Sequence record: PZ445473.1
DNA: 64,000 nt
Reading direction: 5' to 3' (one strand)
From: a phage
This document shows positions 1 to 64,000 of this stretch, piece after piece. The position numbers and the translations under genes are program-made. A model generated the notes under the pieces. It made no database searches, had not been told where the DNA came from, and saw nothing but the letters and a program-made list of their open reading frames with translations. Positions within the stretch are counted from its first letter, which is position 1. Every line of letters begins with the position of its first letter.

Positions 1-1
1 A

Positions 2-124
2 TTTCGTGTTCAGGATAAAACTTTGGAACTCCAAAAGAAAGAAGCTAATGTAACTAAGAAAGAGCAACAAGCCTCTCTCAAAGATTCACGGATTCCAGGC
101 AAACGTCTTGGAAGTAAAAAGTAA
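2..124 (+). CDS. 3' end of a gene that starts upstream of the window (possibly portal, by position before scaffold/capsid)
   Basis: Open frame from window edge to TAA at 122-124; basic C-terminus; immediately upstream of scaffold-capsid genes. Confidence 0.3.
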   Translation, partial: FRVQDKTLELQKKEANVTKKEQQASLKDSRIPGKRLGSKK

Positions 125-133
125 GGACGTCGA

Positions 134-370
134 ATGAACATTAGGCATCAATTCAATAAAGAGCACGCCGCCGCTTTGGCGGCTCTCAACCTTAACGGCA
201 GTCTTGACGCAGCATTAGAGGCATTGAAAGAGAGACTCATGACAGAAATAGTTCAAACTGAACCTCATGAGAATAAGAAACGCGAAGATTGTTATCAAAA
301 GTATAAAATGGTGGGTAGCTTAAAAGAGGTCATAAAAGCTGCTATCAATAGTGCAGGAGATGTTTCATAA
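134..370 (+). CDS. hypothetical small protein
   Basis: 78-aa ORF; stop overlaps start of next gene (TAATG). Confidence 0.45.
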   Translation: MNIRHQFNKEHAAALAALNLNGSLDAALEALKERLMTEIVQTEPHENKKREDCYQKYKMVGSLKEVIKAAINSAGDVS

Positions 371-1455
371 TGCCACAAGATAATTATATTGACCCGAACG
401 ATTTTAAATCTTTCCTCCAACTGGATGACCTGAAGGGTTCTTTCAAAGAAGAACTTGGTCGATTAGAATCTGAACAAGAACCAGAAGTGGACATTGACGA
501 TGAGTTCCCGGAAAAAGACGGTGACGATTTCGACTTTGATACCGACCTTCTCGGTGAAAGCGATGAGCTTAAGTTCGAAGATGAAGATGGTTGGGAAGAT
601 CGTGACGAGGAAGGCGAAGTCGAACAAGATGAGGAAGAATCTGACGAATCAGACGAAAGTTCTGAAGCAGATGAGGAAGACTCAAGCGATGCAGGATATG
701 GAGATGATTCTGCTGACGGTGAAGGTGAAGTCTTTGATGTAGACTATGAAACCGTTATCACCCTTCCTGATGGACGTGAGATGACTATTGAAGAACTCTC
801 CAATGGCTATCTTACTGGTGCTGATATGGCTGAACGTGAGACTACTCTTCAGCGTCACATGGAAGCATTTGAGGAACGTGTAGTAGGTTTGAAGGATGTA
901 TTAGAATTAGCGTCTTTAGAAGCAGACCGAGTAATTGAAGATTACAACGGTTTTGATTGGGACAAGCTTGCAGTAGAAGATCCTCAAGCATATGTTGAAA
1001 ACAAACGTTTCCTAGAGAAGTATACAGCTCGTCGTAACCAGCTTGAACAGGCTCAGATCCGTATTAAGCAGGAAGCAGCAGCTAAAGAGCAGGAAGCTTT
1101 CCAAGCCAAGAGCATTGAATGTGTTAATATTCTGAAACGTGAGATTCCAAATTGGGATGAAAACTTATATCAAAACTTAATGCAATACGCAATTGACTTA
1201 GGTGCTACTGAAGAAGAAGTATTGAAGGAAAACCGTCCGTCTATTTTCCTAGCCCTTCACAAAGCATACCAATTTGATAAAGGTAAGCAGCAGGTGATGG
1301 CTAAGATTAAACGTCCCGGTGCTCCACGCAAGGTTGTGAAGTCTGATGCTGCAAAGTCTCGCACTTCCAATAAGCCAGACAACGCTAAGGTTGCCAAGGC
1401 ATTCGCAGAGGGTCGCGTTAGTCACGAAGACGCATTCAAATTCCTCGTAGATTAA
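370..1455 (+). CDS. putative scaffolding protein (highly acidic N-terminal half, helical C-terminal half)
   Basis: 361 aa; long Asp/Glu runs (DEEESDESDESSEADEED); sits directly upstream of the capsid gene. Confidence 0.5.
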   Translation: MPQDNYIDPNDFKSFLQLDDLKGSFKEELGRLESEQEPEVDIDDEFPEKDGDDFDFDTDLLGESDELKFEDEDGWEDRDEEGEVEQDEEESDESDESSEADEEDSSDAGYGDDSADGEGEVFDVDYETVITLPDGREMTIEELSNGYLTGADMAERETTLQRHMEAFEERVVGLKDVLELASLEADRVIEDYNGFDWDKLAVEDPQAYVENKRFLEKYTARRNQLEQAQIRIKQEAAAKEQEAFQAKSIECVNILKREIPNWDENLYQNLMQYAIDLGATEEEVLKENRPSIFLALHKAYQFDKGKQQVMAKIKRPGAPRKVVKSDAAKSRTSNKPDNAKVAKAFAEGRVSHEDAFKFLVD

Positions 1456-1496
1456 TCGACAAATTAATTATTTAATAGTATAGGAGCTAACATAAC

Positions 1497-2558
1497 ATGG
1501 CTAATCCAACTTTATTTGTATCGTATGACCAGAATGGTAAAAAACTTTCTTTTGCTAACTGGATTTCTGTTCTGTCCCCTCAGGATACTCCGTTCGTATC
1601 TATGACCGGTAAAGAGTCTATCAACCAGACTATCTTTAGCTGGCAGACCGATGCATTGGCAAGCGTTGACGCTAATAACGCACACGTTGAAGGTTCTCGT
1701 GCGGTTGATGGTGAAATGCAACCTACCGTAATCAAATCCAACGTTACTCAGATTCTGCGTAAGGTTGTTAAAGTTTCTGATACCGCTAACACCACCGCTA
1801 ACTACGGTCGTGGTCGTGAACTGATGTATCAGCTGGAGAAGAAAGGTAAAGAGATCAAGCGTGACCTCGAGAAAATCCTTCTGTCCGGTCAGGCTCGTAC
1901 CGATGTTCTGGCTGACCAATACCTGACTAACTCCGCAACTGATCCTTCAGCTGTTGGTCTGAACGACACCCACGCAGCTCGTAAGACTGGTGCTTTCCAG
2001 TTCCTGTGTGCACACAACGGTGTTTCTGCTGGTGTTGTTAAGAAAGAAAATGGCCCTGCTGATCCGGATACTGGTGCAGTAACTGTTAAAGTTGCACAGA
2101 ATGCTTCTAACCCGACCACTAACGTTGGTTTTGATGAAGCTGATATCTTTGATATGACTCTGCAACTGTACACTGCTGGTTCTGAAGCAGATATCATCAT
2201 GATCAACCCTGCTCATGCTAAGATCTTCGCTGGTCTGCAAGAAAACACTCAGGGTTCACGTAAGCGTATCTTTGAGAACACCAAGCAGTTCATCTACGAA
2301 GTTAACAGCATCACTGACCCGCTGGGCCAGAACTACAAAATCATCGTTAACCGTTGGATGCCTACCGATGCAGTTTACTTCTTCCGTAGCGCTGACTGGA
2401 CTCAGATGGTCCTGCGTGCTCCGAAACGTACTGAACTGGCAAAAGATGGTTCTTATGAGAAGTGGATGATTGAAATGGAAGTTGGTCTGCGTCACCGCAA
2501 CCCTTATGCTTCCGGAGTTCTGTTCACTGCTGCGGGAAAGTTGGATCCGCAACAGTAG
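1497..2558 (+). CDS. major capsid protein (short form)
   Basis: 353 aa ORF after scaffold gene; AGGAG RBS at 1482-1486; followed by an in-register -1 frame Ig-like extension and a terminator. Confidence 0.65.
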   Translation: MANPTLFVSYDQNGKKLSFANWISVLSPQDTPFVSMTGKESINQTIFSWQTDALASVDANNAHVEGSRAVDGEMQPTVIKSNVTQILRKVVKVSDTANTTANYGRGRELMYQLEKKGKEIKRDLEKILLSGQARTDVLADQYLTNSATDPSAVGLNDTHAARKTGAFQFLCAHNGVSAGVVKKENGPADPDTGAVTVKVAQNASNPTTNVGFDEADIFDMTLQLYTAGSEADIIMINPAHAKIFAGLQENTQGSRKRIFENTKQFIYEVNSITDPLGQNYKIIVNRWMPTDAVYFFRSADWTQMVLRAPKRTELAKDGSYEKWMIEMEVGLRHRNPYASGVLFTAAGKLDPQQ

Positions 2559-3076
2559 ACAGTGTGACTGTTAGCCCTGCGTCTGTAGAAAGTCTAGAGA
2601 CAGGGGCTACTCAGCAGTTTACTGCAAGCGCTGAGAAGAGTGACGGCTCTACCGAAACAACTGGCTTTACTTGGTCAGTAACAGGAGGCGGCTCTATCAC
2701 TCAGTCTGGTTTGTATACTGCTCCGAGTGCGGCTCAATCCACTGATGTATCCATTACTGCGACTTTAGAGGGTGTTTCTGGTACAGCAACCATTTCTGAA
2801 ATTGTTGATCCTGCCCCTACTATTGTAGCTAAGGGTCCAATTACAGGTAAAACTGGTGGTTCTTCCACTAACTTCACTACCATGTTTACTGTAACTAATT
2901 CTACTGCTGCGGATTACACGTTTGTTGTAACCCCTGAAGAAGCTGGTACAGTAAGCGCTGCTGGTGCGTTAACCTTAGATGATGCTGCAAGTGGCGAAGT
3001 TACTGTTCAAGCAAGTTTGACAGCTGACCCGTCCATCAATGCAACATGCACTTTTACTGGTGTAACACCTGCTTAA
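1497..3076 (+). CDS. major capsid protein long form with C-terminal Ig-like (Big_2-type) domain, produced by -1 frameshift
   Basis: -1 frame ORF 2474-3076 encodes TVSPASVESLETGATQQFTASAEK...GFTWSVTGGGSITQSGLYTAP, a typical bacterial Ig-like pattern; the ORF track starts it at GTG 2564 but the frame is open back to 2474. Confidence 0.5.
2534..2540 (+). other. candidate -1 programmed ribosomal frameshift slippery heptamer G_GGA_AAG
   Basis: GGGAAAG lies in the capsid zero frame as G GGA AAG, 16 nt before the capsid stop; the -1 frame is open from 2474 to 3076. Confidence 0.5.
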
Positions 3077-3083
3077 AATTAGA

Positions 3084-3110
3084 CCCTGCCTTCGGGCGGG
3101 GTTTTTTCGT
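3084..3110 (+). terminator. rho-independent terminator after capsid genes
   Basis: Hairpin CCCTGCC-TTCG-GGCGGGG followed by TTTTTTCGTTTT. Confidence 0.6.
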
Positions 3111-3135
3111 TTTAAGACCTATACAAGCCAGCGTG

Positions 3136-3145
3136 TAATGTATAT
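3136..3145 (+). promoter_or_regulatory. TAATGTATAT motif (putative phage promoter element)
   Basis: One of at least six intergenic copies of TAATGTATA, here 33 nt upstream of the ATG at 3178. Confidence 0.4.
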
Positions 3146-3177
3146 TCTTTGTCTACATATAACAAGGAGGACAACCT

Positions 3178-3930
3178 ATGGCAATGCCAGATGTTCAATA
3201 CCCCATCAATACCTATGGGTGGCTAAAGAAGGCCGTGGCCCTCTGGGCAGATAGGGACGATGACGAATTTGTTAATCAAATTCCAAACTTTATTAACTTT
3301 GCAGAGAAAGAGATTTATCGTAACTTACGTATCCCTCCTCTGGAAAAAGAAGTGTATTTAGATATTAAAGATGGAGTAGCTTACATTCCTCCTGATTACC
3401 TAGAAGCTCAATGGATGATGAGAGCCAAAGATGGTACAATCTTCCAAGTAACCTCTCCTGAAGAGATTAGCTATCGTAGACAGCATGGAACAATTAATCC
3501 ATCTCATTGGAATAACCAACCTGTTAACTTTGCTCGTTTCGGTAGTCGTTTCATTTTCTACCCTAGCATCGAAGCAGATACTCCGTACTACCCTGATGAT
3601 GGAAGCCCTTTGATTCCAGCAGAAAACTCAGTAATTCTTAGCTATTATGCAGACCCACCGGAATTCCACGAAGATGAAGATACTAGTGCAATCCTCACTA
3701 TCGCACCAGAACTTCTTCTGTATTTCACTCTGCGTCATGCTTGCTTATTTGTTCAAGATGATAACGGAGTTCAGAAATGGTCAGCATTAGGAAAAGCTAT
3801 CCTTGATGAAATGGTAGAACAGAATAAGAAACAAGAGTACTCAGGTTCACCTATCGCAATTCCGAATAACATGACTCGACTTCAGAGCAGCTTGCCTGAT
3901 ATTTATGGTATTCGTACTTCTCGTGTATAA
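3178..3930 (+). CDS. hypothetical virion protein
   Basis: 250 aa ORF with AGGAGG RBS; located between capsid and tail fiber genes. Confidence 0.5.
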   Translation: MAMPDVQYPINTYGWLKKAVALWADRDDDEFVNQIPNFINFAEKEIYRNLRIPPLEKEVYLDIKDGVAYIPPDYLEAQWMMRAKDGTIFQVTSPEEISYRRQHGTINPSHWNNQPVNFARFGSRFIFYPSIEADTPYYPDDGSPLIPAENSVILSYYADPPEFHEDEDTSAILTIAPELLLYFTLRHACLFVQDDNGVQKWSALGKAILDEMVEQNKKQEYSGSPIAIPNNMTRLQSSLPDIYGIRTSRV

Positions 3931-3939
3931 GGAGATAAT

Positions 3940-6588
3940 ATGATCGTTTATAATAACCAAGCACCTGATGCAGTGAATAACGTTGGGCAGTTTGGTGCTA
4001 CTGAAGGTTCTATCGGAGCTTACAAGCAAGCAGCAGAATATGCAGCTGATTCTAAGTATTGGTCACTGTTGGCAGAGGCTAAGTTTGGTACAGTTGATGA
4101 CTTGATTGCTCAGGTTGAGATTCTATACAAACAAGGTGTTCTATTAAAAGAAGATATTGAAGACTTAAAACAAGACTTCATTGCACAAGACTCTCGTTTG
4201 ATGAACCTCATTGCTCAAACTAACGCAGCTGTAGCTGATGCAAATAATGCAGTTGCTCTGATTAATCAGAAACTTGTAGAAGTTCAGAATCAACTCGACG
4301 TTCTGTTGGGAATGTCTGTTGACGTAACTACACTTCCTCCGGGAACTCCGGCTACTGGCTCTTTTAATCCGAACACTGGTGTAATCTCTCTGGGTATCCC
4401 AGAAGGTGATCCCGGAAAGGATGGTTCTGTTACTGACCTATCTGCTGCTCCTACCGGTACACCGGAGCTGGGGGACATCGGTTTCTATGTTGACAAAGAT
4501 GATAACATTGTTCACAAAACAACTCTCGAAGATATTGCAAACCTGATCCCATCTGTTCGTTCTGTTTCAGTTAACGATGGCCCTGCGCTTGATGGTGAAG
4601 TTGCTCTTACACTCAACAAAGAGACGGTAGGTCTTGGGAACGTTTTGAACGTGGCTCAGTACAGCCGCCAAGAGATTAATGATAAGTTTGACAAAACAAC
4701 TAAAACCTACCAATCGAAAGCCGAAGCTGATGCGGATGCTCAATACCGACAGGTAGGAGAAAAGGTTTTGGTGTGGGACTCAACGAAGTATGAATTCTAT
4801 ACTGTTGCAGCGAATAAAACCCTTACTCCGGTTAAAACAGAAGGTCGTATCCTAACTGTTAACTCCCGTGCTCCTGATTCAACTGGTAACATCGATATCG
4901 TAATCCCAACAGGAAACCCATCTTTGTATTTAGGGGAGATGGTAATGTTCCCTTATGACCCAGCTAAAGCTGTCTCCTATCCGGGCATTCTTCCTGCGGA
5001 CGGTCGTTTGGTGTCAAAAGAATCTGCTTTGGATTTAGGCCCATCCCTTATCAGTGGACAACTCCCTGTTGTTTCTGAAACAGAGTGGCAAGCTGGTGCT
5101 AAGCAGTATTTCTCTTGGGGTAAATTAGCCGATGGCATCACTGATGCAGATTCTACTAACTATATCAATATCCGTCTTCCTGATTGGACAGGCGGTGAGG
5201 CTATTCGATCCCCTGATTCTGTAAAAGACAGTGCATATAAAGGTAATGTTCAAAGTCAGGTCCCTTATGTAGTCACTGTAAATAACCAAGCTCCTGATGA
5301 GATTACAGGTAACGTCAATATCTCCAGATCTATCTTAGGTGCTGCTGCTGCTGGTGCAAACTCTGATATAACATCTATGACTGGACTTACGACAGCGCTG
5401 TCTGTTAATCAGGGTGGAACAGGGGCGAAGAATGCCAGTGACGCCAGATCTAACTTAGGACTTGGTTCTGTTTCTACATTAAACAATATTCCAGTAGAAA
5501 ATGGTGGTACAGGTGCTAGTACTGCTGATGGTGCTAAGTCTAATTTAGGCGTAGACAGAATAGAACAAAGCTCTTGGGAGACTAAGATCTTTTCTCCGAA
5601 TAGAGAAACCTACATGTTTGTCGATAATAACGGATGGGGGTGTTACCGTACCACATCTGGATTGGCTGGTGATGTAGCTTTGTCAGTTGAAAGAGGGGGC
5701 ACCGGAGCAACAAATGCTGTAGAGGCTAGATCTAACTTGGGTTTAGGTTCTGTTGCCACTCTTAGTAATGTACCAATCGCTAGTGGTGGTACAGGTGCTA
5801 GTGATGCTGCCGGTGCAAGGTTTAATTTGGGGTTGGGAAATGTTTCTACTCTGGACAACGTACCAGTCGCTAGTGGTGGTACAGGTGCTAGTGATGCTGC
5901 CGGTGCCCGAAGCAACCTCGGAGCGCTGAGTAACACTCCAGCAAACACAGGTGCAGGTAATACTGGTGCGCGAGTCCAACATGCCACCGGAAGAGGTCTG
6001 TTTACTTTAGACATGTTTAACTGCTACTGGTATATGCAGCCAGAGGATACTAACTTCTGGGTTGCCCACGGTGTGTCATATGCAGGGCCTAATGGCGAAG
6101 CCTCAGAGTATGGTCGTATATCTTACGCAATAAAGATTGCAGATGGAACAACAAAATATGTCCATTGTCTTACAAACAAAAACACCATCATTGATACAGG
6201 CGGATTTATCAAAGCGGCATCTCCGGTAGTTAACATTTATGCCAACGGTCGGTATGAAACGAACGATGAGTCTGAGGGGGTTAGTGTCATCCGGCAGGGT
6301 ATTGGTGAATATCTGATTACCGGTTGCCTCGGTCTTAACTCTGATGCAAGATGGGGTGGAGTGGATGGGGGGTTTGAAATCCCAACAGATCGCAACAAGC
6401 AACCTAGGATTTGGCTGGACTATGAGGTTAAAGAAGATGGTTCTATTTTAGTTAAAACCTATCACAGAACTCACCCAACCTCTCCAGTTTTTGCTAGAAA
6501 CGAGATAGAAGGTTTTTCTGATGGGGACCCTATTGATATTCCAAGTGATGCTTTTATCTCAGTTCGTGTAGAGATGCCAGCTGAGTAA
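3940..6588 (+). CDS. tail fiber protein with glycine-rich phage tail-fiber repeats
   Basis: 882 aa; repeated GGTGA..ARSNLGLGSV.TL.NVP.ASGGTGASDAAGAR units matching the phage tail fibre repeat pattern. Confidence 0.65.
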   Translation: MIVYNNQAPDAVNNVGQFGATEGSIGAYKQAAEYAADSKYWSLLAEAKFGTVDDLIAQVEILYKQGVLLKEDIEDLKQDFIAQDSRLMNLIAQTNAAVADANNAVALINQKLVEVQNQLDVLLGMSVDVTTLPPGTPATGSFNPNTGVISLGIPEGDPGKDGSVTDLSAAPTGTPELGDIGFYVDKDDNIVHKTTLEDIANLIPSVRSVSVNDGPALDGEVALTLNKETVGLGNVLNVAQYSRQEINDKFDKTTKTYQSKAEADADAQYRQVGEKVLVWDSTKYEFYTVAANKTLTPVKTEGRILTVNSRAPDSTGNIDIVIPTGNPSLYLGEMVMFPYDPAKAVSYPGILPADGRLVSKESALDLGPSLISGQLPVVSETEWQAGAKQYFSWGKLADGITDADSTNYINIRLPDWTGGEAIRSPDSVKDSAYKGNVQSQVPYVVTVNNQAPDEITGNVNISRSILGAAAAGANSDITSMTGLTTALSVNQGGTGAKNASDARSNLGLGSVSTLNNIPVENGGTGASTADGAKSNLGVDRIEQSSWETKIFSPNRETYMFVDNNGWGCYRTTSGLAGDVALSVERGGTGATNAVEARSNLGLGSVATLSNVPIASGGTGASDAAGARFNLGLGNVSTLDNVPVASGGTGASDAAGARSNLGALSNTPANTGAGNTGARVQHATGRGLFTLDMFNCYWYMQPEDTNFWVAHGVSYAGPNGEASEYGRISYAIKIADGTTKYVHCLTNKNTIIDTGGFIKAASPVVNIYANGRYETNDESEGVSVIRQGIGEYLITGCLGLNSDARWGGVDGGFEIPTDRNKQPRIWLDYEVKEDGSILVKTYHRTHPTSPVFARNEIEGFSDGDPIDIPSDAFISVRVEMPAE
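5401..5925 (+). repeat. tandem coding repeats within tail fiber gene, including an exact 40-bp direct repeat
   Basis: TCGCTAGTGGTGGTACAGGTGCTAGTGATGCTGCCGGTGC occurs identically at 5777-5816 and 5867-5906. Confidence 0.8.
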
Positions 6589-6597
6589 ATAAAACAT

Positions 6598-6618
6598 GCT
6601 CCCTTCGGGGAGCTTTAT
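6598..6618 (+). terminator. terminator-like hairpin
   Basis: GCTCCC-TTCG-GGGAGC then TTTAT, just after the stop at 6588. Confidence 0.45.
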
Positions 6619-6630
6619 GGAGGATTATAA

Positions 6631-8820
6631 ATGTCTAGAGAATTAATGCCCAAATCTGGGATAATGATGCCTCATGTGGTAGTTACTAGAGATGCCGCAG
6701 TTGTGGGTGTGTCTACAGTTGATGGCGTGGCAGGTGCTGTTAATTTAACAGATAAATATCTACAAAAGTCTGATGCTGAAGCAACATATCAAACGAAAGC
6801 AGAAGGGGCTACTAAGCAATATGTAACCGATGTTATTAACCCTATTATGACAAATGCTCTGTTTAAAGATGACCCTTTTGTCAATAATGATACACCTATC
6901 CGCTCTGGTGGTGGTAATGGTGTTGAATCAGTGGATATGATTAAAGTTACTCCCGAGAACTCTATCAAACTAGGGAGTTATGCTTCTTCTGTTCAGGGGG
7001 TTGAGATTCACTCTGCTGGTCGTGTTCAGGTTGTTGATCAGAATGATGGTGGAGTAGAAACTAAGTATCCTGTTTATTCTAAACGTTATCGTCCTGAGAT
7101 TGAGGATTTGCCTTTTGCTGCTATTGGTTCTTATGTTAAAGATTCCAAGGGTCGTACTATTGGGGTTACTCGTACAGGGATTAACTCTGATATCAAACAG
7201 CTTACTCAGAAGGTGACTTTCACTCAACCAGTTACTGTTCCTGATGCAGTTGGAGATTATGATGCGGTTACTTTGAGACAGCTTCGAAACAGTGGTGGTG
7301 GTTCTGGTGGTCCTACCATGAGTGGTATTTCTAACTTTGGTATTGGTGATTTCCACTTACGAGACAGTCGAGCTTTTATCCCAGCTTTTGAAGTGTTTTC
7401 TGATGGGCAGCTTCTAAATCGTGCTGATTATCCAGACCTGTGGGCTTATGCACAGCTGTTATCCCCTATTGAAGACTCTTTGTGGCTAGAAGACCCTTAT
7501 CAAAGAGGCAGATACTCTAAGGGTGATGGCACAACTACTTTCCGTGTTCCAGACCGAAATGGTATTCAGTCTAATTCCCTTCCGGCTCTTTATGGACGAG
7601 GTGATGGTGGTGCTTCCGCAGCTAATGGTCAAGTGTTTGATTCTGCGGCCCCAGACATTATCGGCTCTGTTGCATCATACTCTGCTGGAACTTATGCCCA
7701 GCTTTTTGGAATAGCTACCAATGCATTTGAATCTAACAATGCCTTCTTTCCTGAAGGTGCAGGGGATACAATACCTCCGGGGTCTGGGCCAGTCGATGGT
7801 CGATATAACACTATTGAGTTTAAGGCTTCCAGATATAATGGAATTTACGGTCGCAGTAACTCAGAAATCATGGGTCGTAACTTTGTAGGTGTTTGGACTA
7901 TTCGTGCGCATGGTGGTTTTACTGCTGCTAATACTTCTTGGTCAGTAATCAATAGTGATGCTTCAGAACCACCTACAGGTACTCCTATTACTGGTGGATT
8001 GGTTTCTTCTAAGTATGTAGTCGGAGGTGTTGATAAGTACCGTTCTTCCATACAACTACTAGGTGCTAACGAAGTTGATCTGTCTACGAGAATTACCACC
8101 ATAAATGATAGATATGCAATTGGGGCAGCTACTTGGGATTTTAAACTGGATGGGAAACTACTTTTTAATAAATCACTTACCCCCAATGGGACAGGCTATT
8201 CTCCCGGAAACACCTATCTAACATTAGCCAACACTTGGATGACCTCTCCTTATAGTGGGTATGTTGGGTTTGTTGGGGGCGGCGTTGGTGTTTCTGGTGG
8301 CGGTTGGAGAAACTTCATCTCTTTAGGTTCTTTGATTTTCCCTGATACGAGTCATCCTACTGCTGTTATTTCTCAGGTTTATGATTATGACCTTTCTACA
8401 GGAAACCAACCTAATGGGGATATTGTCAGAAATACCTCTTTCAATGCTGGGAGTTATGATATCACTTTCGGTAACAACTCCGGTACAGTAAACTACCTCT
8501 TCAGTAAGTCCCCTGTGTCTGATGAGAATAAAAAGCATGATATCACCCCCATCAGTACAGAACAAGCCCTTCTTAATATAAACAAGATGAAATACAGCTC
8601 ATTCATCTATAATTATGATGAGAAGAATATTGTTCGCAGAGGCTTTATTGCTCAGCAACTAGAGAAGATTGACAGTCAATATGTACGTAAGTACAAAGAT
8701 GCTACTGGAGGTGAAACACTCTCTTTGGATGAGAACGTTCTGCTTTTGGATGCACTAGCTGCAATCCAAGAACTTACCAAAAAGGTTGAAGTTCTAGAAG
8801 CGAAGTTAGCAGGTAAGTAA
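6631..8820 (+). CDS. tail fiber/tail spike protein with C-terminal intramolecular chaperone (peptidase S74-like) domain
   Basis: 729 aa; C-terminus DENKKHDITPISTEQALLNINKMKYSSFIYNYDE...GFIAQQLEKIDSQYV...LLDALAAIQELTKKVEVLEAKLA resembles auto-cleaving chaperone domains of phage fibers; GGAGG RBS. Confidence 0.65.
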   Translation: MSRELMPKSGIMMPHVVVTRDAAVVGVSTVDGVAGAVNLTDKYLQKSDAEATYQTKAEGATKQYVTDVINPIMTNALFKDDPFVNNDTPIRSGGGNGVESVDMIKVTPENSIKLGSYASSVQGVEIHSAGRVQVVDQNDGGVETKYPVYSKRYRPEIEDLPFAAIGSYVKDSKGRTIGVTRTGINSDIKQLTQKVTFTQPVTVPDAVGDYDAVTLRQLRNSGGGSGGPTMSGISNFGIGDFHLRDSRAFIPAFEVFSDGQLLNRADYPDLWAYAQLLSPIEDSLWLEDPYQRGRYSKGDGTTTFRVPDRNGIQSNSLPALYGRGDGGASAANGQVFDSAAPDIIGSVASYSAGTYAQLFGIATNAFESNNAFFPEGAGDTIPPGSGPVDGRYNTIEFKASRYNGIYGRSNSEIMGRNFVGVWTIRAHGGFTAANTSWSVINSDASEPPTGTPITGGLVSSKYVVGGVDKYRSSIQLLGANEVDLSTRITTINDRYAIGAATWDFKLDGKLLFNKSLTPNGTGYSPGNTYLTLANTWMTSPYSGYVGFVGGGVGVSGGGWRNFISLGSLIFPDTSHPTAVISQVYDYDLSTGNQPNGDIVRNTSFNAGSYDITFGNNSGTVNYLFSKSPVSDENKKHDITPISTEQALLNINKMKYSSFIYNYDEKNIVRRGFIAQQLEKIDSQYVRKYKDATGGETLSLDENVLLLDALAAIQELTKKVEVLEAKLAGK

Positions 8821-8826
8821 TCTAGT

Positions 8827-8845
8827 AGCCCCTTCGGGGGCTTTA
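8827..8845 (+). terminator. terminator-like hairpin
   Basis: AGCCCC-TTCG-GGGGCT downstream of stop at 8820; weak U tract. Confidence 0.4.
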
Positions 8846-8914
8846 GTAGTAAGTACCCTTAGTAAGTAATGAAACTAATATATCCCAAGAGGTTAATATA
8901 TAGGAGACACTCAA

Positions 8915-9133
8915 ATGAAAATGATGAAACAAGCTGCATATGGTTTAGTTTGTTTAGGTGCAGGTGTTGTGGTGTCAACCGCAGTTCCTGTAGGCGCAGT
9001 TCTTCCATTAGTAACTGTCCCTGCTCCAGTAGAGAAACTTAGTTCTCAATGTAAGCAGCGAACCATTCAAAATAATCTAGTTGTTATTTGTCCTGATGCT
9101 GAATCTAACGCTCTGAGAAAGATACTACCTTAA
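8915..9133 (+). CDS. small hydrophobic/signal-peptide protein (possible holin or lysis accessory protein)
   Basis: 72 aa; N-terminal hydrophobic stretch LVCLGAGVVVSTAVPVGAVLPLV; immediately upstream of lysozyme. Confidence 0.45.
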   Translation: MKMMKQAAYGLVCLGAGVVVSTAVPVGAVLPLVTVPAPVEKLSSQCKQRTIQNNLVVICPDAESNALRKILP

Positions 9134-9162
9134 TTTAAAGGGACCACAAAAGGAGGTTAGAA

Positions 9163-9654
9163 ATGGATAACGCCGCATTGCCACCTGTACAACTAAACTT
9201 AAGTCCAGCTGGAATGGAATTCATCATGAAGCATGAGGGTATGAGAACCAAGGCTTATAAAGATTCCGCAGGTATCTGGACGATATGTGTAGGGGCTACG
9301 CGCGATATGAATGGTTATCCGGTTAGACAAGGATTAACGTATTCTATAGAGGATTGTCTAGCTCTGCTAGATAGAGACACACAAGACTCTGTTCGTGCTA
9401 CTCAGAAGAACATAAAGGTTCCTTTACTAGTTCATGAGTTTGATGCACTCACTTCTTTCAGCTTCAATGTTGGCAGTGGTGCTTTGAGCACATCTAAGTT
9501 AAGGAAGGTTATCAATGGAGAGGTCAAAGGTGATGTATACTCAGAGTTTCTTCGTTGGGATAAAATTACGGTGAATGGAGAGAAGCAGAGGAGTCAGGGT
9601 CTTCATAACAGAAGGGTTGCAGAAGCTGATCTTTACACCGAAGGTAAATATTAA
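9163..9654 (+). CDS. T4-type lysozyme (glycoside hydrolase family 24)
   Basis: 163 aa; HEGMRTKAYKDSAGIWTICVGAT matches the T4 lysozyme catalytic region (EG..L..YKD..G..TIG.G). Confidence 0.75.
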   Translation: MDNAALPPVQLNLSPAGMEFIMKHEGMRTKAYKDSAGIWTICVGATRDMNGYPVRQGLTYSIEDCLALLDRDTQDSVRATQKNIKVPLLVHEFDALTSFSFNVGSGALSTSKLRKVINGEVKGDVYSEFLRWDKITVNGEKQRSQGLHNRRVAEADLYTEGKY

Positions 9655-9666
9655 TGGAGGTGCCTT

Positions 9667-10470
9667 TTGGCTATCGAAACTAATGCGGTAGTTGTTACCG
9701 ATTTAAACCCGCTCTATCCTAGAGACAGGGATTACATCTACGAAGGGGCGGCTCAAATCCGCCTCATTAAACAAACATTACAGAACACATTCCCAAATGT
9801 TACAGAGCCAGTTCAGTTGGACTCAGATTCTCTCAATATTCTGGCTAGCAAAGTTACCTTTACTGGTGACTCTATGGATGTTGGTGGGTTGATGATCAAG
9901 AATGCCACTCCGGGTACAGGTGATAGCGATGTTGTCACTAAAGGCCAGATGGAAGCTTTCATGCAGAACTGGATGGCTAATAAACTTTACAGGATTGGCT
10001 CTTACTATATCACTGAAGAAGATATTAACCCCGGTGATAGTTCTTCTCTTGGTTTTGGCTCTTGGGCTAAAGTGACTGGTGTCATTATGGGTACTGGTGT
10101 AGTAAACCCTGATGGCTCTGTCCCTAATGCTCAGAGAGTTGAGTTCCAAGCAGGTGGTACTGGTGGTCGTGTCTTCAATACCATTCGAACAGAGAACGTA
10201 CCTTTGATGACAGTTAATGGCTCCAGCTTCTCCTTATCCAGTAACACCCACAGCCACAATATGGTATTTGGTCGTGGAGATGCTAGTGGTCATAACAGCT
10301 CACCAAACTGGTATAGTCCAGGTGGTGGTTACAGTCAGAGAACTGATAATGACACTCACACTCATACAATCTCTGGTAGTGTAAGTCTTGGTCGTGATGA
10401 TATCTCTCGTCAACCTATTAACACTTTGCCACCATTCAGAGCAGCTCACATTTGGAGACGTATTAGCTAA
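9667..10470 (+). CDS. virion protein, possible tail fiber/adhesin component
   Basis: 267 aa; TTG start with GGAGG RBS 4 nt upstream; Gly/Ser/Thr-rich C-terminal half. Confidence 0.4.
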   Translation: MAIETNAVVVTDLNPLYPRDRDYIYEGAAQIRLIKQTLQNTFPNVTEPVQLDSDSLNILASKVTFTGDSMDVGGLMIKNATPGTGDSDVVTKGQMEAFMQNWMANKLYRIGSYYITEEDINPGDSSSLGFGSWAKVTGVIMGTGVVNPDGSVPNAQRVEFQAGGTGGRVFNTIRTENVPLMTVNGSSFSLSSNTHSHNMVFGRGDASGHNSSPNWYSPGGGYSQRTDNDTHTHTISGSVSLGRDDISRQPINTLPPFRAAHIWRRIS

Positions 10471-10479
10471 GGAGGAATT

Positions 10480-13400
10480 ATGGCGCTGTATCCAATAAAG
10501 TCACTAGGTGCTGTAGGCGTTATCGCTGATCAGGCTCCGACAGACTTAGCTCCTAATGCTTTCACTAATGCTATAAATGCTCGATTTGTTGAGCAGAGAG
10601 TGTTTAAGACGGGGGGCAATGCCCCTCTTTCTTATGTAGATGAAGATAAGGATTTAACCCCTCTGTCTTTCGTGTCTATGCCTTTCGATTATTATAGCGC
10701 AGGTAATAGCTTTCTTGTTGTAGGTACGAATAAGAAGTTATATAAACTGACAGATGAAAGCTTGACTGACATTAGCCGTAAGGTTGCTACAGTCACTAAG
10801 AAGGCTTCTGCCTCAATTAAGATCTATCCAGTTGTTTCTCAAATCGTTCCTAAAGAATCAACTATTTCAATGAACTTCAATCAGACTAAGAATCTAGAAG
10901 TTTCTCTTCTTCCTGCTGATGCTAACAATACCGACCTTGTTTGGGAGGTTAGTAATTCAACCTATGGAAGTATTGCAGTAGACCCTAATGATTCTAAACT
11001 TGCTACTCTAACATCTTTTGAGAGAGAGGGGAATCTTGTAGTAACCATCTCTACTGCTGATGGTTCTGTAGTGGCTCAGATTGCTGTGAACATTATAGAT
11101 GGTGATTCGGGAATCTTCTTGAGTCAGGACACTGTTACTATCCGTAAAGGAGGGACTACCACTCTTACGGCTGTTACTGGTAAAACCCCTGTTACTTGGT
11201 CTAGCAGTAATGCTTCTATTGTATCCGTAACCCCTAACGCTAATTCTCTAACTGCTGTTATTACTGCTAATGGTGAGGGCAACGTAACAATCACTGCCGA
11301 TAATGGAACGAAGACTGCTTCTTGTGAGGTTGTTTCTATACCTCAGATTGATAGCATCTCTTTAAGCCAGTCGGATGTTATTGTAAGCAGAGGTTCTCAG
11401 TACATCTTAACTGCTACCCTTTCTCCTGCTGATGCCCCTAATCAAAACATTACTTGGACCTCTTCTAATCCAAATATTGCAACAGTATCAGGGACTAGTA
11501 CACAAGGGACGATCAATGCCTTACTTGCTGGATTTACTGAGATTACGGCTACCACTGAAGAAGGTAACAGAGTTGCTGTCTGTACTGTACGAGTAGATTT
11601 AGCTGGAAGGGCGATGAGAACAAGTGCTATGGCATTTGCTGCACCTGCATCAGAACCAATTGAATCACAAGAGGAAGAAGTAGTAACTTCTCCTGAAAGT
11701 GAAGAGACGGTTTATTTTGCTGATCCTGTGTCTGGTATCGATACGTCAGGGATGTATGAAGGTAATAACTTCTACGACTACTCTAACGTGAACGACATTG
11801 AAGGTTTTGCAAGAGCTTCTTTACTAGAAACCCCTTTGTCATCCGTAACCTTGGATGTTGTCAGTGCTTCTCTTGATGTTGGTGAGGAAATAGTTATTAC
11901 AGCTACAGCTTCTCCAGAAGGTGAGTATTCCTATCAGTGGTCTGTCGATAAGACTGGTTATGTTTCTACAACTTCAGTTACTGGTAAATCTATCAAACTG
12001 GTTGCTCTTCGTAAAGGAGAGATTAACGTAACATGTACTGTCAGTCAGATGACTCAGAAAGATTACGATGCTTTTGATGACTACCCTTGGTATCACGCTG
12101 TTATCTCTAACTGTGCAGTTGCTACAACTCACTATGAAACTCCTCAGGTAAAAGAGTTCGAATCAGAATACTTTGTAGACCTTCCGGGGTGGGGTGAGCA
12201 AACAGTTGTTGATAGTGATGGAAACCCTTCAGTCAAAAAGTTTAACTGGAAATGTGAGAGAGTAAGATCTTTTAACAACCGTCTTTTTGCTCTGAATATG
12301 AGAGAGGCTAATGCTTCTGGTGTTACCACTAACTACCCTCTTCGTCTTCGTTGGTCTAATTTTGCCAACGAGAACAAAGCTCCTACTTTATGGGATGACT
12401 TTGCCTATGATCGAGTTGTGTCTTCGGACTTGGCTTCTAACATCGTAGGACAGACTCAGGCTTTAGAAAATGGATATGCTGGTTACATCGACTTAGCTGA
12501 CTCTAACGGCAGCTTGATTGATATCCTACCTCTTAAAGATTACTTGTTCGTTTATACAGAGTTTGAAACGTACATTGGTTCTCCAACTAATAACACGTAC
12601 CAACCTCTGATGTTCAAGAAACTCTTTAACGATTCCGGTATCCTTGCTCCTGAGTGTGTAGTAGAAGTTGAAGGTAGTCATTTCGTAGTTACTCAGAACG
12701 ATGTAATCTTACACAATGGTGCAACTAAGAAGTCAATCGCTTCTAACCGTGTTAAGAATATGCTAATTAATGAGATATGTCTGGTTAACCCTTTAGCTAC
12801 TCGAGTACATTTGCATCAGGATAAGAAAGAAGTTTGGATTCTGTACGTAGGTCCGGGAGAACCAAAAGAAAGCTTCGCTTGTACTAAAGCTGCTGTATGG
12901 AACTACGAGTTTGATACTTGGTCCTTCCGTACTATTCCTTATGCTCAGTGTATCGGTCTAGTTGACCCTCCTGTTTTAGAGAGAGGTCCAATCTGGTCTG
13001 ACTTCCAAGAGATCACTTGGGATGACCAATCTATCAAAGAACTCGTTTGGAGAAAGGATGCAACAAACTTTAGACAGAGGGTTACGATAGTAGGTTCGTT
13101 CTTGAGGGGGTTCTATCAAGTGGATGTAGGTGCTCTTGATTATTTCTATGATAGGCTTAATGATAAGATTATAGAAAAACCACTGGAGATGAGGTTAGAG
13201 AGAACTGGCATTGATTTTGATAACATCACTAATGAGTGGAATCAAAAGCATATCAATAGGTTCAGACCTCAGACGACAGGTTCTGGTACGTATACTTTTG
13301 AGGCGGGTGGTAGTCAATTCTCTAACGAGTATGGTCATCCACATACATCCAAGACGTATACGATTGGTGTTGATAGGCATGTCTCGGTGAGACTGAACCA

Positions 13401-13497
13401 TCCATACCTTTTCTATAATGTTATAGATAATGATGTTAACAGCAATGCTGCTATCAATGGATTAACGATAGAGTTTGCTGTTGGCGGGCGGAGATAA
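10480..13497 (+). CDS. large virion protein with tandem Ig-like (Big_2-type) domains
   Basis: 1005 aa; repeated patterns such as LTAVTGKTPVTWSSSNASIVSVTPNANSLTAVITANGEGNVTITA and ITWTSSNPNIATVSGTSTQGTINALLAGFTEITATT. Confidence 0.55.
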   Translation: MALYPIKSLGAVGVIADQAPTDLAPNAFTNAINARFVEQRVFKTGGNAPLSYVDEDKDLTPLSFVSMPFDYYSAGNSFLVVGTNKKLYKLTDESLTDISRKVATVTKKASASIKIYPVVSQIVPKESTISMNFNQTKNLEVSLLPADANNTDLVWEVSNSTYGSIAVDPNDSKLATLTSFEREGNLVVTISTADGSVVAQIAVNIIDGDSGIFLSQDTVTIRKGGTTTLTAVTGKTPVTWSSSNASIVSVTPNANSLTAVITANGEGNVTITADNGTKTASCEVVSIPQIDSISLSQSDVIVSRGSQYILTATLSPADAPNQNITWTSSNPNIATVSGTSTQGTINALLAGFTEITATTEEGNRVAVCTVRVDLAGRAMRTSAMAFAAPASEPIESQEEEVVTSPESEETVYFADPVSGIDTSGMYEGNNFYDYSNVNDIEGFARASLLETPLSSVTLDVVSASLDVGEEIVITATASPEGEYSYQWSVDKTGYVSTTSVTGKSIKLVALRKGEINVTCTVSQMTQKDYDAFDDYPWYHAVISNCAVATTHYETPQVKEFESEYFVDLPGWGEQTVVDSDGNPSVKKFNWKCERVRSFNNRLFALNMREANASGVTTNYPLRLRWSNFANENKAPTLWDDFAYDRVVSSDLASNIVGQTQALENGYAGYIDLADSNGSLIDILPLKDYLFVYTEFETYIGSPTNNTYQPLMFKKLFNDSGILAPECVVEVEGSHFVVTQNDVILHNGATKKSIASNRVKNMLINEICLVNPLATRVHLHQDKKEVWILYVGPGEPKESFACTKAAVWNYEFDTWSFRTIPYAQCIGLVDPPVLERGPIWSDFQEITWDDQSIKELVWRKDATNFRQRVTIVGSFLRGFYQVDVGALDYFYDRLNDKIIEKPLEMRLERTGIDFDNITNEWNQKHINRFRPQTTGSGTYTFEAGGSQFSNEYGHPHTSKTYTIGVDRHVSVRLNHPYLFYNVIDNDVNSNAAINGLTIEFAVGGRR

Positions 13498-13502
13498 CAA
13501 CA

Positions 13503-13530
13503 AGGGGCTTCGTGCCCCTTTTATTGTTTT
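13503..13530 (+). terminator. rho-independent terminator
   Basis: GGGGC-TTCGT-GCCCC followed by TTTTATTGTTTTT. Confidence 0.6.
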
Positions 13531-13541
13531 TGGAGGAACTT

Positions 13542-14510
13542 ATGGGTGCAGGTGGTTTTCGTAAGAACACTGGTCGCAATAACACCACACTCCCGTACAA
13601 CGTTGGGTTTCTCAATAATGTACAGGACACAGAAACTTATAACGTAGCCGTTTATGATGAACTACAGAAAGTCAGCACAGCTACTAACCAAATGTTCCAA
13701 GCTATAGATGAAATTCACGAAGAGATTGATGTTCGTATCAAAGCTCTTCATGCGATGAATCTACAATTTGATGAGCTTGAGAATAGAATTACTACAGAGA
13801 TAGAAACAGCTATTGCAGACATTCAAACACAGATGGGGAACCTCTCCACTGATGATATTTGGGATAACTCTGTTCAACCTCCGGTAAAGCTAGAAAGCAC
13901 AGTATCTGGCTTTAAGACAAGTATTGAAGGTAACACAACTAAAATACAGACTGTCGAAGGTATTGTTAATGATCAAGGTCAAGAGATTGCTTTAGTTCAG
14001 ACAGAGATTCAAAACATTAATGGAAGCCTATCTCAGTATATGAAGCTCTCTGAGTATGAAGCTACGTGGGGTGTTAACTCTTCTGTTAATGGTCAGTACG
14101 CTGGAGTTAAGCTAACTAACAACGGAACAAACAGTCAATTCCAAGTAACCGCTAACAAGTTTGTTGTCGGTGATGGTACGACAGGGAATACACCATTTGT
14201 GTTTGAGAATGGAAGAGCTAGGATGGAGTTCGCTGATATAAAGAACGTCAACATCACAACAGCTCAGGTTGCCAACGCTAGGATTCAGTGGGCACAGATT
14301 GATAACGTATCCATCTCCAACGCCCAAATTCAGAACTTGTCAGCGGATAAAATCACTGCTGGTTCTATGTGGGGTTCTAACTGGAGACTTACTGTTGGGG
14401 GTGACTTTGTTATGGGCGGCACAGGTGGGGCACAATTGTGGATGAATGGGAACAGGATAGACTTCTATGATGGAAGTGGTGCTCTGAGAATTAGGATAGG
14501 GAGTTGGTGA
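13542..14510 (+). CDS. tail fiber-like protein
   Basis: ATG at 13542 with GGAGG RBS; the track start at 13512 lies inside the terminator; coiled-coil N-terminal half and beta-rich C-terminal half. Confidence 0.45.
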   Translation: MGAGGFRKNTGRNNTTLPYNVGFLNNVQDTETYNVAVYDELQKVSTATNQMFQAIDEIHEEIDVRIKALHAMNLQFDELENRITTEIETAIADIQTQMGNLSTDDIWDNSVQPPVKLESTVSGFKTSIEGNTTKIQTVEGIVNDQGQEIALVQTEIQNINGSLSQYMKLSEYEATWGVNSSVNGQYAGVKLTNNGTNSQFQVTANKFVVGDGTTGNTPFVFENGRARMEFADIKNVNITTAQVANARIQWAQIDNVSISNAQIQNLSADKITAGSMWGSNWRLTVGGDFVMGGTGGAQLWMNGNRIDFYDGSGALRIRIGSW

Positions 14511-14511
14511 T

Positions 14512-15531
14512 ATGGCATATGGAATATGGTGTCAACCGGTAGGTCCGGGGCCAGCCGCCCCTGCCTCTCTTTTTATAGATAGTAATTTAACATTTCCACA
14601 ATATCTAGGAGCATACAACATATCTCCTTCGTGGAGTGCTAGAAATGCTTCTTTTAACGTAGGCTCTTTTGATGGTCAAGGTGAGTTATTAATTGTCCCG
14701 ACTAGTAGACTTATTCAAGATTATTATGTAGGGACAGATTTAATGCCTAGTTTTAGTTATGTAACAGGTATAGGGACTTCTGGACAAACAGTAAATATTA
14801 ACATAGAGCCTGCTGGAGCTAGTGGTAACAATAACAGAAACTTCCCAATGTCTTTCCAAGCATATAAACTCTGGCCTAGAGGTAATAGAAGCTACGGAAT
14901 AACTTTCTCAAACTCAGCAGATTTCTTTTCTATCTCTGATAGTGGGGTTGTTGGTCAGTGTGTTTGGGCGTACAGAGGGGCTGTAGGAGACGGTTTTACT
15001 GTCCCTAATGCTGGCCCCAACGCTCTAGTATTTGCCAACTGGAATCAGGGTGGGGTGTGTGCTTCTTACAACGCAAGCAACGGTCAAATGATCATAACCC
15101 ACGATAGATCAAACCAGTCTGGCAGTAACAGAGGTGCAGTAATATATGATATGAGAATTGCTGTTTTTGCTAGTGGTGTGGGTGTACCAGAACATAATGG
15201 AGGTCTGAATATATACTCTCCCGGAACTACAACTTGTGTATTCTCTACTTACAGGACTCCGTTTGCTATCAGCAGGTTCTTCCCATCTAGTGGGGGTTAT
15301 ACAGGTCTAGGCATTCCTATGATGTGTATGAATGTCACTAATGGAGCCATAACAGCGCAAGGTGGTGGATGGATGTGGGTTCATGAAAGATCTCATACAA
15401 TGAGTGGTACGTCAGTAGGAACAGGCTTTGGCCCACTCGTGGCTAACTGGACTGACCGATACCCAATCAACGTTAACATAAACCTAGGATTCAATTACCC
15501 AATGTTGGAAGGTTCTTTAATTTATGCATAA
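14512..15531 (+). CDS. hypothetical virion protein
   Basis: 339 aa ORF tightly packed in the structural operon. Confidence 0.45.
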   Translation: MAYGIWCQPVGPGPAAPASLFIDSNLTFPQYLGAYNISPSWSARNASFNVGSFDGQGELLIVPTSRLIQDYYVGTDLMPSFSYVTGIGTSGQTVNINIEPAGASGNNNRNFPMSFQAYKLWPRGNRSYGITFSNSADFFSISDSGVVGQCVWAYRGAVGDGFTVPNAGPNALVFANWNQGGVCASYNASNGQMIITHDRSNQSGSNRGAVIYDMRIAVFASGVGVPEHNGGLNIYSPGTTTCVFSTYRTPFAISRFFPSSGGYTGLGIPMMCMNVTNGAITAQGGGWMWVHERSHTMSGTSVGTGFGPLVANWTDRYPINVNINLGFNYPMLEGSLIYA

Positions 15532-15540
15532 GGAGATATT

Positions 15541-16323
15541 ATGGCAATTAGAATGGGTATCGAAGAACTAGACCCAATGGTGCAACAGGCTTCAAAGAAG
15601 TATGGAATACCAGCTGCTTTGATTCATGCTGTAATCCAAAGGGAGTCTAGCGGTCGTCCTACGGTGGCCTCCGGAACTGGTCCTGTAGGTTTAATGCAGA
15701 TCAGTAAAGGGGTAGCCAAAGATTATGGTTACAAACTAGAAGATAGACTTGACCCGGCAAAGAACATTGATATGGGTGCTCGTTACATCAGAGACAATCT
15801 GAAAGCTTTTAATGGTGATGTTAAGAAAGCGATGGTTGGTTATTCAGAAGGTATTAGTGGTGCTAAGCAGATGTTCGCTGGTAAAAGAGGTTTTACTTCT
15901 CAGGCTCTTGACTCAATGAATAACAAACACTTTCTCCCTTTCTATGGTGACGCATCTTCTCAGATTGCTAACCCTATTGGAGCTTTACAAGCTGTTCAGC
16001 CCGTCAACCAGTTCAGTTCGGACTATTTAGATAGAGAGAAGGCTGCACAAGCTCCAACTCAGGCAGAGATTGCTGCTTCTAAGACAGGTGCTTTAGGCGG
16101 TAATCCTGTAGGGTTTTACTCTGATGAAGTGCAGGAAGGTGAAGACCAGAAGCCCCAACAGAACTTTGGTAATGCAGTATTAGGGGTGGCTGCTATGCTT
16201 GCTGGTAAACCTCCTACCTCTCAAACAGTTCAGAGGGCAAGTGCACCTCATGCAGCAGGTTCTCAGTACAGCCCACAAACACAAGCAGTGCTTAGACGTC
16301 TGGCTAGCATTGGTGTTAAGTAA
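15541..16323 (+). CDS. lytic transglycosylase (SLT domain) virion protein
   Basis: AALIHAVIQRESSGRP...GLMQISKGVAKDYG matches SLT catalytic Glu-Ser and GLMQ motifs. Confidence 0.7.
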   Translation: MAIRMGIEELDPMVQQASKKYGIPAALIHAVIQRESSGRPTVASGTGPVGLMQISKGVAKDYGYKLEDRLDPAKNIDMGARYIRDNLKAFNGDVKKAMVGYSEGISGAKQMFAGKRGFTSQALDSMNNKHFLPFYGDASSQIANPIGALQAVQPVNQFSSDYLDREKAAQAPTQAEIAASKTGALGGNPVGFYSDEVQEGEDQKPQQNFGNAVLGVAAMLAGKPPTSQTVQRASAPHAAGSQYSPQTQAVLRRLASIGVK

Positions 16324-16342
16324 TAATCGTTAAGGAGGACTT

Positions 16343-17395
16343 ATGTCTTTATTTGGAAAATCAGCTTCTAGCAAAACCTCAGTGGCTCCTTCCTCTCAGG
16401 TTGATGCCCTGCTGAAGCAGATTGTTGCTAATGCTCAGAATATGCAGAACAACGATCAGGGATTCATTTCCCAACAGCTGGCTGGGTTTAATGGCAACCA
16501 ACAAGGTGCTCTGAACAACTTGGCAGCTTCTACTACTCAAAAGCAATTGGCTGATATGTACACACCTCGTACACAGCAAGGGCTAGACCAACTGAATTCT
16601 CTTGCCCAGCAGTATCAGAATATTGTTAATGGTGGTGGCCTGACTGCTGACGGTGTTAATAACTTTAGTAGAGGTTTAAACAACTCAGCTCTTGCTCAAG
16701 CTACCAGTAAAGCAGCTTCCAATGTATCTCTTGGAAATGGTTCTGACTCAGGCTCTCTTCGTAGAGCTGCTGCTCAGGGTGCTGCTCTTAATGGTGCTAA
16801 TACAAATCTCTCTCGTACCATCAATGGTAAGAACATGGGAATTAGTGCTCTTCAACAAGATCAAAACTTCCAGAGAGGTTTGCTTGGTGCTCAGTCTGGT
16901 TTAGCTGGACAGAACCTCAATCTCGGTGCACAAGGTGTTCAGGCAACTCAGCAAGCTATCCAGAATCAACTCATGGCTGGTAATTTACAACAGCAACAAG
17001 CTCAAGCTCAAGCAGATATCAATTGGCAGAATACTATTGGTTCTCGGCAGTATGGGTGGAATCAGCTTAATAATCAGCTTAATGTATTAAACAGTGTAAG
17101 CCCGATGGCTGGATATACGATTAAGAATGCTGCTCCGGGTATTAATACAGGACAACAGCTCCTAGGTGCTGGTATTACTGGTTTAGGTATTGCAGGTCGT
17201 TTGGGTGCTTTCTCTCCTGACCAACAGACTCAGAATGCTTGGAGTTCCTATAACAATTCAGGCGGGCAATCTGGAATGGCTGGTCCTATGATTGGGGGTT
17301 CTAATCTTTCTCAACAGAAAGGTCAGTCTAACTGGTTATCCACAATGGGTAATAATATCTTAGGTGGTGTCTTAGGGGCATTCGGAGCAAACTAA
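16343..17395 (+). CDS. Gln/Asn/Gly-rich low-complexity virion protein
   Basis: 350 aa; compositionally biased; AGGAGG RBS. Confidence 0.45.
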   Translation: MSLFGKSASSKTSVAPSSQVDALLKQIVANAQNMQNNDQGFISQQLAGFNGNQQGALNNLAASTTQKQLADMYTPRTQQGLDQLNSLAQQYQNIVNGGGLTADGVNNFSRGLNNSALAQATSKAASNVSLGNGSDSGSLRRAAAQGAALNGANTNLSRTINGKNMGISALQQDQNFQRGLLGAQSGLAGQNLNLGAQGVQATQQAIQNQLMAGNLQQQQAQAQADINWQNTIGSRQYGWNQLNNQLNVLNSVSPMAGYTIKNAAPGINTGQQLLGAGITGLGIAGRLGAFSPDQQTQNAWSSYNNSGGQSGMAGPMIGGSNLSQQKGQSNWLSTMGNNILGGVLGAFGAN

Positions 17396-17407
17396 AGGAG
17401 ATTTGAT

Positions 17408-18376
17408 ATGGCTTTATTTGGAGGAGGGAATAGTAAAACTACTTCCCAAATGATTCGCCCTGAATACATTCAACAGTATATTGACCAGCTTAACCAACTG
17501 ATTGGTAATACTAGTTCAGGGGATTATGTTTATCGTGACAATGTAGGGTTTAATAATAACCAGATAGAAGCTCTTAACAACTTAGCACAATCTGGTGCTC
17601 TAGGGACTCTCTCGCAGCAATATATGGATGCAGCAGGTCAAGGGTTAGGTTATCTGGATAATGCCTATAAAGGTTATCAGAGCCTTTCTGGACAAGGCGG
17701 AGTTACTGGAGAACAGATTGGTGCTCTTGCTGGTCAACTATATGATGACGATGCTGTGCAAGCAGCTATTACAGCTAATAATGAACAAGTTCAACAAAAC
17801 CTAGCACGTAATGCTCTTCCTCAGCTAGCTCAACAATATGCTGGTCAGCAGGGTTCAGGTGCTCGTATGGCTAAATCTTTTGCTCAAGGCGATGCTCTGA
17901 ATCAGATGCAAGGACAAGCAACAGATATTACCAACAGTGCCTATAATTCGGCTATCAGTCAAGCTGAAAGCATTCTCTCTGGTAATAGACAGAATCAGGC
18001 AGCTGCTCTCTCAGGTCTTTCCAATATTGGTTCTAACCTTTCTAACTTAGGTCAGCAAGGTGCTAATTTGTCTCAACAGCAAATGTTGAATCAATGGAAT
18101 GCAGGGTTGCAGCAACAACAGCAACAACAGAATGAATATGATAATGCCTACCAGAATGCCCAGAATGCAGCTAACTGGGGATGGCAGGATATCAATAACC
18201 AACTCGGTGCAGCAGGTGTACTTAACGGCGCTCTTGGACAAACTACAACTACCAAAACATCTGGTGGTGGCGGTGGTTTCTTAGGTGGAGCTATGAGTGG
18301 TGCAGCGGCAGGTTCTTCCTTTGGACCTTGGGGTGCATTGGCAGGGGGCGTAATCGGTGGGTTGGCTAGTAATTAA
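17408..18376 (+). CDS. Gln/Asn/Gly-rich low-complexity virion protein
   Basis: 322 aa; poly-Q stretch QQQQQQN; Gly-rich C-terminus. Confidence 0.45.
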   Translation: MALFGGGNSKTTSQMIRPEYIQQYIDQLNQLIGNTSSGDYVYRDNVGFNNNQIEALNNLAQSGALGTLSQQYMDAAGQGLGYLDNAYKGYQSLSGQGGVTGEQIGALAGQLYDDDAVQAAITANNEQVQQNLARNALPQLAQQYAGQQGSGARMAKSFAQGDALNQMQGQATDITNSAYNSAISQAESILSGNRQNQAAALSGLSNIGSNLSNLGQQGANLSQQQMLNQWNAGLQQQQQQQNEYDNAYQNAQNAANWGWQDINNQLGAAGVLNGALGQTTTTKTSGGGGGFLGGAMSGAAAGSSFGPWGALAGGVIGGLASN

Positions 18377-18389
18377 TTAGGAGACAAGT

Positions 18390-20063
18390 ATGCAACAGAC
18401 AACTTACGCTCAGGTCAGAAGTCGTGACCCGAGAAATACTTTCTATGGTGTTAATCCGGGAGCGGCTTCGGCCTCTCCTTATATGGCTAGACCTATTCAG
18501 ACAGCAGATATTTCTATGTACCAACGTCCTGCTGTACCTGCTGGACTTTCTCGTCTTGTAGGTCAAACTTCAGTAGATTATCAGAATATGCTGAACCCTG
18601 TTCAGAGTAATGGACTTCCTTCTGATATTCCTAATGACGTACAACCTCAAGCACAACAAGCTGTAACTCTTCCTGAGCCTGACAATAAAGAAACTGTGCA
18701 AGATGCCGGACCTTCTCCTTCTTCTGTTCCTCAAGAATCAGAGCCTCTTCCGGTGACGCCTCCTACTAAACCGCTAGAAGATGGCCCTATGGAGTTTACT
18801 CCTTCTCAAGTGGAACAGGCACAAGGTGTTGTTACTACTCTTGCTCAAGGTCAGGACACTGGAGACGGAATGGCTGGGGCTACTCGTATTAAAGATCAGG
18901 AACGTGTTAATAATGATATCATGCAAATTGCTAAAGCTAAAGACCCTTCCGAAGCTTGGAATAAACTACAGAAAGAACCTTTCTATCAGAACTCTAGTTT
19001 CTACACAGGTTTGATGGGTGTAGGTCTTTCAATCATGTCAGGTAAATCTCCTATTGAAGCATTCCAAATTGGTCAGGGAATGGCTAATCAAGATGAGACT
19101 AAGAAGCAACTAGAAGCTAACCGTGATGCTCTGATTGAACAAGGTTTCTCTCAAGACTCAATTGCAGCTGCTATTGCTAACGGAGATCCATCTCTTCTGA
19201 AGATGAAATCTATAGACCCTGCTCAAAAAGAAGCGTGGTATGCTGAGCGTGAAAGACGTCAGAATGAGGAGTGGGATAGACGTCAAGCTATCAGTGAAGC
19301 TTCTGCTGAAAAAGGTCGTAAGGCTACTTTTGAAAACCAATTAGCTCTGGCTGAAGCTCGTGGTGAGATTACTCGTGACAACCAGTTGTTCAAGAATGAA
19401 CACAGTGTTCGTAAAACATCTCCTAAGTGGGAAAAATCAGAGGAGCTTGGTGGTATTACTCCTAATTTACGAGACAAGTTACAGCAATCTTATCGTCCTG
19501 TTATTAACGTCCTGTCTTCTCGAAACAAGTGGATGGCTCCTACAGAAGCTGCTATTGCTAAACTGGGAACTGGTACAAACTCACAAGAGAGTGCAGCTCA
19601 GCAACGTGCTGCTATTGAGAACTTAACTAAACTTATTCAAGGTGGTTTAGCTTCTATTAATGGCGAAGTTATGAATGAGCTTACAGGCGATCCAGATTGG
19701 GTTAACAACAAGTTGAATAAGATTCAGATGATGGCAGGTCAAGGTCCGACCGAATCTAATATCAAGTGGCTTAAAGCACTTGGTAAAGAGATTCAAGAAA
19801 TTGATAAAGAGGCAACTAAGTATCAAGTAGCACCTCTAGTTGAATCTTTGATACTTGACAGCAAACTCTCTCCTGAGAATGCTATCCGTGCTGCTAACTC
19901 TATCTTTGCTCCGGGTTCTGTTCGACTCACTACTGAAGAGTTTAAAGAATGGTCTCGTGGACATAGCAAAGTTCATGATAAGACATTCCCTGATGACAAG
20001 CCTTCTAAATTGAAGGGTGGTGCTTTATCTGGTTCTTCAGATACTAGCTGGTTCACTGAGTAA
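18390..20063 (+). CDS. putative internal virion protein
   Basis: 557 aa; Pro/Ser-rich N-terminal region; position between SLT protein and large internal protein. Confidence 0.45.
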   Translation: MQQTTYAQVRSRDPRNTFYGVNPGAASASPYMARPIQTADISMYQRPAVPAGLSRLVGQTSVDYQNMLNPVQSNGLPSDIPNDVQPQAQQAVTLPEPDNKETVQDAGPSPSSVPQESEPLPVTPPTKPLEDGPMEFTPSQVEQAQGVVTTLAQGQDTGDGMAGATRIKDQERVNNDIMQIAKAKDPSEAWNKLQKEPFYQNSSFYTGLMGVGLSIMSGKSPIEAFQIGQGMANQDETKKQLEANRDALIEQGFSQDSIAAAIANGDPSLLKMKSIDPAQKEAWYAERERRQNEEWDRRQAISEASAEKGRKATFENQLALAEARGEITRDNQLFKNEHSVRKTSPKWEKSEELGGITPNLRDKLQQSYRPVINVLSSRNKWMAPTEAAIAKLGTGTNSQESAAQQRAAIENLTKLIQGGLASINGEVMNELTGDPDWVNNKLNKIQMMAGQGPTESNIKWLKALGKEIQEIDKEATKYQVAPLVESLILDSKLSPENAIRAANSIFAPGSVRLTTEEFKEWSRGHSKVHDKTFPDDKPSKLKGGALSGSSDTSWFTE

Positions 20064-20083
20064 GACCTAAGTCCTGCCTTCTA

Positions 20084-20094
20084 TAATGTATATA
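20084..20094 (+). promoter_or_regulatory. TAATGTATATA motif (putative phage promoter element)
   Basis: CTATAATGTATATAGGAGG, 37 nt upstream of the ATG at 20131. Confidence 0.4.
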
Positions 20095-20130
20095 GGAGGT
20101 AGGACATTTTTATTTATAAAAGGAGACGTT

Positions 20131-23100
20131 ATGGCTAACATTAAACCGTGGGAAGAAGCTTCCAAAGCTCCTGCGTATCTGAATGCCTCTCCAGAGCGTC
20201 AAGCTCAAATGAGAGAACAATATAAGGCAGCAGGTGGCTTTATTCCTGAGGAACAACCAGTAGCACAACCACAACAAGAAGAACGTGGTGTTATAGGTGA
20301 GTTTGCTCAAGGTGTGTCAAATGCTCTTCAGTCCGGCAGTGCTAATATCTCTGCTAACCTTTCTAGAGGTATTGGCGGTTTAGTTGAGATTGGTGAAGAC
20401 CTAGTTGGAGCACAAACCGGCTATGGTAAACGTATGCAAGAGAACGCCCAGAATCTTCTTAAAGAACGTATGGATAAGATCGAGGATGGGATTGGTAAGA
20501 CAGCTGGGCAGTATGCTGGGGTGGTTGCTGATGTAGGTTTGACGGTTGCTAACCCAGCTTTGGCTGCTGCTGTCATTGCTGGACGTGAAGCAGGTCGTGC
20601 TTATGCTGACCAAACCCCAGAAGAGGGGGAAGACAAGTCAGTGTTAGATGCTGCTCTTGTTGGTGGTGCTAACTTTGTAGCTCAGAAGATTCTTCCGGGT
20701 GCCGTTGGTACAGCTGAATCCACACTTGGTCGTATCGGTCAGAACGTTGCTAGTAACGCAGTGGCTGGTGCTAAGGGTGGTGCTATTGTTGGTGCTGCTG
20801 AAGCTCAAAACAAATATGGGGATGATAACAATCTAGCTAGGACATTAGAAGGTGTTATCGAAGAAGGGGGCATAGGTGCTGCATTCGGTGGTGCAGTTGG
20901 TGGTGTTCATGGTTTGATTAGCCGTCCGGATTCTGCTGTCTTCAAGAATACTCCAGAATATGCAAAGACTGACATTGCTGCTGACGATGAGCTGATTCGT
21001 AGTGCTAAGACTGTTGATGAACTGAAAGAAGCCTACTCTAAAGCTGAAACTGCTAACGCCGCTTCCGCTCTTAATCTTCTGGATGAGAATGGATTCCGTA
21101 TTACTGATGCTGTTGCTTTAGATTCTCCTGCTGCTCAGCGTATTCTTAATACAGACCAAGCCAGTGCTGAGAAAGCTGCTTCTGCTCAGAAAGAGCATTC
21201 TAACATTCCGGGCCTCAATCCTTTGGCTCCTCCTGCTAAGACTCGTGGTAAAGCATTCGCTGATAACGAGCACAACCAGAAGAAAGCTGTCGCTATGAAA
21301 GATGCAATGGCTGACTACACCAAGGATAACACGAAAGCTCTTACAGATGTTCTAGATAACCTAGACCGTGAATTAACTGCTTACCGAGCTGCTGATGATT
21401 TTACTGGCAATCCACTTGATGTCAAGAATCGCACACAAGCTGACCGTGACTTCGTTGATGCTTATAAGACTTTCTATAATGAAGCAAATCGATTCAAAGC
21501 TCGTGATGGTGAAGACTTTAACAACTTTGTAGAGAAAGCTACTGAGCTACGGAAGATGGCTGATAACGTTTCTCCAGAGATGAAGAAAGCTATTAGTGGG
21601 TTGAAGAAACTGAAAGGTATGCCTGAAGGTTTTAACCCTATTCAAGATGCTTATACTCTGAACAATGCAGCTAAGTTCATGAGCAACCAAGACCGTGGTT
21701 GGACTTCCCTGACCGATGATGGATTCCGTGAGGCTTCTTCTCCTAGTCTGGTTATGAACACACTCGGTGCTGCTAAGTATGCTCTGAATCGCTTCTCTTC
21801 TCAGCGTGCTCGCTCTCAACGTGTTAAGCAACAAGAAGCTAACAGCGAAGCTATCCGCTCTCTGGCTCGTGGTGATTTGGAAGTTGCTCGTGCTAAATCT
21901 ACTGCTGATGAAGCTCGTGCTAAAATGGAAGAAGAACCAGTTGTTGATGACATTAAATTTAAGACGCAAAATGACGTGGAAACCGAACCGGTTCGGGAGC
22001 CTTCTTCTAGTACTGTGACGGAAGAAAATCTTCCTTCTTCCACTCCTCAAGAAGCCCCTCTTACAGCTCGCGATTTAGTTGCTCAAAGACGTGCAGTTAA
22101 GCAGGCAGAACAGCGTCGTGCTCAAGAAGAGGCCGCACAGGCTCCAGAACCCACTGTAGAGGAACCAACAGTCAAAGCCGAGCCATTACCTGCCCGTGCT
22201 CCTAAAGCTCCTAAGGAGTCTATACAGGACGTTAAACCGGCAAGTGGTGTAGAACGTTTAGCTGCCATGTCTAGTGCTGCTCGTCAGGCTACTATAGATC
22301 GTGCAGAACGTTTTGCTCGTTCTCTGTACTCTCAGACTGCTAAGGCTAAGGCCACTGCTGAAAACTTCTTGGCTTACAAGGGAAGTTATAGGGAGTTGAT
22401 GCGTCGGATTCGTCAGGAAGATAATGCTATCAACACTGAGCGTCATGAAGAGATGGCTCGTAATCAGCTAGCTTCTCAGCAAGGTATTGCTACTGCTAAG
22501 AACAACACTGTACGAACTAACTTTGCTGAATGGGTTAAGGAACGTGGTCTGCCAGAAGACATTGCTACTAAGGCATTACGTGCTGAAGAGAAGGGTTTAG
22601 ATGGGAACGTGACTAACTTAGATAGTCTGAAACGTCGTGCTGAAAGGTTGTATCAGAAGCAGCGTGAGGACGAGTTTGATAGACTGTATCAACAGGCTCT
22701 GGAAGAGAATAAAGCTTTTGATAAGAAGAATGCTCCTAAACTGGCTGACCAGAAGAAAGAGCTTCAATCTGAGATTGACACTTTGATTGATTCAGAACCT
22801 TTACGTCCTGCTCAGAAAGATGCTATGCGTAAACTAATGAATGACTTTGTAGATGAGAAGTTTAAATCTTCAGAGAAGGCTGGTAGGGAAGAAGCTTTGG
22901 AAGTAGGTCAGATGAAGGATATTTGGGATGGGTTTATTAACACCTATAACAGAGAAGTGAATGCCTTCAACAAAGCTAACAAGAACTCTCAGTATGAGGC
23001 TGCTGCTAAACACTTGCAGGCTCGTGAGGAGCGTCTTATCTCTTTACGTAACAGAGCAGAAGCTCGTGCTCAAGCGAAAGCTACAGCAGAAGCTGAACGT

Positions 23101-24438
23101 CAGTTACTCGAAGCTATTGCTGGTCAGAAGACTGAGATAGAGAAGATGTTTGATGAGTTACCTAAACCTGTCCGCGAGGCTCAGGAAAGCCGTACTCTGA
23201 AACAGCTTGCAGCTCACCATGATAAGAACTCCCCTGTTCCTCCAGAACGTTTCCGTAGTATTATCGAACGTATCCACAACGCCGAGTCAGATTACCTTGA
23301 TCGTCAGCGTCGTTTAACTGATGCAGAAGAAGATGCTCGTCAGGCTAAGTGGAACAAAATGTATGAGCAAGCGGAAGAGATGGACCGTAAGTTTGAGATA
23401 GACAAAAGGGTTAAGCGCAGTGAAGAGCTTAAAGCGGCTCAGAAGCGTGAGAATGACCTTATGGCGGTACAACGTCAACGTGACGACATCCATCGTCGCC
23501 TGATGCATACTTTGGAGGATAGGGGAATATCTAAAGAGGATGCTGAAGCATTTGCTGGTTCCTACATGGATAACCGTTATGCACTTCTTGATAAGCCTAT
23601 GACTCCTACTGAACATCAGAATGCTCGTTCTCGTATTGAGGCTGATGTTGAGAAGTTTGCTAAGAAGTACGAATCAATGACTCCTATTGAGAAAGAGATT
23701 GTTAAGGTTACTGGAGATACTGAAGGTAAGCTTGATAACTTGGATGCGGATACTAGGAAGGCTATTGAGGAGGCTCAGAAGGTAGACTCTGATATTAAGA
23801 AACTGCAAGAGGAAGAGATGGAGATGGAGAAGATTCGTTCTGCTCTGCCTGATGATGAAAGATCTCAAGCAAATTCTGATATCTTGGAAAGCATTAAACA
23901 GCAGGAAGAAGCCTTTGCTGATAAAGCAGAGAAAGCTTTCTTGAATGGGAAGAGCTTGGATGAGTTGGCTAGTGTGGCTGAAGTTTTAGACAGGGTTCAT
24001 GGTGCAGACAAGGCTGGTAACAACCGTCGCTTTGTACGTGCATTGCAGACTGCTGCTGAAAACAAGAAGAAGTATGGTGATAATCCGGTAGCTTGGTTTA
24101 GTGCTGATGATTATTCTGCTATTGCTAAACTTGGTGCTTCTTCCGCAGGTGGTAACAAATCTAGAGCACTGGAGAAAATCTTTGGTTCTACAGCTGAACA
24201 GGCTAAGAGTAAGTTGCTTGGCAGGGATGATGTAGCGAAGATGAGACGTGTAATTGAAGAGAACCCTGATATTAAGATTCCTTCTTACAAGACAACGAAT
24301 CGTACTGAGTACTTGCAGTTCTTGGAGAAGTTTAATGACGAAGGGAAGCCGAAGATTAAACGTGGCTCATTGTCAGAGAAGCTTGAACGCAGTAAGCGTC
24401 AATCGAGACTCCGTGTAAGAGTTCGATCTAAGGAGTGA
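20131..24438 (+). CDS. large internal virion/ejection-type protein (highly charged, helical)
   Basis: ATG at 20131 with AAAGGAG RBS; the track start at 20086 is upstream of the RBS; 1,436 aa rich in Ala/Glu/Lys/Arg. Confidence 0.5.
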   Translation: MANIKPWEEASKAPAYLNASPERQAQMREQYKAAGGFIPEEQPVAQPQQEERGVIGEFAQGVSNALQSGSANISANLSRGIGGLVEIGEDLVGAQTGYGKRMQENAQNLLKERMDKIEDGIGKTAGQYAGVVADVGLTVANPALAAAVIAGREAGRAYADQTPEEGEDKSVLDAALVGGANFVAQKILPGAVGTAESTLGRIGQNVASNAVAGAKGGAIVGAAEAQNKYGDDNNLARTLEGVIEEGGIGAAFGGAVGGVHGLISRPDSAVFKNTPEYAKTDIAADDELIRSAKTVDELKEAYSKAETANAASALNLLDENGFRITDAVALDSPAAQRILNTDQASAEKAASAQKEHSNIPGLNPLAPPAKTRGKAFADNEHNQKKAVAMKDAMADYTKDNTKALTDVLDNLDRELTAYRAADDFTGNPLDVKNRTQADRDFVDAYKTFYNEANRFKARDGEDFNNFVEKATELRKMADNVSPEMKKAISGLKKLKGMPEGFNPIQDAYTLNNAAKFMSNQDRGWTSLTDDGFREASSPSLVMNTLGAAKYALNRFSSQRARSQRVKQQEANSEAIRSLARGDLEVARAKSTADEARAKMEEEPVVDDIKFKTQNDVETEPVREPSSSTVTEENLPSSTPQEAPLTARDLVAQRRAVKQAEQRRAQEEAAQAPEPTVEEPTVKAEPLPARAPKAPKESIQDVKPASGVERLAAMSSAARQATIDRAERFARSLYSQTAKAKATAENFLAYKGSYRELMRRIRQEDNAINTERHEEMARNQLASQQGIATAKNNTVRTNFAEWVKERGLPEDIATKALRAEEKGLDGNVTNLDSLKRRAERLYQKQREDEFDRLYQQALEENKAFDKKNAPKLADQKKELQSEIDTLIDSEPLRPAQKDAMRKLMNDFVDEKFKSSEKAGREEALEVGQMKDIWDGFINTYNREVNAFNKANKNSQYEAAAKHLQAREERLISLRNRAEARAQAKATAEAERQLLEAIAGQKTEIEKMFDELPKPVREAQESRTLKQLAAHHDKNSPVPPERFRSIIERIHNAESDYLDRQRRLTDAEEDARQAKWNKMYEQAEEMDRKFEIDKRVKRSEELKAAQKRENDLMAVQRQRDDIHRRLMHTLEDRGISKEDAEAFAGSYMDNRYALLDKPMTPTEHQNARSRIEADVEKFAKKYESMTPIEKEIVKVTGDTEGKLDNLDADTRKAIEEAQKVDSDIKKLQEEEMEMEKIRSALPDDERSQANSDILESIKQQEEAFADKAEKAFLNGKSLDELASVAEVLDRVHGADKAGNNRRFVRALQTAAENKKKYGDNPVAWFSADDYSAIAKLGASSAGGNKSRALEKIFGSTAEQAKSKLLGRDDVAKMRRVIEENPDIKIPSYKTTNRTEYLQFLEKFNDEGKPKIKRGSLSEKLERSKRQSRLRVRVRSKE

Positions 24439-24447
24439 TAAAAGAAA

Positions 24448-24484
24448 AGCCCTCAACCGAAAGGAAGAGGGCTTTATTGTTTCT
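24448..24484. terminator. bidirectional terminator at the convergence point of the two arms
   Basis: AGCCCTC-12 nt loop-GAGGGCT flanked by an A-run upstream and a T-run downstream. Confidence 0.6.
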
Positions 24485-24652
24485 AGAGGTTATTGATGAA
24501 ATTAATCAGACGTTCTTCACTATCATCAAAAGCTTTTCCAGCTGCTTCCATGTCCCAAGTATTGGCATTGTCAATAAAGCTCTGAGCTTCTAATAGATCG
24601 TGGATTAAGTCGAAGAGTTTATTTTTATCTGATTGTGTGATCATGTAAGTTC

Positions 24653-24880
24653 CTAGATTAAATCGTAATATTGAATAATGTCAGAGAGTTTGAACTCTCG
24701 AATCTCGTCTTTCTCTACATCTATCGCTGTCATAATCCAACAAGGTTTGCCACAGTTATGAAAACGGGAGCTAGCAACGGAGGTTCGGAGTGGAATAACG
24801 GACCGGTCAGCAACCTCGCCTCTCCAATTGCGATAGCGAAAGCGAAGCACTTGTTGCGTAGATTTTTGATCATCACTCAT
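24653..24880 (-). CDS. hypothetical small protein
   Basis: Internal ATG at 24880 preceded by AAGGAA RBS; the longer track ORF overlaps the HNH gene. Confidence 0.35.
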   Translation of the reverse strand: MSDDQKSTQQVLRFRYRNWRGEVADRSVIPLRTSVASSRFHNCGKPCWIMTAIDVEKDEIREFKLSDIIQYYDLI

Positions 24881-25274
24881 TTCCTTTTTTGAATTGTTTT
24901 CTTGCATCATTCTCTTCTTTTGTTTTAATCTTATGACAAGGATCTTTACACAGAACCTGAAAACCTTCTTTCTCACACAGAGCACGAGAGATGATTTCAT
25001 CCCAAGTAGCTTCATGGTCAAGAGGTACTATAGGCTCTATGTGGTCAATAGCCATATCCTTTACAGGGTGGTCAGAACCACACATGGCACACCTAAAGTG
25101 CATTGCCAGTCTACCTGTCTTTGGATTAATCTTCTGCTCTGTCTTGGCTTCTGCTAGTGCATCGAACATGGGCTTCCACTTTCTAGTCAGAGAACGAATC
25201 CCTGACTTAATGAAAGAGTTGTAACGAGCTTCAGTCCAAGTTCCACTACAGCGTGTCTTCTCAGACTTCGCCAT
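24873..25274 (-). CDS. HNH endonuclease
   Basis: CAMCGSDHPVKDMAIDHIEPI...LCKDPCHKIK matches the HNH Cys-box and His-Asn-His pattern. Confidence 0.65.
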   Translation of the reverse strand: MAKSEKTRCSGTWTEARYNSFIKSGIRSLTRKWKPMFDALAEAKTEQKINPKTGRLAMHFRCAMCGSDHPVKDMAIDHIEPIVPLDHEATWDEIISRALCEKEGFQVLCKDPCHKIKTKEENDARKQFKKGNE

Positions 25275-25440
25275 AATCAGCTTCTTCCCAAACTCGTTTG
25301 TTTACACGATGACTCACTTTGCCCTCACGAGGAATACGACCTGTCCGCTGATCAAACAGTTGATGTTTAATCTTTTGATCTTTACGAGATTCACGATTGG
25401 AGGAGTTTTCATCATATGAACGATAATCAAATTTACCCAT
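25261..25440 (-). CDS. hypothetical small protein (below track size cutoff)
   Basis: 59-aa ORF with AAGGAT RBS; overlaps the HNH start. Confidence 0.3.
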   Translation of the reverse strand: MGKFDYRSYDENSSNRESRKDQKIKHQLFDQRTGRIPREGKVSHRVNKRVWEEADYGEV

Positions 25441-25453
25441 TATAATATCCTTA

Positions 25454-26272
25454 TTACCAAGATTTATCTAACCATGTCCAGTCGAACAGGTCTTCCGGAG
25501 CCTGACCAACAAAGAGAAGCCGAGCATTCTCAAGCATTTTCTCTTCATCTTCAGTATCGAACTTCTTATAATATTCCATTCGTACTATATGATACATGGT
25601 CCACTTATCTGTAACCCCAGCCAACAACTTAGCTGCTGCTTTCTTCCCTATCCCTTGACGTCGAAGCTGGAGCTTACCGCCCCACATCACTTCTTTACGT
25701 TCACCACATCCGGGAATATTATCTGTTCCATCTCCAATCAGCATCTGATAGAAGAAATTTTGCCATGAAACTAAATCAGATACGTAGTGAGGAGGAACCT
25801 CTTTTTGTCTTTCTCCACAAGCCCAACGGTAATGCCATCCGGGAGTTATTAACAAATCTTTGTCTCTAGTACAGATGATAGTGTTCTTATCTCTACGTTG
25901 CCTTTCAGCTAGTGCATCATCAGCCTCTCTCCCAAATACATCTATGTATTCATACTTACCTTTAATATAATCACCGACATTTTGCCAGTGAAAAGGTCTT
26001 TCTCCGGGAGGTCTGTTTGCTTTGTAGTCTTGCTGCTTAGCAACATCGAAACGGAAGTTACCGCCTTCGCTGAAGTAGAACACAACCTTGCTGCAACCTG
26101 AGCGAGCAATGATAGTATCTATCTTGTACTGAAGTCGTTCAATCATGAAATTATAATCAACTGGAACACGTCCTGTGTCAAGAAAGGGATGCTCCTGAGT
26201 AAGAGCACCCACTTCATATCGAAGAACGTCAGCATCCACTATAGCTATTTCAGGGAGCTTAACGTCTTCCAT
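25454..26272 (-). CDS. 5'-3' exonuclease / flap endonuclease
   Basis: LIGDGTDNIPGCGERKEV...GIGKKAAAKLLAG matches the GD.SDNIPG...GIG..A..LL helix-3-turn-helix motif of the FEN family. Confidence 0.7.
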   Translation of the reverse strand: MEDVKLPEIAIVDADVLRYEVGALTQEHPFLDTGRVPVDYNFMIERLQYKIDTIIARSGCSKVVFYFSEGGNFRFDVAKQQDYKANRPPGERPFHWQNVGDYIKGKYEYIDVFGREADDALAERQRRDKNTIICTRDKDLLITPGWHYRWACGERQKEVPPHYVSDLVSWQNFFYQMLIGDGTDNIPGCGERKEVMWGGKLQLRRQGIGKKAAAKLLAGVTDKWTMYHIVRMEYYKKFDTEDEEKMLENARLLFVGQAPEDLFDWTWLDKSW

Positions 26273-26273
26273 A

Positions 26274-27444
<1,171 letters not shown>

Positions 27445-27692
27445 AATGCATCTCTTTATAAATAGTTTCCGTGTTCTTCTTCCAGTTAGATAAACCGGTA
27501 AGAACCCTCTGAGCAACTTCATCAGCTGCCTTACTTCTTTCAATCTCTAACTCTTGTTGATGCTTTTCTTTATCCAGATTGTTACTATCTGTTCTGTACT
27601 CATTAAACTTCATTCCGCCAAAGAACACCAGAGCAGAGAAGATAACAAATCCTAGATTATCACTTAAAGTGCTTTGCATATTGACCCCAACG

Positions 27693-27716
27693 AAAAAAGC
27701 CACCCGAAGGTGGCTA
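27693..27716 (-). terminator. rho-independent terminator (minus strand)
   Basis: Minus-strand AGCCACC-TTCG-GGTGGCT followed by TTTTTT. Confidence 0.55.
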
Positions 27717-27736
27717 AGCTATAACAAGGAGAGTTA

Positions 27737-28483
27737 TTAGAATGGGCTGTCGTTGTCGTCTTCGTAGGTAGAAGCAGGCTCTTTATCAATCGTAGGGATT
27801 GAAGGGGTAGCTTCTTTCTGTTCTGTTTCAGAAGCACGAGTAATTTCACGACCAGCCAGAGGAATGTTCTTAGCGTCATTAGCTTGAGTAAGCAGGTTGC
27901 GCTGGAACGGGAACATCAGTTGATAAGATGCTACGTTCTCATCGGTTTCCGCATACGGTTCGAAGAATACCAGAGGACTACGAGCTTCACCAACTGCTGC
28001 ACGATATTTGGTTGGGATTGGAGAAATGGTTTTGATGGAGTTTTTAACTTCACCAGCTTTGTTAGTGTAGGAGTTAACCAGAATGTTAACAGGCTGACCT
28101 AACAGCACATCCTTAAACCAAGACAGATCACCTTTCAGTGCTTGAATGCTTGGGTCAATCATCTTGCAAAGATCAAGGATACCAGAGTTCTTAGCTCGTG
28201 GGTTTACATCATAACTCTTGAACTGGCAAGCAGGACGTGGTTCTAATGCCTTACCATCGGAATCTTTACCCGTAGCATCAACACCAATCAGCTCGAAAGC
28301 CAAATCCATACGGAAAGCTGGATTCTTAGGAGTTACTGCTTTGGTCTTCGGGTCAATCCAAGGGTCACGATTGTGAACACCCAAACCTACTACACGAACA
28401 ATACGTGCTTCGTATTCACCATCAGGGATTACATCGTAGTTGGATTTACGAGAAGAAGTTGCGATAGTTGGAATCATAGACAT
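27737..28483 (-). CDS. ssDNA-binding protein-like (acidic C-terminal tail ending in Phe)
   Basis: 248 aa ending YEDDNDSPF, resembling the acidic C-terminal tail of SSB proteins. Confidence 0.45.
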   Translation of the reverse strand: MSMIPTIATSSRKSNYDVIPDGEYEARIVRVVGLGVHNRDPWIDPKTKAVTPKNPAFRMDLAFELIGVDATGKDSDGKALEPRPACQFKSYDVNPRAKNSGILDLCKMIDPSIQALKGDLSWFKDVLLGQPVNILVNSYTNKAGEVKNSIKTISPIPTKYRAAVGEARSPLVFFEPYAETDENVASYQLMFPFQRNLLTQANDAKNIPLAGREITRASETEQKEATPSIPTIDKEPASTYEDDNDSPF

Positions 28484-28541
28484 ATTTTAATTTCCTTATT
28501 TAATTTGAAAGATTGTTGCTCTCTTTGAGCGGTTATGTATA

Positions 28542-28551
28542 GTATACATTA
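28542..28551 (-). promoter_or_regulatory. TAATGTATAC motif (minus strand), about 58 nt upstream of the SSB-like gene
   Basis: Plus GTATACATTA = minus TAATGTATAC; part of the perfect palindrome ATGTATAGTATACAT. Confidence 0.4.
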
Positions 28552-28614
28552 CGCTTATACCGATAAGAGTACTATATAATATAAGTATCTTTGGTAGTAG
28601 ATATAACACACTAG

Positions 28615-28626
28615 TAATGTATATAT
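28615..28626 (+). promoter_or_regulatory. TAATGTATATAT motif on plus strand inside a 420-nt gene-free region
   Basis: CTAGTAATGTATATATTG; oriented away from the SSB gene. Confidence 0.3.
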
Positions 28627-28905
28627 TGTATAGCTGATAAAGTTATTGCAGGCTTGTATATTGGGCAATTCATAGAATCCCTTGCAAGTACCGAAGGGCA
28701 GGAGCCACCTGCGAGATAAAAAATAGAGAATTAAGGAATCCTTGATTTAGGTTGTAGGGACTCCTAGGGACTTTGATTCTCTATTTAAAAGAATAAATAA
28801 TTACTATATCTAATACTAAACAGACTGAAACAAAGATAAGAAACTTCTTATAAATACTCATTACTTATCATCTAAATAGTTAACTAATCTCTGATATAAA
28901 GAAGT

Positions 28906-29094
28906 TTAAATCAAGCATCCATCACAAACATAGTCTCCACTAAGAGACTCTTGTAACAAACGATTTTGTTCCTCTGAATATAGAGAATTTACTAATTCTT
29001 TTAACTCTGAAAGAGTGATGAAATCAATAGTATTTCCATTATCTAAAATAGAAGAGTTAAGTAAATATTCATTGTCTTTAATTTTATTAATCAT
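28906..29094 (-). CDS. hypothetical small protein
   Basis: 62-aa ORF. Confidence 0.35.
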   Translation of the reverse strand: MINKIKDNEYLLNSSILDNGNTIDFITLSELKELVNSLYSEEQNRLLQESLSGDYVCDGCLI

Positions 29095-29391
29095 TCTTCA
29101 TTTCCTTTTACTTCAGCGTAGACTTTGATAATGCCCTTAAGAACTTCCTTAGAAGCAATAGCACTTTCTTCAGAGGTGTGAATAGTAGAAAACTCTTTCT
29201 TTCCAATCTTGTAAGTGTGAACCCAAATCATACTTATTCCTCGTATTCCCAATTTCTTTCATAATATCCAGAGTTATAATTTAGAGCGCATCTCTCAGCC
29301 TCTTCTATGTCATCAGTGTTTAGGATATTTACCCACCCACCAACTTCATCAAAACCTTCTTCCTCTTCGTTAAACCATACACTATACTTTT

Positions 29392-29784
29392 TCATCGAAT
29401 CACCAAAGGCTCTTCAGAGTACACAGGAGCGGCTATTTCTACAGGAGGTGCTGCCCTAAGGTCATTAAGTCTTACTCCCTTCAGCATCCCATCTAGGTGG
29501 TCCTTTTTGGGTATTCCAACAGGGAAGTCGTCAATCCAGATATCTACAAAGAAACCTAACTGGCGACATACGTCATCTTTCTGAACACCATTGCAAAAGA
29601 TGATAGGAATCTGCAAACGCTCTGCATCAATCTTAATGTCATGATTATCATACCCATTAGGCTCTGCAAAGCGATAAGTTACAAAACGTACATCATAACC
29701 TTTGGCTTGCATTAATGCCACCACAGATCGCCACAGCTCTTTATCTGAGGTGTAAGTATCATCGTAATCTAAACCAATATTCAT
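29392..29784 (-). CDS. hypothetical protein
   Basis: 130-aa ORF. Confidence 0.45.
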   Translation of the reverse strand: MNIGLDYDDTYTSDKELWRSVVALMQAKGYDVRFVTYRFAEPNGYDNHDIKIDAERLQIPIIFCNGVQKDDVCRQLGFFVDIWIDDFPVGIPKKDHLDGMLKGVRLNDLRAAPPVEIAAPVYSEEPLVIR

Positions 29785-30022
29785 GTTGAATCCTTTTAGA
29801 CAAGAAAAGCCGCCCTAAGGCAGCTTCTTATTTAACTATTCACTTTAGCTTCAAGTGTTTCATTTTCAATACTCAAGTCAATCACTACGCCAGTAAGCTC
29901 AACGACTGCTTGGCGAAGGGCGTCTTTACCCATAGAATGTACTTGAGATAAGAAGAAAGCTTTACCTTCTTCCGTGGATAGGGTTTCTTTTAATTCAGAA
30001 GCAGTCATTGATATTCCTTATT

Positions 30023-30214
30023 TTACATTGTATAAATTCGCATGATTGTACCACCATCAGCTTCAATAGCAGAAACAACTTCATCTCGTTCTTCATCCGT
30101 GTACACTAGTACGCTTTTAAACGAGCCAGTCACATCTGTGTACAAAATGTTGTACTTGGGAGGTGGTTTACGGTAAATACCTTCCATCATTCTTTCTCCT
30201 CTCGTTCTTTCCAC
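30023..30214 (-). CDS. hypothetical small protein
   Basis: 63-aa ORF. Confidence 0.35.
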   Translation of the reverse strand: MERTRGERMMEGIYRKPPPKYNILYTDVTGSFKSVLVYTDEERDEVVSAIEADGGTIMRIYTM

Positions 30215-30384
30215 AGTTCAGCAAGCTCTAGGTAGAACTCAGCTTCATCAGGACGTCCTTGTTCATTACAGATGGCGCTTTGACGATAACACCAATCTGA
30301 TGGCATCTCTTCCACTTCAATCTCCTTATTATGAACTAATCAATAAGACTAGTTCATTTGTATTTCAATCTTTCAGTTCTGAAT

Positions 30385-32229
30385 TTAGTGTGTATGCATC
30401 CAGTTTAACCCAATCTGACAATCAGAAGCCAGAGGACATTCCATGTTCAAGTACTCACCAGCCTTCTTAACACAAAGCTCGGTGTACTCTTTGAGTTTCT
30501 GTACATCATTACGGTTCACTGAGAACTGGCCCTCATCGTGCATATCAATTACCTTAGCACAACGAACTCCATCTTTCTCAATCCACTTGTTAAGGAACAT
30601 CATAGCATATTTCATAACAACAGCACCAGCACATTGCAGGAGTGTGTTAAGGGCTTTATGAACCATAACCTTACCAGTGGCATCCCGTCTCATTGTAATC
30701 TTACGACCATCAACGCCAATCAAATACCCTTGAGCAGCTTTCTCTGTCATACGATCAATGAGGATTGCAATACATGGGTTCTCTGCCAAGAAGCGTGCTC
30801 GCATCACTGAACCTTCGTCAGCTCCACCACCTACGATTGAACCAAGCTTAGCATCACCAGCACCATAGTTAAACGCGTAGATAAACGTTTTAGCGTTGTC
30901 ACGAGTAGGAAGACCAGCAAGTTTCTGGTTGTGGGAGTGGATATCACCTTCAAGAAGGATATCACGATACATAATAGCAGAAGCTAAACCACGTTCTGCC
31001 AGAGCTTTCTTAGCTGGATTATTCTCTTCGATTGCTTCAGCAAGCATATCCCTACACTCTTTAATGAGGTAGTGAGCGAGCATACGAAGTTCAAGTCCAG
31101 AACCATCATACCCTAAGAATACTTCTTTACCAGCGGGTATGTAATATTTGTAAGCACCTACAGGCTTATCTTTCTTCCCCGGCTTACCTTTCTCGTAAAT
31201 TACGTTAGTACCTTTTCGTATATAACAACCATCAGGAACAACGTTAGTAATAACGAAAGGACGAGAGTGATCACTGTCTGAATTATAGTCAGACTCAAAC
31301 AAACTGCGACACTCATGACCAAACAAACCACGGGAGGGAATATTAACCACGATACGATGTTTGAATCGAAAAGTTGGCGTAGCGCAGCTGTTAGCTTCTG
31401 CCGAAAGTTTACCATCTTCGCGTTCCTTTGCTATGAGTCCACTGATAAGACCTAGCCTGTGAGCCGCTACAACGCGCCTCTTAAGCAAACTTCCAACACT
31501 CCCTAGCTCGCCCCCTAACCCTTCTTCAAGAGTCTCCTCGAGGTTTGTAGGAGCTGTAGGCCACTTGTTTGAGGTAGCTAGTGCTATCTTAATCTCATCA
31601 AACGTGATAGGTCTACTTCGGTTAGGGTTTAAACCTAAACCAAACACATAAGCCTTCATATAGTTCTTAGTCTTAAACCTAAAATGCTTCTCTAAGAACC
31701 TCCTAATATCTGCGTCAACCATCTCGGCTGTCTGCTTCTGTTTAGCATTACCTCGCATCCAAGCTGAATACCATGCTTGGTATGTCCCATACTTTCGAAT
31801 ATCTTTCTTGATTTCAAAAGTATTCCAAGGTTTCTTTGATACGTTAAACTCTGGAGGAAGAAAACCCTCATCCATAAGGGCTTCTTTAACTCGTGCATCT
31901 TTCGATGGGTCAAAGTCTACATACTCAACACAGGTGAATGCTCCACCAATGTCTTCTCTCTTAAGGCCAACTCTATCACAGTAGGCTTGAGGCCACTTCT
32001 GTAAAGCTCCAGACTTCTTAAATGGCTTCATATAAGTAGAGCCATCTAATCTCATCTTAGGTAAGAGAGGGATCAGTTCTTTGTCGATATTAACAATAAT
32101 CTCTTTAAGGAGGTGAACATACCACCGAGCATTTCTTCGGTTGAAACTCACTCCGTGCTTCGCTTGCTTAGAGATTATATCAGCGACAGTCATCTCTGTC
32201 AAAAATGGGAGAGCGTCCGGGTTGCTCAC
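30385..32229 (-). CDS. DNA polymerase, family A (polymerase domain only)
   Basis: Motif A LGYDGSGLELRMLAHY, motif B RDNAKTFIYAFNYGAGDAKLG, motif C VIDMHDEGQF. Confidence 0.85.
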   Translation of the reverse strand: MSNPDALPFLTEMTVADIISKQAKHGVSFNRRNARWYVHLLKEIIVNIDKELIPLLPKMRLDGSTYMKPFKKSGALQKWPQAYCDRVGLKREDIGGAFTCVEYVDFDPSKDARVKEALMDEGFLPPEFNVSKKPWNTFEIKKDIRKYGTYQAWYSAWMRGNAKQKQTAEMVDADIRRFLEKHFRFKTKNYMKAYVFGLGLNPNRSRPITFDEIKIALATSNKWPTAPTNLEETLEEGLGGELGSVGSLLKRRVVAAHRLGLISGLIAKEREDGKLSAEANSCATPTFRFKHRIVVNIPSRGLFGHECRSLFESDYNSDSDHSRPFVITNVVPDGCYIRKGTNVIYEKGKPGKKDKPVGAYKYYIPAGKEVFLGYDGSGLELRMLAHYLIKECRDMLAEAIEENNPAKKALAERGLASAIMYRDILLEGDIHSHNQKLAGLPTRDNAKTFIYAFNYGAGDAKLGSIVGGGADEGSVMRARFLAENPCIAILIDRMTEKAAQGYLIGVDGRKITMRRDATGKVMVHKALNTLLQCAGAVVMKYAMMFLNKWIEKDGVRCAKVIDMHDEGQFSVNRNDVQKLKEYTELCVKKAGEYLNMECPLASDCQIGLNWMHTH

Positions 32230-32245
32230 TTTATACTCCTTTAAA

Positions 32246-32668
32246 TTATTGGTAAAGTAAATCTGTAAATGCTTGGTTGTCTTCTACTACATCTAGCAAG
32301 GTTGCTTCGTTACTATAAGACCTAACCGTCCCGTTGACAACTGTCCGAGTAGGAGAGGGAGGTGGTGTATGGTTAGCTCTAGCTTCGCGAGGTTGCTCTC
32401 GTACTAAATGAGCCATAGCCATTTGGTTAGCGACTTCTTCTCTTTCTCGAATAGCTCTCTGAATATAAGCTAGCTTCATGCCCCAAGCTTCTTCAAATTC
32501 TTGAGGATGTTTGTCACTGATAACCACATATTGACGTTCAGGGATACCAGAGCGAATCTCTGATAAGAGTTCACAGAACAAATCCAGTTCGTGTTCAGTG
32601 AGATTCATTTCGATATCATCCCACTTGAGAACTAGGAAACGGTTTTGATATCTAGTCGGTAATGGCAT
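32246..32668 (-). CDS. hypothetical protein
   Basis: 140-aa ORF. Confidence 0.45.
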   Translation of the reverse strand: MPLPTRYQNRFLVLKWDDIEMNLTEHELDLFCELLSEIRSGIPERQYVVISDKHPQEFEEAWGMKLAYIQRAIREREEVANQMAMAHLVREQPREARANHTPPPSPTRTVVNGTVRSYSNEATLLDVVEDNQAFTDLLYQ

Positions 32669-32671
32669 AGC

Positions 32672-32926
32672 TTAACCTTTAGGGAATGGGATGAGGTTTT
32701 CTACTGCAACACGGAATTCTTTCTCTACATCTTTATTCTTATAAGAAATAAATTTCCCATCAGCACCACGGAGGATTACGTTAGTACGAGCTGTTTTTGG
32801 GTTATGACTGATTTGGTTTGCAATGAGACTAATGTTGAGTTTAGTGTTGTGGTTATTGGTGAATTTCCACTTAGCCAGACGATTAGTCATTACATCAATG
32901 ATAGTTACAGTTTTTACAATAGACAT
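32672..32926 (-). CDS. hypothetical protein
   Basis: 84-aa ORF. Confidence 0.45.
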   Translation of the reverse strand: MSIVKTVTIIDVMTNRLAKWKFTNNHNTKLNISLIANQISHNPKTARTNVILRGADGKFISYKNKDVEKEFRVAVENLIPFPKG

Positions 32927-32960
32927 AGTTATTACCTAAGAAGTTTAGTTTGGTTTATAT

Positions 32961-32990
32961 AAAAGAAAAGGCCACCCATTTGGGTAGCCT
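32961..32990 (-). terminator. rho-independent terminator (minus strand)
   Basis: Minus-strand AGGCTACCCA-AA-TGGGTGGCC followed by TTTTCTTTT. Confidence 0.55.
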
Positions 32991-32994
32991 CATA

Positions 32995-33312
32995 TTACGA
33001 TGAGCTTAAAGCTCCTTTGCGTGCTCCAGCTGCCTTCCCAGTTCGATCTCCACTTTTGCCGCCAGCTGAACGATTTCCGCTGACTGTTTCAACACGTAAG
33101 TTGCTTGACGCATTAGAGCCTCCTGACTTGATAGCTCGTTTGTGTCCAACGTCTTTACCTCTGACAGCAGCTTTTCCATCGCGCTTTTCAACGATGCGAC
33201 GTGCACGGTGGCGCTGAGCATCTCCGCTCTTGCTACCAATTCCCGTTTCACCCCTTGCGATGGCGGTACGTCTTTCTTGTGCATAATCTCTCTTTCCTAC
33301 ATGGTCTGCCAT
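32995..33312 (-). CDS. basic Gly/Arg/Lys-rich protein
   Basis: 105 aa; strong AAGGAG RBS; chosen over the overlapping frame 33006-33284. Confidence 0.5.
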   Translation of the reverse strand: MADHVGKRDYAQERRTAIARGETGIGSKSGDAQRHRARRIVEKRDGKAAVRGKDVGHKRAIKSGGSNASSNLRVETVSGNRSAGGKSGDRTGKAAGARKGALSSS

Positions 33313-33347
33313 TTAGAACTCCTTAATATATCAGTGTACACTAAGGA

Positions 33348-33357
33348 GTATACATTA
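33348..33357 (-). promoter_or_regulatory. TAATGTATAC motif (minus strand), 36 nt upstream of the ATG at 33312
   Basis: Plus GTATACATTA = minus TAATGTATAC. Confidence 0.4.
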
Positions 33358-33729
33358 TGAATGATGTTAAAACTCTGCTAAGTATTTAATATCAGAGGCA
33401 TATACCTCATCAAAGGAAATAATTTCTCCATTGTAAAGAAGTTCTATCTTCAATATACCAGAGCATTTGGTGTCTTTAGAATCAACCCTGATAGAGAGCT
33501 TATCAACTATCTGAGCTTTAATCTCTTCTATCATTAACTCTTGAGTGTTATTCACTCCACCCTCCCGGTGGTACAAAATCATCAGGAACGTCAATGATAG
33601 TAGGTTCTCCATTATTCATGCAGGTGTCTTCATTGAACTCTTCACACTCAAAGCATGCTCGTTCGATATTTTTGTAGAAGTCGATGGTTGCTGAACCATC
33701 ACCACAATCTCGGATAACTAGAGCTACTT

Positions 33730-34473
33730 TCATTTCTCTTGTCCTTTTTCCATTGCTTTAACAATAGCTTTACAGAAACCAGAACGAACAATGTCATCTG
33801 ATTCACCATCTACAATCTCAGCGAACTCATACAGATCATGTTCATCAATAAAGTTAGTAGCCCAAGTAAGACCACTCTCACGACCACGCATGTCATGCTG
33901 GTTAGTATCACCCATGCAGAACAGTTGAGAGGTTTCTCCCAATCGAGTCATGATTGAGAAGGCTTCATCTTTAGTGGTGTTCTGGAATTCATCAACAATA
34001 ACAACAGCATCATTGAAAGAACGACCACGGAGATATTCCAGAGGTACGAACTCAATATTACTGTTACCAAGCTGGCATTCATAGAACCCCTTACCATATC
34101 GCTGAGTAATAACATCGATGATAGGCATCAGGTATGGTTCAAACTTCTCACGCATCCCTCCCGGAAGTAACCCAAGAGAGTTGCCCATACCAACTGAAGG
34201 ACGGCTAAGAATGATCTTCTGAATCTTACCACTCTTCAGAGCATCGATAACTGTAGAAGTGATTACATAGGTCTTACCACAGCCCGCAGGAGCGTCTGTG
34301 AACACCACTTGTTTAGTCTTGATAGCATTGAGTAGCTCAGATTGAAACTGATTCTGAGGAACCACTGGCTTCGCTAAAACAACCTCTTCATACTCACGCT
34401 TACCTTTCTTAGTGACCAAGGCTTCACGACGTAAATCTTTACGAGATTCTCTACGGGACTGTCTACGGCTCAT
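33730..34473 (-). CDS. phoH: PhoH-like ATPase
   Basis: Walker A PAGCGKTY; LSRPSVGMGNSLGLLPG and VIVDEFQNTT match PhoH family motifs. Confidence 0.8.
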   Translation of the reverse strand: MSRRQSRRESRKDLRREALVTKKGKREYEEVVLAKPVVPQNQFQSELLNAIKTKQVVFTDAPAGCGKTYVITSTVIDALKSGKIQKIILSRPSVGMGNSLGLLPGGMREKFEPYLMPIIDVITQRYGKGFYECQLGNSNIEFVPLEYLRGRSFNDAVVIVDEFQNTTKDEAFSIMTRLGETSQLFCMGDTNQHDMRGRESGLTWATNFIDEHDLYEFAEIVDGESDDIVRSGFCKAIVKAMEKGQEK

Positions 34474-34655
34474 TTGCGCTCTCCTAGCTCTTCGTAATTA
34501 AATACAGAGGTTCGACAATCTTTACATGTTGTTGTATAGACTCGAACATTAATGTACTTCTTGTTCTTCCCTTTGGTTGGAGAGCCTTTAGCAAGCTCTC
34601 TGATAACCTTGTTACTTAAGTGAAGGTTTGTGCCTTCGCATTTAGAGCACTTCAC
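34470..34655 (-). CDS. small zinc-ribbon protein
   Basis: CSKCEG ... CKDCRT paired Cys motifs in 61 aa. Confidence 0.45.
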   Translation of the reverse strand: MKCSKCEGTNLHLSNKVIRELAKGSPTKGKNKKYINVRVYTTTCKDCRTSVFNYEELGERK

Positions 34656-34876
34656 TCAGGCTCACCAACAGTAACTTCCCATACAACTTGAGAGATGATA
34701 TTGTTGATCTGTTTGATTTGCTCGTAAGTCAGTTGCATACCTTTCATCTTCCGAGAGGCATTGCTTCGTGCTCTTCGCTGACGGTAGAAGTTATTCTTTT
34801 TAGTAGAGTGTAATCTACTCATTTCACAAGCTCCACTTCTTCAATACTGTACCCTTCAAAATACTCACCATCTTGA

Positions 34877-35233
34877 TCATACTGGTTGATTGCTCTTGTT
34901 AGTACCCACACTTTCATTATTCTTCTCTTTATGAAGTCTATAAACAGCTGTCGCCATGCAAGCAACAGCTTCATTGTGTGGGAGATGCATCCCTGTAGAA
35001 CCATCCCAATCTTTGAACTCATTGTCAAAGACTCCGGTAGGCTCTGGATACAGAGCTTGCAGCTCAACCAAATCATTAGCAACTTGTTGCCATTTATCAT
35101 CAGACCAGATAGGGTCATCCAACCAGTAATACAAATAGGAATGGATGATTAATTGCCTTCTGTGCCGATTAATTACTTCAGCGGGACTTATCTCACTTCC
35201 ATTTGAAGTCCTAAATGTATTACTGTCAATCAT
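34877..35233 (-). CDS. hypothetical protein
   Basis: 118-aa ORF. Confidence 0.4.
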   Translation of the reverse strand: MIDSNTFRTSNGSEISPAEVINRHRRQLIIHSYLYYWLDDPIWSDDKWQQVANDLVELQALYPEPTGVFDNEFKDWDGSTGMHLPHNEAVACMATAVYRLHKEKNNESVGTNKSNQPV

Positions 35234-35235
35234 GA

Positions 35236-35892
35236 TTAATTATTCCAAGTAGTTGATAAGGCTTTCCAAGAGATAGGATAAAGTTTCTTCATTTCTTCAT
35301 CAATAGTTTGTGCAAACAGTCGGACCTCATACTGAGCGTGCTCTGACAGACGTTGACGGCACACATCTGACCAGCCATATAGAGAGCCAGTCCACACCCA
35401 CTCAGTGATCATCCCCTGAGGAAGAACAAATCGAGCTTGCTCTGGTGCAACAAATTCAATCAACTTATCATATGCTGCTAGAGAGGATTCATATGCATCG
35501 TTAATCAGCATTAATGCTTCAGCTCGTTCTCCATCGATGAGTTGAATCCCTGAACCTGCATGGAGGTCCGAAGGTCTCGCAAAAATCTCTTTAGGGATGA
35601 AGACTTCAACTGCTCCATCTTTATACCGACGGGACATTTCGTTCCACGAGAATCCAACCTGATGCTTGCCCAGCTGTCTCGCAATTGCGATAGGTGCTTT
35701 GCATCGGAAACTGACTTGTGGGTGTCGGAATGGAGTAACATGCTTTTCTCTTGCGAGGAAGTTGATGAGACGTTCATCACGTTCATTTAAATCACCTTCA
35801 CGGGTTACGCCAAAGGAAACTCGAGCTGCGTTTACTACGCTACGATCGCTTCCCATAGCTTCGATTAATGTTGCTTGTAGTTGTTCATTCAT
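35236..35892 (-). CDS. thyX: flavin-dependent thymidylate synthase (ThyX)-like
   Basis: AARVSFG, HVTPFRHPQVSFRC, MSRRY and HAQYEVRLFAQ follow the ThyX motif order; the canonical RHR is replaced by KHQ. Confidence 0.55.
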   Translation of the reverse strand: MNEQLQATLIEAMGSDRSVVNAARVSFGVTREGDLNERDERLINFLAREKHVTPFRHPQVSFRCKAPIAIARQLGKHQVGFSWNEMSRRYKDGAVEVFIPKEIFARPSDLHAGSGIQLIDGERAEALMLINDAYESSLAAYDKLIEFVAPEQARFVLPQGMITEWVWTGSLYGWSDVCRQRLSEHAQYEVRLFAQTIDEEMKKLYPISWKALSTTWNN

Positions 35893-35907
35893 CCGTGAAT
35901 ATCCTTA

Positions 35908-36183
35908 TTATTTATTGCTCAGTGCTGTGTCCAAAAATGCTTTCAGGTTTGCTTCAGTCTGCATACCAGAGAGGCTGTAATGTGCGCCACTATTCCGGTC
36001 AGGCACAACGAAAGCAGGAATGCTTCGTACACCATACTTAACAGCTTGTTCACGACCGTCACCCTCAAGGATATTAATCTCTTCCACTTCTACATCGAAC
36101 TCCTTAACAACCTTCTCAAAGATAGGAGCCATTGCTTTACATGGAGCACACTGATCACTATAAAACTTAATTACTTTAGACAT
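35908..36183 (-). CDS. thioredoxin/glutaredoxin-fold protein
   Basis: 91 aa with CAPC redox motif in thioredoxin-like context. Confidence 0.55.
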   Translation of the reverse strand: MSKVIKFYSDQCAPCKAMAPIFEKVVKEFDVEVEEINILEGDGREQAVKYGVRSIPAFVVPDRNSGAHYSLSGMQTEANLKAFLDTALSNK

Positions 36184-36191
36184 GTAAATCC

Positions 36192-36371
36192 TTATGCAGT
36201 CAGGAGGTGAAGCAGGAATGGGATAACAACAGCTACGACAACCATGATAGTTGATGCTGTTTGAATCTCACCTTTCTTGTCAGGGGTTTCTTCGATAAGC
36301 TTACCAGAAGCCCAATAGATACCACCACCAATAAAGATAGCCCAAATACCCCATACAATAGCTGATAACAT
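36192..36371 (-). CDS. small two-TM membrane protein (below track size cutoff)
   Basis: 59 aa MLSAIVWGIWAIFIGGGIYWASGK...IMVVVAVVIPFLLHLL; AAGGA RBS. Confidence 0.4.
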   Translation of the reverse strand: MLSAIVWGIWAIFIGGGIYWASGKLIEETPDKKGEIQTASTIMVVVAVVIPFLLHLLTA

Positions 36372-36384
36372 ATATTCATATCCT

Positions 36385-36419
36385 TATAAATAGAAAACCC
36401 CGTCTATTCCTAGACAGGG
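36385..36419 (-). terminator. terminator-like hairpin (minus strand)
   Basis: Imperfect 9-bp stem CCCCGTCTA/TAGACAGGG followed on minus strand by TTTTCTATTT. Confidence 0.4.
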
Positions 36420-36428
36420 CTTGAGTTT

Positions 36429-36992
36429 TTAGTAAGACACATCACCACTTGAGTGGGACATGTTGCTCTTGACGAAGTAGCAATACTTGCCAAGACCTTC
36501 ATTGATTTCTTGAAGCATACTTTGATCGACTGGATAAGTGGCTAAATCGCCATCAAACTCATCCATCTTCTCAATAATACACATCAAGGTCATGCACATA
36601 TCAGAGAGCATACCGTCCATGTCTAGATCAGCGTTACCCTCTGAGAACCAAGCATGAGAGAGGTAGTTAGCTGCTGTAGCATCCACTTTAACACAGTGGT
36701 AACGCATACGTTCAGCAATACGATCTCCTACTTGTCGTGCGTAATCTTCCAGCTCGTCAAACATACCATGAACACCCTGAAATCCTGCACCAGAGACGTT
36801 CCAGTGGTAGTTTTTAGCTTTGATGTGCAAGAGTTCCATATTAGCTTGTAAGCAGCTCAGGATGTGTTCTAGGCTGTTTCCGCTAATCATGCCTTGCATT
36901 GTTTCAAGGCGAGAGATTGAAAGCTCAGACCGGTCTAACATGCTGTAGCTGTCACGACCAATCTCAGGTAAATCAAAGACATTCTTATGCAT
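36429..36992 (-). CDS. Dps/ferritin-like protein
   Basis: HIKAKNYHWNVSGAGFQGVHGMFDELEDYARQVGDRIAERM matches the Dps ferroxidase-region pattern; start taken at ATG 36992. Confidence 0.5.
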   Translation of the reverse strand: MHKNVFDLPEIGRDSYSMLDRSELSISRLETMQGMISGNSLEHILSCLQANMELLHIKAKNYHWNVSGAGFQGVHGMFDELEDYARQVGDRIAERMRYHCVKVDATAANYLSHAWFSEGNADLDMDGMLSDMCMTLMCIIEKMDEFDGDLATYPVDQSMLQEINEGLGKYCYFVKSNMSHSSGDVSY

Positions 36993-37314
36993 TTGGGTTT
37001 TCTCCATCAAGTTCAACTGAGTTAGCAACGTTACGTGCAATATTGTCCATTACCTGCTGGGTAATTACGATGCAGTTCTGTGGGTCTACTGACTTAGAAC
37101 GCCCCATTTCTGGGTCATACACCTTAACACGCTTAGCAGTTGAACCTGTAACCTGAAGAACCTTCAACAGATATCCCTGATTACCGATAGACCAAGCAAC
37201 AACATCACGATTCTTGATAAAGCGACCAAGCATATCACGATGATAAAACTGTTGCATCACCTTGGATTTTGTAATCTCTTCAGTGGGCGGGGCCACTTTA
37301 CTCAAATCTAACAT
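36985..37314 (-). CDS. hypothetical protein
   Basis: 109-aa ORF. Confidence 0.4.
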   Translation of the reverse strand: MLDLSKVAPPTEEITKSKVMQQFYHRDMLGRFIKNRDVVAWSIGNQGYLLKVLQVTGSTAKRVKVYDPEMGRSKSVDPQNCIVITQQVMDNIARNVANSVELDGENPNA

Positions 37315-37596
37315 AACTCTCTCCTGTAAAATACAAACTCTTATTGTACTCTATATACATTTGAGAGTTACCATATCTACTACCAATCAGTAGTGAACTT
37401 TTCCGCTAATATAAACACGACCAGAGGAATACTCTTTGGCCTTATGGATACTGATACTCTTAGTTAAATCTGTATTGAACATAGACTTTTTAAAATCTCG
37501 AGCCTGTTGACGAGTAGGAAGTGCAGTCATGGTCATACCACCTGATGCCCACTTAATCTTTGCTAACCAAAACTGTCTCATAATGATTGGCCTCAT

Positions 37597-38130
37597 TTAC
37601 ACACCTTTAGATGCAACTACACCTTCAGAGTTATTATAACGACCCTTCACTGCATAGGAATGCTCCCCTGCATGAGAGTGCTCAAACATGACCATCTGAC
37701 CAACACGCATACCAGCACGAACTCGTAAGCTGTGGTGCTTTGTTACGTTATGAAATTCAAATGTCAGCTTACTGCTATTAAATCCAGCGTCTGCCCACCC
37801 AGCGTGGAGGTGGTTCAAACCACAACGAGCCATAGATGAACGCAGGACAAACAGGCTTGAAATGTTATCTGGAAGGTTAAACTCCTCCATAGAGTGAGCC
37901 AAGAAGAACTGACCCGGAGTGATAACCAAACCCTCTTCAGGAATTTTTACTTCCTTCCACTGAAGATTCTCTTTCGCATCAATATCAACGATGCCATCAG
38001 CCTGTTCTTCAACAAGGATAGTATCACCAATACGGATATCCACACTAGCAGCGTTAACATACTTATGCTCCGCATCCAGATAGCCATTGTCAATTACATC
38101 ATGCAGTTCAATACTTCCTAGTAAACTCAT
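37597..38130 (-). CDS. dCTP deaminase/dUTPase-family protein
   Basis: RSSMARCGL, AGWADAGF and GMRVGQMVMF match dCTP deaminase family motifs. Confidence 0.6.
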   Translation of the reverse strand: MSLLGSIELHDVIDNGYLDAEHKYVNAASVDIRIGDTILVEEQADGIVDIDAKENLQWKEVKIPEEGLVITPGQFFLAHSMEEFNLPDNISSLFVLRSSMARCGLNHLHAGWADAGFNSSKLTFEFHNVTKHHSLRVRAGMRVGQMVMFEHSHAGEHSYAVKGRYNNSEGVVASKGV

Positions 38131-38139
38131 TCTTATTCC

Positions 38140-39384
38140 TTAGTTGTTTGTTTCTATGTCAAAAGAGAATCCACGACCCGCTTCATCGGCAAACCGAGCT
38201 GTATGGGTTTGAGGCTCTAATACTTCAGGGTTGTTAGCAATAAAGCGAGCGGCGAGATTATCTTCCACATCTTGACTAGAGGGCTGACGTGCACTAACGT
38301 TGAAGCCATTCGGTCGACCACGAGAAGGACTAGACATCCATCTTTCCATAGAATCACTTGTAACACCAAGAGCTTCTTCAAAAGATGTTCTACGGGTAGA
38401 GCTTAGATTTCGTGCTTCATGTGCCACTCTTGCAGGGGTTACAAATAACCCTTCAATTGCATTATGTCGATTAGGTTCATCTTCCCGACCAAGGAGATCA
38501 CCTCCTGCATTAGTTGTTAAGTTTGTCAACCCTTCAGACCAATACGCACGAATCTGGCTAGAGCCATAAATGCCTGACATTAACTGAATCTCTTCATAAG
38601 GTATATCAAAGAATCGACTCATGTCTCGGTTAACACAATACTGAGCACTTGTTGTATCCTCAATAAGAGCAACCTGACCCCGTTCGTTGACCAGATGACT
38701 AACCGGCTGAGGTGTGGGAAGGTGTCGAGTTTGGGCCATGTATTGATATGCAGCTGCTGGATAGGAAAATCTCAACACTTGCGAGTTAGGCCACTTCTTG
38801 TGAACATACCTGATTTCACGACTAGAAACAACCACTGGACAAGGGGCGGTCATAGCCAAGTATCCATGAGGGGTCATGAATAAGTTATCAAGAGTCATCG
38901 CACCACGGCACATCATAGGAAAATTATCCAATACCTCTTCAATAGAAGTAGGATAATTAAACATGAATTGGATACGAACACCATTCCACTGAAACTCAAT
39001 AATATCAGTGAATGTTAATTGAGAACCCCCAGCATATGGCTCATCTGTAGCTTCAACAAGAAGAGATGAATACTCAATATCTTGTGATTCAAGCCATTCC
39101 TTCACATTACTTTCAATCTCCCGCCCAAGCATTTGCCACTGCTCGGTTGGGATAAAGGTGTTTCGAGTTCTTGGTGTTTGTCCTCTGACAATAAAGATAT
39201 CGATGTCATGTGGAGCTGTGTTATTAAGAACAGCATCACGAATAGCCCCACCAGTAATGATAGGGCAAATACCATCTGGAATCAAGTTGTTGTTAATCAA
39301 CTGTTCAATGAAGTGACGACCAACAGTGATATCAGGTTGTTGAGCAACCTTATCTTCAATTCGGTTAATCGGGATAACAATCAT
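38140..39384 (-). CDS. nucleotidyltransferase of the CCA-adding/poly(A) polymerase type
   Basis: ITGGAIRDAVLNNTAPHDIDIF matches the GG.VRD...DiDi head-domain motif; ATG at 39384 is adjacent to the upstream stop. Confidence 0.45.
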   Translation of the reverse strand: MIVIPINRIEDKVAQQPDITVGRHFIEQLINNNLIPDGICPIITGGAIRDAVLNNTAPHDIDIFIVRGQTPRTRNTFIPTEQWQMLGREIESNVKEWLESQDIEYSSLLVEATDEPYAGGSQLTFTDIIEFQWNGVRIQFMFNYPTSIEEVLDNFPMMCRGAMTLDNLFMTPHGYLAMTAPCPVVVSSREIRYVHKKWPNSQVLRFSYPAAAYQYMAQTRHLPTPQPVSHLVNERGQVALIEDTTSAQYCVNRDMSRFFDIPYEEIQLMSGIYGSSQIRAYWSEGLTNLTTNAGGDLLGREDEPNRHNAIEGLFVTPARVAHEARNLSSTRRTSFEEALGVTSDSMERWMSSPSRGRPNGFNVSARQPSSQDVEDNLAARFIANNPEVLEPQTHTARFADEAGRGFSFDIETNN

Positions 39385-39385
39385 T

Positions 39386-39940
39386 TTACATTTTCCAATA
39401 TAATGAAGGTGGGTCATAAGGATCAAATCCTGTGTGTTCACACAAGTATTTATAAACCTTAACAGTTAAGTTAACGTCCTGTTCACAGTAAGTAAACATA
39501 TCTTCAGTGAAAGCATCCCATGCTTCCTCCTGCTCACCGTAATCTCCTTTAAGTTCCCCTAAGAACTCACCCCATTGCTTCAAACCGTGACCTCTTGGGC
39601 CATGTCTAGGGTCGCCTTTCGGATACTCAGGACTGTCACCAATACGGTCAGGTTTAAGATATCGACTAAGACACAGAGTGTCGAAGACGTTAAAACGATA
39701 TTTAATCAGATTGGGATATATTTTCTTCAGAGCACAAAGGTCGAAGTCAATAATGTTATGGCCCACGAGCACATCAGCTTCTGTAAGTTTACGAATCCCA
39801 TCTTCAATTTGGTGAGGCCTGTAGCCCCACCTTTCACCAGTTTCAACATCGAAAATGTAAATACACCATACTTTAGTTATATCATCGTACAGTGCGTTAC
39901 TTTCGATATCAAATGCAAACACTTTCTTTTTCTTTACCAC
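39386..39940 (-). CDS. 3'-5' exonuclease (DEDD family), stand-alone
   Basis: Exo I FAFDIESN, Exo [10 protein letters not shown], Exo III YCEQDV. Confidence 0.7.
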
Positions 39941-41724
39941 GGTGAAGCTCCATCTGCTTGGTTAACGAGAGAAGCTGCATCCTCTCCGTTAGTTAAAACG
40001 AATGGATTATCTTCATCAACTTCAAAGTCTTCCCTTTCTACAAGTCTACCGGTTTCACTGATATACTTAGTATAACAGACACCAGTCTGACCGTAGTTAC
40101 GTTCTTTCAGTAATCGAATGACCGAGAGGTTCTTAGCTAAGCCATCAGCTTGCTTGTCACGTTCAAAGCCAATGATGCACTGACACCAACGCATAAGGGA
40201 ACGAGAACCAGTGAACTGCACTTCACGTACCTGTCCACCTTCTTCGTGAGGAGCACCACCTGCCGGGGCATTAAGGTGAGATAACACGAAAGCTGTAAAG
40301 TCTAATTCTTTACACATACCAGCAAGCTCGGAAGCAATCTTACTGATTTCAGTGTTAATCTCTGAAGGTGTTAAATGAGATACCAGAGCGGTAATGTTAT
40401 CAAGGATGATGAACTTACACTGGTTTTCAACTACCCAGAAACGTATACACTGTTTAATGTCTTCCCATTCATTCTGTCCGAAGTTGTCATACAAGAAGAA
40501 TTTATCTGCATAACGAAGTGCTTCATTACGCAAATCTTCCTCGTCATATTCAACATCAGGTCGGTGGAAAGGGATTGATGCTGACTTACCAGCAATATTC
40601 TTAACAGACATGCCTACCTTCTCTTCCAAGAAGAAGCCACCCCCATTAAAACCATGCTCTAAGCACAGATGAGCAACCAGTTCGTGAGCAATTAGTGTTT
40701 TACCACTGCCTACACCACCACCTATTGCTACCACCTCTCCCCATCGAATACCGAAGGTCATCTCATTCAGAGTTTTCCACGGATAGGGAATACCCCACTC
40801 CGCTTTCTTCAGAGCATCATCAAGGCAATCAAAGATTGTTACAGCGCCAGCAGGAGATTCCCGCTTTGCTGAATACTTGAGAATGTTGAATAACTCTTGA
40901 CCACGACCAGACAGAAGCATGTCATTCGCATCCTTAATCTCTTTCTCCACACCGTTGTATGGGAAGGTTCCTTTAGGGATACGAGCAAATTTGACATGAG
41001 GGAATAAAGAACGACCTTTTGTTAAAGCTATCTCACCTGCATCGTCATTGTCCATGCAGAGCACAACCTCCTCAAAACCATTTACGAAGTCCCGATTACG
41101 AGACAACACAGAAGAGATTGAACCTGCACCGAACGGTAAAGAAACACATGCTGGTTTAATGTTTGTTGCATTTGTAAAAGCTGTAAGGACGTGGAAACCA
41201 GACATACAAGATAGCGGGTCTTCAAAAATGAATAGCTTCTTGTTGTACACATCCCCACGTTGAGCTTGTGCCATACCAAAAAGATCTGCTTCTTTTACAC
41301 TACCTACGTAATAGAACTTCTTACTATCTAGCAGCTTAACCTCGTAACCAACAATGTTTCCATCACGTTCACGAGGAAAGAAGTAGCTGTCCGGAGTCTG
41401 TCCATCAGTCTGACTTAGACCGATGCGACACTCAAAACGCTCTGATACAGCTTTAGGGATTAGACGTCGAGTGAGTTCACCCTGAGGAAGTTCTAAGCAA
41501 TCATCTAAGACTTCTCTTAACTCTTCAGGGGATAACTCTTTCTTCTCATTTGGAGTAGGTGCAGTGCCCTTTTCGAACACTTCGTAATTCCCACAACGGT
41601 TACAACTTCCCCACTCCTCACCTGTCTCTTCGTTACGGAAGAGAATCATGTGGTTGTGGGTTTTATCACGACCATGAGAGATACATTCTTTACAACCTGT
41701 GTCTCCCAAAATGATCTTTGACAT
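39934..41724 (-). CDS. bifunctional primase-helicase
   Basis: N-terminal Cys-rich zinc motif (CKECISHG...CNRCG), central acidic MDNDDAGE, C-terminal Walker [10 protein letters not shown]. Confidence 0.8.
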
Positions 41725-41943
41725 GCTCTTCCTCCTTGGAATCCTTGAGCTTAGTAGAACGAACGAATTTCATCCCACACTTGTTCCTGTTCTTTCCTAT
41801 AAAAAGAAAGTTGGGTCTTGAACATCTCCACTGATGATTCAAAGTTTTTAGATTGTGCAGCTTCAACGAAACGTTCATGTCGGTTGATTTTGCACCGTAG
41901 CATTAAATACTTGGCTTCAAGTCTCCGAAGAGCCTGTCTTTTC

Positions 41944-42363
41944 TCAAGATTCACTTTTCAGATACTCTGACCAGTCGCCAGATTCAACCAGAACGTCTTG
42001 TTCTTCGTCGATGTGATAAATCCAAGCGATAACAGTTTCACCTGAGTCCATCTTAACTGGAATCTGAGTGCGTTGATAGAAACTATCTTCAGGGCTACGT
42101 TTGTTGTAACCTTCCAGTCGGTCATATGGACCTTCCAGACCTTCTTTGTCAGTAGCAAACACTTCTACACGAACAGGCTTATTGTTATTGCTGTGTGCGA
42201 GAGAGATGCTTGGGAAGTAGGAACCACCATAACGGAACAGATCAAAGTTGTCTTCAGTCCAACCTTCACCAATTGACTTAGCACCAGCTCGGTCATTAAC
42301 TAAATAGTTAGCTTGACCACGACGAAGAGAACCATAAGTTGCTACGTAAATTACTTCTGACAT
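41944..42363 (-). CDS. gamma-glutamyl cyclotransferase-like (GGCT/AIG2 fold) protein
   Basis: ATYGSLRRGQANY ... GSYFP ... YDRLEGY follows the GGCT-like YGS...G.YP...E pattern. Confidence 0.5.
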   Translation of the reverse strand: MSEVIYVATYGSLRRGQANYLVNDRAGAKSIGEGWTEDNFDLFRYGGSYFPSISLAHSNNNKPVRVEVFATDKEGLEGPYDRLEGYNKRSPEDSFYQRTQIPVKMDSGETVIAWIYHIDEEQDVLVESGDWSEYLKSES

Positions 42364-42869
42364 TATTTATACCTTTGTTGGTTTGTTTGGTTTATCCGAA
42401 CTAGCCTCCTCTTTCGAAGAGGCTAAAGCAGATTACTCTGTAATAAAGATTTTGATTACACCGCAGATTGCCGCACTTTCAAATACTGCAACAGCTTCAC
42501 TCCCTTGAAAAAAGGCCACCTTGCCATCAGAGAAGTTAAACATGTCGGCATCTAGGTCCATTGCTCGCATTTCACCAGCTGCATTGGTATCTTTAAACAG
42601 AACTTTATACTTATTCACAGATATGTTACTCCCTTGTCTTGTTGTGCTTCAGTGATGATACGTTCTACACATTCCATAGAATATTTATCACCACGTTTCA
42701 GAAAAGTTACAATTGCAGAGAACTGGTTGCCAATCATTCGCTGATTAGTGATACCCCATTCTTCACACAATTTACGCAACTCTTTACGAGAGCCTACAAT
42801 CAGAGGCTCTTTTTGTTCCATCATTCCATTTTGTACTAGATCTTCCAATGAAAACATATCCATATATCC

Positions 42870-44063
42870 TTAGTAGTTTACAACAGTACCATCATTCAGG
42901 GTAATGCTATTAATCTGCAACACACGACCAAGCTGACGATTACTGATTGGTGCGTTCCATCCAGAACGGTAGAAGTTACGACCGCAGAAGAACAAGATCA
43001 CATTACTTGCTACAATTGAACCATTCTCAGGGTGCTTAATGTTAGCGATATAATAACCACGACGAAGATTGCGACGGGTGATTGGAGTGATCTCTAACCC
43101 TTGCTCTTCAACTTGCATTGTTTCAGGAACAGGTTCCGAAGACTCTTCAGCAACTGGCTCAGCTGTCAATGCAGAGTTCTCATCACCTGCCGATTCAGCA
43201 GATTCTTCCACTTCTTCAACAGGCAGTTCGTAAGCAACACGGTAGTTAGGCTCAACTCCAGAGAAGCTCTTAACAAATTCAACGATGTTATGAGTGTAAG
43301 TTTCCAGAGTTGTACCAGTCAGGCCCGGAGCTGTATTGACTTCCAGAACCCAAGCGTTAGTTCCTTTACTGATCAGGTCAACAGCACCGAAGTTTAAACC
43401 TAGAGCAGATACAGCTTTGTGAGCTTGAATCAGAACTTGATCAGGAGGAGCTTCAGTGAATGCGTTAGAGTAAACCCAACCAGTGTGATGGTTACGAATA
43501 TCTTCACGATAGCTTTCCAGTTCACGATAACCGTTACGACGGATTTTCTTCTGAACGTAAGTGATAACGCCTTCGAACACATGAACACGCCACTCACGAC
43601 GTGGGCCTTGAATACCACGGGTATAGAGAGGGGCGGGAGCTATACCTTCACCTGGAAGACGAACAGTGATACCTTCTCCAGAATGACCATTCAAAATAGC
43701 ACGTTCATAAACAATACTATCCAGATTCCATTCTGACGCCTGAGCAGCACGGATTGAGTACTCTACAGTGGATACCCCAGCAGCTTCCAGAGTTTGAAAT
43801 GCTGTGATTTTGTTAGCCGCTCGGTTCAGAGCTTCAACAGGATTCAGTACAGTTGCACCACCAAAGAAAGAAGCATCATAACGACGGTTGCCATAGTTTA
43901 TAACAATATCACCAGTACGAGAACGATAACGAGAACCCTCTGATACCAGAGACATTACGTTAGCATTTAAGCGAAGTTCCTGAACCTTAGTATTGATTGC
44001 AGAAGTAAGTTCACGAACTGAATCAGAAGGGCCATAAGGAAGAACACGGATACGAGTAGTCAT
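42870..44063 (-). CDS. ATP-grasp fold enzyme
   Basis: GAVDLISKGTNAWVLEVNTAPGL matches the ATP-grasp C-terminal G.D.....VLEVN..PG motif. Confidence 0.55.
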   Translation of the reverse strand: MTTRIRVLPYGPSDSVRELTSAINTKVQELRLNANVMSLVSEGSRYRSRTGDIVINYGNRRYDASFFGGATVLNPVEALNRAANKITAFQTLEAAGVSTVEYSIRAAQASEWNLDSIVYERAILNGHSGEGITVRLPGEGIAPAPLYTRGIQGPRREWRVHVFEGVITYVQKKIRRNGYRELESYREDIRNHHTGWVYSNAFTEAPPDQVLIQAHKAVSALGLNFGAVDLISKGTNAWVLEVNTAPGLTGTTLETYTHNIVEFVKSFSGVEPNYRVAYELPVEEVEESAESAGDENSALTAEPVAEESSEPVPETMQVEEQGLEITPITRRNLRRGYYIANIKHPENGSIVASNVILFFCGRNFYRSGWNAPISNRQLGRVLQINSITLNDGTVVNY

Positions 44064-44508
44064 TGTTAGATACCTTTAAGTTTAAGAATTTCGTTACGAG
44101 TTTTTTGAATCTGAGCTTCAATTTCGAAGTAGTCATTGAACGCATCGTTCTCTACTTCATCGGATGGTGCATCAATCAGACCGAAAGCAAACGGATACAG
44201 CTTTCGCTGCTCCGTTACTAATTCGATATGAACTCCTATGTAATACTGTAGGAGAGTAATCTTCGGTTTCTTAGGAACCAGACTTAACATGAGGTTCTAC
44301 CTTAATGCCTTTAATTTTTACATAATCAGCAAGTACGTTATTGATCACCGTTGGGAATGGAACCTCAACTTGTGTCTCAAGTACTTGACCAATACCAGCT
44401 TGCATCCACTTCTGGATTGCACGAAGGTTATCACATCCTGTGCTCGTCATCGGGATACGTCGAGTAGTTACAACGTTATCCAACATCATTTTTCTGATTT
44501 CCATAAAC

Positions 44509-46539
44509 TTAACCTCTATTCAATGAACATTTAGGAGAATTACAATAAACTTGATTCATAGAACCAAGCGTACAACTTTCAGCATCGCGCCACGGAATCT
44601 GCTTAAAACACCCTGAGCAGTAGCCGAGGGTTGACCACATTGCTTTGGTGAAGTCAGTGCTTCGGTTTCCGTCGAAGCTGACAACAGTTTTTCGGAGAGC
44701 TGTTCGTGATTCAGGAAACACACCTGCTTTCTCAGCAGGTTCCTCCTTTTTTGGCTTAGTTGAGATTGCAAAAATACTGTTGCTACGTTTCTCAACATAA
44801 GCATCAACAACATCCTCCAGAGTAATGCCTGTCTGTTTCGCTGAGGAAGGTAATATAGTCATACGACCAATCATATCTTCAGTTACACGTAAAGCAAATT
44901 CAGGACGACGGGAGTTTGTTGTATCTGTTGCTTTAATCCAGACATAACCATCTTTGATCGTAGCATTAGATACTTTCTTCTTTATATCTACAGCGCAGAC
45001 TTTACAGATATCTTCACCACGAAGACGACTGAGTTCATCATCAAACTCGTTCTCTGTTTTAACTTCACCACAGATTTCACAAACACCAATAGGAGTTTCC
45101 TCCTCTTCTTCATCTTTAGGCTTAGTCAAACCTTCCAGACATTCAGGGTGCCAGTAGCATTGATATGCGAAGACTGCTTTAGGTGCATCCTTCCAATCAA
45201 TGTGTTTATCACAACCGCCACAATCACCATGAGAATGTGCTTCCCAGAATTTACGAGTGATAGTAACGCCATTCTTGTTGACGAAACTATCATTCATATC
45301 AAAAGGGATATCATCATCAAAGTCAGCAGTAGTTGACTCAGGCTCCTTTTTCTCCAGAGATGGGTCAACAAAACGACCTGCTGTGATCACTAAACGAACC
45401 ATAGCATTAACTTCGGAGATACAGGATACTGTCCCACGGTAAACAATTTTAGGGTCTTTCAGGGCATCCTGATAAGCCTTAATGTCTACGTTATGAACAT
45501 CACCTTCGATATACTCTTGAGATTTCTCATCGTAGATATAACCAATCATCTTACCACGAGAAGGAACAGCACCAGCAGTTGCATAAGGGACAAACTCATG
45601 TGGTGTGATCTCCACAGTCATGTCGCGGCGAATGTCAATGTTTCGATCGCTTGCGATTTTGTTTTGACTTACCACTGCGTTTCTTCGACGAACGTCTGCC
45701 GCTGTCACTCCCGGCTTCGTGTCGTAAGGATTGCTTGTACTGCTTTTTGAGGAACTTTGATAGTTGCTTTGGCTGTAGTTGTTCGAGTAGTAATTGCCCC
45801 AACGATTGATTACCGTAAAAACCGGAAGCTCGTGGGCGACCTCTTCAACTAGAGTCATGCTGTTGTTTGACACATCAAAGATGTATTCTGTACCAACTTT
45901 ACATTCAAAGTGCTCATCAATGCGATTCTTGTGAGACCTAGAACGCTTCAGAATCCACATCAACATATCTTCTTCAGAAGCACCAAACCAATCTCTGTTA
46001 CAACGTGCAAGATGGAAAGGACGCTCTTCATTACGGATGATATGAAGACGATTATCAGAAGCATCATGCCAGATTAAGGTGAAAGCACCATCCAGCTTTT
46101 GAATAGTCTCTGCTGCACCAATAGTGTTAATAGAGTGGCAGATGTTTTCACTGTCTACCTCGAAGTTTTTACTGTCAGGTAACAGGTCTTGGTTCATCAA
46201 GGTTCCGTTATGAACCAGAGTGATGTTACCGTGTTGGAAAGGATGGGCGTTCTTGGCGTTAACTGCACCTTTCGTTGCATGACGGCTGTGACCAACAATC
46301 CATGAAGGTGCTACAGTGTAAGCTGTTTCACCAGTGGTGTGCTTCTTGTACTCATCTTGAAGGATGAATGCGAAAGAAGGAAGTGCCTCTTTATAAGTGA
46401 AGACTTCTTTAGTGCTTTTACGCTGACCAAAGATACCAGAGGAGTGCTGTCCTCGGAATACTCCAGCATAAAAGAGTTGGTTAAATATATCTAAATCAGT
46501 GCTTGACAGATTACCGCCAGCTAATACGATGCCACAAAT
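44509..46539 (-). CDS. class II (Ntn) glutamine amidotransferase-domain protein with Cys-rich C-terminal region; apparent AUU start
   Basis: Frame is open upstream of the track start to 46539; encodes (I)CGIVLAGG...RGQHSSGIFG...GHSRHATKG...NAHPF...LVHNGT; Cys codon 46534-46536 is preceded by ATT and a TAG stop, with AGGTGG 8 nt upstream. Confidence 0.55.
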   Translation of the reverse strand: MCGIVLAGGNLSSTDLDIFNQLFYAGVFRGQHSSGIFGQRKSTKEVFTYKEALPSFAFILQDEYKKHTTGETAYTVAPSWIVGHSRHATKGAVNAKNAHPFQHGNITLVHNGTLMNQDLLPDSKNFEVDSENICHSINTIGAAETIQKLDGAFTLIWHDASDNRLHIIRNEERPFHLARCNRDWFGASEEDMLMWILKRSRSHKNRIDEHFECKVGTEYIFDVSNNSMTLVEEVAHELPVFTVINRWGNYYSNNYSQSNYQSSSKSSTSNPYDTKPGVTAADVRRRNAVVSQNKIASDRNIDIRRDMTVEITPHEFVPYATAGAVPSRGKMIGYIYDEKSQEYIEGDVHNVDIKAYQDALKDPKIVYRGTVSCISEVNAMVRLVITAGRFVDPSLEKKEPESTTADFDDDIPFDMNDSFVNKNGVTITRKFWEAHSHGDCGGCDKHIDWKDAPKAVFAYQCYWHPECLEGLTKPKDEEEEETPIGVCEICGEVKTENEFDDELSRLRGEDICKVCAVDIKKKVSNATIKDGYVWIKATDTTNSRRPEFALRVTEDMIGRMTILPSSAKQTGITLEDVVDAYVEKRSNSIFAISTKPKKEEPAEKAGVFPESRTALRKTVVSFDGNRSTDFTKAMWSTLGYCSGCFKQIPWRDAESCTLGSMNQVYCNSPKCSLNRG

Positions 46540-46618
46540 TTTCTAATCCACCTGAAGGGTAAACCCTTTCATCTAATTAACCTTTAAATTGTGCCCCTTC
46601 GTCAGAGGCACCCATTGA

Positions 46619-47722
46619 TTACAGCGCTTGCTCTAACTGATTTTCCAGATGATCTGGAATATATCCTGTGATGTTGTTATCACTGTGTCCTGACTCACGT
46701 AGCAAGTCAAAAATAGCACGGATACGCTGTTCTGATGCAGATCGTACAGTAGATAGGTCAGTTGTACGAAGCATAACCAGAATTTCTTGGTACAAGTTGT
46801 TAGCGTTCCCTCGAATATACCCAAGGAACCCATAGAAGTCTGGAATAAGACGTAAGTCAACAAGAACTTCTCCGTTGGAGTCGGTTCGACGTAAACGAAT
46901 ACGACCAGACTGCTCTACTTCATGAGAACGACAATACAAAACATCACGGGCCATACAATACCCTGAATGCAAATCCGATTCGTCCAGATTGTAATCCAGA
47001 GGAAGATAAGGAAGCATTGGGGCAAATCGTACAGTATTTAAATGCTCAATAAACTGGTCATTGCTCATCTCTGCGTTATCTAAAGCCAGCTTCTTCAACA
47101 TTAAGAAGCGGTTAACCAGATTGAGAAGTTGACCACGTTTCCACTTAGGCTCGCTGATACGAAACTCAATTGAGCCGTATTGGGCAAGTGGCAGAAGGTT
47201 CAGAGATGTATACTTATCCCATGAACGAACCAGACGGTTGAAGAACTCTTCACCGTCGTAGTTAAATGCGTCAGAGGCGTTCATTACCTGTGCTTGTACC
47301 ACTGCGAAAGCAGGGCAGAAGTTGCTACGGTAACGATGATAGCCTGAACACTTGAACAACATTTTTTCATAGAAGGTCCAAGCGAGGATGGTTTTCTTGA
47401 GGATATTACTATCAGCATCCCTCATATCCATATGAACGTGAGTAGAGCAACGCCAAGTCCCCTCGGCGTGCGATTCAGCTACTGCTTCACTCAGGTTGTT
47501 GATAGCGTCTAACAACTCCTGTCCATTGTAAGGTCGTGAACATACCATTTCACAACCATTACGCAGGGAACCATCCTCTGTACAATCCCACATATCTGCT
47601 TCAATATGGTCGGAACCTTCGAGTTCTAGTTCGATACCGATACCGCACTGAAGTGCAATTGAACTATGCGCCTCAGTTAAACGACCTTCTCGGTATCCAA
47701 AAGTTTGCGCTACAGTTGTCAT
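46619..47722 (-). CDS. glutamine synthetase-like amidoligase (Amidoligase_2-like)
   Basis: GIGIELELEG...EDGSL..GCEMVCSRP and THVHMD resemble amidoligase family motifs. Confidence 0.4.
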   Translation of the reverse strand: MTTVAQTFGYREGRLTEAHSSIALQCGIGIELELEGSDHIEADMWDCTEDGSLRNGCEMVCSRPYNGQELLDAINNLSEAVAESHAEGTWRCSTHVHMDMRDADSNILKKTILAWTFYEKMLFKCSGYHRYRSNFCPAFAVVQAQVMNASDAFNYDGEEFFNRLVRSWDKYTSLNLLPLAQYGSIEFRISEPKWKRGQLLNLVNRFLMLKKLALDNAEMSNDQFIEHLNTVRFAPMLPYLPLDYNLDESDLHSGYCMARDVLYCRSHEVEQSGRIRLRRTDSNGEVLVDLRLIPDFYGFLGYIRGNANNLYQEILVMLRTTDLSTVRSASEQRIRAIFDLLRESGHSDNNITGYIPDHLENQLEQAL

Positions 47723-48336
47723 AACGAATCCACCAACGTAATATTATAATTGCTAAGATTTTCAGAGATGTGATGAAAATGTTCCAGAAGTCGCATCGGT
47801 TGCTGACCATAAGAGTCACGAGGTGCTTCTAGATCTACTTGTCCTACCAGTGCACCTTTATAATGCACTTTACCATCTGTAGGGTTGATGTAAATGTAAC
47901 GAGTGACCAATCCATCAAACTCTGGATTGAACAAACTGTAAACCATCTCCCCAGAGATAGAACGACCAATCCCAGGAGCATTTCGAATCTTATTACCCAT
48001 TAAACCCTTTGCTCTCTGACGAACAGGGTTAATATGAGTCCAGCTCACAGTGTTACCGTTATGGAACAGATAACCAACATCAGGTGATTCAAGAATCAAG
48101 GTTGGGTCGAACACTGGAATATTCATCACAGTGTTTCGAAGATTCCCATGCTCGTTCTTGTACCACTGCTCTACAACAAAATACAGAGCCTGCTCTGCTT
48201 CGTGAGAGAAGTCATCGCTGCGGAAGTTACCGCTCTGCTCAACACCAATCACAAAACATGGAAGGTTGATATTACCTGCTCGTTTAGCAATCCATGTACC
48301 GTTATAGTAATGAGAAAAATCAGATACTAAGCTCAC
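47719..48336 (-). CDS. hypothetical protein (amidoligase cluster)
   Basis: 205-aa ORF; start overlaps the upstream stop. Confidence 0.45.
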   Translation of the reverse strand: MSLVSDFSHYYNGTWIAKRAGNINLPCFVIGVEQSGNFRSDDFSHEAEQALYFVVEQWYKNEHGNLRNTVMNIPVFDPTLILESPDVGYLFHNGNTVSWTHINPVRQRAKGLMGNKIRNAPGIGRSISGEMVYSLFNPEFDGLVTRYIYINPTDGKVHYKGALVGQVDLEAPRDSYGQQPMRLLEHFHHISENLSNYNITLVDSL

Positions 48337-48345
48337 GATAACCTC

Positions 48346-49152
48346 TTATGCTACCTGAAGGCGTTTAATCTGCTGGTCCGCTTCTTTAACGTTATTACCG
48401 TTAATGATTTCATGAAGCTTCTCAATCGGAAGGCGAGAGTGCAATGCCATCAGAGTGGACATGTCACACTGCTGAACAACCTTGTCAACCTGATCATAAA
48501 CAAACTTACGGTTTTCACGATCACTAATCCAGAAGTTAGACAGGGAACGATATTCAATACCATAGTCCTTGTAGCGGATTGCAGATGCTTTACCGTAGAG
48601 TTCTTTACGGCGAGTGTCTTTATCCATAATAACTGCTGGGAGGGATAGGAAGTAGTCACACAGCACACCCAGCATCATCTGAGTTTGCAGGGTGATATCC
48701 AAAGCACCAACTACGCCAAGATGTACGTGACCACCGGCAGTACGAAGCCCCTTATTTTGAGAAGTCGGGGATGGGTTCTTCTGACCAGTGAAAGCGTTGA
48801 AATCAGGAGTACATCCAAAGATGAACGCTGATTCATTGAAAGTCTTCATCTCTTCTTCAGTGAAGATGTGAGAGCTAACACCCGGAGCTGTTTCCATGTC
48901 CAGTTTGTTCAGGACATTATTGGTGAGATCGATACCACGTTGCATGTTGTCATTAAACGCTTCAAAACCACTCTGTGGGTCAATATCAAACTCAGCCAGT
49001 ACGTTGTCCTCTTGAAGACGAACATCCTTAGCCAGAGCGATCTTATCGTCCTTAGAACAACCTAACAGACCAGCTACAGAAGTGATGATTCCTTTGCTGG
49101 TACGAACGAACATTTCCGGATCCGATCCTATTAAGAATTTGCGCTTAGTCAT
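48346..49152 (-). CDS. hypothetical protein, possible second COOH-NH2 ligase-type enzyme
   Basis: FLIGSDPEMFV and GGHVHLGV loosely resemble ligase E..E/H.H motifs. Confidence 0.35.
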   Translation of the reverse strand: MTKRKFLIGSDPEMFVRTSKGIITSVAGLLGCSKDDKIALAKDVRLQEDNVLAEFDIDPQSGFEAFNDNMQRGIDLTNNVLNKLDMETAPGVSSHIFTEEEMKTFNESAFIFGCTPDFNAFTGQKNPSPTSQNKGLRTAGGHVHLGVVGALDITLQTQMMLGVLCDYFLSLPAVIMDKDTRRKELYGKASAIRYKDYGIEYRSLSNFWISDRENRKFVYDQVDKVVQQCDMSTLMALHSRLPIEKLHEIINGNNVKEADQQIKRLQVA

Positions 49153-50116
49153 TGTAATACTCCACTAGTTCAGAAAAGAGAGATGAGATTGTGTTACCGA
49201 TTTCTTCAGGATTAAGACCAGAATCTATTCCAGTACGCTGAATTATTCGTGCTGTAAAGTTTTGTACTGTAATGTTTTCCAACTTATTATCTATTGCTTC
49301 ACGTTTGTGACCATAACAGTTGGACCAGAGTTTTAACCACTCTGACATTGTTTCATACTCATCTGGATCTTGATCTTTAGCACGAGCAAATCTTCGTAAG
49401 ACATCTGTGTTGTGGTTACGAACATAACCATTCTCGTTGTCACCAACACCGAAGGGGTTTTGAACCCATACTTGCTTCGTGTATTCATCAGAGTCAACAA
49501 CCAAAGGAAGGAATGCTGCTGCTGACATATTGTTGTCAATAACAACAGACGTGCTTTCACTACTCCCATTGGAAGCTCCTCGTTGAGACCACCTACCAAA
49601 GAAGTCACGACCCAACCCAGCTAACAACAGAGCGATGCCAATGCGTTTACGCTTCAGCCACTCTTCCCTGTCTTCAATTCCTTCTGCTAGGAAATCCATT
49701 CCACGATACTGCCCTTCCAAAATGCTACGGAAGAGCATAAGTCCTGTGAAGATTTGATCTGCTGGATGCTCACGGAGGTTGACAGCTACGCTATTCGCTG
49801 AAGTGATTGTGAATACATCGCGATAGCAAGACATGGAGTTCATAATATCTGCTGTTTCAACCAAGTTCTTTTCAATATAAGATGCATCATGACCGTGAAA
49901 AGAGTGAGTCCAGTAATTCAGCATCTCCAGTTGCAAGTTGATATCACGGTTGAAGCGTCTATAACGCCCCTCTTCCATGATAACTTCGCCATTAATATCG
50001 CTTACACATTGGCCTTGCATGTAGTTGTGAATACCGAAGCACCCACGACCTAAGAACTTCTGTTCCCCTAAATCTTGTTGAAGATTCAGAGGTACGATCG
50101 TTGTGGAGATTGACAT
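49145..50116 (-). CDS. hypothetical protein (amidoligase cluster)
   Basis: 323-aa ORF. Confidence 0.45.
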   Translation of the reverse strand: MSISTTIVPLNLQQDLGEQKFLGRGCFGIHNYMQGQCVSDINGEVIMEEGRYRRFNRDINLQLEMLNYWTHSFHGHDASYIEKNLVETADIMNSMSCYRDVFTITSANSVAVNLREHPADQIFTGLMLFRSILEGQYRGMDFLAEGIEDREEWLKRKRIGIALLLAGLGRDFFGRWSQRGASNGSSESTSVVIDNNMSAAAFLPLVVDSDEYTKQVWVQNPFGVGDNENGYVRNHNTDVLRRFARAKDQDPDEYETMSEWLKLWSNCYGHKREAIDNKLENITVQNFTARIIQRTGIDSGLNPEEIGNTISSLFSELVEYYND

Positions 50117-50126
50117 AACTAACCTT

Positions 50127-51323
50127 TTATTTTCCTAAAAATAATCCGCTCATAATACCATCCCACTCAGAGGATGGAATCACTGAATACTCCGAACTTT
50201 GGTCCAGAGTTCCACTACTAAATCTCTGAACAATGTTATAGATGTTGAACAGGTCTTTAGCCTCAGTACGGATACCGTAGACTAATTTATCAGATGTTCT
50301 TTCATCTTTAGATACCCGACGAGCAAAATTAACCAGAAGGTTGTCACATTTAAGCGTTTCTGACCCACTCTCTACCAAATCAGGGTGCATCACAGGCAAG
50401 AACATCGAGTTATTGACTCGCAACTCTGCTGTTTCGTCATTCTCATAATGAATCCACTTAAAGTCTTCATCACGGAAGTGACCACAACCGTCTCTGTACG
50501 ACTGCTGACGCCAAGGCACTTTAAATGCTTTAGCATACTTATCAGCCATGCCAACTGTAAACAACGACGCTGGGAAGATGCAAGCATCCCAATCATTACC
50601 GACCAGAGTTGCTTTCGTTTCACCCAAGAGGTTAGTATAAGTGCTAATCATTCGGGAATAAATATAAGCCTGAAGGATTGTCCAACCTTCAATCAACCAT
50701 TTATGAAGGAAGGTTTCAACTTGACTCTCTTCGTCTTCGCAATAGAAGGTTCGGTCTAGCATTAAATAGAACAGACAACGATCAGCAGGGATGTTCTCAG
50801 TTGCTACACCCATAAAACCTTTCTCGTGCCAGCGTAAACAGGAGGGACGATCTTTGTCCACAAATGCTTCCATAGCTTCCAGTACAGCACGAGGTGAGGT
50901 TTGGTATTCAGGGTTTTTACTATTCCAACGATCAATGTTGTTCTTAGGAGGTGTGTCTTCATCTTCATACGAACACCAACTTAAAGCTTCAGATACGTGC
51001 TTTTCATCACACCAATGCCTAAAACCTAACATCTTCATGTGAGTTCCGGAGTTCCAGATATGCTTGATTTTACACATATCCATCTCTCGGCTTAACAGGA
51101 ACTCTTCCCCATCAGCGCTACGAACGTTAGCTTCTTCATTCCACACTCGAACGTGCATATTCCACCCATAAGTTGCCTCATACGTGTTAGGGTCGAAGTA
51201 TTCATATTCGTCATCATCTTCATCAACGCCACCGTTATAGTTGCGGAGCTGAAGGAATCCATAGCAAGGAGGATAGACCGTTAAAACTCTACCTTCAATA
51301 TCTTCTAATGTTACTGGAAACAT
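50127..51323 (-). CDS. hypothetical protein (amidoligase cluster)
   Basis: 398-aa ORF. Confidence 0.45.
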   Translation of the reverse strand: MFPVTLEDIEGRVLTVYPPCYGFLQLRNYNGGVDEDDDEYEYFDPNTYEATYGWNMHVRVWNEEANVRSADGEEFLLSREMDMCKIKHIWNSGTHMKMLGFRHWCDEKHVSEALSWCSYEDEDTPPKNNIDRWNSKNPEYQTSPRAVLEAMEAFVDKDRPSCLRWHEKGFMGVATENIPADRCLFYLMLDRTFYCEDEESQVETFLHKWLIEGWTILQAYIYSRMISTYTNLLGETKATLVGNDWDACIFPASLFTVGMADKYAKAFKVPWRQQSYRDGCGHFRDEDFKWIHYENDETAELRVNNSMFLPVMHPDLVESGSETLKCDNLLVNFARRVSKDERTSDKLVYGIRTEAKDLFNIYNIVQRFSSGTLDQSSEYSVIPSSEWDGIMSGLFLGK

Positions 51324-51334
51324 TATACCAACCT

Positions 51335-51697
51335 CTATTGGTTTTTAATCAACTCAATAGACTTACGGATATAAAGAATATCTCGGAAGTTTCTGTAGTT
51401 GTTCATAAATTGATGCTTCTGGAACTCAGCTTCTTCCAGAGCTTTCTTTGCGTCTGCATAGCCCTTACGAGCAAGATATACAACACGCTCTGGTAACATG
51501 TTTGCACGATGGATTAGATACTTGTGAGCTTTCATGTTGCTTTGCTCACGAGCAATCTTACCTTTAGCAACTTTGATACCATTTGCAATCCAAGCAAGTT
51601 CTTGCTCAAGCTCATCGTTGGACATTCCACCGAGGTTTGATGCAACCTTGTTCAGAGTTTCAATATTAACGTTGCCCTTGATGGGACGTGTATTCAT
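51335..51697 (-). CDS. hypothetical protein
   Basis: 120-aa ORF. Confidence 0.4.
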   Translation of the reverse strand: MNTRPIKGNVNIETLNKVASNLGGMSNDELEQELAWIANGIKVAKGKIAREQSNMKAHKYLIHRANMLPERVVYLARKGYADAKKALEEAEFQKHQFMNNYRNFRDILYIRKSIELIKNQ

Positions 51698-51699
51698 AC

Positions 51700-51852
51700 T
51701 TACTCCTGTTGTTTACACTCGTCAATAACCCACTGATAAGTGGATTGCCCAGAAAAGAAACACTGAATAAATCCAGACGTTCTCTGCGTTACCAGTGCTA
51801 GTGCACAAATCACTACCGCTGCTGCTAGCAGTTTTAAATCTAATTTAGACAT
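51700..51852 (-). CDS. small signal-peptide protein
   Basis: Internal ATG at 51852 with GAGAGG RBS; MSKLDLKLLAAAVVICALALV. Confidence 0.35.
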   Translation of the reverse strand: MSKLDLKLLAAAVVICALALVTQRTSGFIQCFFSGQSTYQWVIDECKQQE

Positions 51853-52052
51853 ATTTCCTCTCTTTGAATTTAAAAAAGGACTCTCCGAAAAGAGCCAAGC
51901 TTTAAATCCAAAAAAGATATTACCCAATATCTGTGGATAACCTGCTCTTAAAATATCTATCCGACGGATGTTTGAGGAACACTCCTCGCCCTAGCATCGG
52001 CCCCATACGGGAAATAAATTAAGATTAGGTTAGTTGAGTCAGAATAACTCAC

Positions 52053-52078
52053 ATAGCCTTCTCCGGAAGAAGGCTATA
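52053..52078 (-). promoter_or_regulatory. conserved hairpin element at gene 3' end (copy 1)
   Basis: CTCACATAGCCTTCTCCGGAAGAAGGCTATA; shares an 11-mer and stem with the copy at 55278-55303; no U tract. Confidence 0.4.
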
Positions 52079-52082
52079 GATG

Positions 52083-52316
52083 TTACTCGCCTTTCTTAGC
52101 ACGATCTTTGGCAGTTTTGCCAGTGCGGATGCGGTGTGAAACGTTAACCAGAGTGCCGCCATCAACTACGGTAACGCTCTTGTTTTTAGCCAGATCAAAC
52201 ACAGCCTTCTCTGTGCCACCCAAGCGAATTTGCTTAGGCTCACTGAAGGTTTGGGTTGATTTGGATTGGAACTGGAACGGTTGACGGATTGCATCAATTG
52301 CACTTACTTTAGACAT
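52083..52316 (-). CDS. hypothetical protein
   Basis: 77-aa ORF. Confidence 0.4.
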   Translation of the reverse strand: MSKVSAIDAIRQPFQFQSKSTQTFSEPKQIRLGGTEKAVFDLAKNKSVTVVDGGTLVNVSHRIRTGKTAKDRAKKGE

Positions 52317-52388
52317 AGGGGAAATTCCTTAAAAATTCATGGCTGCGTAGAGGGAATTCCCTACGCAAATTGGGCCGCCTAAAAAGAG

Positions 52389-52410
52389 GCGTCATAGTAC
52401 TAAAAGGAGG
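52389..52410. promoter_or_regulatory. conserved 22-nt element GCGTCATAGTACTAAAAGRRGG (copy 1)
   Basis: 18-nt core identical to the copy at 57932-57949; contains the palindrome TAGTACTA. Confidence 0.4.
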
Positions 52411-52616
52411 AGAGAAGAGGGCTTATTTAGCTACCTTTTTCTGACCATTTACGAACCAGATAATTGTGCCATCAGGCTGCCGTTGACCGAAGCCTTTAAT
52501 AGTTAGCATGTCTTCCGAAAACTCTTTAAAAGTAATCATTTACTTATCCTTACATTAGAGTTAATATGATCTCTGCTTTGGCAAACTTCTCACCAACTTC
52601 GAGAGTATCAGCAATC

Positions 52617-52862
52617 CTACTCCTGAACCACAGACATACGAATCATTTCCACCGGAGTGTCACCCTTCATAACACCCAGCACACCAGACATAAGGTTAAC
52701 TGTGGTAATCCAGTCTTTTTCTACAGAGATTTTGCTGGACACATTGGCAACACGCATATAATACTGAGGTGATGCTGAACCTCGCTGGACTACGAAAGGA
52801 TTTCCGGGGATGATAGTATCCAGCGGATGTGTGTTATCTTTAATCTTAGGGATAATTTTCAT
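52617..52862 (-). CDS. hypothetical protein
   Basis: 81-aa ORF. Confidence 0.4.
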   Translation of the reverse strand: MKIIPKIKDNTHPLDTIIPGNPFVVQRGSASPQYYMRVANVSSKISVEKDWITTVNLMSGVLGVMKGDTPVEMIRMSVVQE

Positions 52863-52870
52863 CTTGATTC

Positions 52871-53182
52871 CTATTTAAGTTTGAGGCTGATATTAAGGTG
52901 CATACACGCCCTGTTCTGTACAGCGGCATAACTTCTGCCGAGCATGTCTGCCATTCTCTGAATAGGCATGAACCCAGCATTACGAATAACAAACTGATCT
53001 TCTTCTTCCGTCCACTTGACACGAAGAGTAGCTCTGGAAATTTTGAACTTGGTACAGGCTGTGTTAACAGCATTCTCTGTAACATTCATAATCTGAGCAA
53101 CCTCTTGAACCGAGTACTCTTTGATCAGTCTCCGAAGATTTTCAATCTGCATCGGAGTCCATATAGTTCTTCGTGCTTTCAT
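52871..53182 (-). CDS. putative transcriptional regulator with two HTH-like segments
   Basis: SVQEVAQIMNVTENAVNTA and IQRMADMLGRSYAAVQNRA; GGAGGG RBS; first gene of the leftward arm. Confidence 0.4.
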   Translation of the reverse strand: MKARRTIWTPMQIENLRRLIKEYSVQEVAQIMNVTENAVNTACTKFKISRATLRVKWTEEEDQFVIRNAGFMPIQRMADMLGRSYAAVQNRACMHLNISLKLK

Positions 53183-53676
53183 ATACCCTCCAATTAAACA
53201 TTTATATAAGACTTGCTTAGATAAAGATTCAATAAAATAGGGGGAGGGGACGAATCCTCCCTTATCCTATTAATTAGTATTGCATGTAAGACCTAACAAT
53301 CGGTTTCCTTTGTAGGAATAAGCGTTATGCTCATCCAGCACTAAACTCCCGCCCCCTTAGTGGGCTGGGTTATTAAAGGGTAACGCCCTTATGGGCTAGT
53401 TACGTGAATGTTAGTTTGATAGGAGATCTGAAGTCCTATCTCAAAGGACTCTCGTAAGAATCCTTCACGATAAGCTCTTAATATACTAATCCGTGTAAGA
53501 GAAACACTCTCTTAGTTAACTCTGCTTTAGCTCTGTAATAAGCCGTAGAACCTAACAGGCGGCTCTTAACAAAGAACTTGATGTCATTGCTTACGTCTTG
53601 TATTAAACGCTCCTGTACAGCTTCTGAGGAGCTATTAATTGAATCAATTAACACCTTTGTAGATGTGTAATTCACA

Positions 53677-53958
53677 TCACCACTCCTTACCGGTTGTAGT
53701 TGTAGAGCCACCACACCACTGTGCATTAGATAAGGTTTTAGTCTCCTCATCCATTGCTGCACCATTCATGCATGAGATACCATTGTAACGCATATCAATT
53801 TCGCCAGAAGGAACCTTCTCACCTTTATGCCAGCGAGATACACAAATACCTTCCACTGCTACTGCACACCATCCATCAGGACGGCTCTGTACGCAGCCTG
53901 TAAGGGCCACACAGACAATGAAGATACAGATTAAGGATATTACACCACCCCAACTCAT
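53677..53958 (-). CDS. lipoprotein
   Basis: Signal peptide with lipobox LTGC (MSWGGVISLICIFIVCVALTGC); AGGAG RBS. Confidence 0.5.
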   Translation of the reverse strand: MSWGGVISLICIFIVCVALTGCVQSRPDGWCAVAVEGICVSRWHKGEKVPSGEIDMRYNGISCMNGAAMDEETKTLSNAQWCGGSTTTTGKEW

Positions 53959-53977
53959 AACTATCTCCTAATTGATT

Positions 53978-54022
53978 TGGTGCGCCCTACAGGATTTGAA
54001 CCTGTAACCAATAGCTTAGAAG
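53978..54022 (-). pseudogene. tRNA 3'-half remnant (anticodon loop, T-arm, acceptor 3' strand, CCA) lacking a foldable 5' half
   Basis: Minus-strand CTTCTAA GCTAT TGGTT ACAGG TTCAAAT CCTGT AGGGCGC A CCA; no complementary 5' acceptor or anticodon strand upstream. Confidence 0.4.
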
Positions 54023-54056
54023 TAAAACTTCTATCCTTGTAATGAAGTTTTCATTG

Positions 54057-54131
54057 TGGCGTTCCCTCGTGGAATCGAACCACGAATAAGAGCTTAGAAG
54101 GCTCCAGTTATATCCGTTTAACTAAGGGAAC
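54057..54131 (-). tRNA. tRNA-Arg (anticodon UCU)
   Basis: Hand-folded cloverleaf: acceptor GTTCCCT/AGGGAAC, D stem GTTA/TAAC, anticodon stem GGAGC/GCTCT, loop CTTCTAA, T arm CGTGG-TTCGATT-CCACG, discriminator G, CCA. Confidence 0.8.
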
Positions 54132-54137
54132 ATTACA

Positions 54138-54488
54138 ATGAAAACTTGCACAACCTGTCACACCCAAAAGGAAGATTCAGATTTTTACAAGAAAGGAGAT
54201 CGACTTCATTCTATGTGTAAACAATGTTTCAATGCCTACTGTATTGAACGTTGGAGGCAAAGAAAGACTCAAGCGGTTAAAGATTTCGGAGGTAAATGTC
54301 ATGACTGCAATCAAGAATACCCCGATGCAGTCTTTGATTTCCACCACCTAGACCCCTCTGAAAAAGATTTTGATTGGAATAAACTTAGACTCCGATCTAT
54401 TGACTCTATCAGAGAAGAGTTAAGCAAGTGCGTAATGCTCTGTGCTAACTGCCACCGTATTCGTCACATTGATTACCCTATCCATTGA
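54138..54488 (+). CDS. HNH endonuclease-like protein
   Basis: CTTCH...CKQCF zinc motifs, FDFHHLDP and LCANCHRIRH; lone plus-strand gene next to the tRNA. Confidence 0.55.
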   Translation: MKTCTTCHTQKEDSDFYKKGDRLHSMCKQCFNAYCIERWRQRKTQAVKDFGGKCHDCNQEYPDAVFDFHHLDPSEKDFDWNKLRLRSIDSIREELSKCVMLCANCHRIRHIDYPIH

Positions 54489-54562
54489 GCTAAGAGCGCT
54501 TAATTTATTTAGATCATATCTCGCTTGGTGATAGGACCACACACTTTACATTCATACCAACC

Positions 54563-54814
54563 TTAAGCACATGCAGGGAGTGTGATGATTTCAGGTTTAC
54601 CTTCGAACTCTTCAAACAAACCCAAGAATGTAGGGCTATACGTACCAGTACAAACAAACTCATCAAAGAGTTCATTGTATGAGGGCTTAATCTTCCAAGC
54701 CCACACATAGCCCATCTTATCAATTGCAATGTAACGAGTGTTTAGAGGAACAGTCATCATCACACCATCAACTTCGACCACTTTAGTGATTGGTGCAGCT
54801 TGGAAGTTTTTCAT
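54563..54814 (-). CDS. hypothetical protein
   Basis: 83-aa ORF. Confidence 0.4.
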   Translation of the reverse strand: MKNFQAAPITKVVEVDGVMMTVPLNTRYIAIDKMGYVWAWKIKPSYNELFDEFVCTGTYSPTFLGLFEEFEGKPEIITLPACA

Positions 54815-55277
54815 ACTTTACCCTTAATTAAAACAACAAAGGCCACCCGATTGGGCAGCCTTTTTTATTTGTTAACTGTTATAGATCCAATTACCTTGCT
54901 TGTTACGGATAGTGGACATTGCATGAACCCAGAAGCCTTCCAGTTTCAGAGCACCATTAGTTACTGCATCCATACGTTCAGGGCGGTTCATACGTTTGGT
55001 TGATACTTTCATACCTATCTCTCTCTTTGTTAGTGGAGGCATTATTGCCAGTTGATATAGCAGATAACCCTATTAAAAGGACTACCGACTATCTAAACTG
55101 GTGAAGACTCCCTACCCCTAGAGAGTCTCCTGAATCCCAAACCAATATGTACCCCTACATATCGGAAAGTCTACCGAAAATTAACAGGTTTTAGTCTAAC
55201 ACCGGATGTTCGAGCAAGCTCTCCCTAGCGGTGTGGCATATGCCTGATTTAATAAGTTAATGAGGAACACCCTCACA

Positions 55278-55303
55278 TAGCCCTCTGATAAGCACAAGGG
55301 CTA
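55278..55303 (-). promoter_or_regulatory. conserved hairpin element at gene 3' end (copy 2)
   Basis: CTCACATAGCCCTCT-N-AGGGCTATA, 11 nt past the stop of 55314-55610. Confidence 0.4.
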
Positions 55304-55313
55304 TAAGTCGGTG

Positions 55314-55610
55314 TTACTTGTCGGCTTCAATCTCTTGATGCTTAGCTATAGCTACTCTCAAGTCCTCATTAGCACGAGTAAGGCGTAATACTTCATGGTT
55401 GAGATTCTGAAGACGCTTGTTTCTATCTTCAACTTGCGTAATAAGATCATTAAGAGTTTCTTTAACTTTCTCACTATACATCTCATCCACTCGGACTAGA
55501 GATTTGTACATTCTCTCCCAGCTTGCTGCTTTGTTCCTAAGGATAATAAATCCTATAACGCTGATAGTTAAACAGCTTACAAAAAGGAATTTATATATCT
55601 CTAAAGTCAT
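55314..55610 (-). CDS. membrane-anchored coiled-coil protein (i-spanin-like architecture)
   Basis: N-terminal TM FLFVSCLTISVIGFIIL then charged helical region. Confidence 0.4.
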   Translation of the reverse strand: MTLEIYKFLFVSCLTISVIGFIILRNKAASWERMYKSLVRVDEMYSEKVKETLNDLITQVEDRNKRLQNLNHEVLRLTRANEDLRVAIAKHQEIEADK

Positions 55611-55809
55611 ATTATTTACCCTTTATCAGAGATTAAAAGTAATATTATTTAAGTAAGTTATATTTAGTAAACTTATTTTCTAAGAAATTTTCAAAGGGTC
55701 TATATACAGAGCATTACCCATAGTCCCAGAACACTACCATCTTTTTCAATAAATTTACTAAGTGGTTGGTTTATAAAGGAATTTAGTTTGTCAAATCTGG
55801 CACTAGAGA

Positions 55810-56199
55810 TTATTCCCTAGAGCTATTATCGAACACTAAATCACCACAATACATAGGATTGGCATACCATTTTGGCACCCCTTCGCTCTTACTCTGAAAG
55901 TAAGTCCCACTATACAGCGGAACATAATTCTTCTTAAGGGCACGTTTAGCAAGTCGCTCGCTTTCTCCAATGGCTTGCTTAGTCATCGGATTTTTATCAC
56001 GAATCAGCTTTACATAACGTTTATAAGGTTTCTCCTGTTTTAATAGTACCGGAATCCACTCAAACTGGTTCTTTTGTCTTATCACCTGTTCAGCGGTCAG
56101 TTTTCGTTGGGCCATTCTATTTATCACGGTATCCGCAACTAAAGCCTTACATGCGGTTGGCTGATTCCCTGCCTCATAATAAATAGTCAATGTCAACAT
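55810..56199 (-). CDS. cell wall hydrolase (SleB/Hydrolase_2-like)
   Basis: TIYYEAGNQPTACKALVADTVINRMA ... NQFEW resembles the SleB-type hydrolase N-terminal motif. Confidence 0.5.
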   Translation of the reverse strand: MLTLTIYYEAGNQPTACKALVADTVINRMAQRKLTAEQVIRQKNQFEWIPVLLKQEKPYKRYVKLIRDKNPMTKQAIGESERLAKRALKKNYVPLYSGTYFQSKSEGVPKWYANPMYCGDLVFDNSSRE

Positions 56200-56453
56200 T
56201 AGCTGGGCCGTTGTTATCAGAACTTGCTACCTCCTCTCAGGATAAAACACCTTTCATGTATGCCTTACTCGAAGCCCTCCTTGTGGCTTTTAGTATGGAT
56301 TGCTTAGCCTTAGTCTTAGCTTCTTCTGTCATTCCATCAAAAACACCGAGCTTAGTTAGCTCCTTACTAGGAGGCTTATAGGAAGGGTTTAAAGCATTAG
56401 ATAAATTATGACCATAGGCATGACCACGGCACAATAAAGAAGAAAGATTAAGC

Positions 56454-56819
56454 CTATGGATTTACACATTGACCGTTACCGGATGCGATTTCATTCATTG
56501 ACTCATCAAACAAGGTTAGGGATGAGCGCATCAAGTGATCGACCGTGATTTGTTTACCGGTAGTTTCATTTACCAGTTGAATAGTTTTATCATATGATTG
56601 CACATGATCGAAATCATTTACATGCAAAATAATAACTTTAGGTGACTTTTTACCAGTCGAATAGTTTTCTATCAAATAGGTGCACTGTAAACCTTCCACC
56701 GTATCAGGGGAAAATGTTGCAGCCTTTACACTACCCATAGCCGATAGGAGAACGCCCAGCAGGAGAACGACCAGAAAAAAACCTACAACCATTTTAATGA
56801 TGAATTTAATAAACCACAT
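56454..56819 (-). CDS. membrane-anchored periplasmic protein
   Basis: N-terminal TM FFLVVLLLGVLLSAMG then soluble domain with two Cys. Confidence 0.4.
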   Translation of the reverse strand: MWFIKFIIKMVVGFFLVVLLLGVLLSAMGSVKAATFSPDTVEGLQCTYLIENYSTGKKSPKVIILHVNDFDHVQSYDKTIQLVNETTGKQITVDHLMRSSLTLFDESMNEIASGNGQCVNP

Positions 56820-56922
56820 AACTATAAACCTTTTAATCAGAGGATGTAAGAATAAAGCATATCAGCGACGAATAACGCCACTGTAACGACGAATAAGCAA
56901 CGCCAGAAAAAATCATTAAGCA

Positions 56923-57168
56923 TCATTTTAATCCGTGATTCAGTAGGTTCGCCAGTGATAGCCCACCGTCAAAATAAATTGAACGGAAGTCATCGCGGGT
57001 AATTTCAATCCCTACAGCAGATAACCAATCTTTGGCCTTTTTAAAATCCATGACGCAGAAAGTAACGGTCGGGATTATTACATCACCAGCTTGCAAGCTA
57101 AACGCAATAAAAGTATCACACACAAAACAAGAAAATCCGCTAGACAATTTAACTTCTTTGATAGCCAT
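56923..57168 (-). CDS. hypothetical protein
   Basis: 81-aa ORF. Confidence 0.35.
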   Translation of the reverse strand: MAIKEVKLSSGFSCFVCDTFIAFSLQAGDVIIPTVTFCVMDFKKAKDWLSAVGIEITRDDFRSIYFDGGLSLANLLNHGLK

Positions 57169-57182
57169 AATTTTAACCCTTA

Positions 57183-57671
57183 TTATTTAGCACTGATGCA
57201 ATTAGCTAGGTTGATGTGTACGGTATAAACCGCATTATTCTCACTATTGTAAACCGTGGTGGCAAGCATTGATTCGTTTATCGGGCCATAACTGACTAGA
57301 TTTGTAACAGCTTTCGCATGTTTGTAACGTTGTACAGTGCCAAATGTAACTAGTTCGGGATCGTTATCAGTGCGCTTTAATAGCAAATCATCATTGCCCT
57401 GATTATCTAGTGTTTTGGTACTAACGACCAGACCATCACGGGAAACGTTACTAAATTTAACCTTTAAGACGATTTGATTGGTGTCACTATCCGCACCGTT
57501 ACAGATTAACCATTTGTTAGGTGCATCCTTCACGAACAAACTAGCGGCATTATTAGCAGAAGCAGAACTAGCGATAGCGTTGTCAGAAAAAGAAGTTACC
57601 AGTGCACTGACACCGATGGCTGTAACCAGTGCATAACTTGCCAGATTAATAGTCTGCATTACTTTCGCCAT
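57183..57671 (-). CDS. secreted protein with signal peptide
   Basis: Cleavable-looking signal MAKVMQTINLASYALVTAIGVSALVTSFS. Confidence 0.45.
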   Translation of the reverse strand: MAKVMQTINLASYALVTAIGVSALVTSFSDNAIASSASANNAASLFVKDAPNKWLICNGADSDTNQIVLKVKFSNVSRDGLVVSTKTLDNQGNDDLLLKRTDNDPELVTFGTVQRYKHAKAVTNLVSYGPINESMLATTVYNSENNAVYTVHINLANCISAK

Positions 57672-57775
57672 TTTTGCTACTCCTTAGATAGAATCAATTA
57701 ACTATTGCCACTTCTATAATACAAAGACGGTATTCAAGGTTACTACTCATACTTATACCTCCTGTTTTACGGGCA

Positions 57776-57801
57776 TAAAAAGCCCCAGCCGTAGCCGGGG
57801 C
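57776..57801 (-). terminator. rho-independent terminator (minus strand)
   Basis: Minus-strand GCCCCGGC-TAC-GCTGGGGC followed by TTTTTAT. Confidence 0.6.
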
Positions 57802-57865
57802 AAACCTGAAAGCAACGCATGACCGTTGCTATAAATACACTCGCAAATGCACTTACAGCAACGCA

Positions 57866-57886
57866 AAAAGCCGCTCAAAGGCGGCT
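57866..57886 (-). terminator. rho-independent terminator (minus strand), in tandem with the previous one
   Basis: Minus-strand GCCGCC-TTTGA-GCGGC followed by TTTTTG. Confidence 0.6.
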
Positions 57887-57931
57887 ATGTGGAAGCTTCA
57901 AATGGGGAGAGGGCACGACGCGGCAGAAAGA

Positions 57932-57955
57932 GCGTCATAGTACTAAAAGAGGGGG
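57932..57955. promoter_or_regulatory. conserved element GCGTCATAGTACTAAAAGAGGGG (copy 2)
   Basis: 18-nt core identical to 52389-52406. Confidence 0.4.
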
Positions 57956-57967
57956 GCTGCATTCCTA

Positions 57968-58411
57968 CTACTTAACCCTTGCTTCTTTGATGGGGTCAAT
58001 GTATTTTTCAACTCCCCACTTGCGTTTACTGTCAGCGTAGAAAACATCAGGTGCACACTGGCTTGTCTTAGGAAATGCTTGCGGGTCTTTCGTGCTACCT
58101 TTAAACTTCTGTTTACCACGGGTGCGACCATTACAGAAGATCTCTAACTTCTTCTCTTCTTCTGTTTTAGCGCCACCGCTCCGTAATAAAGAGCGTTTAT
58201 GATCGGCTAACAATAACGCATCAGCACGATGGACACGATGACCTAAACGTTTTGCCACACTGGAAGGAATATGAGATTCAGCTTCAGCCTTTGCAGCACG
58301 ACGCTTTAAACTACGCTTGCTAACGTGATTGGTTGCCTTTGGTTTCTCTTTCTCCAATTCAGAAATAGAAAAACAACGCCCGCCCTTCATGCTGATTTTA
58401 GATTTAGCCAC
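57968..58411 (-). CDS. hypothetical basic protein
   Basis: 147-aa ORF. Confidence 0.4.
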   Translation of the reverse strand: MAKSKISMKGGRCFSISELEKEKPKATNHVSKRSLKRRAAKAEAESHIPSSVAKRLGHRVHRADALLLADHKRSLLRSGGAKTEEEKKLEIFCNGRTRGKQKFKGSTKDPQAFPKTSQCAPDVFYADSKRKWGVEKYIDPIKEARVK

Positions 58412-58480
58412 TATCTTATTCCTTTCAGTGATAAGTTATATCGGGCAAGCCCATCAAGGCGATAGGCTTGAACAAATAAC

Positions 58481-58690
58481 TCAACCAAGTAAACCAAATG
58501 ATTTCCAACTACGCAGTAAGATCGTACCATCATCCATAGTTACGCATAATTTTAGTAGTCGCTTACTGGTACTGCTCACCGTTGTGATTCGTCCGGTTGT
58601 GCATTTACCTTTATTGCTATAAAGATATATAACACGATGGCCTAACAAACGAGATGGCGCTTTCTTAAATTCTGAGATGTTAGTGATCAT
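58481..58690 (-). CDS. hypothetical small protein
   Basis: 69-aa ORF abutting the next gene. Confidence 0.35.
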   Translation of the reverse strand: MITNISEFKKAPSRLLGHRVIYLYSNKGKCTTGRITTVSSTSKRLLKLCVTMDDGTILLRSWKSFGLLG

Positions 58691-58908
58691 TATCCATATA
58701 CCTTAACATGATTGATTCGACGTGAATGATGATAAGAAGACTCAACAGCCATTGCCTTTAATTCTTCTTTTCGTTGGTTAGTGTGTACAATATCCCAATG
58801 ATTATGATCGTGTTGGCGCTGTAATATCTTACTACATTTGCGATGGTTTCCCGTGCTGCGACGTTTCTCACAAATAGGACACTTGCCAAAATTATTACTG
58901 AATATCAT
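58690..58908 (-). CDS. small Cys/His-rich protein
   Basis: GKCPICEKRR...HDHNHWD. Confidence 0.35.
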   Translation of the reverse strand: MIFSNNFGKCPICEKRRSTGNHRKCSKILQRQHDHNHWDIVHTNQRKEELKAMAVESSYHHSRRINHVKVYG

Positions 58909-59132
58909 TTTCTCAATCCTAACTTTCTTAAGACACGGCCTAACGTTGTTTCTTGGGTGATAATATACCTGACCGCTTCACGTTCCAACGTTTCAATCTT
59001 CATTGGCGACGGATACCATTCACCGGTAAGCATACACCTATACTCAACGCCATACTTTTTAGATAGGCGGTAATGTTGACCGTTGATAAGGTTCCTATAA
59101 ATCGTGGTATGCGTCGTTAACATAATCGTCAC
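58905..59132 (-). CDS. hypothetical small protein
   Basis: 75-aa ORF with overlapping stop/start. Confidence 0.35.
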   Translation of the reverse strand: MTIMLTTHTTIYRNLINGQHYRLSKKYGVEYRCMLTGEWYPSPMKIETLEREAVRYIITQETTLGRVLRKLGLRK

Positions 59133-59235
59133 CTTTGATTAGATTCTTTGATTAGTACACTGAATCAATGCACTGATAAAAGAAAAGGCGCTACCCGTTA
59201 AAGATAGCGCCTCATGTTTATTTAGATTGTCTTAC

Positions 59236-60144
59236 TTATGCCGCCTGACGTGCCGCCATAATTTCAGCCGCTTTACGCAATACTTCTTCCTCTTCTGCTT
59301 TCGCCGCTTGTTCGGTACGGGTAGCAACCGTTGAAGAGATACGACCGCGCAGACTTTCTAACTTCTCTTGCATAGCTGCGATGGTCTTTTCCATTTCATC
59401 AGCGTATGAATCCAGTGATTCCAATTCCTTGCTTGATGCGTTCATCAGATAATCATCCGAGATCGCTACCGTTGAGGCCGTCACTTTCTTGATGAGTGAG
59501 TCGAATGACTTCTTAACCTTGCCGACTTCTTCACTTAAGGCAATAGTGTTATCACTGGTAGCGCCGTTGCGCTCATCGGCCAACAATTTTGCTTCAATAC
59601 GGATTGCATTCAAGCGTTCAACTAAAGCGTAAATATCCTGATTAAAATCTTCCTTGTTTTTCGCCGGGATTTGCAGATGGGCCGCCACGTTGTCATTGCA
59701 ACCTTTATAAAAGTTAGGATTATCCACTTCAATTGCACGACCTAAAGCAAAATTCTCGAAAGCATTCGACCAGCGAGCGCGGTTTTGTTCCATTTTGGCC
59801 TTAATTTGCGCTTCTTTCGCATCTTCTTTCGCTTTCGCCTCGCCTTCCAGATTAATCCATTTTTTACGACCGTTCGCCGCCTCGGTGTTAAACTTGATTG
59901 GAGTTAAGAAAGTAATTGCAGTGGCAATAACATCCATATCGCGGAAACGTTCAGTTAACAGAAAATCGACCGCCGCTTGCAATACATCTAACTTTTTACC
60001 GTTGCTGCGAAAGTGCTGCAAATGCCCTAAAAGGAAGTTAGAAACATCTTGTTTAATCGCCGCGTTATTTTTGCGGATGTTGTTTGCCAGCGCGTTAAAA
60101 CCGGATTCTTTTACCAGATTAAAAACTTTAGCCATGATATTCAC
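59236..60144 (-). CDS. hypothetical helical protein
   Basis: 302-aa ORF; GC- and CpG-rich by eye. Confidence 0.45.
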   Translation of the reverse strand: MNIMAKVFNLVKESGFNALANNIRKNNAAIKQDVSNFLLGHLQHFRSNGKKLDVLQAAVDFLLTERFRDMDVIATAITFLTPIKFNTEAANGRKKWINLEGEAKAKEDAKEAQIKAKMEQNRARWSNAFENFALGRAIEVDNPNFYKGCNDNVAAHLQIPAKNKEDFNQDIYALVERLNAIRIEAKLLADERNGATSDNTIALSEEVGKVKKSFDSLIKKVTASTVAISDDYLMNASSKELESLDSYADEMEKTIAAMQEKLESLRGRISSTVATRTEQAAKAEEEEVLRKAAEIMAARQAA

Positions 60145-61062
60145 CTTTCAATTATAAGGGCACTATTGCCCCGCTCGCTATGAGCTTTTAAGCCATTATT
60201 GACTTAGCTATAGTCACTCACTAATAAATAACTATAGGTAAGCGGAGCGGTCTTATCAGGAGTTAACCTTGCCGCTCCCTTATCCGTGGTCTTTCATCTG
60301 GTGGATTCAATTAATCGCTATAAAGAAAGCCGATTTGCCAGCGATGATCAATCACCACAATAAGGCTAGTGTGTCCGACCCTAATTAGTTACAATAATGC
60401 AACCGTCGGCAATATCGTTTACTTTGCTTTCGCTCCCGCCTATCCTTTTATATCAGCTCTTTATCGCTAGTCATCGCCCACTACGGGATACTATTGCGAA
60501 AAAGTCACTAACCGCCTATTATTCCGGCGTTTTATATCTTTCAACGGGTTTACTACATTACCCGACTATGTACTTTCATCATCAGACGAATCTCAAGCCG
60601 TTCGCATCGTAAACGTTCACACTGACACCTTATTGTTAAATAGCAATTCGCTACTCTTTAACCGTTCGCCGCCGCTCTCAATTGAGCGTTAATTCGTCGG
60701 GATTGCCTACCCTGATCAACTTCTTTCACCGTAGCGCCTTTTTAGCTAGGCCGCCGCTACCCATTAACCGTGGGCGATTAGTTTTAGCCTTGCGTGCACT
60801 CGATGAATCCGCTTATCAGTGGTGACGTTTCCAGTTAAGGGATTGTAAAGCTGTTTACCCTGATAATTTAGGGAGCTTTACGCCGTTTTATCTGGTATGT
60901 TTTCCGATGGTCATTATCATCCAACATATGCAACCGATATAGGGGAACGTTTAAATTATTAAAGAGCGGTAAATCTGTCAGTGTGCTTTCTCACACTACG
61001 CAACTGTTAGCCGTTGTGTCGCTTTTTCACTGAAGCGGTGATTTGCTTAGTGACTTGTGCTC

Positions 61063-61091
61063 ATTATGAACCATGTTGTTTTAGTTGTCAA
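61063..61091 (-). promoter_or_regulatory. sigma-70-type promoter (minus strand): -35 TTGACA, 17-bp spacer, -10 CATAAT
   Basis: Plus TGTCAA 61086-61091 and ATTATG 61063-61068; A-rich tract upstream on minus strand. Confidence 0.5.
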
Positions 61092-61372
61092 TCACTTTTT
61101 TAATCTTTTTTCGTCGCTCCCCTTATTGGGAGGATATATCAATCAGCTATATTTGATTGAAGATTAAGCGATGAATGCTTAAACTTATGATTCATATTTT
61201 TAAAGAGCGGTGGAGCATTTACAGCTTAACACGTCGTGTTAGCTTGTCAATCTCTTTTTTTATCGTCTTCTTTGATTCTCTTCCCTTATCTCGCTTGATT
61301 CTATGCGAAAGGGCAAGACGATAATTTTTTAAAGAGCGAGATGTTTTAAGTCATCGCTGACCTTGTACACTC

Positions 61373-61400
61373 ATTATAGGTTAGGCTTTTCAGTTGTCAA
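61373..61400 (-). promoter_or_regulatory. sigma-70-type promoter (minus strand): -35 TTGACA, 16-bp spacer, -10 TATAAT
   Basis: Plus TGTCAA 61395-61400 and ATTATA 61373-61378; A-rich tract upstream on minus strand. Confidence 0.55.
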
Positions 61401-62052
61401 ATACTTTTTCAAGTATTTTTTCACTTTCTAGCCTGATTTTTAAAGAGCGGGGCAATTTCTTGCCTTGTATGTTTTACATCGTACCCGATGGAAATGAGTA
61501 TACGCGAGCCTTTAGAAAGTGCAATAGGGGAAAGCAAATTATTTTAAACTTTTTCACTGTAGGGAAGATAGAAGAGCGGGCTGACGTGGTACACCATAGA
61601 AAACGGCTTGTAAAGCGATAAGAAACGGCCTTGAACGCGCTACAGTGAGCTAAAAGGGAGTAAGGAATACAACCCCCTTAGAAAAGAGAAAAGCCTCATG
61701 GTGAGGCTTATGGGAATGATTTAAAGCATCAGATAGATTATGACCGCAGAACAGACCACGGGAAACGTGCCAGATAATGCGGTAGTAATATTCCACTTAA
61801 ATAATCATCAACTCATAAAAGAAAAGAATAAAAGAAACGCTGAAAAAGAAAAGAATAAAAGAAATAATCATCCACTTTATTAATATATACATCATTATTG
61901 CACTCATAATTATCACCATTGAAACTATTATCAACGTAACTATGGGGATGGCGATAGTTGCTATCCGGTATTAATAGCCTCGATATAATCAAGCCTTTAC
62001 TAGTTCGTTATCAGTGCTAGCCTTTCCCATACTCTTTAAGGGGGCACTAAAT

Positions 62053-62122
62053 AAACGGGTATTAAATGTATAGGATGGTATACACGGGGCAATAACTGCA
62101 CGGGATAGGGCACGGGAAAAGT
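62053..62122. repeat. clustered ACGGG-core repeats
   Basis: AAACGGGTA, ACACGGGGCA, GCACGGGATA, GCACGGGAAAA within 70 bp; TACACGGG recurs at about 62483 and 62622. Confidence 0.4.
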
Positions 62123-62256
62123 GGAACGTTGAAAAAGAAGGTAAAGGCATTGCCAATATCCCTTTTTTAAATGAGGACTCCCCCTTTTTAACAATTCGCC
62201 GCGGAGTGCCTAGCCCCACTCGGTCAAATCAGAATTTTAAACTCTTATATATAAGG

Positions 62257-62409
62257 ATGAGTATGAATCTGGACACTAAAGAGTTCATTGAGATTGCAAT
62301 AGAAAACAACTTAAAGAAAGTATCAAATCCCTCTCTTCCAGATGGTGAACGGGTAGAAGCAGTCTCTTTAGTATTAATGCTAACTAAGGCTTTACGGGAG
62401 ATGGAATGA
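62257..62409 (+). CDS. hypothetical small protein (first gene of the rightward arm)
   Basis: ATG at 62257 or 62263 after AAGGA; track start 62206 has no RBS. Confidence 0.4.
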   Translation: MSMNLDTKEFIEIAIENNLKKVSNPSLPDGERVEAVSLVLMLTKALREME

Positions 62410-62567
62410 ATCTAATTAAAGTATTTAGACGAATGAAATGTAAGCACAATTACTATCTTCTTCGTAAAGCTTACGGGGATGAAAGAATACACGGGCTATA
62501 CTTATCAACATGGAAATGTAAGGAATGTGGTAAGCTTAAACACAGCACATGGATGGATAGGCCTTAA
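62406..62567 (+). CDS. small zinc-ribbon-like protein (below track size cutoff)
   Basis: 53 aa with CKHN...CKECG; start overlaps the upstream stop (ATGGAATGA). Confidence 0.35.
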   Translation: MNLIKVFRRMKCKHNYYLLRKAYGDERIHGLYLSTWKCKECGKLKHSTWMDRP

Positions 62568-62706
62568 CGTGACTAGGCCTTAACATGATGTCCCCTTTAT
62601 GACATGCCCTTTACTTCAGCGTACACGGGTTATTGGTATGAGGGTAGTCATCAGAGATGACATGGCCTTTACGGGTAGGTCTTATGATGTGCCCTTTATA
62701 CTTCAG
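62558..62706. repeat. iteron-like direct repeat cluster
   Basis: GGCCTTAAC twice; ATGATGTCCCCTTTAT, GACATGCCCTTTAC, GACATGGCCTTTAC, ATGATGTGCCCTTTAT. Confidence 0.5.
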
Positions 62707-62747
62707 AGACAGCTACTACGTAGCGTCGTATTCAGAGGAGAAGAATT

Positions 62748-62969
62748 ATGAATTTAGTATTAGACTTTTTATCAGAGGTTGTGCCTCGCTTTCGTACGGA
62801 GACTTGTGCCTTCGTTAAAATATCCCCTGAAGAATTAGAATGCATTGGTCGTCTGGTTGACTTGGATGACGATGAAGAATTTGATGCAACGATGGAAGTT
62901 AGTAGCCTAGGATGGTTATTCTTCCGAGCGTTCACCACTATCAAACCACACACTTATAAGGAATACTAA
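62748..62969 (+). CDS. hypothetical protein
   Basis: 73-aa ORF with GAGGAG RBS. Confidence 0.45.
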   Translation: MNLVLDFLSEVVPRFRTETCAFVKISPEELECIGRLVDLDDDEEFDATMEVSSLGWLFFRAFTTIKPHTYKEY

Positions 62970-62972
62970 TTT

Positions 62973-63404
62973 ATGTTAGATTGTAAATATCAAGGAGATG
63001 ATATGTTAGATTTAATCCACACTACTCGCCCTAATTCTAAAACTAAAACACAACCATCTACTCTGGAAGTAATTGAATACGAATCTACTAAACATGATCA
63101 CCTCCCTGACTATGCTCGTGCAATGATTGAGATGATTGAAGAAGCTGAATATGAAATGCTCCATGATTACATCACCTCCAAAGATGAATGGCATCGTGAT
63201 GTTCGAATCGAAGAAGATGGTACAGAAATAATTACGTGGGTTCACAAGAGCGAGTTAGTAGACGACGCACTGCGAGACTACGAAAAATTTTTGGTCGACG
63301 GCTCTATTCTTTTAGAGGAAGAGAAGGGTGTAGAACTTCCGTGGGAGGGTGAGACAGTTGCTTTAGGTAAGATGTTTAACCTGTCCGTTGGTGATTGTAA
63401 GTAA
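62973..63404 (+). CDS. hypothetical acidic protein
   Basis: ORF from 62973; a better RBS (AAGGAG) precedes the internal ATG at 63003. Confidence 0.45.
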   Translation: MLDCKYQGDDMLDLIHTTRPNSKTKTQPSTLEVIEYESTKHDHLPDYARAMIEMIEEAEYEMLHDYITSKDEWHRDVRIEEDGTEIITWVHKSELVDDALRDYEKFLVDGSILLEEEKGVELPWEGETVALGKMFNLSVGDCK

Positions 63405-63409
63405 TGTTT

Positions 63410-63431
63410 GCCTCTTTTGGGAGGCTTTTTG
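63410..63431 (+). terminator. rho-independent terminator
   Basis: GCCTC-TTTTGG-GAGGC followed by TTTTT. Confidence 0.55.
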
Positions 63432-63440
63432 TGTTGTTGA

Positions 63441-63454
63441 TAATGTAGAAGGAG
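63441..63454 (+). promoter_or_regulatory. TAATGTAGAAGGAG motif (TAATGTA promoter-like element plus RBS)
   Basis: GATAATGTAGAAGGAG immediately upstream of the ATG at 63461. Confidence 0.35.
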
Positions 63455-63460
63455 TATAAA

Positions 63461-63931
63461 ATGTTTGGAGAAAACGGAGAACTCACACCTGCACAGGTAG
63501 CTGAGATTACAGGAAGATTACCCGGAGTAACGGAAGAACTTGAATCCAAGGGTATGAACCCAAGCAATGGGAAGTTTCAAAAGGGAAATAAATTCGGACG
63601 ACCCAAAGGTAGTAGAGGTAAACTGACACAATTAATGTTGGACCGTGTTGCTGCAAGTCATTTGTCTCCTGATGAAGTGTTAATTCAAATTTACGAAGAT
63701 CCTAATATTCCACCTGATCTTAGATTCAAGGCTGCATCAAAAGTTGCAGATCTGGTATATCCTAAGGCGGCCTCTGTTGAAGTTAAGATTGAGGAAGAGA
63801 ATGTAGTCAACGAAGAATCACTGAATGCACAAATCAAGGACTTCTTGACTGGAGCACTTGGTATCGACGTTATGCCTCCAGAAGACAACTCCGAGGACGC
63901 TGAAAAGGGGGAGGAAGCGGACGAGAGTTAA
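63461..63931 (+). CDS. hypothetical protein, possible DNA-binding/packaging protein
   Basis: 156 aa; basic N-terminal region GRPKGSRGK then acidic C-terminus; terminase role is a guess from position. Confidence 0.4.
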   Translation: MFGENGELTPAQVAEITGRLPGVTEELESKGMNPSNGKFQKGNKFGRPKGSRGKLTQLMLDRVAASHLSPDEVLIQIYEDPNIPPDLRFKAASKVADLVYPKAASVEVKIEEENVVNEESLNAQIKDFLTGALGIDVMPPEDNSEDAEKGEEADES

Positions 63932-64000
63932 GTAAAGGAAAGAAGGGGAGGTTCTTTGACGAAGGGACTTTCCCTTTTCTATTTTTAAACTGGAGGAAGT

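Follow-up and report, generated by a model that had tools for sequence, protein, structure and literature searches.

The gene cassette at positions 41944-51323 (minus strand) of Escherichia phage JacquesWildberger_Bas92, a relative of phiEco32, belongs to the phiEco32-type amidoligase cassettes of phages, which had been catalogued previously. It lies within the window of 64,000 nucleotides that we analysed, and it combines three amide-bond ligases (COOH-NH2 ligase type 2, Amidoligase_2 and an ATP-grasp protein) with a glutamine amidotransferase and a gamma-glutamyl-cleaving enzyme. We consider it reasonably probable that these genes form one packed block of soluble cytoplasmic enzymes that makes, and subsequently trims, gamma-glutamyl-type amide bonds during infection.

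The cassette was known beforehand as a predicted system; its components are genuine and are co-inherited. Later papers credit the prediction to Iyer et al. (2009) and give that study and Hardies et al. (2013) as the sources of the cassette; the name "peptidoglycan modification cassette" was applied in 2013 and 2017, and later papers class the genes as auxiliary metabolic genes. The literature treats it as a single cassette with no function assigned. The initial annotation, made from the sequence alone, had stated that such sets were predicted in phages by comparative work, which is borne out by these citations and by the naming of Pfam family PF14395 for phiEco32. It also knew of no assigned substrate, and a full-text literature search indeed returned no experiments on the cassette or its substrate. 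Its designation as an uncharacterised system holds in the experimental sense but overstates the novelty, since the cassette is catalogued and the identical GenBank entry PQ850610.1 already carries annotation for its genes.

Conservation and gene organization

Co-conservation was assessed in 90 phage loci. The COOH-NH2 ligase and Amidoligase_2 were present in all of them, the class-II glutamine amidotransferase (GATase-II) in 88, a conserved 205-aa protein in 85 and the ATP-grasp protein in 83. The core order was COOH-NH2 ligase, 205-aa protein, Amidoligase_2, and this core together with GATase-II and ATP-grasp was syntenic in 83-90 of the 90 loci, so that the genes are clearly co-conserved; a scattered arrangement, which the initial annotation had named as evidence against its reading, is not what the loci show. 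An identical gene order was found again in 26 longer MAG contigs. For the COOH-NH2 ligase, 307 phage records were matched by tblastn and a relative is encoded on at least 495 IMG/VR contigs; among 185,579 species genomes only 53 loci carry a relative, nearly all of them on MAG contigs.

In the window, all eight main ORFs and all motifs reported for them (YGSLRRG, RLEGY, VLEVNTAPGL, CGIVLAGG, HSRHAT, NAHPF, GIELELEG and EDGSL) were confirmed; all coordinates given here are on the minus strand. The eight genes had been described as adjacent, but four small ORFs (61-82 aa) are interspersed among them. Intergenic distances range from -20 to +11 nt, apart from two larger ones (69 and 79 nt). No transmembrane segment is present in any of the eight proteins, and sigma-70-like promoter matches were not enriched (23 found versus 26.5 expected). 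Two of the small ORFs (61 and 82 aa, 42433-42863, hypothetical in PQ850610.1) lie between the genes for the GGCT-like and ATP-grasp proteins and are lineage-specific, occurring among the first 11 loci in a close relative only; a C-terminal stretch of the 61-aa ORF is hydrophobic (KD19 of 1.93). The other two (74 and 77 aa) occupy 44066-44504. The 77-aa ORF (44271-44504) belongs to a family that is found in 19 of the 90 loci, in related phages, at a constant position between GATase and ATP-grasp, and that has conserved residues R15, P18, D25, P49 and P51. A primase/helicase (39934-41724, as annotated in PQ850610.1), which we regard as context outside the pathway, lies immediately downstream, in agreement with the earlier placement of the cassette in the replication arm; 60 of the 90 loci have this family on the downstream side of the cassette. 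Many lytic phages carry the same cassette beside replication genes.

The three ligases

Profile searches and conserved catalytic residues bear out the original assignment of the cassette to enzyme folds that form or modify amide bonds. The 268-aa protein (48346-49152) is a phage phiEco32-like COOH-NH2 ligase type 2 (PF14395, 2.2e-8; phrog_3815, 2e-118) of the GCS2/GS-like superfamily, in which D11, E13, E54, G113-C114, R137, H142, H144, R182, E200 and R202 are invariant in 11 diverse phages. It had been counted among four proteins without recognizable motifs, a description that does not apply to this ORF because it belongs to an already named Pfam family. The 367-aa protein (46619-47722) is a glutamine-synthetase-like carboxylate-amine ligase of the Amidoligase_2 family (PF12224, 6e-8; phrog_7469, 2e-157). 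Conserved in 92 sequences are E31, E33, E35, D50-G-S-L-R54, E58, H95, H97, E119, R130 and E186-F-R188, and no sequence relative was found in the PDB.

The 397-aa protein (42870-44063) is a putative RimK/Ddl-like ATP-grasp carboxylate-amine ligase with an acidic linker and an additional C-terminal domain of about 80 aa (residues 316-397 match phrog_20552). This assignment is supported by phrog_2599 (1e-182), by weak PDB matches to Ddl and RimK (E 0.002-0.2) and by residues conserved in 84 homologues (K85, R121, G129xG131, E157, R159, K173, D229, E241 and N243), and not by Pfam, where the scores for RimK (0.007) and Ddl_C (0.003) stay under the gathering cut-off.

Glutamine amidotransferase and gamma-glutamyl cleavage

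The class-II (Ntn) glutamine amidotransferase (676 aa, 44509-46539; GATase_6, PF13522, 3.2e-15) starts at a rare ATT codon (46539-46537) that immediately precedes the Cys codon, with a TAG stop two codons upstream. The ORF is complete only with this start; the mechanical ORF list gives just a 563-aa version starting at TTG. A glutaminase domain (residues 1-240, approximately) is followed by a low-complexity linker, beta-rich segments and three CxxC...CxxC zinc-ribbon-like motifs. The profile of the N-terminal domain matched GlmS (1.7e-22) and PurF (3e-20) in the PDB, with EgtC also among the matches. Residues conserved in 91 sequences are C2, R29-G30, H84, R86, T89, H110-N111-G112 and D129. 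Mean column identity in the variable C-terminal part is 11%, and neither a conserved synthase domain nor a recurrent Pfam family other than generic zinc ribbons was found there.

The 139-aa protein (41944-42363) is a GGCT/AIG2-like gamma-glutamyl(amine) cyclotransferase (GGACT, PF06094, 1.6e-17; phrog_2520, 5e-45), with the Y10-G11-x-L13 motif and the catalytic E84 conserved in all 45 homologues. GGCT is encoded in 44 of the 90 loci, and most others have instead a gene for a gamma-glutamyl hydrolase of the Pfam family Peptidase_C26 (1e-16): 40 loci contain GGCT only, 40 Peptidase_C26 only, 4 both and 6 neither. The two do not strictly replace each other, as both occur together in these 4 viral loci and in several MAG contigs. 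We also observed a reduced variant with the order COOH-NH2 ligase, C26, GGCT, C26, which links that ligase to gamma-glutamyl cleavage.

Accessory proteins

The conserved 205-aa protein (47719-48336) is always located between the two GS-like ligases and looks non-enzymatic. It is modelled as small beta-barrels for which no enzyme-like match was found, and the segment with the highest conservation is disordered in the model. The protein is probably an adaptor or carrier. The 323-aa protein (49145-50116) is always encoded directly upstream of the COOH-NH2 ligase and belongs to a family that keeps its position while its sequence diverges fast. Its model has a confident fold without a solved relative, and in view of its invariant polar residues (C26, N31, D120, R130, E187, Q219, Y231 and R233) it may have an enzymatic function instead of adapting specificity. 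The 398-aa acidic protein (50127-51323; phrog_13063) had no sequence match in Pfam or the PDB and occurs in 9 of the 90 loci, restricted to Gordonclarkvirinae and near relatives. It may be distantly paralogous to the 323-aa protein, the hhalign probability for the two families being only 58-61%. In 7-11, Aeromonas and crAss-like phages the corresponding position is taken by tandem paralogue pairs.

Proposed pathway and possible targets

Substrates, step order and the role of the glutaminase are read here from family chemistry only. The three ATP-dependent carboxylate-amine ligases belong to different families and retain all catalytic residues, and each would form one amide bond via an acyl-phosphate. 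The invariant gene order and the overlapping stop and start codons suggest that the two GS-like ligases act as a complex, in which the 205-aa protein may bridge the ligases or offer its flexible basic loop as a carrier. All residues for glutamine binding are present in the Ntn glutaminase, to which no synthase domain is fused. It could supply ammonia in trans to the acyl-phosphate formed by a ligase and so convert a carboxylate to a carboxamide, as MurT/GatD does; or it could be an EgtC-like gamma-glutamyl amidohydrolase. GGCT and Peptidase_C26 both belong to families that cut gamma-glutamyl amides, and the gamma-glutamyl group would be put on and removed later, as in BtrJ/BtrG (an ATP-grasp and a GGCT-like protein) and PuuA/PuuD (a GS-like ligase and a C26 hydrolase). 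The fast-evolving parts (the 323-aa/398-aa family and the C-terminal region of the GATase, zinc ribbons included) may fit this conserved chemistry to a lineage-specific target. The acceptor would carry an amine or a carboxylate, and we favour a macromolecule or an envelope precursor over a free metabolite as the target.

Of the specific targets we place cytoplasmic cell-wall precursors highest, although even these seem unlikely. The cassette would build or alter peptidoglycan-type linkages (a gamma-glutamyl bond, amidation or a D-Ala-D-Ala-like bond), and the changed envelope would block superinfection by other phages. The enzymes parallel stem-peptide chemistry (Ddl-like ATP-grasp, gamma-glutamyl-specific enzymes, and a glutaminase that might amidate iso-Glu or mDAP in the way of MurT/GatD), and all proteins are cytoplasmic, as is the synthesis of UDP-MurNAc-peptide precursors; later papers credit the proposal to the 2009 and 2013 studies cited above. 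However, a Mur-ligase, transpeptidase, flippase or membrane protein is absent from the cassette, the linkage in 60 of 90 loci is to primase/helicase and replication genes rather than lysis or envelope genes, remodelling of the sacculus would seem of little obvious benefit to virulent phages with short latent periods, and 17 years after the proposal no experimental support was found in the literature. Next in rank, and doubtful as well, is a tagging reaction like those of RimK, Pup or tubulin glutamylases, in which a phage or host protein would receive glutamate or a short peptide and GGCT/C26 would reverse or trim the tag; the target might be a factor of replication or translation, or the 205-aa protein serving as carrier. 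The RimK-like ATP-grasp protein is consistent with this, as is the 205-aa protein with its predicted flexible, Lys/Arg-bearing basic loop and no enzyme fold in the model. GGACT-type enzymes act on epsilon-(gamma-glutamyl)-lysine, and variability of the GATase C-terminus and the 323-aa family is expected of parts that contact macromolecules. Yet three different ligases and a glutaminase exceed the machinery of known tagging systems, and across the loci no small disordered protein was found that resembles Pup and has a conserved Glu or Gln at its C-terminus, the small ORFs being lineage-specific.

Lower again we place a free small molecule (a gamma-glutamyl amine, a polyamine conjugate or a short non-ribosomal peptide) for DNA condensation, host takeover or counter-defence, with gamma-glutamyl as a transient protecting group. 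The closest mechanistic precedents, PuuA/PuuD, BtrJ/BtrG and EgtA/EgtC (a GCS2 ligase and an Ntn amidohydrolase), are all small-molecule pathways, EgtC is matched by the GATase profile, and the enzymes are all soluble, in keeping with the label of auxiliary metabolic genes in later papers. But a conserved non-enzymatic adaptor, a glutaminase whose zinc-ribbon tail varies and a fast-evolving accessory family would be unusual for a fixed metabolite pathway, and no transporter or precursor-supply gene is linked to the cassette. Distinctly improbable, in our view, is nucleic-acid hypermodification, in which an amide group derived from an amino acid would be placed on a base of phage DNA or of an RNA (tRNA, for example) and would shield the genome from restriction. 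The location in the replication module, adjoining primase/helicase in 60 of 90 loci, would suit such a role, as would the zinc-ribbon motifs and the predicted Tudor/KOW/Sm-like barrels and basic loop of the 205-aa protein, but the zinc-ribbon and barrel likenesses are weak and generic. Lee et al. (2021) described an association in viromes between thymidine-hypermodification genes and genes for amidoligases and amidotransferases. On the other hand, a Pfam scan of the cassette and ten further large ORFs of the minus-strand arm gave no match to a P-loop DNA kinase (5-HMUDK), aGPT-Pplase or TET/JBP, the thymidylate synthase, which is paired with a dCTP deaminase, is of the ordinary ThyX type, the predicted fold of the 323-aa protein is not glycosylase-like, and the cassette also occurs in numerous phages, LUZ24-like and Zobellviridae among them, for which no report of modified DNA was found. 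The window contains 29 EcoRV, 6 EcoKI and 87 EcoP1 sites (both orientations), and for several enzymes site avoidance is no explanation of restriction resistance. An unrecognised anti-restriction protein could confer such resistance; DNA hypermodification by the cassette, if true, could account for the resistance that has been reported.

Identity and organization of the cassette

The eight open reading frames and every motif quoted in the initial annotation were found in the window, where the genes follow each other on the minus strand at 41944-51323. Over its 9.5 kb the region matches Escherichia phage JacquesWildberger_Bas92 (PQ850610.1) at 100% identity; identity is 98.5-99.5% with Bas93, Bas94 and LAMP, and approximately 94% at the nucleotide level with many phiEco32-like Kuravirus genomes. 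In 66 phage records at least 80% of the region is covered. In PQ850610.1 most cassette genes carry an annotation (gamma-glutamyl cyclotransferase, "ribosomal protein S6 glutaminyl transferase", aminotransferase, amidoligase and COOH.NH2 ligase). Between the window and PQ850610.1 the ORF coordinates are offset by 3722 up to ~28.5 kb but by 3721 from ~29.4 kb onward, which implies a 1-nt difference in the intergenic stretch at ~28484-29392; outside the region compared, the window may not be strictly identical to that record.

Four small ORFs are interleaved among the eight cassette genes, the intergenic gaps range from -20 to +11 nt except for two (69 and 79 nt), and transmembrane segments were detected in none of the eight proteins. 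The folds proposed initially were backed by Pfam for the gamma-glutamyl cyclotransferase-like protein (GGCT), the class-II glutamine amidotransferase (GATase) and the Amidoligase_2 protein, and the ATP-grasp assignment stayed under the Pfam cut-offs and drew its support from elsewhere. Among the four ORFs described as unplaceable, the one encoding 268 aa (48346-49152) proved to belong to a named family, the COOH-NH2 ligases (PF14395); the description held for those of 205, 323 and 398 aa, for which sequence searches of the PDB returned nothing.

We conclude that the finding is real and was interpreted correctly, and that the cassette is an already catalogued, computationally predicted system. 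PF14395 takes its name from phiEco32 ("Phage phiEco32-like COOH.NH2 ligase-type 2"). Iyer, Abhiman, Burroughs and Aravind (2009) are the reference for the phiEco32-type phage amidoligase system with PF14395 and PF12224, and later papers credit them with the proposal that the amidoligase and the GATase alter the cell wall and thereby prevent superinfection. A seven-gene "peptidoglycan modification cassette", a name applied to RIO-1-like podoviruses, is described by Duhaime et al. (2017) with reference to Hardies et al. (2013) as common to RIO-1, phiEco32, 7-11, PA11, tf, MR299-2, LUZ24, PaP3 and CW02. The family name and the later papers citing Iyer et al. (2009) and Hardies et al. (2013) thus bear out the initial remark that such sets had been predicted in phages by comparative work. 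The cell-wall proposal is restated as fact in some papers; full-text literature searches yielded no experiments on any component of the cassette.

The window comes from a relative of phiEco32; its gene families are the same as those of the phiEco32-type cassette, of which we regard this copy as a member without essential difference. The gene order, shared with the Pseudomonas phages UFV-P2 and PaP4 and with Salmonella phage 7-11, is two unknowns of ~300 aa, COOH-NH2 ligase, an unknown of ~190-205 aa, Amidoligase_2, GATase, ATP-grasp, GGCT and primase/helicase, and the published gene table of UFV-P2 gives the same order as the window. Local to this copy are an ATT start codon and triplicated zinc-ribbon motifs in the GATase, a C-terminal extension of the ATP-grasp protein and lineage-specific small ORFs.

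Distribution and co-conservation

A tblastn search with the COOH-NH2 ligase found 307 phage records, with hosts in Pseudomonas, Escherichia, Vibrio, Aeromonas, Proteus, Salmonella, Cronobacter and Klebsiella, plus one crAss-like phage, and a profile scan of IMG/VR found at least 495 contigs encoding a relative. The cassette occurs in Gordonclarkvirinae, Grimontviridae, Bruynoghevirus, Zobellviridae, Lahexavirus and one crAss-like phage.

Co-conservation in relatives, the check suggested in the initial annotation, was evaluated on 90 phage loci compared with iterated local HMMs and was confirmed. The COOH-NH2 ligase and Amidoligase_2 are encoded in all 90, the GATase in 88, the 205-aa protein in 85 and the ATP-grasp protein in 83 (several loci that miss a component are short or truncated contigs), and a primase/helicase gene lies downstream in 60. 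The order COOH-NH2 ligase, 205-aa protein, Amidoligase_2 is constant across the loci. Synteny extended to known members (phiEco32, 7-11 and the LUZ24/PaP3 and PA11/O4 groups), with 7-11, PaP4, O4 and UFV-P2 ordered alike. Near the cassettes of two larger relatives, Salmonella phage 7-11 and Aeromonas phage 4_4572 (loci L002 and L008), we observed genes for NAD salvage (nicotinamide phosphoribosyltransferase and ribose-phosphate pyrophosphokinase), located a few kb away or right after the ATP-grasp gene, and in these loci the GGCT gene is shifted by several kb.

In 185,579 species-representative genomes only 53 ligase loci were found, nearly all on contigs of metagenome-assembled genomes (MAGs) with the same cassette, which indicates that the module is essentially confined to phages. 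Many of these MAG contigs have approximately the length of a phage genome. Five MAG contigs (L126, L130, L135, L136 and L137) carry a reduced variant with the order COOH-NH2 ligase, Peptidase_C26, GGCT, Peptidase_C26, near which no Amidoligase_2, ATP-grasp or GATase gene was detectable. This variant may represent a minimal gamma-glutamyl ligase and hydrolase module.

The three ligases

The COOH-NH2 ligase matches PF14395 over the gathering score (2.2e-8), with acidic, His and Arg residues that are invariant in 11 diverse phages. Amidoligase_2 matches PF12224 (6e-8), a family that occurs together with that of the GATase in 88-90 of the 90 loci, and its conserved residues comprise E31, E33, E35, D50, S52, E58, H95, H97, E119, R130 and E186-F-R188. 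PDB sequence searches with both proteins, profiles included, identified no relative. On the basis of their sequences both are predicted to belong to GS/GCS2-like carboxylate-amine ligase families.

The ATP-grasp protein (42870-44063) scores below the Pfam cut-offs for RimK (16.4 bits against 21) and Ddl_C (17.5 bits against 24). It matches phrog_2599 (1e-182), aligns weakly to structures of Ddl and RimK in the PDB, and retains the ATP- and Mg-binding residues K85, G129xG131, E157, K173, D229, E241 and N243 with at least 98% conservation among 84 homologues. Residues ~270-397 form a highly acidic linker rich in Glu, Ser and Pro followed by a C-terminal domain of ~80 aa, which has a PHROG of its own (phrog_20552) and is missing from the shorter homologues (~240-290 aa) of most other phages.

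Alternation of GGCT and Peptidase_C26

The GGCT protein matches Pfam GGACT (PF06094, 1.6e-17), and its Y10-G11-S-L13 motif and the catalytic E84 are 100% conserved. GGCT is encoded in 44 of the 90 loci, and an alternative protein of ~200 aa matching Peptidase_C26 (1e-16) likewise in 44: GGCT occurs alone in 40 loci, C26 alone in 40, both in four and neither in six. The window copy has GGCT and no C26. The C26 gene lies directly upstream of that for the COOH-NH2 ligase in half of the loci, and the ATP-grasp and GGCT genes are neighbours in many. Members of both families cleave gamma-glutamyl amides, and this shared activity is the strongest clue to the chemistry of the cassette.

A glutaminase without a recognizable synthase domain

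The GATase (676 aa, 44509-46539) matches GATase_6 (PF13522, 3.2e-15). It indeed opens with Cys, as noted initially: at 46537-46545 (minus strand) the rare start codon ATT is followed directly by the TGT codon of the catalytic nucleophile. An in-frame TAG lies two codons upstream of the ATT, a Shine-Dalgarno-like motif (GGTGGA) lies ~9 nt upstream of the start, and the protein is full-length only with the ATT initiator. M-C-G is found at the N-terminus in 86-88% of 91 homologues, which elsewhere mostly have a canonical start codon before C-G. A frameshift or intron in the gene was rejected, since the ORF is intact from the ATT right after the TAG.

Conserved residues comprise Cys2, R86, T89, H110-N111-G112 and D129, and the glutamine-binding and oxyanion residues known from GlmS and PurF (Arg, Asn-Gly and Asp) are present. 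A GATase profile aligned end to end with the glutaminase domains of GlmS (1.7e-22) and PurF (3e-20) in the PDB, with EgtC as a weak match; a search of the PDB with the single sequence gave no match. Past residue ~240 the protein consists of a low-complexity linker and beta-rich stretches with CxxC...CxxC motifs (three in this phage). This C-terminal part of ~430 aa is 11% conserved, and a scan of 68 such regions revealed no recurrent Pfam family, only sporadic matches to generic zinc ribbons, which together argue that the GATase has no recognizable fused synthase domain. An S1/OB identity for the beta-rich region, which the sequence had suggested by eye, was unsupported, as Pfam gave only those generic matches and the region can barely be aligned.

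The proteins of 205, 323 and 398 aa

The 205-aa protein, encoded between the two GS-like ligases, is a core component of the cassette. Its AF2 model (pLDDT 75.5) has beta-barrel elements on both sides of residues 84-126, which are modelled as disordered, yet four of the protein's six best-conserved positions (the start Met excluded) fall within them. From this model we read the protein as a probable adaptor or carrier and not as an enzyme.

The 323-aa protein, encoded like the 398-aa protein upstream of the COOH-NH2 ligase, has a mixed alpha/beta fold, and its longest alignments, which are weak, are with PafA and Dop. A set of 1.84 billion proteins contains only 23 representatives of the family. 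Matches in BFVD are uncharacterized proteins of Cronobacter phage GAP52, Aeromonas phages LAh_8 and 4_4572, Citrobacter phage CVT22 and Salinivibrio phage CW02, and for three of these phages (CW02, CVT22 and 4_4572) the cassette is documented. With hhalign the protein was linked at 95% probability to genes right upstream of the ligase in 20 further loci; a homologue with ~23-28% identity occupies the equivalent position on an unrelated contig, and in 7-11, Aeromonas and crAss-like phages the position is filled by tandem pairs of paralogues. Judging from its sequence, the 398-aa protein may be a paralogue of the 323-aa type: hhalign gave a probability of 0.4% in the direct comparison, and via a third family the probability reached only 58-61%. 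In the search of representatives a protein of 1945 aa (P0058) gave nine separate matches to positions 212-246 of the 323-aa profile (E 1.6e-9), and this segment (around WVQNPFGVGDNENGYVRNH) possibly serves as a repeat unit in other contexts.

As far as our searches show, four features had apparently not been stated before, namely that the 205-aa protein, which has no enzyme-like appearance, is a universal part of the cassette, that GGCT and Peptidase_C26 alternate among phages, that the 323-aa upstream family is conserved in position with a fold that lacks a solved relative, and that the glutaminase has a zinc-ribbon tail and no synthase domain.

Possible function of the cassette

The cassette combines three ATP-dependent amide ligases that appear active from their conserved residues, a true glutaminase lacking a synthase domain, an enzyme that cleaves gamma-glutamyl bonds and one conserved non-enzymatic partner, in a tightly packed operon with cytoplasmic products. 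Family chemistry suggests a sequential formation of amides via acyl phosphates, in which one gamma-glutamyl bond would be made and later removed. The glutaminase would have one of two roles, in-trans amidation of a carboxylate or hydrolysis of the gamma-glutamyl amide. Both the GATase tail, which is variable, and the upstream family, which evolves fast, may contact a lineage-specific macromolecule. Precedents for such chemistry are PuuA/PuuD, BtrJ/BtrG, EgtA/EgtC, MurT/GatD and PafA.

In butirosin biosynthesis the ATP-grasp ligase BtrJ adds a gamma-glutamyl group that the GGCT-like cyclotransferase BtrG later releases as 5-oxoproline. The phage cassette similarly pairs an ATP-grasp ligase with an enzyme of the AIG2/GGCT fold, but has two additional GS-like ligases and a glutaminase, lacks an acyl-carrier protein and aminoglycoside genes, and is akin in sequence only at the level of fold families. 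For putrescine utilization E. coli uses PuuA, a GS-like gamma-glutamylputrescine synthetase, and PuuD, a gamma-glutamyl hydrolase of the Peptidase_C26 family, a pairing of GS-like ligase and C26 that recurs in half of the phage loci; in the window, however, GGCT replaces C26, oxidase and dehydrogenase steps are missing, and the genes belong to a phage replication module and not to a catabolic operon. MurT/GatD (amidation of iso-glutamate in lipid II) and EgtA/EgtC (ergothioneine) resemble the cassette in that an ATP-dependent ligase cooperates with a glutaminase or Ntn amidohydrolase that is a protein of its own. GatD belongs to the class-I GATases and MurT to the Mur ligases, two families that Pfam did not find in the cassette proteins; in the phage GATase the glutaminase site is complete and of the GlmS/PurF type. 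Of the marks of a peptidoglycan precursor (Mur) pathway, neither a Mur_ligase domain nor a membrane-associated step was detected, as none of the eight proteins has a transmembrane segment. Pupylation (PafA ligase and Dop deamidase) is another related system; in Pup-like tagging the 205-aa protein could be the carrier. As to candidate tags, the small ORFs are lineage-specific, and the sole recurrent one (77 aa, in 19 of the 90 loci) has no acidic C-terminus. Occurrence in an archaeal virus was set aside as a case against a peptidoglycan target, because the host assignment (PMC11706807) is computational and the genome encodes a muramoyl-alanine amidase.

A different reading, which we consider improbable, is that the cassette is a new nucleic-acid hypermodification pathway, in which the three ligases and the glutaminase would equip a base of the replicating phage genome with an amide side chain derived from an amino acid, the 205-aa beta-barrel protein and the zinc ribbons in the GATase tail would bind the polynucleotide, and the product would cause the broad restriction resistance of Gordonclarkvirinae. 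The BASEL paper found these phages remarkably resistant to restriction-modification systems in the absence of a known genome-modification pathway. In favour of this reading, the window has sites for EcoRV (29), EcoRI (7), EcoKI (6) and EcoP1 (87, both orientations), so that site avoidance does not explain resistance to those enzymes. Avoidance as the general cause was rejected: it fits PstI, KpnI, SacI and NcoI (0 sites) and Dcm, but not EcoRV, EcoKI and EcoP1, whose sites are not depleted. Over the whole window short palindromes are unevenly depleted (4 Dcm sites, CCWGG, against ~74 expected; 129 GATC against 238); CAGCAG is seen 86 times against 21 expected, with a strand split of 26 to 60.

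The known thymidine hypermodification clusters (5-HMUDK, aGPT-Pplase, PLP and rSAM enzymes; Lee et al. 2018, 2021) are likewise phage clusters of tailoring enzymes in the replication region, and amidoligase and amidotransferase genes were reported beside such genes in viromes (Lee et al. 2021). However, their defining genes were not detected: neither the cassette nor ten other large ORFs of the minus-strand arm gave a Pfam match to a 5-HMUDK-type kinase, aGPT-Pplase or TET/JBP. The 5-hmdU DNA kinase and aGPT-Pplase of these clusters are often a paralogous pair. Moreover, the only thymidylate synthase is an ordinary ThyX (PF02511, 9e-44), encoded beside the dCTP deaminase, and no ThyA-like dUMP hydroxymethylase was found; the fold of the 323-aa protein is not glycosylase-like either. 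The BASEL paper itself points to the dCTP deaminase and a nucleotidyltransferase for the resistance, not to the cassette, and its authors consider the nucleotidyltransferase possibly tied to a DNA modification. This 433-aa 'nucleotidyltransferase' (38140-39441, minus strand), with a weak match to the PolyA_pol/CCA-adding head domain (E 0.002), is encoded between the dCTP deaminase and a separate exonuclease subunit of DNA polymerase. Two further minus-strand genes drew our attention: one at 34877-35233 encodes the NAD+-binding Ia domain of DNA ligase (PF22745, 2.5e-35) on its own, as a protein of 118 aa to which no catalytic domain of the ligase is attached, and one at 36429-37040, annotated as 'DNA binding protein', has a match to a ferritin-like domain (2.9e-7).

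Significance

Few phage enzyme modules without an assigned function are as widespread as the cassette, which is almost absent from cellular genomes; proposals for its purpose have been made since 2009. The value of the window copy is that its phage can be manipulated genetically: it is part of the BASEL collection and grows on E. coli K-12 whose O-antigen has been restored, which makes deletions combined with mass spectrometry practical, and it belongs to a group that also shows an unexplained restriction-resistance phenotype. Once the acceptor is found, five or six protein families would receive names together, and a new way of taking over the host, tagging proteins or protecting the genome could come to light.

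Follow-up and report, generated by a model that had tools for sequence, protein, structure and literature searches.

An AUU codon directly ahead of the catalytic cysteine as the probable start of a class-II glutamine amidotransferase gene in phiEco32-like coliphages

The stretch of phage DNA analyzed here, in its full length of 64 kb referred to as the window, matches Escherichia phage JacquesWildberger_Bas92 (PQ850610.1), a phiEco32-like coliphage, at 100% identity. A gene cluster on its minus strand encodes an ATP-grasp (RimK-like) ligase identified by domain match (42870..44063), the amidotransferase that is the subject of this work (44509..46539), an Amidoligase_2 protein (46619..47722), an unknown protein and a phiEco32-like COOH-NH2 ligase type 2 (48346..49152, PF14395). 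The ATP-grasp gene is located downstream of the amidotransferase gene and the Amidoligase_2 gene is its upstream neighbor, with a stop codon 79 nt ahead of the ATT triplet discussed below. The locus is the same cluster as that of the phiEco32 type (PF14395 'Phage phiEco32-like COOH.NH2 ligase-type 2', PF12224). A phiEco32-type amidoligase/ATP-grasp/GAT-II gene cluster was reportedly described by Iyer et al. in 2009. The peculiarity of the amidotransferase start codon is not described for this cluster in the papers searched, and literature searches on ATT/AUU starts in phages, on Kuravirus and on amidotransferases returned nothing about this gene.

The gene product is predicted to be a class-II (N-terminal nucleophile, Ntn) glutamine amidotransferase. 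Its N-terminal domain of about 250 amino acids matches Pfam GATase_6 (3e-15, 56.7 bits, cut-off 27) and GATase_7 (6e-7, 30 bits, cut-off 25), and the protein matches phrog_4736 in PHROGs (5e-202). The C-terminal region of about 420 amino acids contains several CxxC pairs and has no match in Pfam, so that the GATase domain is the only one found across the 676 residues. A profile built from 13 homologs matched PurF (1ecb, 1ao0) and GFAT (7ndl) with E-values down to 1e-9. Its position 2, a cysteine, aligned with residue 1 of 1ecb, 6czf, 1ao0, 1gph and 7ndl, i.e., with the nucleophile Cys1 of E. coli PurF, B. subtilis PurF and GFAT/GlmS, and the profile's 'mC' aligned with the 'MC' of 6r4h and 4amv. 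This cysteine is invariant in 13/13 homologs and in 127/127 homolog representatives, and among the latter R28, G29, H83, R85, N110 and G111 are invariant along with it. The motifs HSRHAT, VHNG and VDSE, invariant in the 13 homologs and present in at least 126 of the 127 representatives, align with GlmS (1xff) and provide the equivalents of its R73, N98, G99 and D123. An AlphaFold model of the enzyme computed from single-sequence input reached a pLDDT of 31.6, too low to serve for judging the four-layer alpha-beta-beta-alpha Ntn fold. Identification as GlmS, as in the GenBank and PHROGs names, is not borne out: the C-terminal SIS domains are absent and Pfam sees the GATase domain only. The GenBank name 'L-glutamine-D-fructose-6-phosphate aminotransferase' is not supported.

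Read on the minus strand, the region ahead of this domain runs ATG (46572-46570) AAA GGG TTT ACC CTT CAG GTG GAT TAG (46545-46543) AAA (46542-46540) ATT (46539-46537) TGT (46536-46534) GGC ATC GTA. The TGT encodes the catalytic nucleophile, which would occupy the second position of the primary product and the first once methionine is excised. From 46542 the frame is open for 677 codons until the stop at 44509-44511, and the coding sequence counted from ATT comprises 676 codons plus stop, with coordinates identical to those of the Bas92 CDS in GenBank. The first ATG, GTG or TTG of the frame is the TTG at 46198..46200, 114 codons past the TAG. This is the codon chosen by automatic gene callers, and a product begun there would be without Cys1, R28 and the greater part of its active site. 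Of all ORFs in the window that reach 150 codons, no other has 40 or more open codons ahead of its first canonical start. A preceding sequence-only reading had reported 113 open codons upstream of this TTG, the order TAG-AAA-ATT-Cys with AGGTGG 8 nt 5' of ATT, and AUU as the only candidate start ahead of the cysteine. All coordinates proved correct, and the TAG, which shuts the frame two codons 5' of the cysteine, indeed leaves AAA and ATT as the sole options. The same reading held that initiation must directly precede the cysteine in enzymes of this kind. This applies to the Bas92 gene because of the in-frame TAG two codons upstream; as a general rule it fails, since propeptide-processed Ntn amidotransferases exist. 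No reading other than initiation at AUU, directly ahead of the catalytic cysteine, agrees with the data, and the AUU would be decoded by fMet-tRNA.

The start is strongly conserved. The 72-nt leader together with the start codon is kept in 99/99 phage records holding the region, with identities of 100% in 69 records, 95-99% in 28 and about 90% in two. ATT is carried by all 35 loci compared that have this leader type and by all 13 distinct kuravirus-type leader sequences, and the conservation of ATT among orthologs that had been suggested as a check is hence borne out. Over the 113 codons preceding the first canonical start, dN/dS is 0.02-0.12 in comparisons with Suseptimavirus and Nieuwekanaalvirus (pS 0.61-0.74), and these codons are, by this measure, under strong purifying selection at the protein level. 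The in-frame TAG is likewise kept in kuraviruses, in BUCT695 and in the homologous leaders L139 and L195, where L195 reads TAG TAA.

Conservation extends well beyond the start codon. The 49-nt core AAAGGTTAATTAGATGAAAGGGTTTACCCTTCAGGTGGATTAGAAAATT (46537..46585, minus strand), which comprises leader and start codon, is free of substitutions among Kuravirus, Suseptimavirus and Nieuwekanaalvirus, while 61-74% of the synonymous sites in the adjacent codons are changed. Synonymous sites are saturated among the three genera that share the core, and 54-64 of the 113 third positions are altered relative to Suseptimavirus and Nieuwekanaalvirus. A stretch of 49 invariant nucleotides exceeds what a Shine-Dalgarno sequence and a start codon need, which suggests that something further acts on the leader. 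The Shine-Dalgarno motif itself, AGGTGG (46548..46553), is of moderate strength, forming a predicted duplex with the anti-Shine-Dalgarno sequence of -5.9 kcal/mol at an aligned spacing of 8. Immediately 5' of it lies a small hairpin, HP2 (AAGGG-TTTA-CCCTT, 46555..46568), which BUCT695 keeps with a sole change, TTAA for TTTA in the loop, and L195 with a stem longer by one A-T pair. A second hairpin, HP1 (GTGCCTCT-GACGA-AGGGGCAC, 46591..46611), follows the amidoligase stop codon and resembles a terminator without a T-run. Its arms show compensatory changes between genera and its loop is hypervariable, differing even among phages that are more than 95% identical. The leader also contains a nine-codon upstream open reading frame of doubtful function (uORF; MKGFTLQVD*, 46543..46572) that lies in the frame of the enzyme and ends with the said TAG 3 nt 5' of AUU. 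The uORF as a general feature of the family was rejected, since it is unconserved beyond Gordonclarkvirinae and BUCT695.

Several conventional signals were sought in the leader. Searches for a repeated promoter or PeSL-like motif found the 49-nt core, the leader and its sub-motifs only once within the window, and a sigma-70 scan gave nothing on the coding strand. The mapped phiEco32 gp36 promoters precede genes 6, 13, 26, 40, 58 and 68, and none lies before gene 83. Stable RNA structure was rejected as the cause of the invariance: fold z-scores range from -0.7 to +0.3 for short leader segments and reach -2.3 for a 126-nt segment, in which HP1 predominates. Conservation of the leader as the target of an HNH endonuclease was also dismissed, because the HNH gene of YF01 follows the GATase stop codon, away from the leader.

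The Bas92 gene is part of a wider pattern. In a census of 128 homolog clusters gathered by internal protein motifs and thus blind to the start codon, the codon before the cysteine is ATG in 93, ATT in 19, ATC in seven, TTG in eight and GTG in one, which places ATT or ATC directly before the cysteine in about 20% of this phage family. All 26 ATT/ATC genes are intact with catalytic residues, and for 23 of them there is no canonical in-frame start between the upstream stop and the cysteine. They are dispersed over the tree beside ATG genes. The aligned Shine-Dalgarno spacing is 8 in 17 of the 26, which is also the mode, whereas the ATG genes are spread from 3 to 11. Changes between start codons occur in two ways. 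In one pair (L070/L185), ATC and ATT were switched directly inside one leader, and in two others (L102/L107 and L181/L174) the switch between ATG and ATT went along with replacement of the whole leader; some ATT/ATC genes have evidently obtained leader and start as a swapped cassette. Hairpins appear associated with AUY starts in the raw data (22/26 vs 19/92, p = 4e-9). Phylogenetic non-independence inflates the statistics of this census. Note that the median spacer to the upstream ORF is 56 nt for ATY genes vs 2 nt for ATG genes. Among loci with spacers of 35-150 nt, the hairpin is present in 13/14 vs 5/12 (Fisher p = 0.009; Mann-Whitney not significant). As spacer length largely confounds the link, a specific association of hairpins with AUY starts is only suggestive.

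The ATT start is not a new call. The CDS already opens with it in the GenBank and RefSeq records of phiEco32, LAMP, Bas86, Bas89 and Bas92, while the annotations of Paul, ECBP2, SU7, KBNP1711, BUCT695 and YF01 have shortened starts; depending on the phage, these internal starts are ATG, GTG or TTG at codons 12, 27, 47 or 114-116. In phage SU10 the protein was detected by proteomics with nine peptides in a search against a truncated 63.8-kDa model (PMC4281155), and since the truncated model was searched, the result is silent on the position of the start.

Known cases of AUU initiation provide a frame for these observations. Initiation at AUU or AUC reaches about 1-2% of the AUG level and yields an N-terminal methionine (10.1101/063800). 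In E. coli, infC and pcnB are the only genes with a confirmed AUU start (PMC5499595, 10.1101/063800), and the infC start codons, AUU or AUC, are repressed by IF3 (PMC5499595). The phage gene resembles E. coli infC in that the AUU start is conserved over orthologs, AUU and AUC are both used and a Shine-Dalgarno sequence lies upstream. As in thrS-infC, an upstream frame stops 3 nt 5' of AUU, UAA GGU AUU corresponding to UAG AAA AUU in Bas92 (PMC3592434, PMC5499595). Unlike infC, the Bas92 gene does not encode IF3, which precludes an autoregulatory loop, its upstream frame is a nine-codon uORF rather than a full gene, and it is a phage-borne gene with a leader invariant over 49 nt. The parallel to E. 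coli pcnB, which encodes poly(A) polymerase I and in which AUU limits the enzyme level, is a weak AUU in a gene for a catalytic protein of which small amounts are presumably enough; the two genes are unrelated. With respect to the protein, the Bas92 enzyme shares with the class-II domains of GlmS/GFAT, PurF and AsnB the N-terminal cysteine and the R, N-G and D residues of the glutamine site within GATase_6/GATase_7. It differs from them in lacking a SIS, PRTase or synthetase domain, and also in its start, which is ATG-TGY in cellular class-II members and in 73% of the phage homologs and AUU in Bas92. In B. subtilis PurF, Cys1 is exposed by removal of a propeptide. The need for a free alpha-amine on Cys1 is common to both enzymes, but in Bas92 there is no open frame for a propeptide because of the in-frame TAG.

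Taken together, we consider it very probable that the amidotransferase is translated from the AUU at 46539-46537. This codon would act as a low-output start discriminated by IF3, and removal of methionine would expose Cys1. The AGGUGG Shine-Dalgarno sequence would hold the 30S subunit while initiator fMet-tRNA would mispair partly with AUU. Because IF3 discriminates against AUU, output is expected to be a small fraction of the AUG level and inverse to IF3 activity, an expectation extrapolated in both respects from reporter work in E. coli. Deformylase and methionine aminopeptidase would then take off fMet, so that the protein would begin with the cysteine and its free alpha-amino group. The upstream in-frame TAG would halt ribosomes in the same frame, so that no N-terminally extended, inactive enzyme would be made. 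IF3-discriminated, low-level initiation is the most likely mechanism on the present analysis, and the regulated low-level initiation proposed by the sequence-only reading is plausible. Its purpose would likely be to limit or tune the amount of a glutamine-hydrolyzing enzyme in relation to the other products of the operon.

How far the leader adds a further layer of control is a matter of two proposals that are compatible with an AUU start. It is possible, and we propose it tentatively, that the invariant leader is a putative binding site for a trans-acting regulator, be it a protein of phage or host or a small RNA, with AUU as part of the operator. That 49 nt are free of substitutions while synonymous divergence is saturating and the nearby HP1 loop varies points in this direction, as does BUCT695, whose leader differs by two changes only despite wobble differences in 3/8 of the next codons and a protein identity of 52%. 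Moreover, folding alone fails to explain the constraint because the predicted structure is thermodynamically unremarkable. Yet Rfam has no matching family for the leader, every match being far below the gathering score, the single-copy motif makes no regulon visible in the window, and the leaders of other ATT/ATC lineages are unrelated. It is more doubtful that reinitiation coupled to the uORF is the major route to AUU, a proposal that would refine rather than replace initiation at this codon. Ribosomes starting at the AUG at 46572 would melt HP2 and terminate at the UAG, and the retained 30S subunit would reinitiate at AUU, aided by the Shine-Dalgarno sequence within the uORF. The uORF is in the frame of the enzyme, is preceded by AAAGG 8 nt 5' of its ATG and shows no variation across the whole of Gordonclarkvirinae, and the geometry of stop, 3 nt and AUU is that of thrS-infC, a case in which de novo initiation and reinitiation have roughly equal shares (PMC3592434). 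Homologous leaders, on the other hand, do not always keep these features: L195 has CTG in place of the uORF start, L139 has no such start and BUCT695 lacks the AAAGG. Other ATT/ATC lineages have no comparable uORF. There is also no sign of selection on the peptide, because both substitutions in the BUCT695 uORF are non-synonymous.

The remaining alternatives would dispense with AUU as the start codon. Readthrough of the UAG from the uORF AUG would yield MKGFTLQVD-X-KI-Cys..., whose 12-residue propeptide would come off autocatalytically, in the manner of B. subtilis PurF. The shared frame, the propeptide processing known in the superfamily and the PurF structure 1ao0, which starts at the cysteine, lend this scheme some appeal, but we regard it as highly unlikely: the window encodes tRNA-Arg(TCT) only and no suppressor tRNA, L195 has two consecutive in-frame stops, L101 has TAA right before ATT, an in-frame upstream ATG is missing altogether from most other ATT/ATC lineages, and Shine-Dalgarno spacing is fixed to ATT/ATC and not to an upstream codon. 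Even more improbable is that the true product begins at an internal canonical codon such as the TTG at 46200, the preceding 113 codons being untranslated or decaying. Automatic gene callers do pick such codons, but their choice is inconsistent across phages, and the low dN/dS applies to precisely those 113 codons, which contain the invariant Cys1, R28, G29, H83, R85, N110 and G111. A sequencing or assembly error hiding a real ATG, which the sequence-only reading had left as an alternative, is refuted. The rarity of ATT starts and nothing else speaks for it; against it, 99 phage records, each sequenced independently, and metagenome contigs have the identical ATT, and there are 18 further ATT/ATC clusters elsewhere in the family. 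By these comparisons, ATT is clearly not a read error.

For genome annotation, the consequences are immediate. Gene callers have cut off the active site in many public genomes, those of Paul, ECBP2, SU7, KBNP1711, BUCT695, YF01 and SU10 among them, the truncated annotations lead to proteomic searches against a wrong protein model, and the 'GlmS-like' product name misleads. Automated rescue may be possible by combining an Ntn-domain match with an open frame back to X-TGY-GG and a preceding Shine-Dalgarno sequence. A more far-reaching idea, which we consider rather unlikely as it stands, is that phage Ntn amidotransferase genes have repeatedly recruited, and trade by recombination at the cysteine codon, a dedicated initiation cassette consisting of a hairpin, a strong Shine-Dalgarno sequence, about 7 nt and AUU/AUC, so that enzyme synthesis would respond to IF3 and ribosome status of the host. 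In the phiEco32 lineage this cassette would have grown to the 49-nt operator and might in addition bind a regulator or use the uORF in a thrS-infC-like manner. If true, the cassette would be a phage-borne readout of the translational state of the cell. With a fixed AUU in a coliphage gene and AUU or AUC directly before the catalytic cysteine in about one fifth of the phage family, the amidotransferases offer replicates provided by nature in which to ask what selects for non-canonical starts, and the 49-nt leader is a compact candidate for a translational control element in a phage group of the BASEL collection.

The window is 100% identical to Escherichia phage JacquesWildberger_Bas92 (PQ850610.1), a phiEco32-like podovirus within Gordonclarkvirinae. 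Read on the minus strand, the start of the amidotransferase gene is ATG(46572) AAA GGG TTT ACC CTT CAG GTG GAT TAG(46545-43) AAA ATT(46539-37) TGT(46536-34) GGC ATC GTA, with the Shine-Dalgarno motif AGGTGG at 46553-46548 (minus strand) and the ATT 8 nt downstream of it. From the ATT side the frame comprises 677 open codons and ends at 44509; its first canonical start, TTG at 46200, is codon 114. All coordinates of the sequence-only reading, which had placed the start at this ATT, proved correct when the window sequence was re-read. No other ORF of 150 or more codons in the window stays open for 40 or more codons before reaching a canonical start. AUUUGU also includes an out-of-frame canonical UUG (46537-46535, minus strand), which begins the 8-codon ORF MWHRISWR* (46511-46537, minus strand) and could compete with AUU for ribosomes bound at the shared Shine-Dalgarno sequence.

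The N-terminal part of the protein is a class-II glutamine amidotransferase domain (Pfam: GATase_6, 3e-15; GATase_7, 6e-7). A profile built from 13 phage homologs, with identity as low as 28%, matched solved GFAT/GlmS, PurF and AsnB structures (best E 1e-9) and aligned the phage Cys to residue 1 of E. coli PurF (1ecb), B. subtilis PurF (1ao0) and GFAT (7ndl). Counterparts of the glutamine-site residues R73, N98-G99 and D123 of GlmS were found and are almost invariant among 127 homolog representatives. On account of this alignment and these residues, the Cys is the N-terminal nucleophile, just as the sequence-only reading had presumed. The GenBank/PHROGs name 'L-glutamine-D-fructose-6-phosphate aminotransferase' is over-specific and unsupported, since the Pfam search yielded GATase matches only and no SIS domain. 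The C-terminal ~420 amino acids gave no Pfam match; they contain several CxxC pairs, e.g., CGGC...CYWHPEC, CEIC...CKVC and CSGC...CNSPKC. The gene cluster is of the phiEco32 type, with an ATP-grasp ligase, an Amidoligase_2 protein and a COOH-NH2 ligase as neighbors.

A sequencing error had been considered as an alternative explanation for the ATT. It is excluded by the recurrence of the 72-nt leader plus start in all 99 phage records holding the region (100% conserved in 69, with 1-2 mismatches in 28 and ~90% conserved in two Aeromonas phage records) and by the comparison of orthologs, in which ATT was present in 35/35 fetched loci with a kuravirus-type leader (GenBank, IMG/VR, metagenomes). 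The 113 codons preceding the TTG were compared pairwise. Against Suseptimavirus and Nieuwekanaalvirus, pS was 0.61-0.74 (saturated) and pN 0.13-0.16, corresponding to a dN/dS of ~0.06-0.12, and against phiEco32 dN/dS was 0.02. Purifying selection on these codons and fixation of ATT among relatives uphold ATT as the start. Together with the catalytic residues encoded there, they also exclude a truncated product from an internal start.

Readthrough of the TAG followed by propeptide removal is unlikely: the window has a single tRNA gene, for tRNA-Arg(TCT) (54057-54131, minus strand), and no suppressor tRNA; some relatives carry double stops; and the position of the Shine-Dalgarno sequence is tied to the AUU or AUC codon. 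Initiation at AUU may also be coupled to a nine-codon upstream ORF, which lies in frame within the leader and ends with UAG 3 nt upstream of AUU. This possible, not established coupling gains from the same stop-to-AUU geometry in thrS-infC (UAA GGU AUU), where de novo initiation and reinitiation contribute about equal shares (PMC3592434). However, the upstream ORF is not retained in diverged versions of the kuravirus-type leader: it starts with CTG in locus L195, has no start in locus L139, and lacks its Shine-Dalgarno sequence in Aeromonas phage BUCT695.

When eight phages were aligned, the 49-nt leader AAAGGTTAATTAGATGAAAGGGTTTACCCTTCAGGTGGATTAGAAAATT (46585-46537) showed no substitution across Kuravirus, Suseptimavirus and Nieuwekanaalvirus; against the latter two, 54-64 changes were counted in the next 113 third-codon positions. 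An internal control is provided by a terminator-like hairpin without T-run (46591-46611, minus strand) 3' of the amidoligase stop, whose 5-nt loop takes five sequences among kuraviruses >95% identical, while its arms covary with compensatory changes between genera (GTGCC..GGCAC vs GCGC..GCGC). The leader occurs once in the window, matches no Rfam family, is not predicted to fold strongly and coincides with none of the mapped phiEco32 promoters. It contains a small hairpin, AAGGG-TTTA-CCCTT, immediately 5' of the Shine-Dalgarno sequence. A trans-acting regulator constraining all 49 nucleotides is a live possibility. ATG-start relatives and BUCT695 (L010, L011, L015, L021, L022 and L012) carry TTAAATGTAA(A/T) ~20-25 nt upstream of the start, similar to the phiEco32 gp36 promoter consensus tAATGTAtA (PMC8948821); in kuraviruses, this position is occupied by TTTAAAGGTTAAT.

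For a family-wide census, homologous loci were retrieved via internal protein motifs, i.e., blind to the start codon, from IMG/VR, metagenomes and GTDB genomes, and de-duplicated at ~90% identity. In the resulting 128 clusters the Cys is preceded by ATG (93), ATT (19), ATC (7), TTG (8) or GTG (1). All 26 ATT/ATC clusters have an intact ORF and keep the catalytic residues. For 23 of them, the stretch from the upstream stop to the Cys contains no in-frame ATG, GTG or TTG; ATT follows directly on a stop in L101 and L195. ATT/ATC genes are dispersed on a neighbor-joining tree, often adjoining ATG genes, and persist with coarser clustering (21/98 clusters at 60% identity, 14/50 at 45%). At least nine unrelated sequence types occur among their leaders, yet the aligned Shine-Dalgarno spacing is 8 in 17/26 clusters (3-11 in ATG genes). 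The near-absence of GTG beside 26 AUU/AUC and eight TTG starts is consistent with selection for weak starts.

A hairpin just upstream of the Shine-Dalgarno sequence is present in 22/26 ATT/ATC genes vs 19/92 (p = 4e-9); at spacers of 35-150 nt the excess is modest (13/14 vs 5/12, Fisher p = 0.009; rank test not significant). The raw association is largely confounded by spacing: the median gap to the upstream ORF is 2 nt for ATG (usually abutting or overlapping), 18 nt for TTG and 56 nt for ATT/ATC genes (census loci L031-L205). The firm conclusion is that genes starting with ATG tend toward translational coupling with the gene upstream, and those starting with AUU/AUC are free-standing behind a hairpin-containing spacer.

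Within one leader, L070 and L185 differ by ATC/ATT. The pairs L102/L107 and L181/L174 are nearly identical in coding sequence from the Cys on and have completely different leaders, which indicates that leader and start codon are swapped together, with the Cys as the junction; the ATT members share a GAAAGGTAGGAACCYAAA-ATT cassette. BUCT695 belongs to another phage family, and its amidotransferase (52% identical) groups with ATG-type Grimontviridae homologs. Its leader is of the kuravirus type with just two changes, and three of the eight codons after the start differ at the wobble position, which argues for constraint or module transfer rather than very recent wholesale transfer. The chimeric structure of this locus (positions 900-1010), joining a kuravirus-type leader, ATT and first codons to a Grimontviridae-like protein, suggests that phage families have exchanged the leader module. 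In phage YF01, an HNH endonuclease gene (locus L206, 3396-3902) is inserted right after the amidotransferase stop; Bas92 lacks it. Several scaffolds <1 kb of Herbiconiux daphne NZ_JANLCJ01 carry at least four different phage-type homologs (L192-L195, L201; starts TTG, GTG, ATT), probably phage DNA contaminating the bacterial assembly; the L195 leader is diverged kuravirus-like.

The ATT call itself is not new, being annotated in GenBank for phiEco32 (phi32_83), LAMP, Bas86, Bas89 and Bas92, and initiation at AUU has precedents in infC and pcnB. Internal ATG/GTG starts are annotated for Paul, ECBP2, SU7, KBNP1711, BUCT695 and YF01, and these truncated models would lack the active site. Inconsistent gene-start annotation spans the loci L003, L005, L006, L007, L012 and L206 as well as SU10, for which proteomics detected the protein with nine peptides against a truncated, 63.8-kDa search model (PMC4281155). 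Our literature search found no paper discussing the ATT start of this gene. No previous description seems to exist of the invariant leader, the ~20% share of AUU/AUC across this family of phage enzymes or the swapping of cassettes.

The analysis establishes the anatomy of the start, that the Cys is catalytic, that the 5' codons are under selection, and that ATT is fixed and recurs in the family. AUU and AUC are decoded by initiator tRNA, yielding an N-terminal Met, at ~1-2% of AUG in E. coli reporters (10.1101/063800) and with higher output in other constructs (PMC3592434, PMC5499595). IF3 discriminates against both codons, and its own gene, infC, begins with precisely one or the other of them across bacteria (PMC5499595); non-canonical starts are repressed when IF3 is in excess (PMC2268962). 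In the phage enzyme, Met excision would leave Cys1 exposed, output from AUU would be low and IF3-sensitive, and the amidotransferase may be held scarce relative to its partners.

Follow-up and report, generated by a model that had tools for sequence, protein, structure and literature searches.

In the annotation, the early arm of the phage studied here is a row of small hypothetical genes between which gaps are left unexplained, and the question raised by this locus is what two families of repeated elements between these genes do. The window, the whole stretch of 64,000 nucleotides that was analysed (PZ445473.1), is Escherichia phage JacquesWildberger_Bas92, a phiEco32-like phage, at 100% identity. 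Phages of this type are a model for phage control of the host RNA polymerase (gp36 sigma factor, gp79) and are used in therapy collections. An earlier note, made from the letters alone, had taken a hairpin occurring twice for an RNA processing or stability element, and an 18-mer occurring twice for a palindromic operator. The hairpins and the 18-mers lie on the minus strand of the leftward early arm, 3' of three strong sigma70 promoters at ~61400-61063, and both families are RNA-level parts of the leftward early transcript.

The gp36 promoter of phiEco32 is a single element, tAATGTAtA, 6-8 bp 5' of the start (PMC8948821, PMC4281155). No gp36-type promoter (TAATGTATA) was found within the 46-61 kb early arm; the exact copies of the motif in the window are at 3136, 20084, 28543, 28615 and 33349. 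Pfam scans of ten neighbouring proteins gave a sigma-region-4 HTH in the gp99 homologue as the sole notable match, and no RNA-binding or nuclease domain. The part of the literature on phiEco32, SU10 and 7-11 that was consulted describes promoters and four terminators and mentions neither element family.

The repeated hairpins are parts of longer stem-loops

The hairpin repeats are present at 52053-52078 and 55278-55303, as had been claimed. On the transcribed minus strand they read UAUAGCC...GGCUAU, then GUGAG, and they start 4 nt and 8 nt past the UAA stop codons of the ORFs at 52083-52316 and 55314-55610, respectively. The string CACATAGCC occurs four times, against 0.27 expected, and just two of these copies belong to the family. 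The absence of a U tract 3' of both hairpins, where GUGAG... follows instead, was also borne out, and the terminator scan listed neither. Since there is no U tract, the family is not one of intrinsic terminators, in agreement with the earlier note.

Each repeated hairpin is the upper part of a longer stem-loop, P0-P1, which begins in the stop codon and in both copies is made up of a P0 of 6-7 bp, an internal loop and a P1 of 10-14 bp. P0-P1 is itself the first of 8-14 helices in a conserved structured region of 230-290 nt. The processing or stability reading thus holds insofar as it places the element at the level of RNA from the minus strand, but the 26-nt hairpin to which it was attached is just the 5' helix of larger covarying RNAs. 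Such a role for the extended P0-P1 stem-loop is still the most plausible reading. In both A and B, P0-P1 lies between cistrons and is an irregular helix of ~20 bp interrupted by an internal loop, as in RNase III sites of the T7 early type. The elements are, as stated earlier, not explained by the annotated genes; two small annotated ORFs that overlap them are probably spurious.

Two paralogous structured RNAs share a core

The two regions, referred to as copies A and B, are paralogous structured RNAs without a counterpart among the described RNA families. Copy A spans the interval from the gp93-homologue stop codon to its own terminator U tract, occupying the whole gp93/gp90 intergenic region. 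Its parts, all on the minus strand, are as follows.

51866-52092, minus strand: structured RNA copy A, ~227 nt (alignment, RNAalifold, pair counts, folding energy)
52042-52088, minus strand: extended stem-loop P0-P1 (helix 1: 15 pairs, 98.9% paired, 2 with double changes)
51939-52032, minus strand: three-way-junction domain (helices 2 and 3)
51959-52011, minus strand: shared core (pattern and covariance-model matches)
51916-51933, minus strand: hairpin P6, AGAUAUU-GGGU-AAUAUCU (alignment and fold)
51872-51896, minus strand: intrinsic terminator GGCUCUUUUCGGAGAGUCC followed by U6 (terminator scan; helices 7 and 8)

The P0 lower stem of A (GAGUAAC/GUUAUUC) includes the UAA stop codon (52085-52083), its P1 upper stem (UAUAGCCUUCU.../...AGAAGGCUAU) is the hairpin at 52053-52078, and GUGA forms the 3' side of the internal loop. 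The junction domain is closed by an invariant P2, UAACCU (52032-52027)/AGGUUA (51944-51939), with a covarying 5-bp extension in which three of the five pairs show a compensatory change. Within the core are P3 (CCC-GUAU-GGG), P4 (CCGAUG/CGUCGG), the loop CUAGGGC/AAACAUC and P5 (GAGGA-GUGU-UCCUC); P3, P4 and P5 each show compensatory changes when the E. coli clade is compared with the Salmonella clade. Hairpin P6 is missing in three 7-11-type Salmonella-phage sequences, 7-11 among them, and is poorly conserved in the other two. The last hairpin (51896-51879) and its U6 have the form of an intrinsic terminator, which lies ~450 nt 3' of the first 18-mer site; UUUAAAG flanks it and pairs with its U tract, and the terminator helices are kept in all 18 sequences, Salmonella phages included.

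The gp113/gp112-type intergenic region is taken up by copy B, which does not end in a terminator.

55036-55320, minus strand: structured RNA copy B, ~285 nt here and ~345 nt in phiEco32 (alignment, pair counts, folding energy)
55266-55315, minus strand: extended stem-loop P0-P1 (16 pairs, 100% paired in 13 sequences)
55197-55244, minus strand: shared core (pattern and covariance-model matches)

The P0 lower stem of B pairs AACACC (55315-55310, overlapping the UAA at 55316-55314) with GGUGUU (55271-55266); it is 100% paired, one position varying between C-G, U-A and U-G. The P1 upper stem, UAUAGCCCUU/GAGGGCUAUG, is the hairpin at 55278-55303. The core of B consists of P3 (GGC-AUAU-GCC), P4 (ACACCG/CGGUGU), the loop CUAGGGA/GAACAUC and P5 (GAGC-UU-GCUC). 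It is collinear with that of A: a RUAU hairpin, P4, an invariant 7x7 internal loop (CUAGGGN/NAACAUC) and P5, the nucleotides flanking P5 being exclusively A/G, C/A or A/A and never a Watson-Crick pair. Despite the common core, the 3' parts of A and B differ.

Conservation and covariation

Copy A is conserved in 104 phage records and copy B in 99. The nucleotide identity of A with the Salmonella phages 7-11 and pSal-SNUABM-01 is 69-73%, and its intergenic region is the sole non-coding stretch of the 15-kb arm that aligns to these two genomes, apart from one 33-nt match in pSal-SNUABM-01; the rest of the arm aligns only over parts of the enzyme genes in the amidoligase cluster (GATase, COOH.NH2 ligase, amidoligase). 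The identity of A with SU7 is 89%, compared with 73-84% for the neighbouring coding sequences.

Support for the two folds is strong. Among 18 distinct sequences of A, evaluated by RNAalifold and pair counts, 54 pairs were 98.9% paired, and among 13 of B, 84 pairs were 98.1% paired. With structures derived from the same alignments on which they were tested, and with shuffles that ignore the kinship of the sequences, both sides had changed in 12 pairs of A (shuffles 7.7 ± 1.5, 0 of 500 reaching this value; slid controls 0-3) and in 15 pairs of B (0 of 500 shuffles reaching this value; slid controls 1-2). The independent compensatory events are few, because most of the changes separate just two or three clades. 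The minimum free energies, -75.3 kcal/mol for A (z = -4.68) and -98.6 kcal/mol for B (z = -4.79), are those of the minus strand, whose fold is 13-21 kcal/mol more stable than that of the plus strand; on the opposite strand, many of the invariant G-U pairs would turn into A-C mismatches.

A search with a covariance model of the core gave exactly two copies for each of the window, phiEco32 and SU7, and a single copy for each of the 7-11 locus, the pSal locus and a metagenomic phage contig of CVT22-like type (L052); the matches hold by construction, because the model had been built from these very sequences. Scans of sequence collections with the core pattern gave nothing beyond the phiEco32-like and 7-11-like phages and contig L052, other matches (L015, L029, L038 and others) being assigned to chance because the flanking helix is missing. 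The core is absent from the CVT22 and GAP52 genomes and is therefore not essential to this type of phage. A BLAST comparison of A with 5,426 E. coli genomes returned just marginal 50-nt matches (E = 5e-3).

The 18-mer belongs to an intercistronic RNA module

The 18-mer GCGTCATAGTACTAAAAG occurs exactly, as reported, at 52389-52406 and 57932-57949, against 0.06 expected by chance. The sole further match (22004, 3 mismatches) falls within an ORF of 1450 aa and was taken as chance. The two sites are alike beyond the 18-mer, having a pyrimidine tract upstream and, downstream, a hairpin and then CCCAWUUUG.

52317-52422, minus strand: 18-mer module site 1, in the gp94/gp93 intergenic region (sequence and relatives)
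57862-57967, minus strand: 18-mer module site 2, 3' of the gp120 homologue (sequence, relatives, terminator scan)

At site 1 the order is pyrimidine tract, CUUUUAGUACUAUGACGC (52406-52389), hairpin CGCCU-CUUUUU-AGGCG, CCCAAUUUG, a second hairpin, GCGUAGGGAAUUCCCUCUACGC (52368-52347), and the gp93 start. At site 2, CUUUUAGUACUAUGACGC (57949-57932) is followed by the hairpin AUGACGC-UCUUUCUGCC-GCGUCGU, a C-rich spacer and, at 57886-57869, a hairpin with U5 that has the form of an intrinsic terminator. Both modules are placed just past a stop codon and just 5' of a strong hairpin or intrinsic terminator.

The proposal of a palindromic operator did not survive comparison with relatives. The dyad TAGTACTA becomes TAACTACTA in SU7, TAGCTACTA in IME267 and ECBP2, and CAACTACTG in KBNP1711, and the operator reading fails because the palindrome is broken, while TACTRTGACGC is invariant. 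Only this off-centre string and the adjacent hairpin are kept across genera. A U run comes after the hairpin in SU7 and KBNP1711, and the SU7 annotation has this hairpin as a terminator. The folding energy of the modules is unexceptional (z = -0.3 to -1.6 and +1.2), and there is little covariation to test in the hairpins because their stems are nearly invariant. A small ORF starting from an AUG inside the 18-mer was considered and rejected: it is 27, 17 or 5 aa long depending on the phage, has no Shine-Dalgarno sequence and is not conserved. The second family is UACURUGACGC plus a short stem-loop, the core of a ~100-nt intercistronic RNA module present in two copies, and not a DNA operator.

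Comparison with known RNAs

When the window was searched with the Rfam 15 covariance models, the sole match was tRNA-Arg, which was also the only find of ARAGORN. For the A and B regions at E <= 10, Rfam 15 gave noise only (TarB at 19 bits against a threshold of 80, DLEU2_4, SdsR); the classes covered include the group I intron, hammerhead, twister, pistol, hatchet, HDV-like, riboswitches, 6S, tmRNA, Y RNA and HEARO. A group I intron was rejected on this ground, and on two others: the genes on either side have stop and start codons of their own, and of the strings in Bas92 B that resemble R and S (AGACUAAA and AGAUAGUCGG), AGAUAGUCGG falls within a variable hairpin, different in each clade. 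A likeness to tRNA or to an RNase P substrate, a helix followed by UCCA, is present in both copies at non-homologous positions and was likewise set aside.

Among the closest parallels are the T7 early RNase III hairpins (R0.3-R1.3). These also lie between cistrons of a long early transcript made by the host polymerase, begin directly past a stop codon as irregular helices of ~20 bp interrupted by an internal loop, occur in several related copies per genome, and are expected to leave a 3' hairpin that stabilises the upstream message. In contrast to the T7 hairpins, with which there is no sequence relationship, P0-P1 is just the first helix of a 230-290-nt RNA with an invariant core shared across phage families, and its cleavage is putative. 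CpxQ-type sRNAs, the P4 CI RNA and the P1 c4 RNA resemble copy A in being structured, directly 3' of a coding sequence and ended by a terminator with a U tail, and A, like them, could arise from a longer transcript by processing. However, A far exceeds typical seed-pairing sRNAs in size and in degree of structure, neither a target nor a seed was identified, and copy B has no terminator.

The take-off hairpin of T4 gene 60 has the same stem, AUAGCC/GGCUAU (verified in the T4 sequence), which in some A copies carries a UUCG loop, and likewise a UAG in the 5' strand of the hairpin directly after the coding sequence. The geometry is nevertheless wrong for translational bypass or read-through, which was rejected: the ORF before A ends at an in-frame UAA two codons upstream of the hairpin UAG (in phiEco32 it ends at a UAG that lies further upstream), the UAG of B is out of frame, and a pair of matching take-off and landing codons is missing. 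The likeness is probably a coincidence. Surveys of IMG/VR intergenic regions have listed anonymous candidate structured RNAs, with Rfam matches excluded and families left unnamed (Fremin and Bhatt 2023, PMC10690425); A and B are like these candidates in being intergenic phage motifs backed by covariation, some with terminators.

Alternative explanations

A and B could be cis-regulatory leaders, riboswitches or protein-dependent attenuators, in which the core is an aptamer for a ligand or protein and the expression platform, the terminator of A or the ribosome-binding site of the gene after B, gates the genes that follow, among them the amidoligase/GATase/ATP-grasp cluster below A. A common core with different 3' parts would suit this, as would the concentration of conserved nucleotides in the internal loop and junctions. 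The Shine-Dalgarno sequence of the next gene lies ~12 nt past the A terminator, a gap that leaves no room for a promoter, so that the genes downstream of A depend on read-through. An alternative pairing of AAGAGC with the terminator's GCUCUU is possible in E. coli phages, but this candidate antiterminator is not kept in the Salmonella clade, and the same bases covary instead with the P2 extension. The genes downstream of A, B and the 7-11 copy (there, endolysin) are functionally unrelated, the sequence invariance of P1 and P2 is unusual for riboswitches, and no Rfam riboswitch matched; we consider a leader decidedly unlikely. That the core is a new self-cleaving ribozyme or other catalytic RNA, cutting the early polycistronic RNA between cistrons, is quite improbable. 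Many small ribozyme classes are present in phage genomes, the position is intercistronic, and a compact junction with an invariant purine-rich loop flanked by A/G, C/A and A/A recalls several small ribozymes. The models for hammerhead, twister, twister-sister, pistol, hatchet, HDV-like and group I RNAs were, however, unmatched even at E <= 10; the likeness of CUAGGGA...GAAC to a hammerhead core, judged by eye, breaks at the essential G5/A6, and the R/S-like strings of Bas92 B are not kept in relatives. If the elements acted as DNA, A would be a replication origin or DnaA site, and the 18-mer would be the operator of a phage DNA-binding protein, for instance the gp99 homologue. In favour of this, every A copy has the same perfect DnaA box (TTATCCACA), the palindrome is present in both Bas92 and phiEco32, and an HTH protein is encoded nearby. 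Yet the DnaA box (51933-51941) is alone rather than in a cluster, overlaps a paired P2 strand and is absent from B, the palindrome is not conserved, and compensatory changes together with strand-specific G-U pairs favour single-stranded RNA, which leaves this explanation very little probability.

For the 18-mer, a promoter with only a -10 element (TACTAT and a GC-rich discriminator) is unlikely. Site 2 would then yield a small RNA of ~66 nt ending at the terminator at 57886-57869, and site 1 the structured 5' leader of the gp93 mRNA. TACTRT retains the -11 A and -7 T that matter most for sigma70, its variable position is a tolerant one, the sequence 5' of it varies freely between genera, and the hairpin would stand at the 5' end of the transcript, with the terminator and C/U-rich single strand of site 2 giving the layout of an Hfq-type sRNA. 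Against this, there is neither a -35 element nor a TG extension, the promoter scan found no sigma70-like promoter at either site, a pyrimidine stands where the start would be expected, 6-8 nt downstream, a deletion in SU7 removes the spacer needed for the sRNA body, and the gp36 promoter tAATGTAtA (PMC8948821) is not matched. Processive antitermination, with the modules as nut- or put-like signals for read-through of the early-arm terminators, is improbable. As in lambda nut and HK022 put, two related copies per genome lie in early transcripts, each a hairpin with a CGCUCUUU-like string, just 5' of a terminator-like hairpin or intrinsic terminators (57886 and 57801; the A terminator), and terminator-like hairpins are enriched on the early arm in the terminator scan (31 against 12 expected). 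The boxA consensus is CGCUCUUUA, to which the hairpin loop of site 2, CGCUCUUUC, comes close. The match is partial, though: the string is degenerate at site 1 (CGCCUCUUUUU) and reads CGCUCUUC or CGCUUCUUUU in other genera. The hairpin is itself terminator-like in SU7 and KBNP1711, no N- or Q-like partner protein was identified near the elements, and the terminators 5' of site 2 (59213, 61709) have no such element before them.

A model for the early transcript

The best overall explanation, to which we give a probability of about 0.55, is that these are RNA-level modules that partition the early transcript by processing and 3'-end formation, with a core that would bind a factor; this function we infer from position, structure and conservation. 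The long sigma70-driven early transcript would be split into segments by A, B and the 18-mer modules. The irregular ~20-bp helix of P0-P1 would serve as a T7-type RNase III or processing hairpin, and a cut within it would give the upstream cistron a protective 3' stem and free the folded domain downstream. For copy A, partial termination at its own terminator may then give a discrete, stable RNA of ~170-220 nt; copy B has no terminator, and its release would therefore need a second cleavage. The invariant internal loop may serve to dock a protein or another ligand that the hosts of these phages have in common, and the 18-mer hairpins may act as leaky terminators or stability hairpins in the same transcript.

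A length of 230-290 nt with invariant loops exceeds what a plain processing or stability role needs. Tentatively, and with the odds somewhat against it, A and B may form a new class of large phage RNA whose core has a specific biochemical activity, either self-cleavage or the high-affinity capture of a metabolite or host factor, going beyond a processing or stability signal, and which has been exchanged among at least three lineages (phiEco32-, 7-11- and CVT22-like). These lineages share a sigma factor and a host-takeover arm with the amidoligase/GATase/ATP-grasp genes.

Significance

Two of the largest gaps of the early arm are filled by the two copies of a conserved structured RNA whose internal loop is invariant, and in one of the copies nucleotide conservation equals that of the most conserved enzyme genes. 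A and B add an RNA layer to the early programme of phiEco32-like phages, and at least two annotated ORFs are flagged as probably spurious. The ~50-nt core and its two natural paralogues make a testable object. If the core merely directs processing, it would be the phiEco32 counterpart of the T7 RNase III sites, useful but ordinary; if it binds a host factor or catalyses a reaction, it would be a new RNA family common to several phage groups.

Two repeated hairpins mark the edges of larger structured RNAs

Over the 8.5 kb compared, the window is 100% identical to Escherichia phage JacquesWildberger_Bas92 (PQ850610.1; subtract 3721 from a record position to obtain the window position). This phiEco32-like podophage has ~110 related genomes, classed as Kuravirus and Suseptimavirus (Gordonclarkvirinae). 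Both families of repeats, a pair of hairpins (52053-52078 and 55278-55303) and an 18-mer, lie among the small early genes of the minus-strand arm. The hairpins exist as described in an earlier note (UAUAGCC...GGCUAU-GUGAG on the transcribed strand); they start 4 and 8 nt after UAA, and neither is followed by a U tract. Reading them as RNA-level elements was correct in type, but the note took in far too little: each hairpin is the edge of a much larger structured RNA. A long non-coding gap begins with each of them, 51853-52082 for copy A and 55013-55313 for copy B; the phiEco32 counterparts are the gp91/gp90 and gp113/gp112 intergenic regions, respectively.

Predicted elements of copies A and B
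52092 to 51866, minus: copy A
Copy A, P0: lower stem GAGUAAC/GUUAUUC, taking in the UAA stop codon
Copy A, internal loop between P0 and P1: GUGA on the 3' side
Copy A, P1: the repeated hairpin of the earlier note
Copy A, P2: invariant long-range helix UAACCU/AGGUUA with a covarying 5-bp extension, closing a three-way junction
Copy A, P3: CCC-GUAU-GGG
Copy A, P4: CCGAUG/CGUCGG
Copy A, core internal loop: 7x7, CUAGGGN/NAACAUC
Copy A, P5: GAG..CUC
Copy A, P6: hairpin; of five 7-11-type sequences, three lack it and two conserve it poorly
51896-51872, minus: copy A terminator, GGCUCU...AGAGUCC + U6
55320 to 55036, minus: copy B
Copy B, P0-P1: arranged as in copy A, P0 being AACACC/GGUGUU
Copy B, core: P3, P4, loop and P5 as in copy A
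Copy B, 3' part: four more hairpins after the core, two with invariant UAGGGGUA loops
Copy B, variable arm: one of these four hairpins, with a 58-nt insertion in phiEco32

The Shine-Dalgarno sequence of the next gene lies ~12 nt beyond the copy A terminator; copy B has no terminator. A perfect DnaA-box 9-mer, TTATCCACA (51933-51941, minus), overlaps the 3' strand of P2 and is invariant in 18/18 A-type sequences, Salmonella phages included; the box stands alone rather than in a cluster, and its surroundings show no obvious unwinding element.

Support for the structures

The predicted pairs (54 in copy A, 84 in copy B) were scored on the same alignments from which the structures were derived, with standard pairs formed in 98.9% of cells for copy A (18 distinct sequences) and 98.1% for copy B (13 sequences). 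Twelve and 15 pairs, respectively, are changed on both sides, mostly separating two or three clades. These values were attained in 0/500 shuffles for either copy, a control that ignores phylogeny. Sliding the partners by 1-3 columns left only 0-3 such pairs in copy A, where just 34-51% of cells remained paired, and 1-2 in copy B. The MFE z-scores were -4.68 (A) and -4.79 (B). The minus-strand fold is 13-21 kcal/mol more stable than that of the plus strand, and several invariant G-U pairs become A-C mismatches on the opposite strand, which argues for a minus-strand RNA rather than a DNA cruciform.

Within the core, the sequences of P3, P4 and P5 change between A, B and a third lineage, yet pairing is kept; P4, for example, occurs as CCGAUG/CGUCGG, UUCGGUG/CGCCGAA, ACACCG/CGGUGU and AAUAGCG/CGCUAUU. 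GCUAGGG, GAG, CUC and AACAUCCG are invariant across all three. The two nucleotides flanking P5 are A/G, C/A or A/A only and never Watson-Crick, a pattern expected from a conserved non-canonical (sheared-type) pair, which we infer to be present. P0 of copy B is 100% paired in the 13 sequences, one position occurring as C-G, U-A and U-G.

The P1 stem, AUAGCC/GGCUAU (52049-52080, 55276-55305), is identical to that of the T4 gene 60 translational-bypass take-off hairpin, whose sequence we checked against T4 (100% match). The phiEco32 and NJ01 A copies also carry a UUCG loop on this stem, and A copies contain UAA-N6-UAG in frame. Bypass of the gene 60 type at P1 was nevertheless rejected, as the required geometry is absent.

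Alignments of relatives show indels of 1, 2, 4, 7 and 58 nt in the two gaps, which argues against coding, and the small annotated ORFs Bas92_0083 (33 aa; 55196-55297, wholly within RNA B) and Bas92_0091 ('tail protein', 41 aa, TTG start; 57753-57878, wholly within the 18-mer/terminator region) look spurious and are probably not real genes.

Distribution

Both gaps show nucleotide-level conservation: copy A was found in 104 phage records and copy B in 99. Copy A is 89% identical in SU7, against 73-84% for the adjoining coding sequences, and 69-73% identical in Salmonella phages 7-11, SE131 and pSal-SNUABM-01, of another family (Grimontviridae). When the 15-kb arm was compared locally with the 7-11 and pSal-SNUABM-01 loci, the sole non-coding match was the copy A intergenic region (51864-52087/52091); except for one 33-nt match in pSal-SNUABM-01, the rest were segments of glutamine amidotransferase, amidoligase and COOH.NH2-ligase genes. 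With a covariance model of the core, exactly two copies were recovered from each of the window, phiEco32 and SU7, and a single copy from the 7-11 locus and from that of pSal-SNUABM-01; these matches are partly by construction, as the same sequences went into the model.

When viral, metagenome and genome collections were scanned for the exact pattern, the core turned up only in the phiEco32-like and 7-11-like groups and in one further contig, JBOFGJ010000684.1 (48.7 kb), binned in a Flavobacterium MAG. Its B-like core lies in a 245-nt gap (3010-3254) among small early-type ORFs, adjoining an Srd/sigma70-decoy-like gene. The closest phage relatives of this contig are CVT22-like podophages of Enterobacterales (40% amino-acid identity), making the Flavobacterium label doubtful. 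CVT22-like phages (Zobellviridae) and phiEco32-like phages have in common a phage sigma factor and an amidoligase/GATase/ATP-grasp cluster. Citrobacter phage CVT22 itself and Cronobacter phage GAP52 are without the core; the distribution is patchy.

The 18-mer modules

The 18-mer is exact at 52389-52406 (site 1) and 57932-57949 (site 2), against 0.06 expected by chance; a third match, with three mismatches, lies at 22004 within a 1450-aa ORF. Its interpretation as a palindromic operator did not survive comparison. Across genera, the invariant part of both sites is TACTRTGACGC, and the preceding bases vary (TTAG-, TTAAC-, TTAGC-, TCAAC-), destroying the palindrome TAGTACTA in relatives, so that a dyad-symmetric operator is not supported. 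Instead, the GACGC end is always the 5' strand of a short hairpin with a pyrimidine-rich loop, the stem being GACGC/GCGUC at site 2 and at KBNP1711 site 1, CGCC/GGCG at site 1, and GCCUC/GAGGC in one variant. A U run follows this hairpin in SU7 and KBNP1711, and the SU7 annotation calls it a terminator. Downstream of site 2, at a distance of 35 nt, is a canonical terminator (57886-57869), followed by a second (57801-57782); at site 1 a strong hairpin comes next, then the gp93 start. Both sites also have a pyrimidine tract past the stop codon and CCCAWUUUG past the hairpin. They are paralogous modules of ~100 nt, with unremarkable folding energy.

The early arm

Three strong sigma70 promoters lie upstream (~61400, 61250 and 61091) within 150-nt repeats, in agreement with the published SU10/phiEco32 map. 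This region (60952-61450) has the three tandem promoters in repeats of ~150 nt (D1), one being a perfect TTGACA-16-TATAAT, alongside four copies of a 15-mer repeat, ATTTTTAAAGAGCGG (D3). The exact gp36 (phage sigma) promoter motif tAATGTAtA occurs at 3136, 20084, 28543, 28615 and 33349, with no match in the 46-61 kb early arm. Terminator-like hairpins are ~2.5-fold over-represented on the arm (48000-64000; 31 versus 12.2 expected). Minus-strand examples within the early operon (61709, 59213, 57886, 57801, 54863, 53261 and 51896) imply substantial read-through or antitermination.

Other long intergenic regions, at 53183-53477 (ending with a terminator, 53261-53242), 55611-55809 and 57672-57860 (holding the second terminator, 57801-57782), are 74-98% conserved in other genera, the last partially, and may contain further non-coding RNAs. 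A tRNA-Arg(UCU) gene (54060-54131) is bracketed by a 23-nt inverted repeat (54045-54067/54125-54147; 87% complementary) that prolongs the acceptor stem; an HNH endonuclease gene encoded on the other strand (54138-54488) abuts this locus. The gp99 homologue (52871-53182, minus), annotated 'D5-like transcriptional regulator' and conserved in 7-11, matches the sigma70 region 4 HTH (PF08281, E = 8e-7) and is a possible -35-type DNA binder acting on the arm. A 59-nt direct repeat (D2; 56371-56429 and 61703-61761, 5.3 kb apart) is 81% identical.

Possible roles

Most likely, A, B and the 18-mer elements are RNA modules of a long early transcript. The irregular P0-P1 helix of ~20 bp, starting in a stop codon, has the form of a T7-type RNase III/processing hairpin. 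If the transcript is cut there, the upstream cistron would keep a protective 3' stem and the folded domain would be released; for copy A, which has a terminator of its own, termination would then yield a discrete and stable RNA. A conceivable partner for an RNA of the copy A kind, structured and ending in a terminator, is a protein from the early arm of pSal-SNUABM-01 (7-11-like; 3714-4442), which is annotated as a putative RNA chaperone of the ProQ/FinO family.

The rival readings are a riboswitch-like attenuator, a ribozyme, DNA-level roles and, for the 18-mer, a promoter or nut site. A -10-only promoter at site 2 may drive a terminator-ended RNA of ~66 nt, but there is no -35 element, TG extension or gp36 motif. 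The module may alternatively be nut-like, as the site 2 hairpin loop contains a boxA-like CGCUCUUUC.

Searches of Rfam 15 matched only tRNA-Arg, with nothing beyond noise even for each region alone at E <= 10. The A and B elements are not described in the part of the phiEco32, SU10 and 7-11 literature covered, which reports only promoters and a few terminators. Anonymous phage RNA candidates have been catalogued in bulk (PMC10690425), and this element may be among them. The main result is an apparently undescribed structured RNA with covariation support, with two copies in each Gordonclarkvirinae genome and a single copy in 7-11-like phages. The invariance of its internal loop points to a protein or ligand, shared by the hosts, that would bind there.
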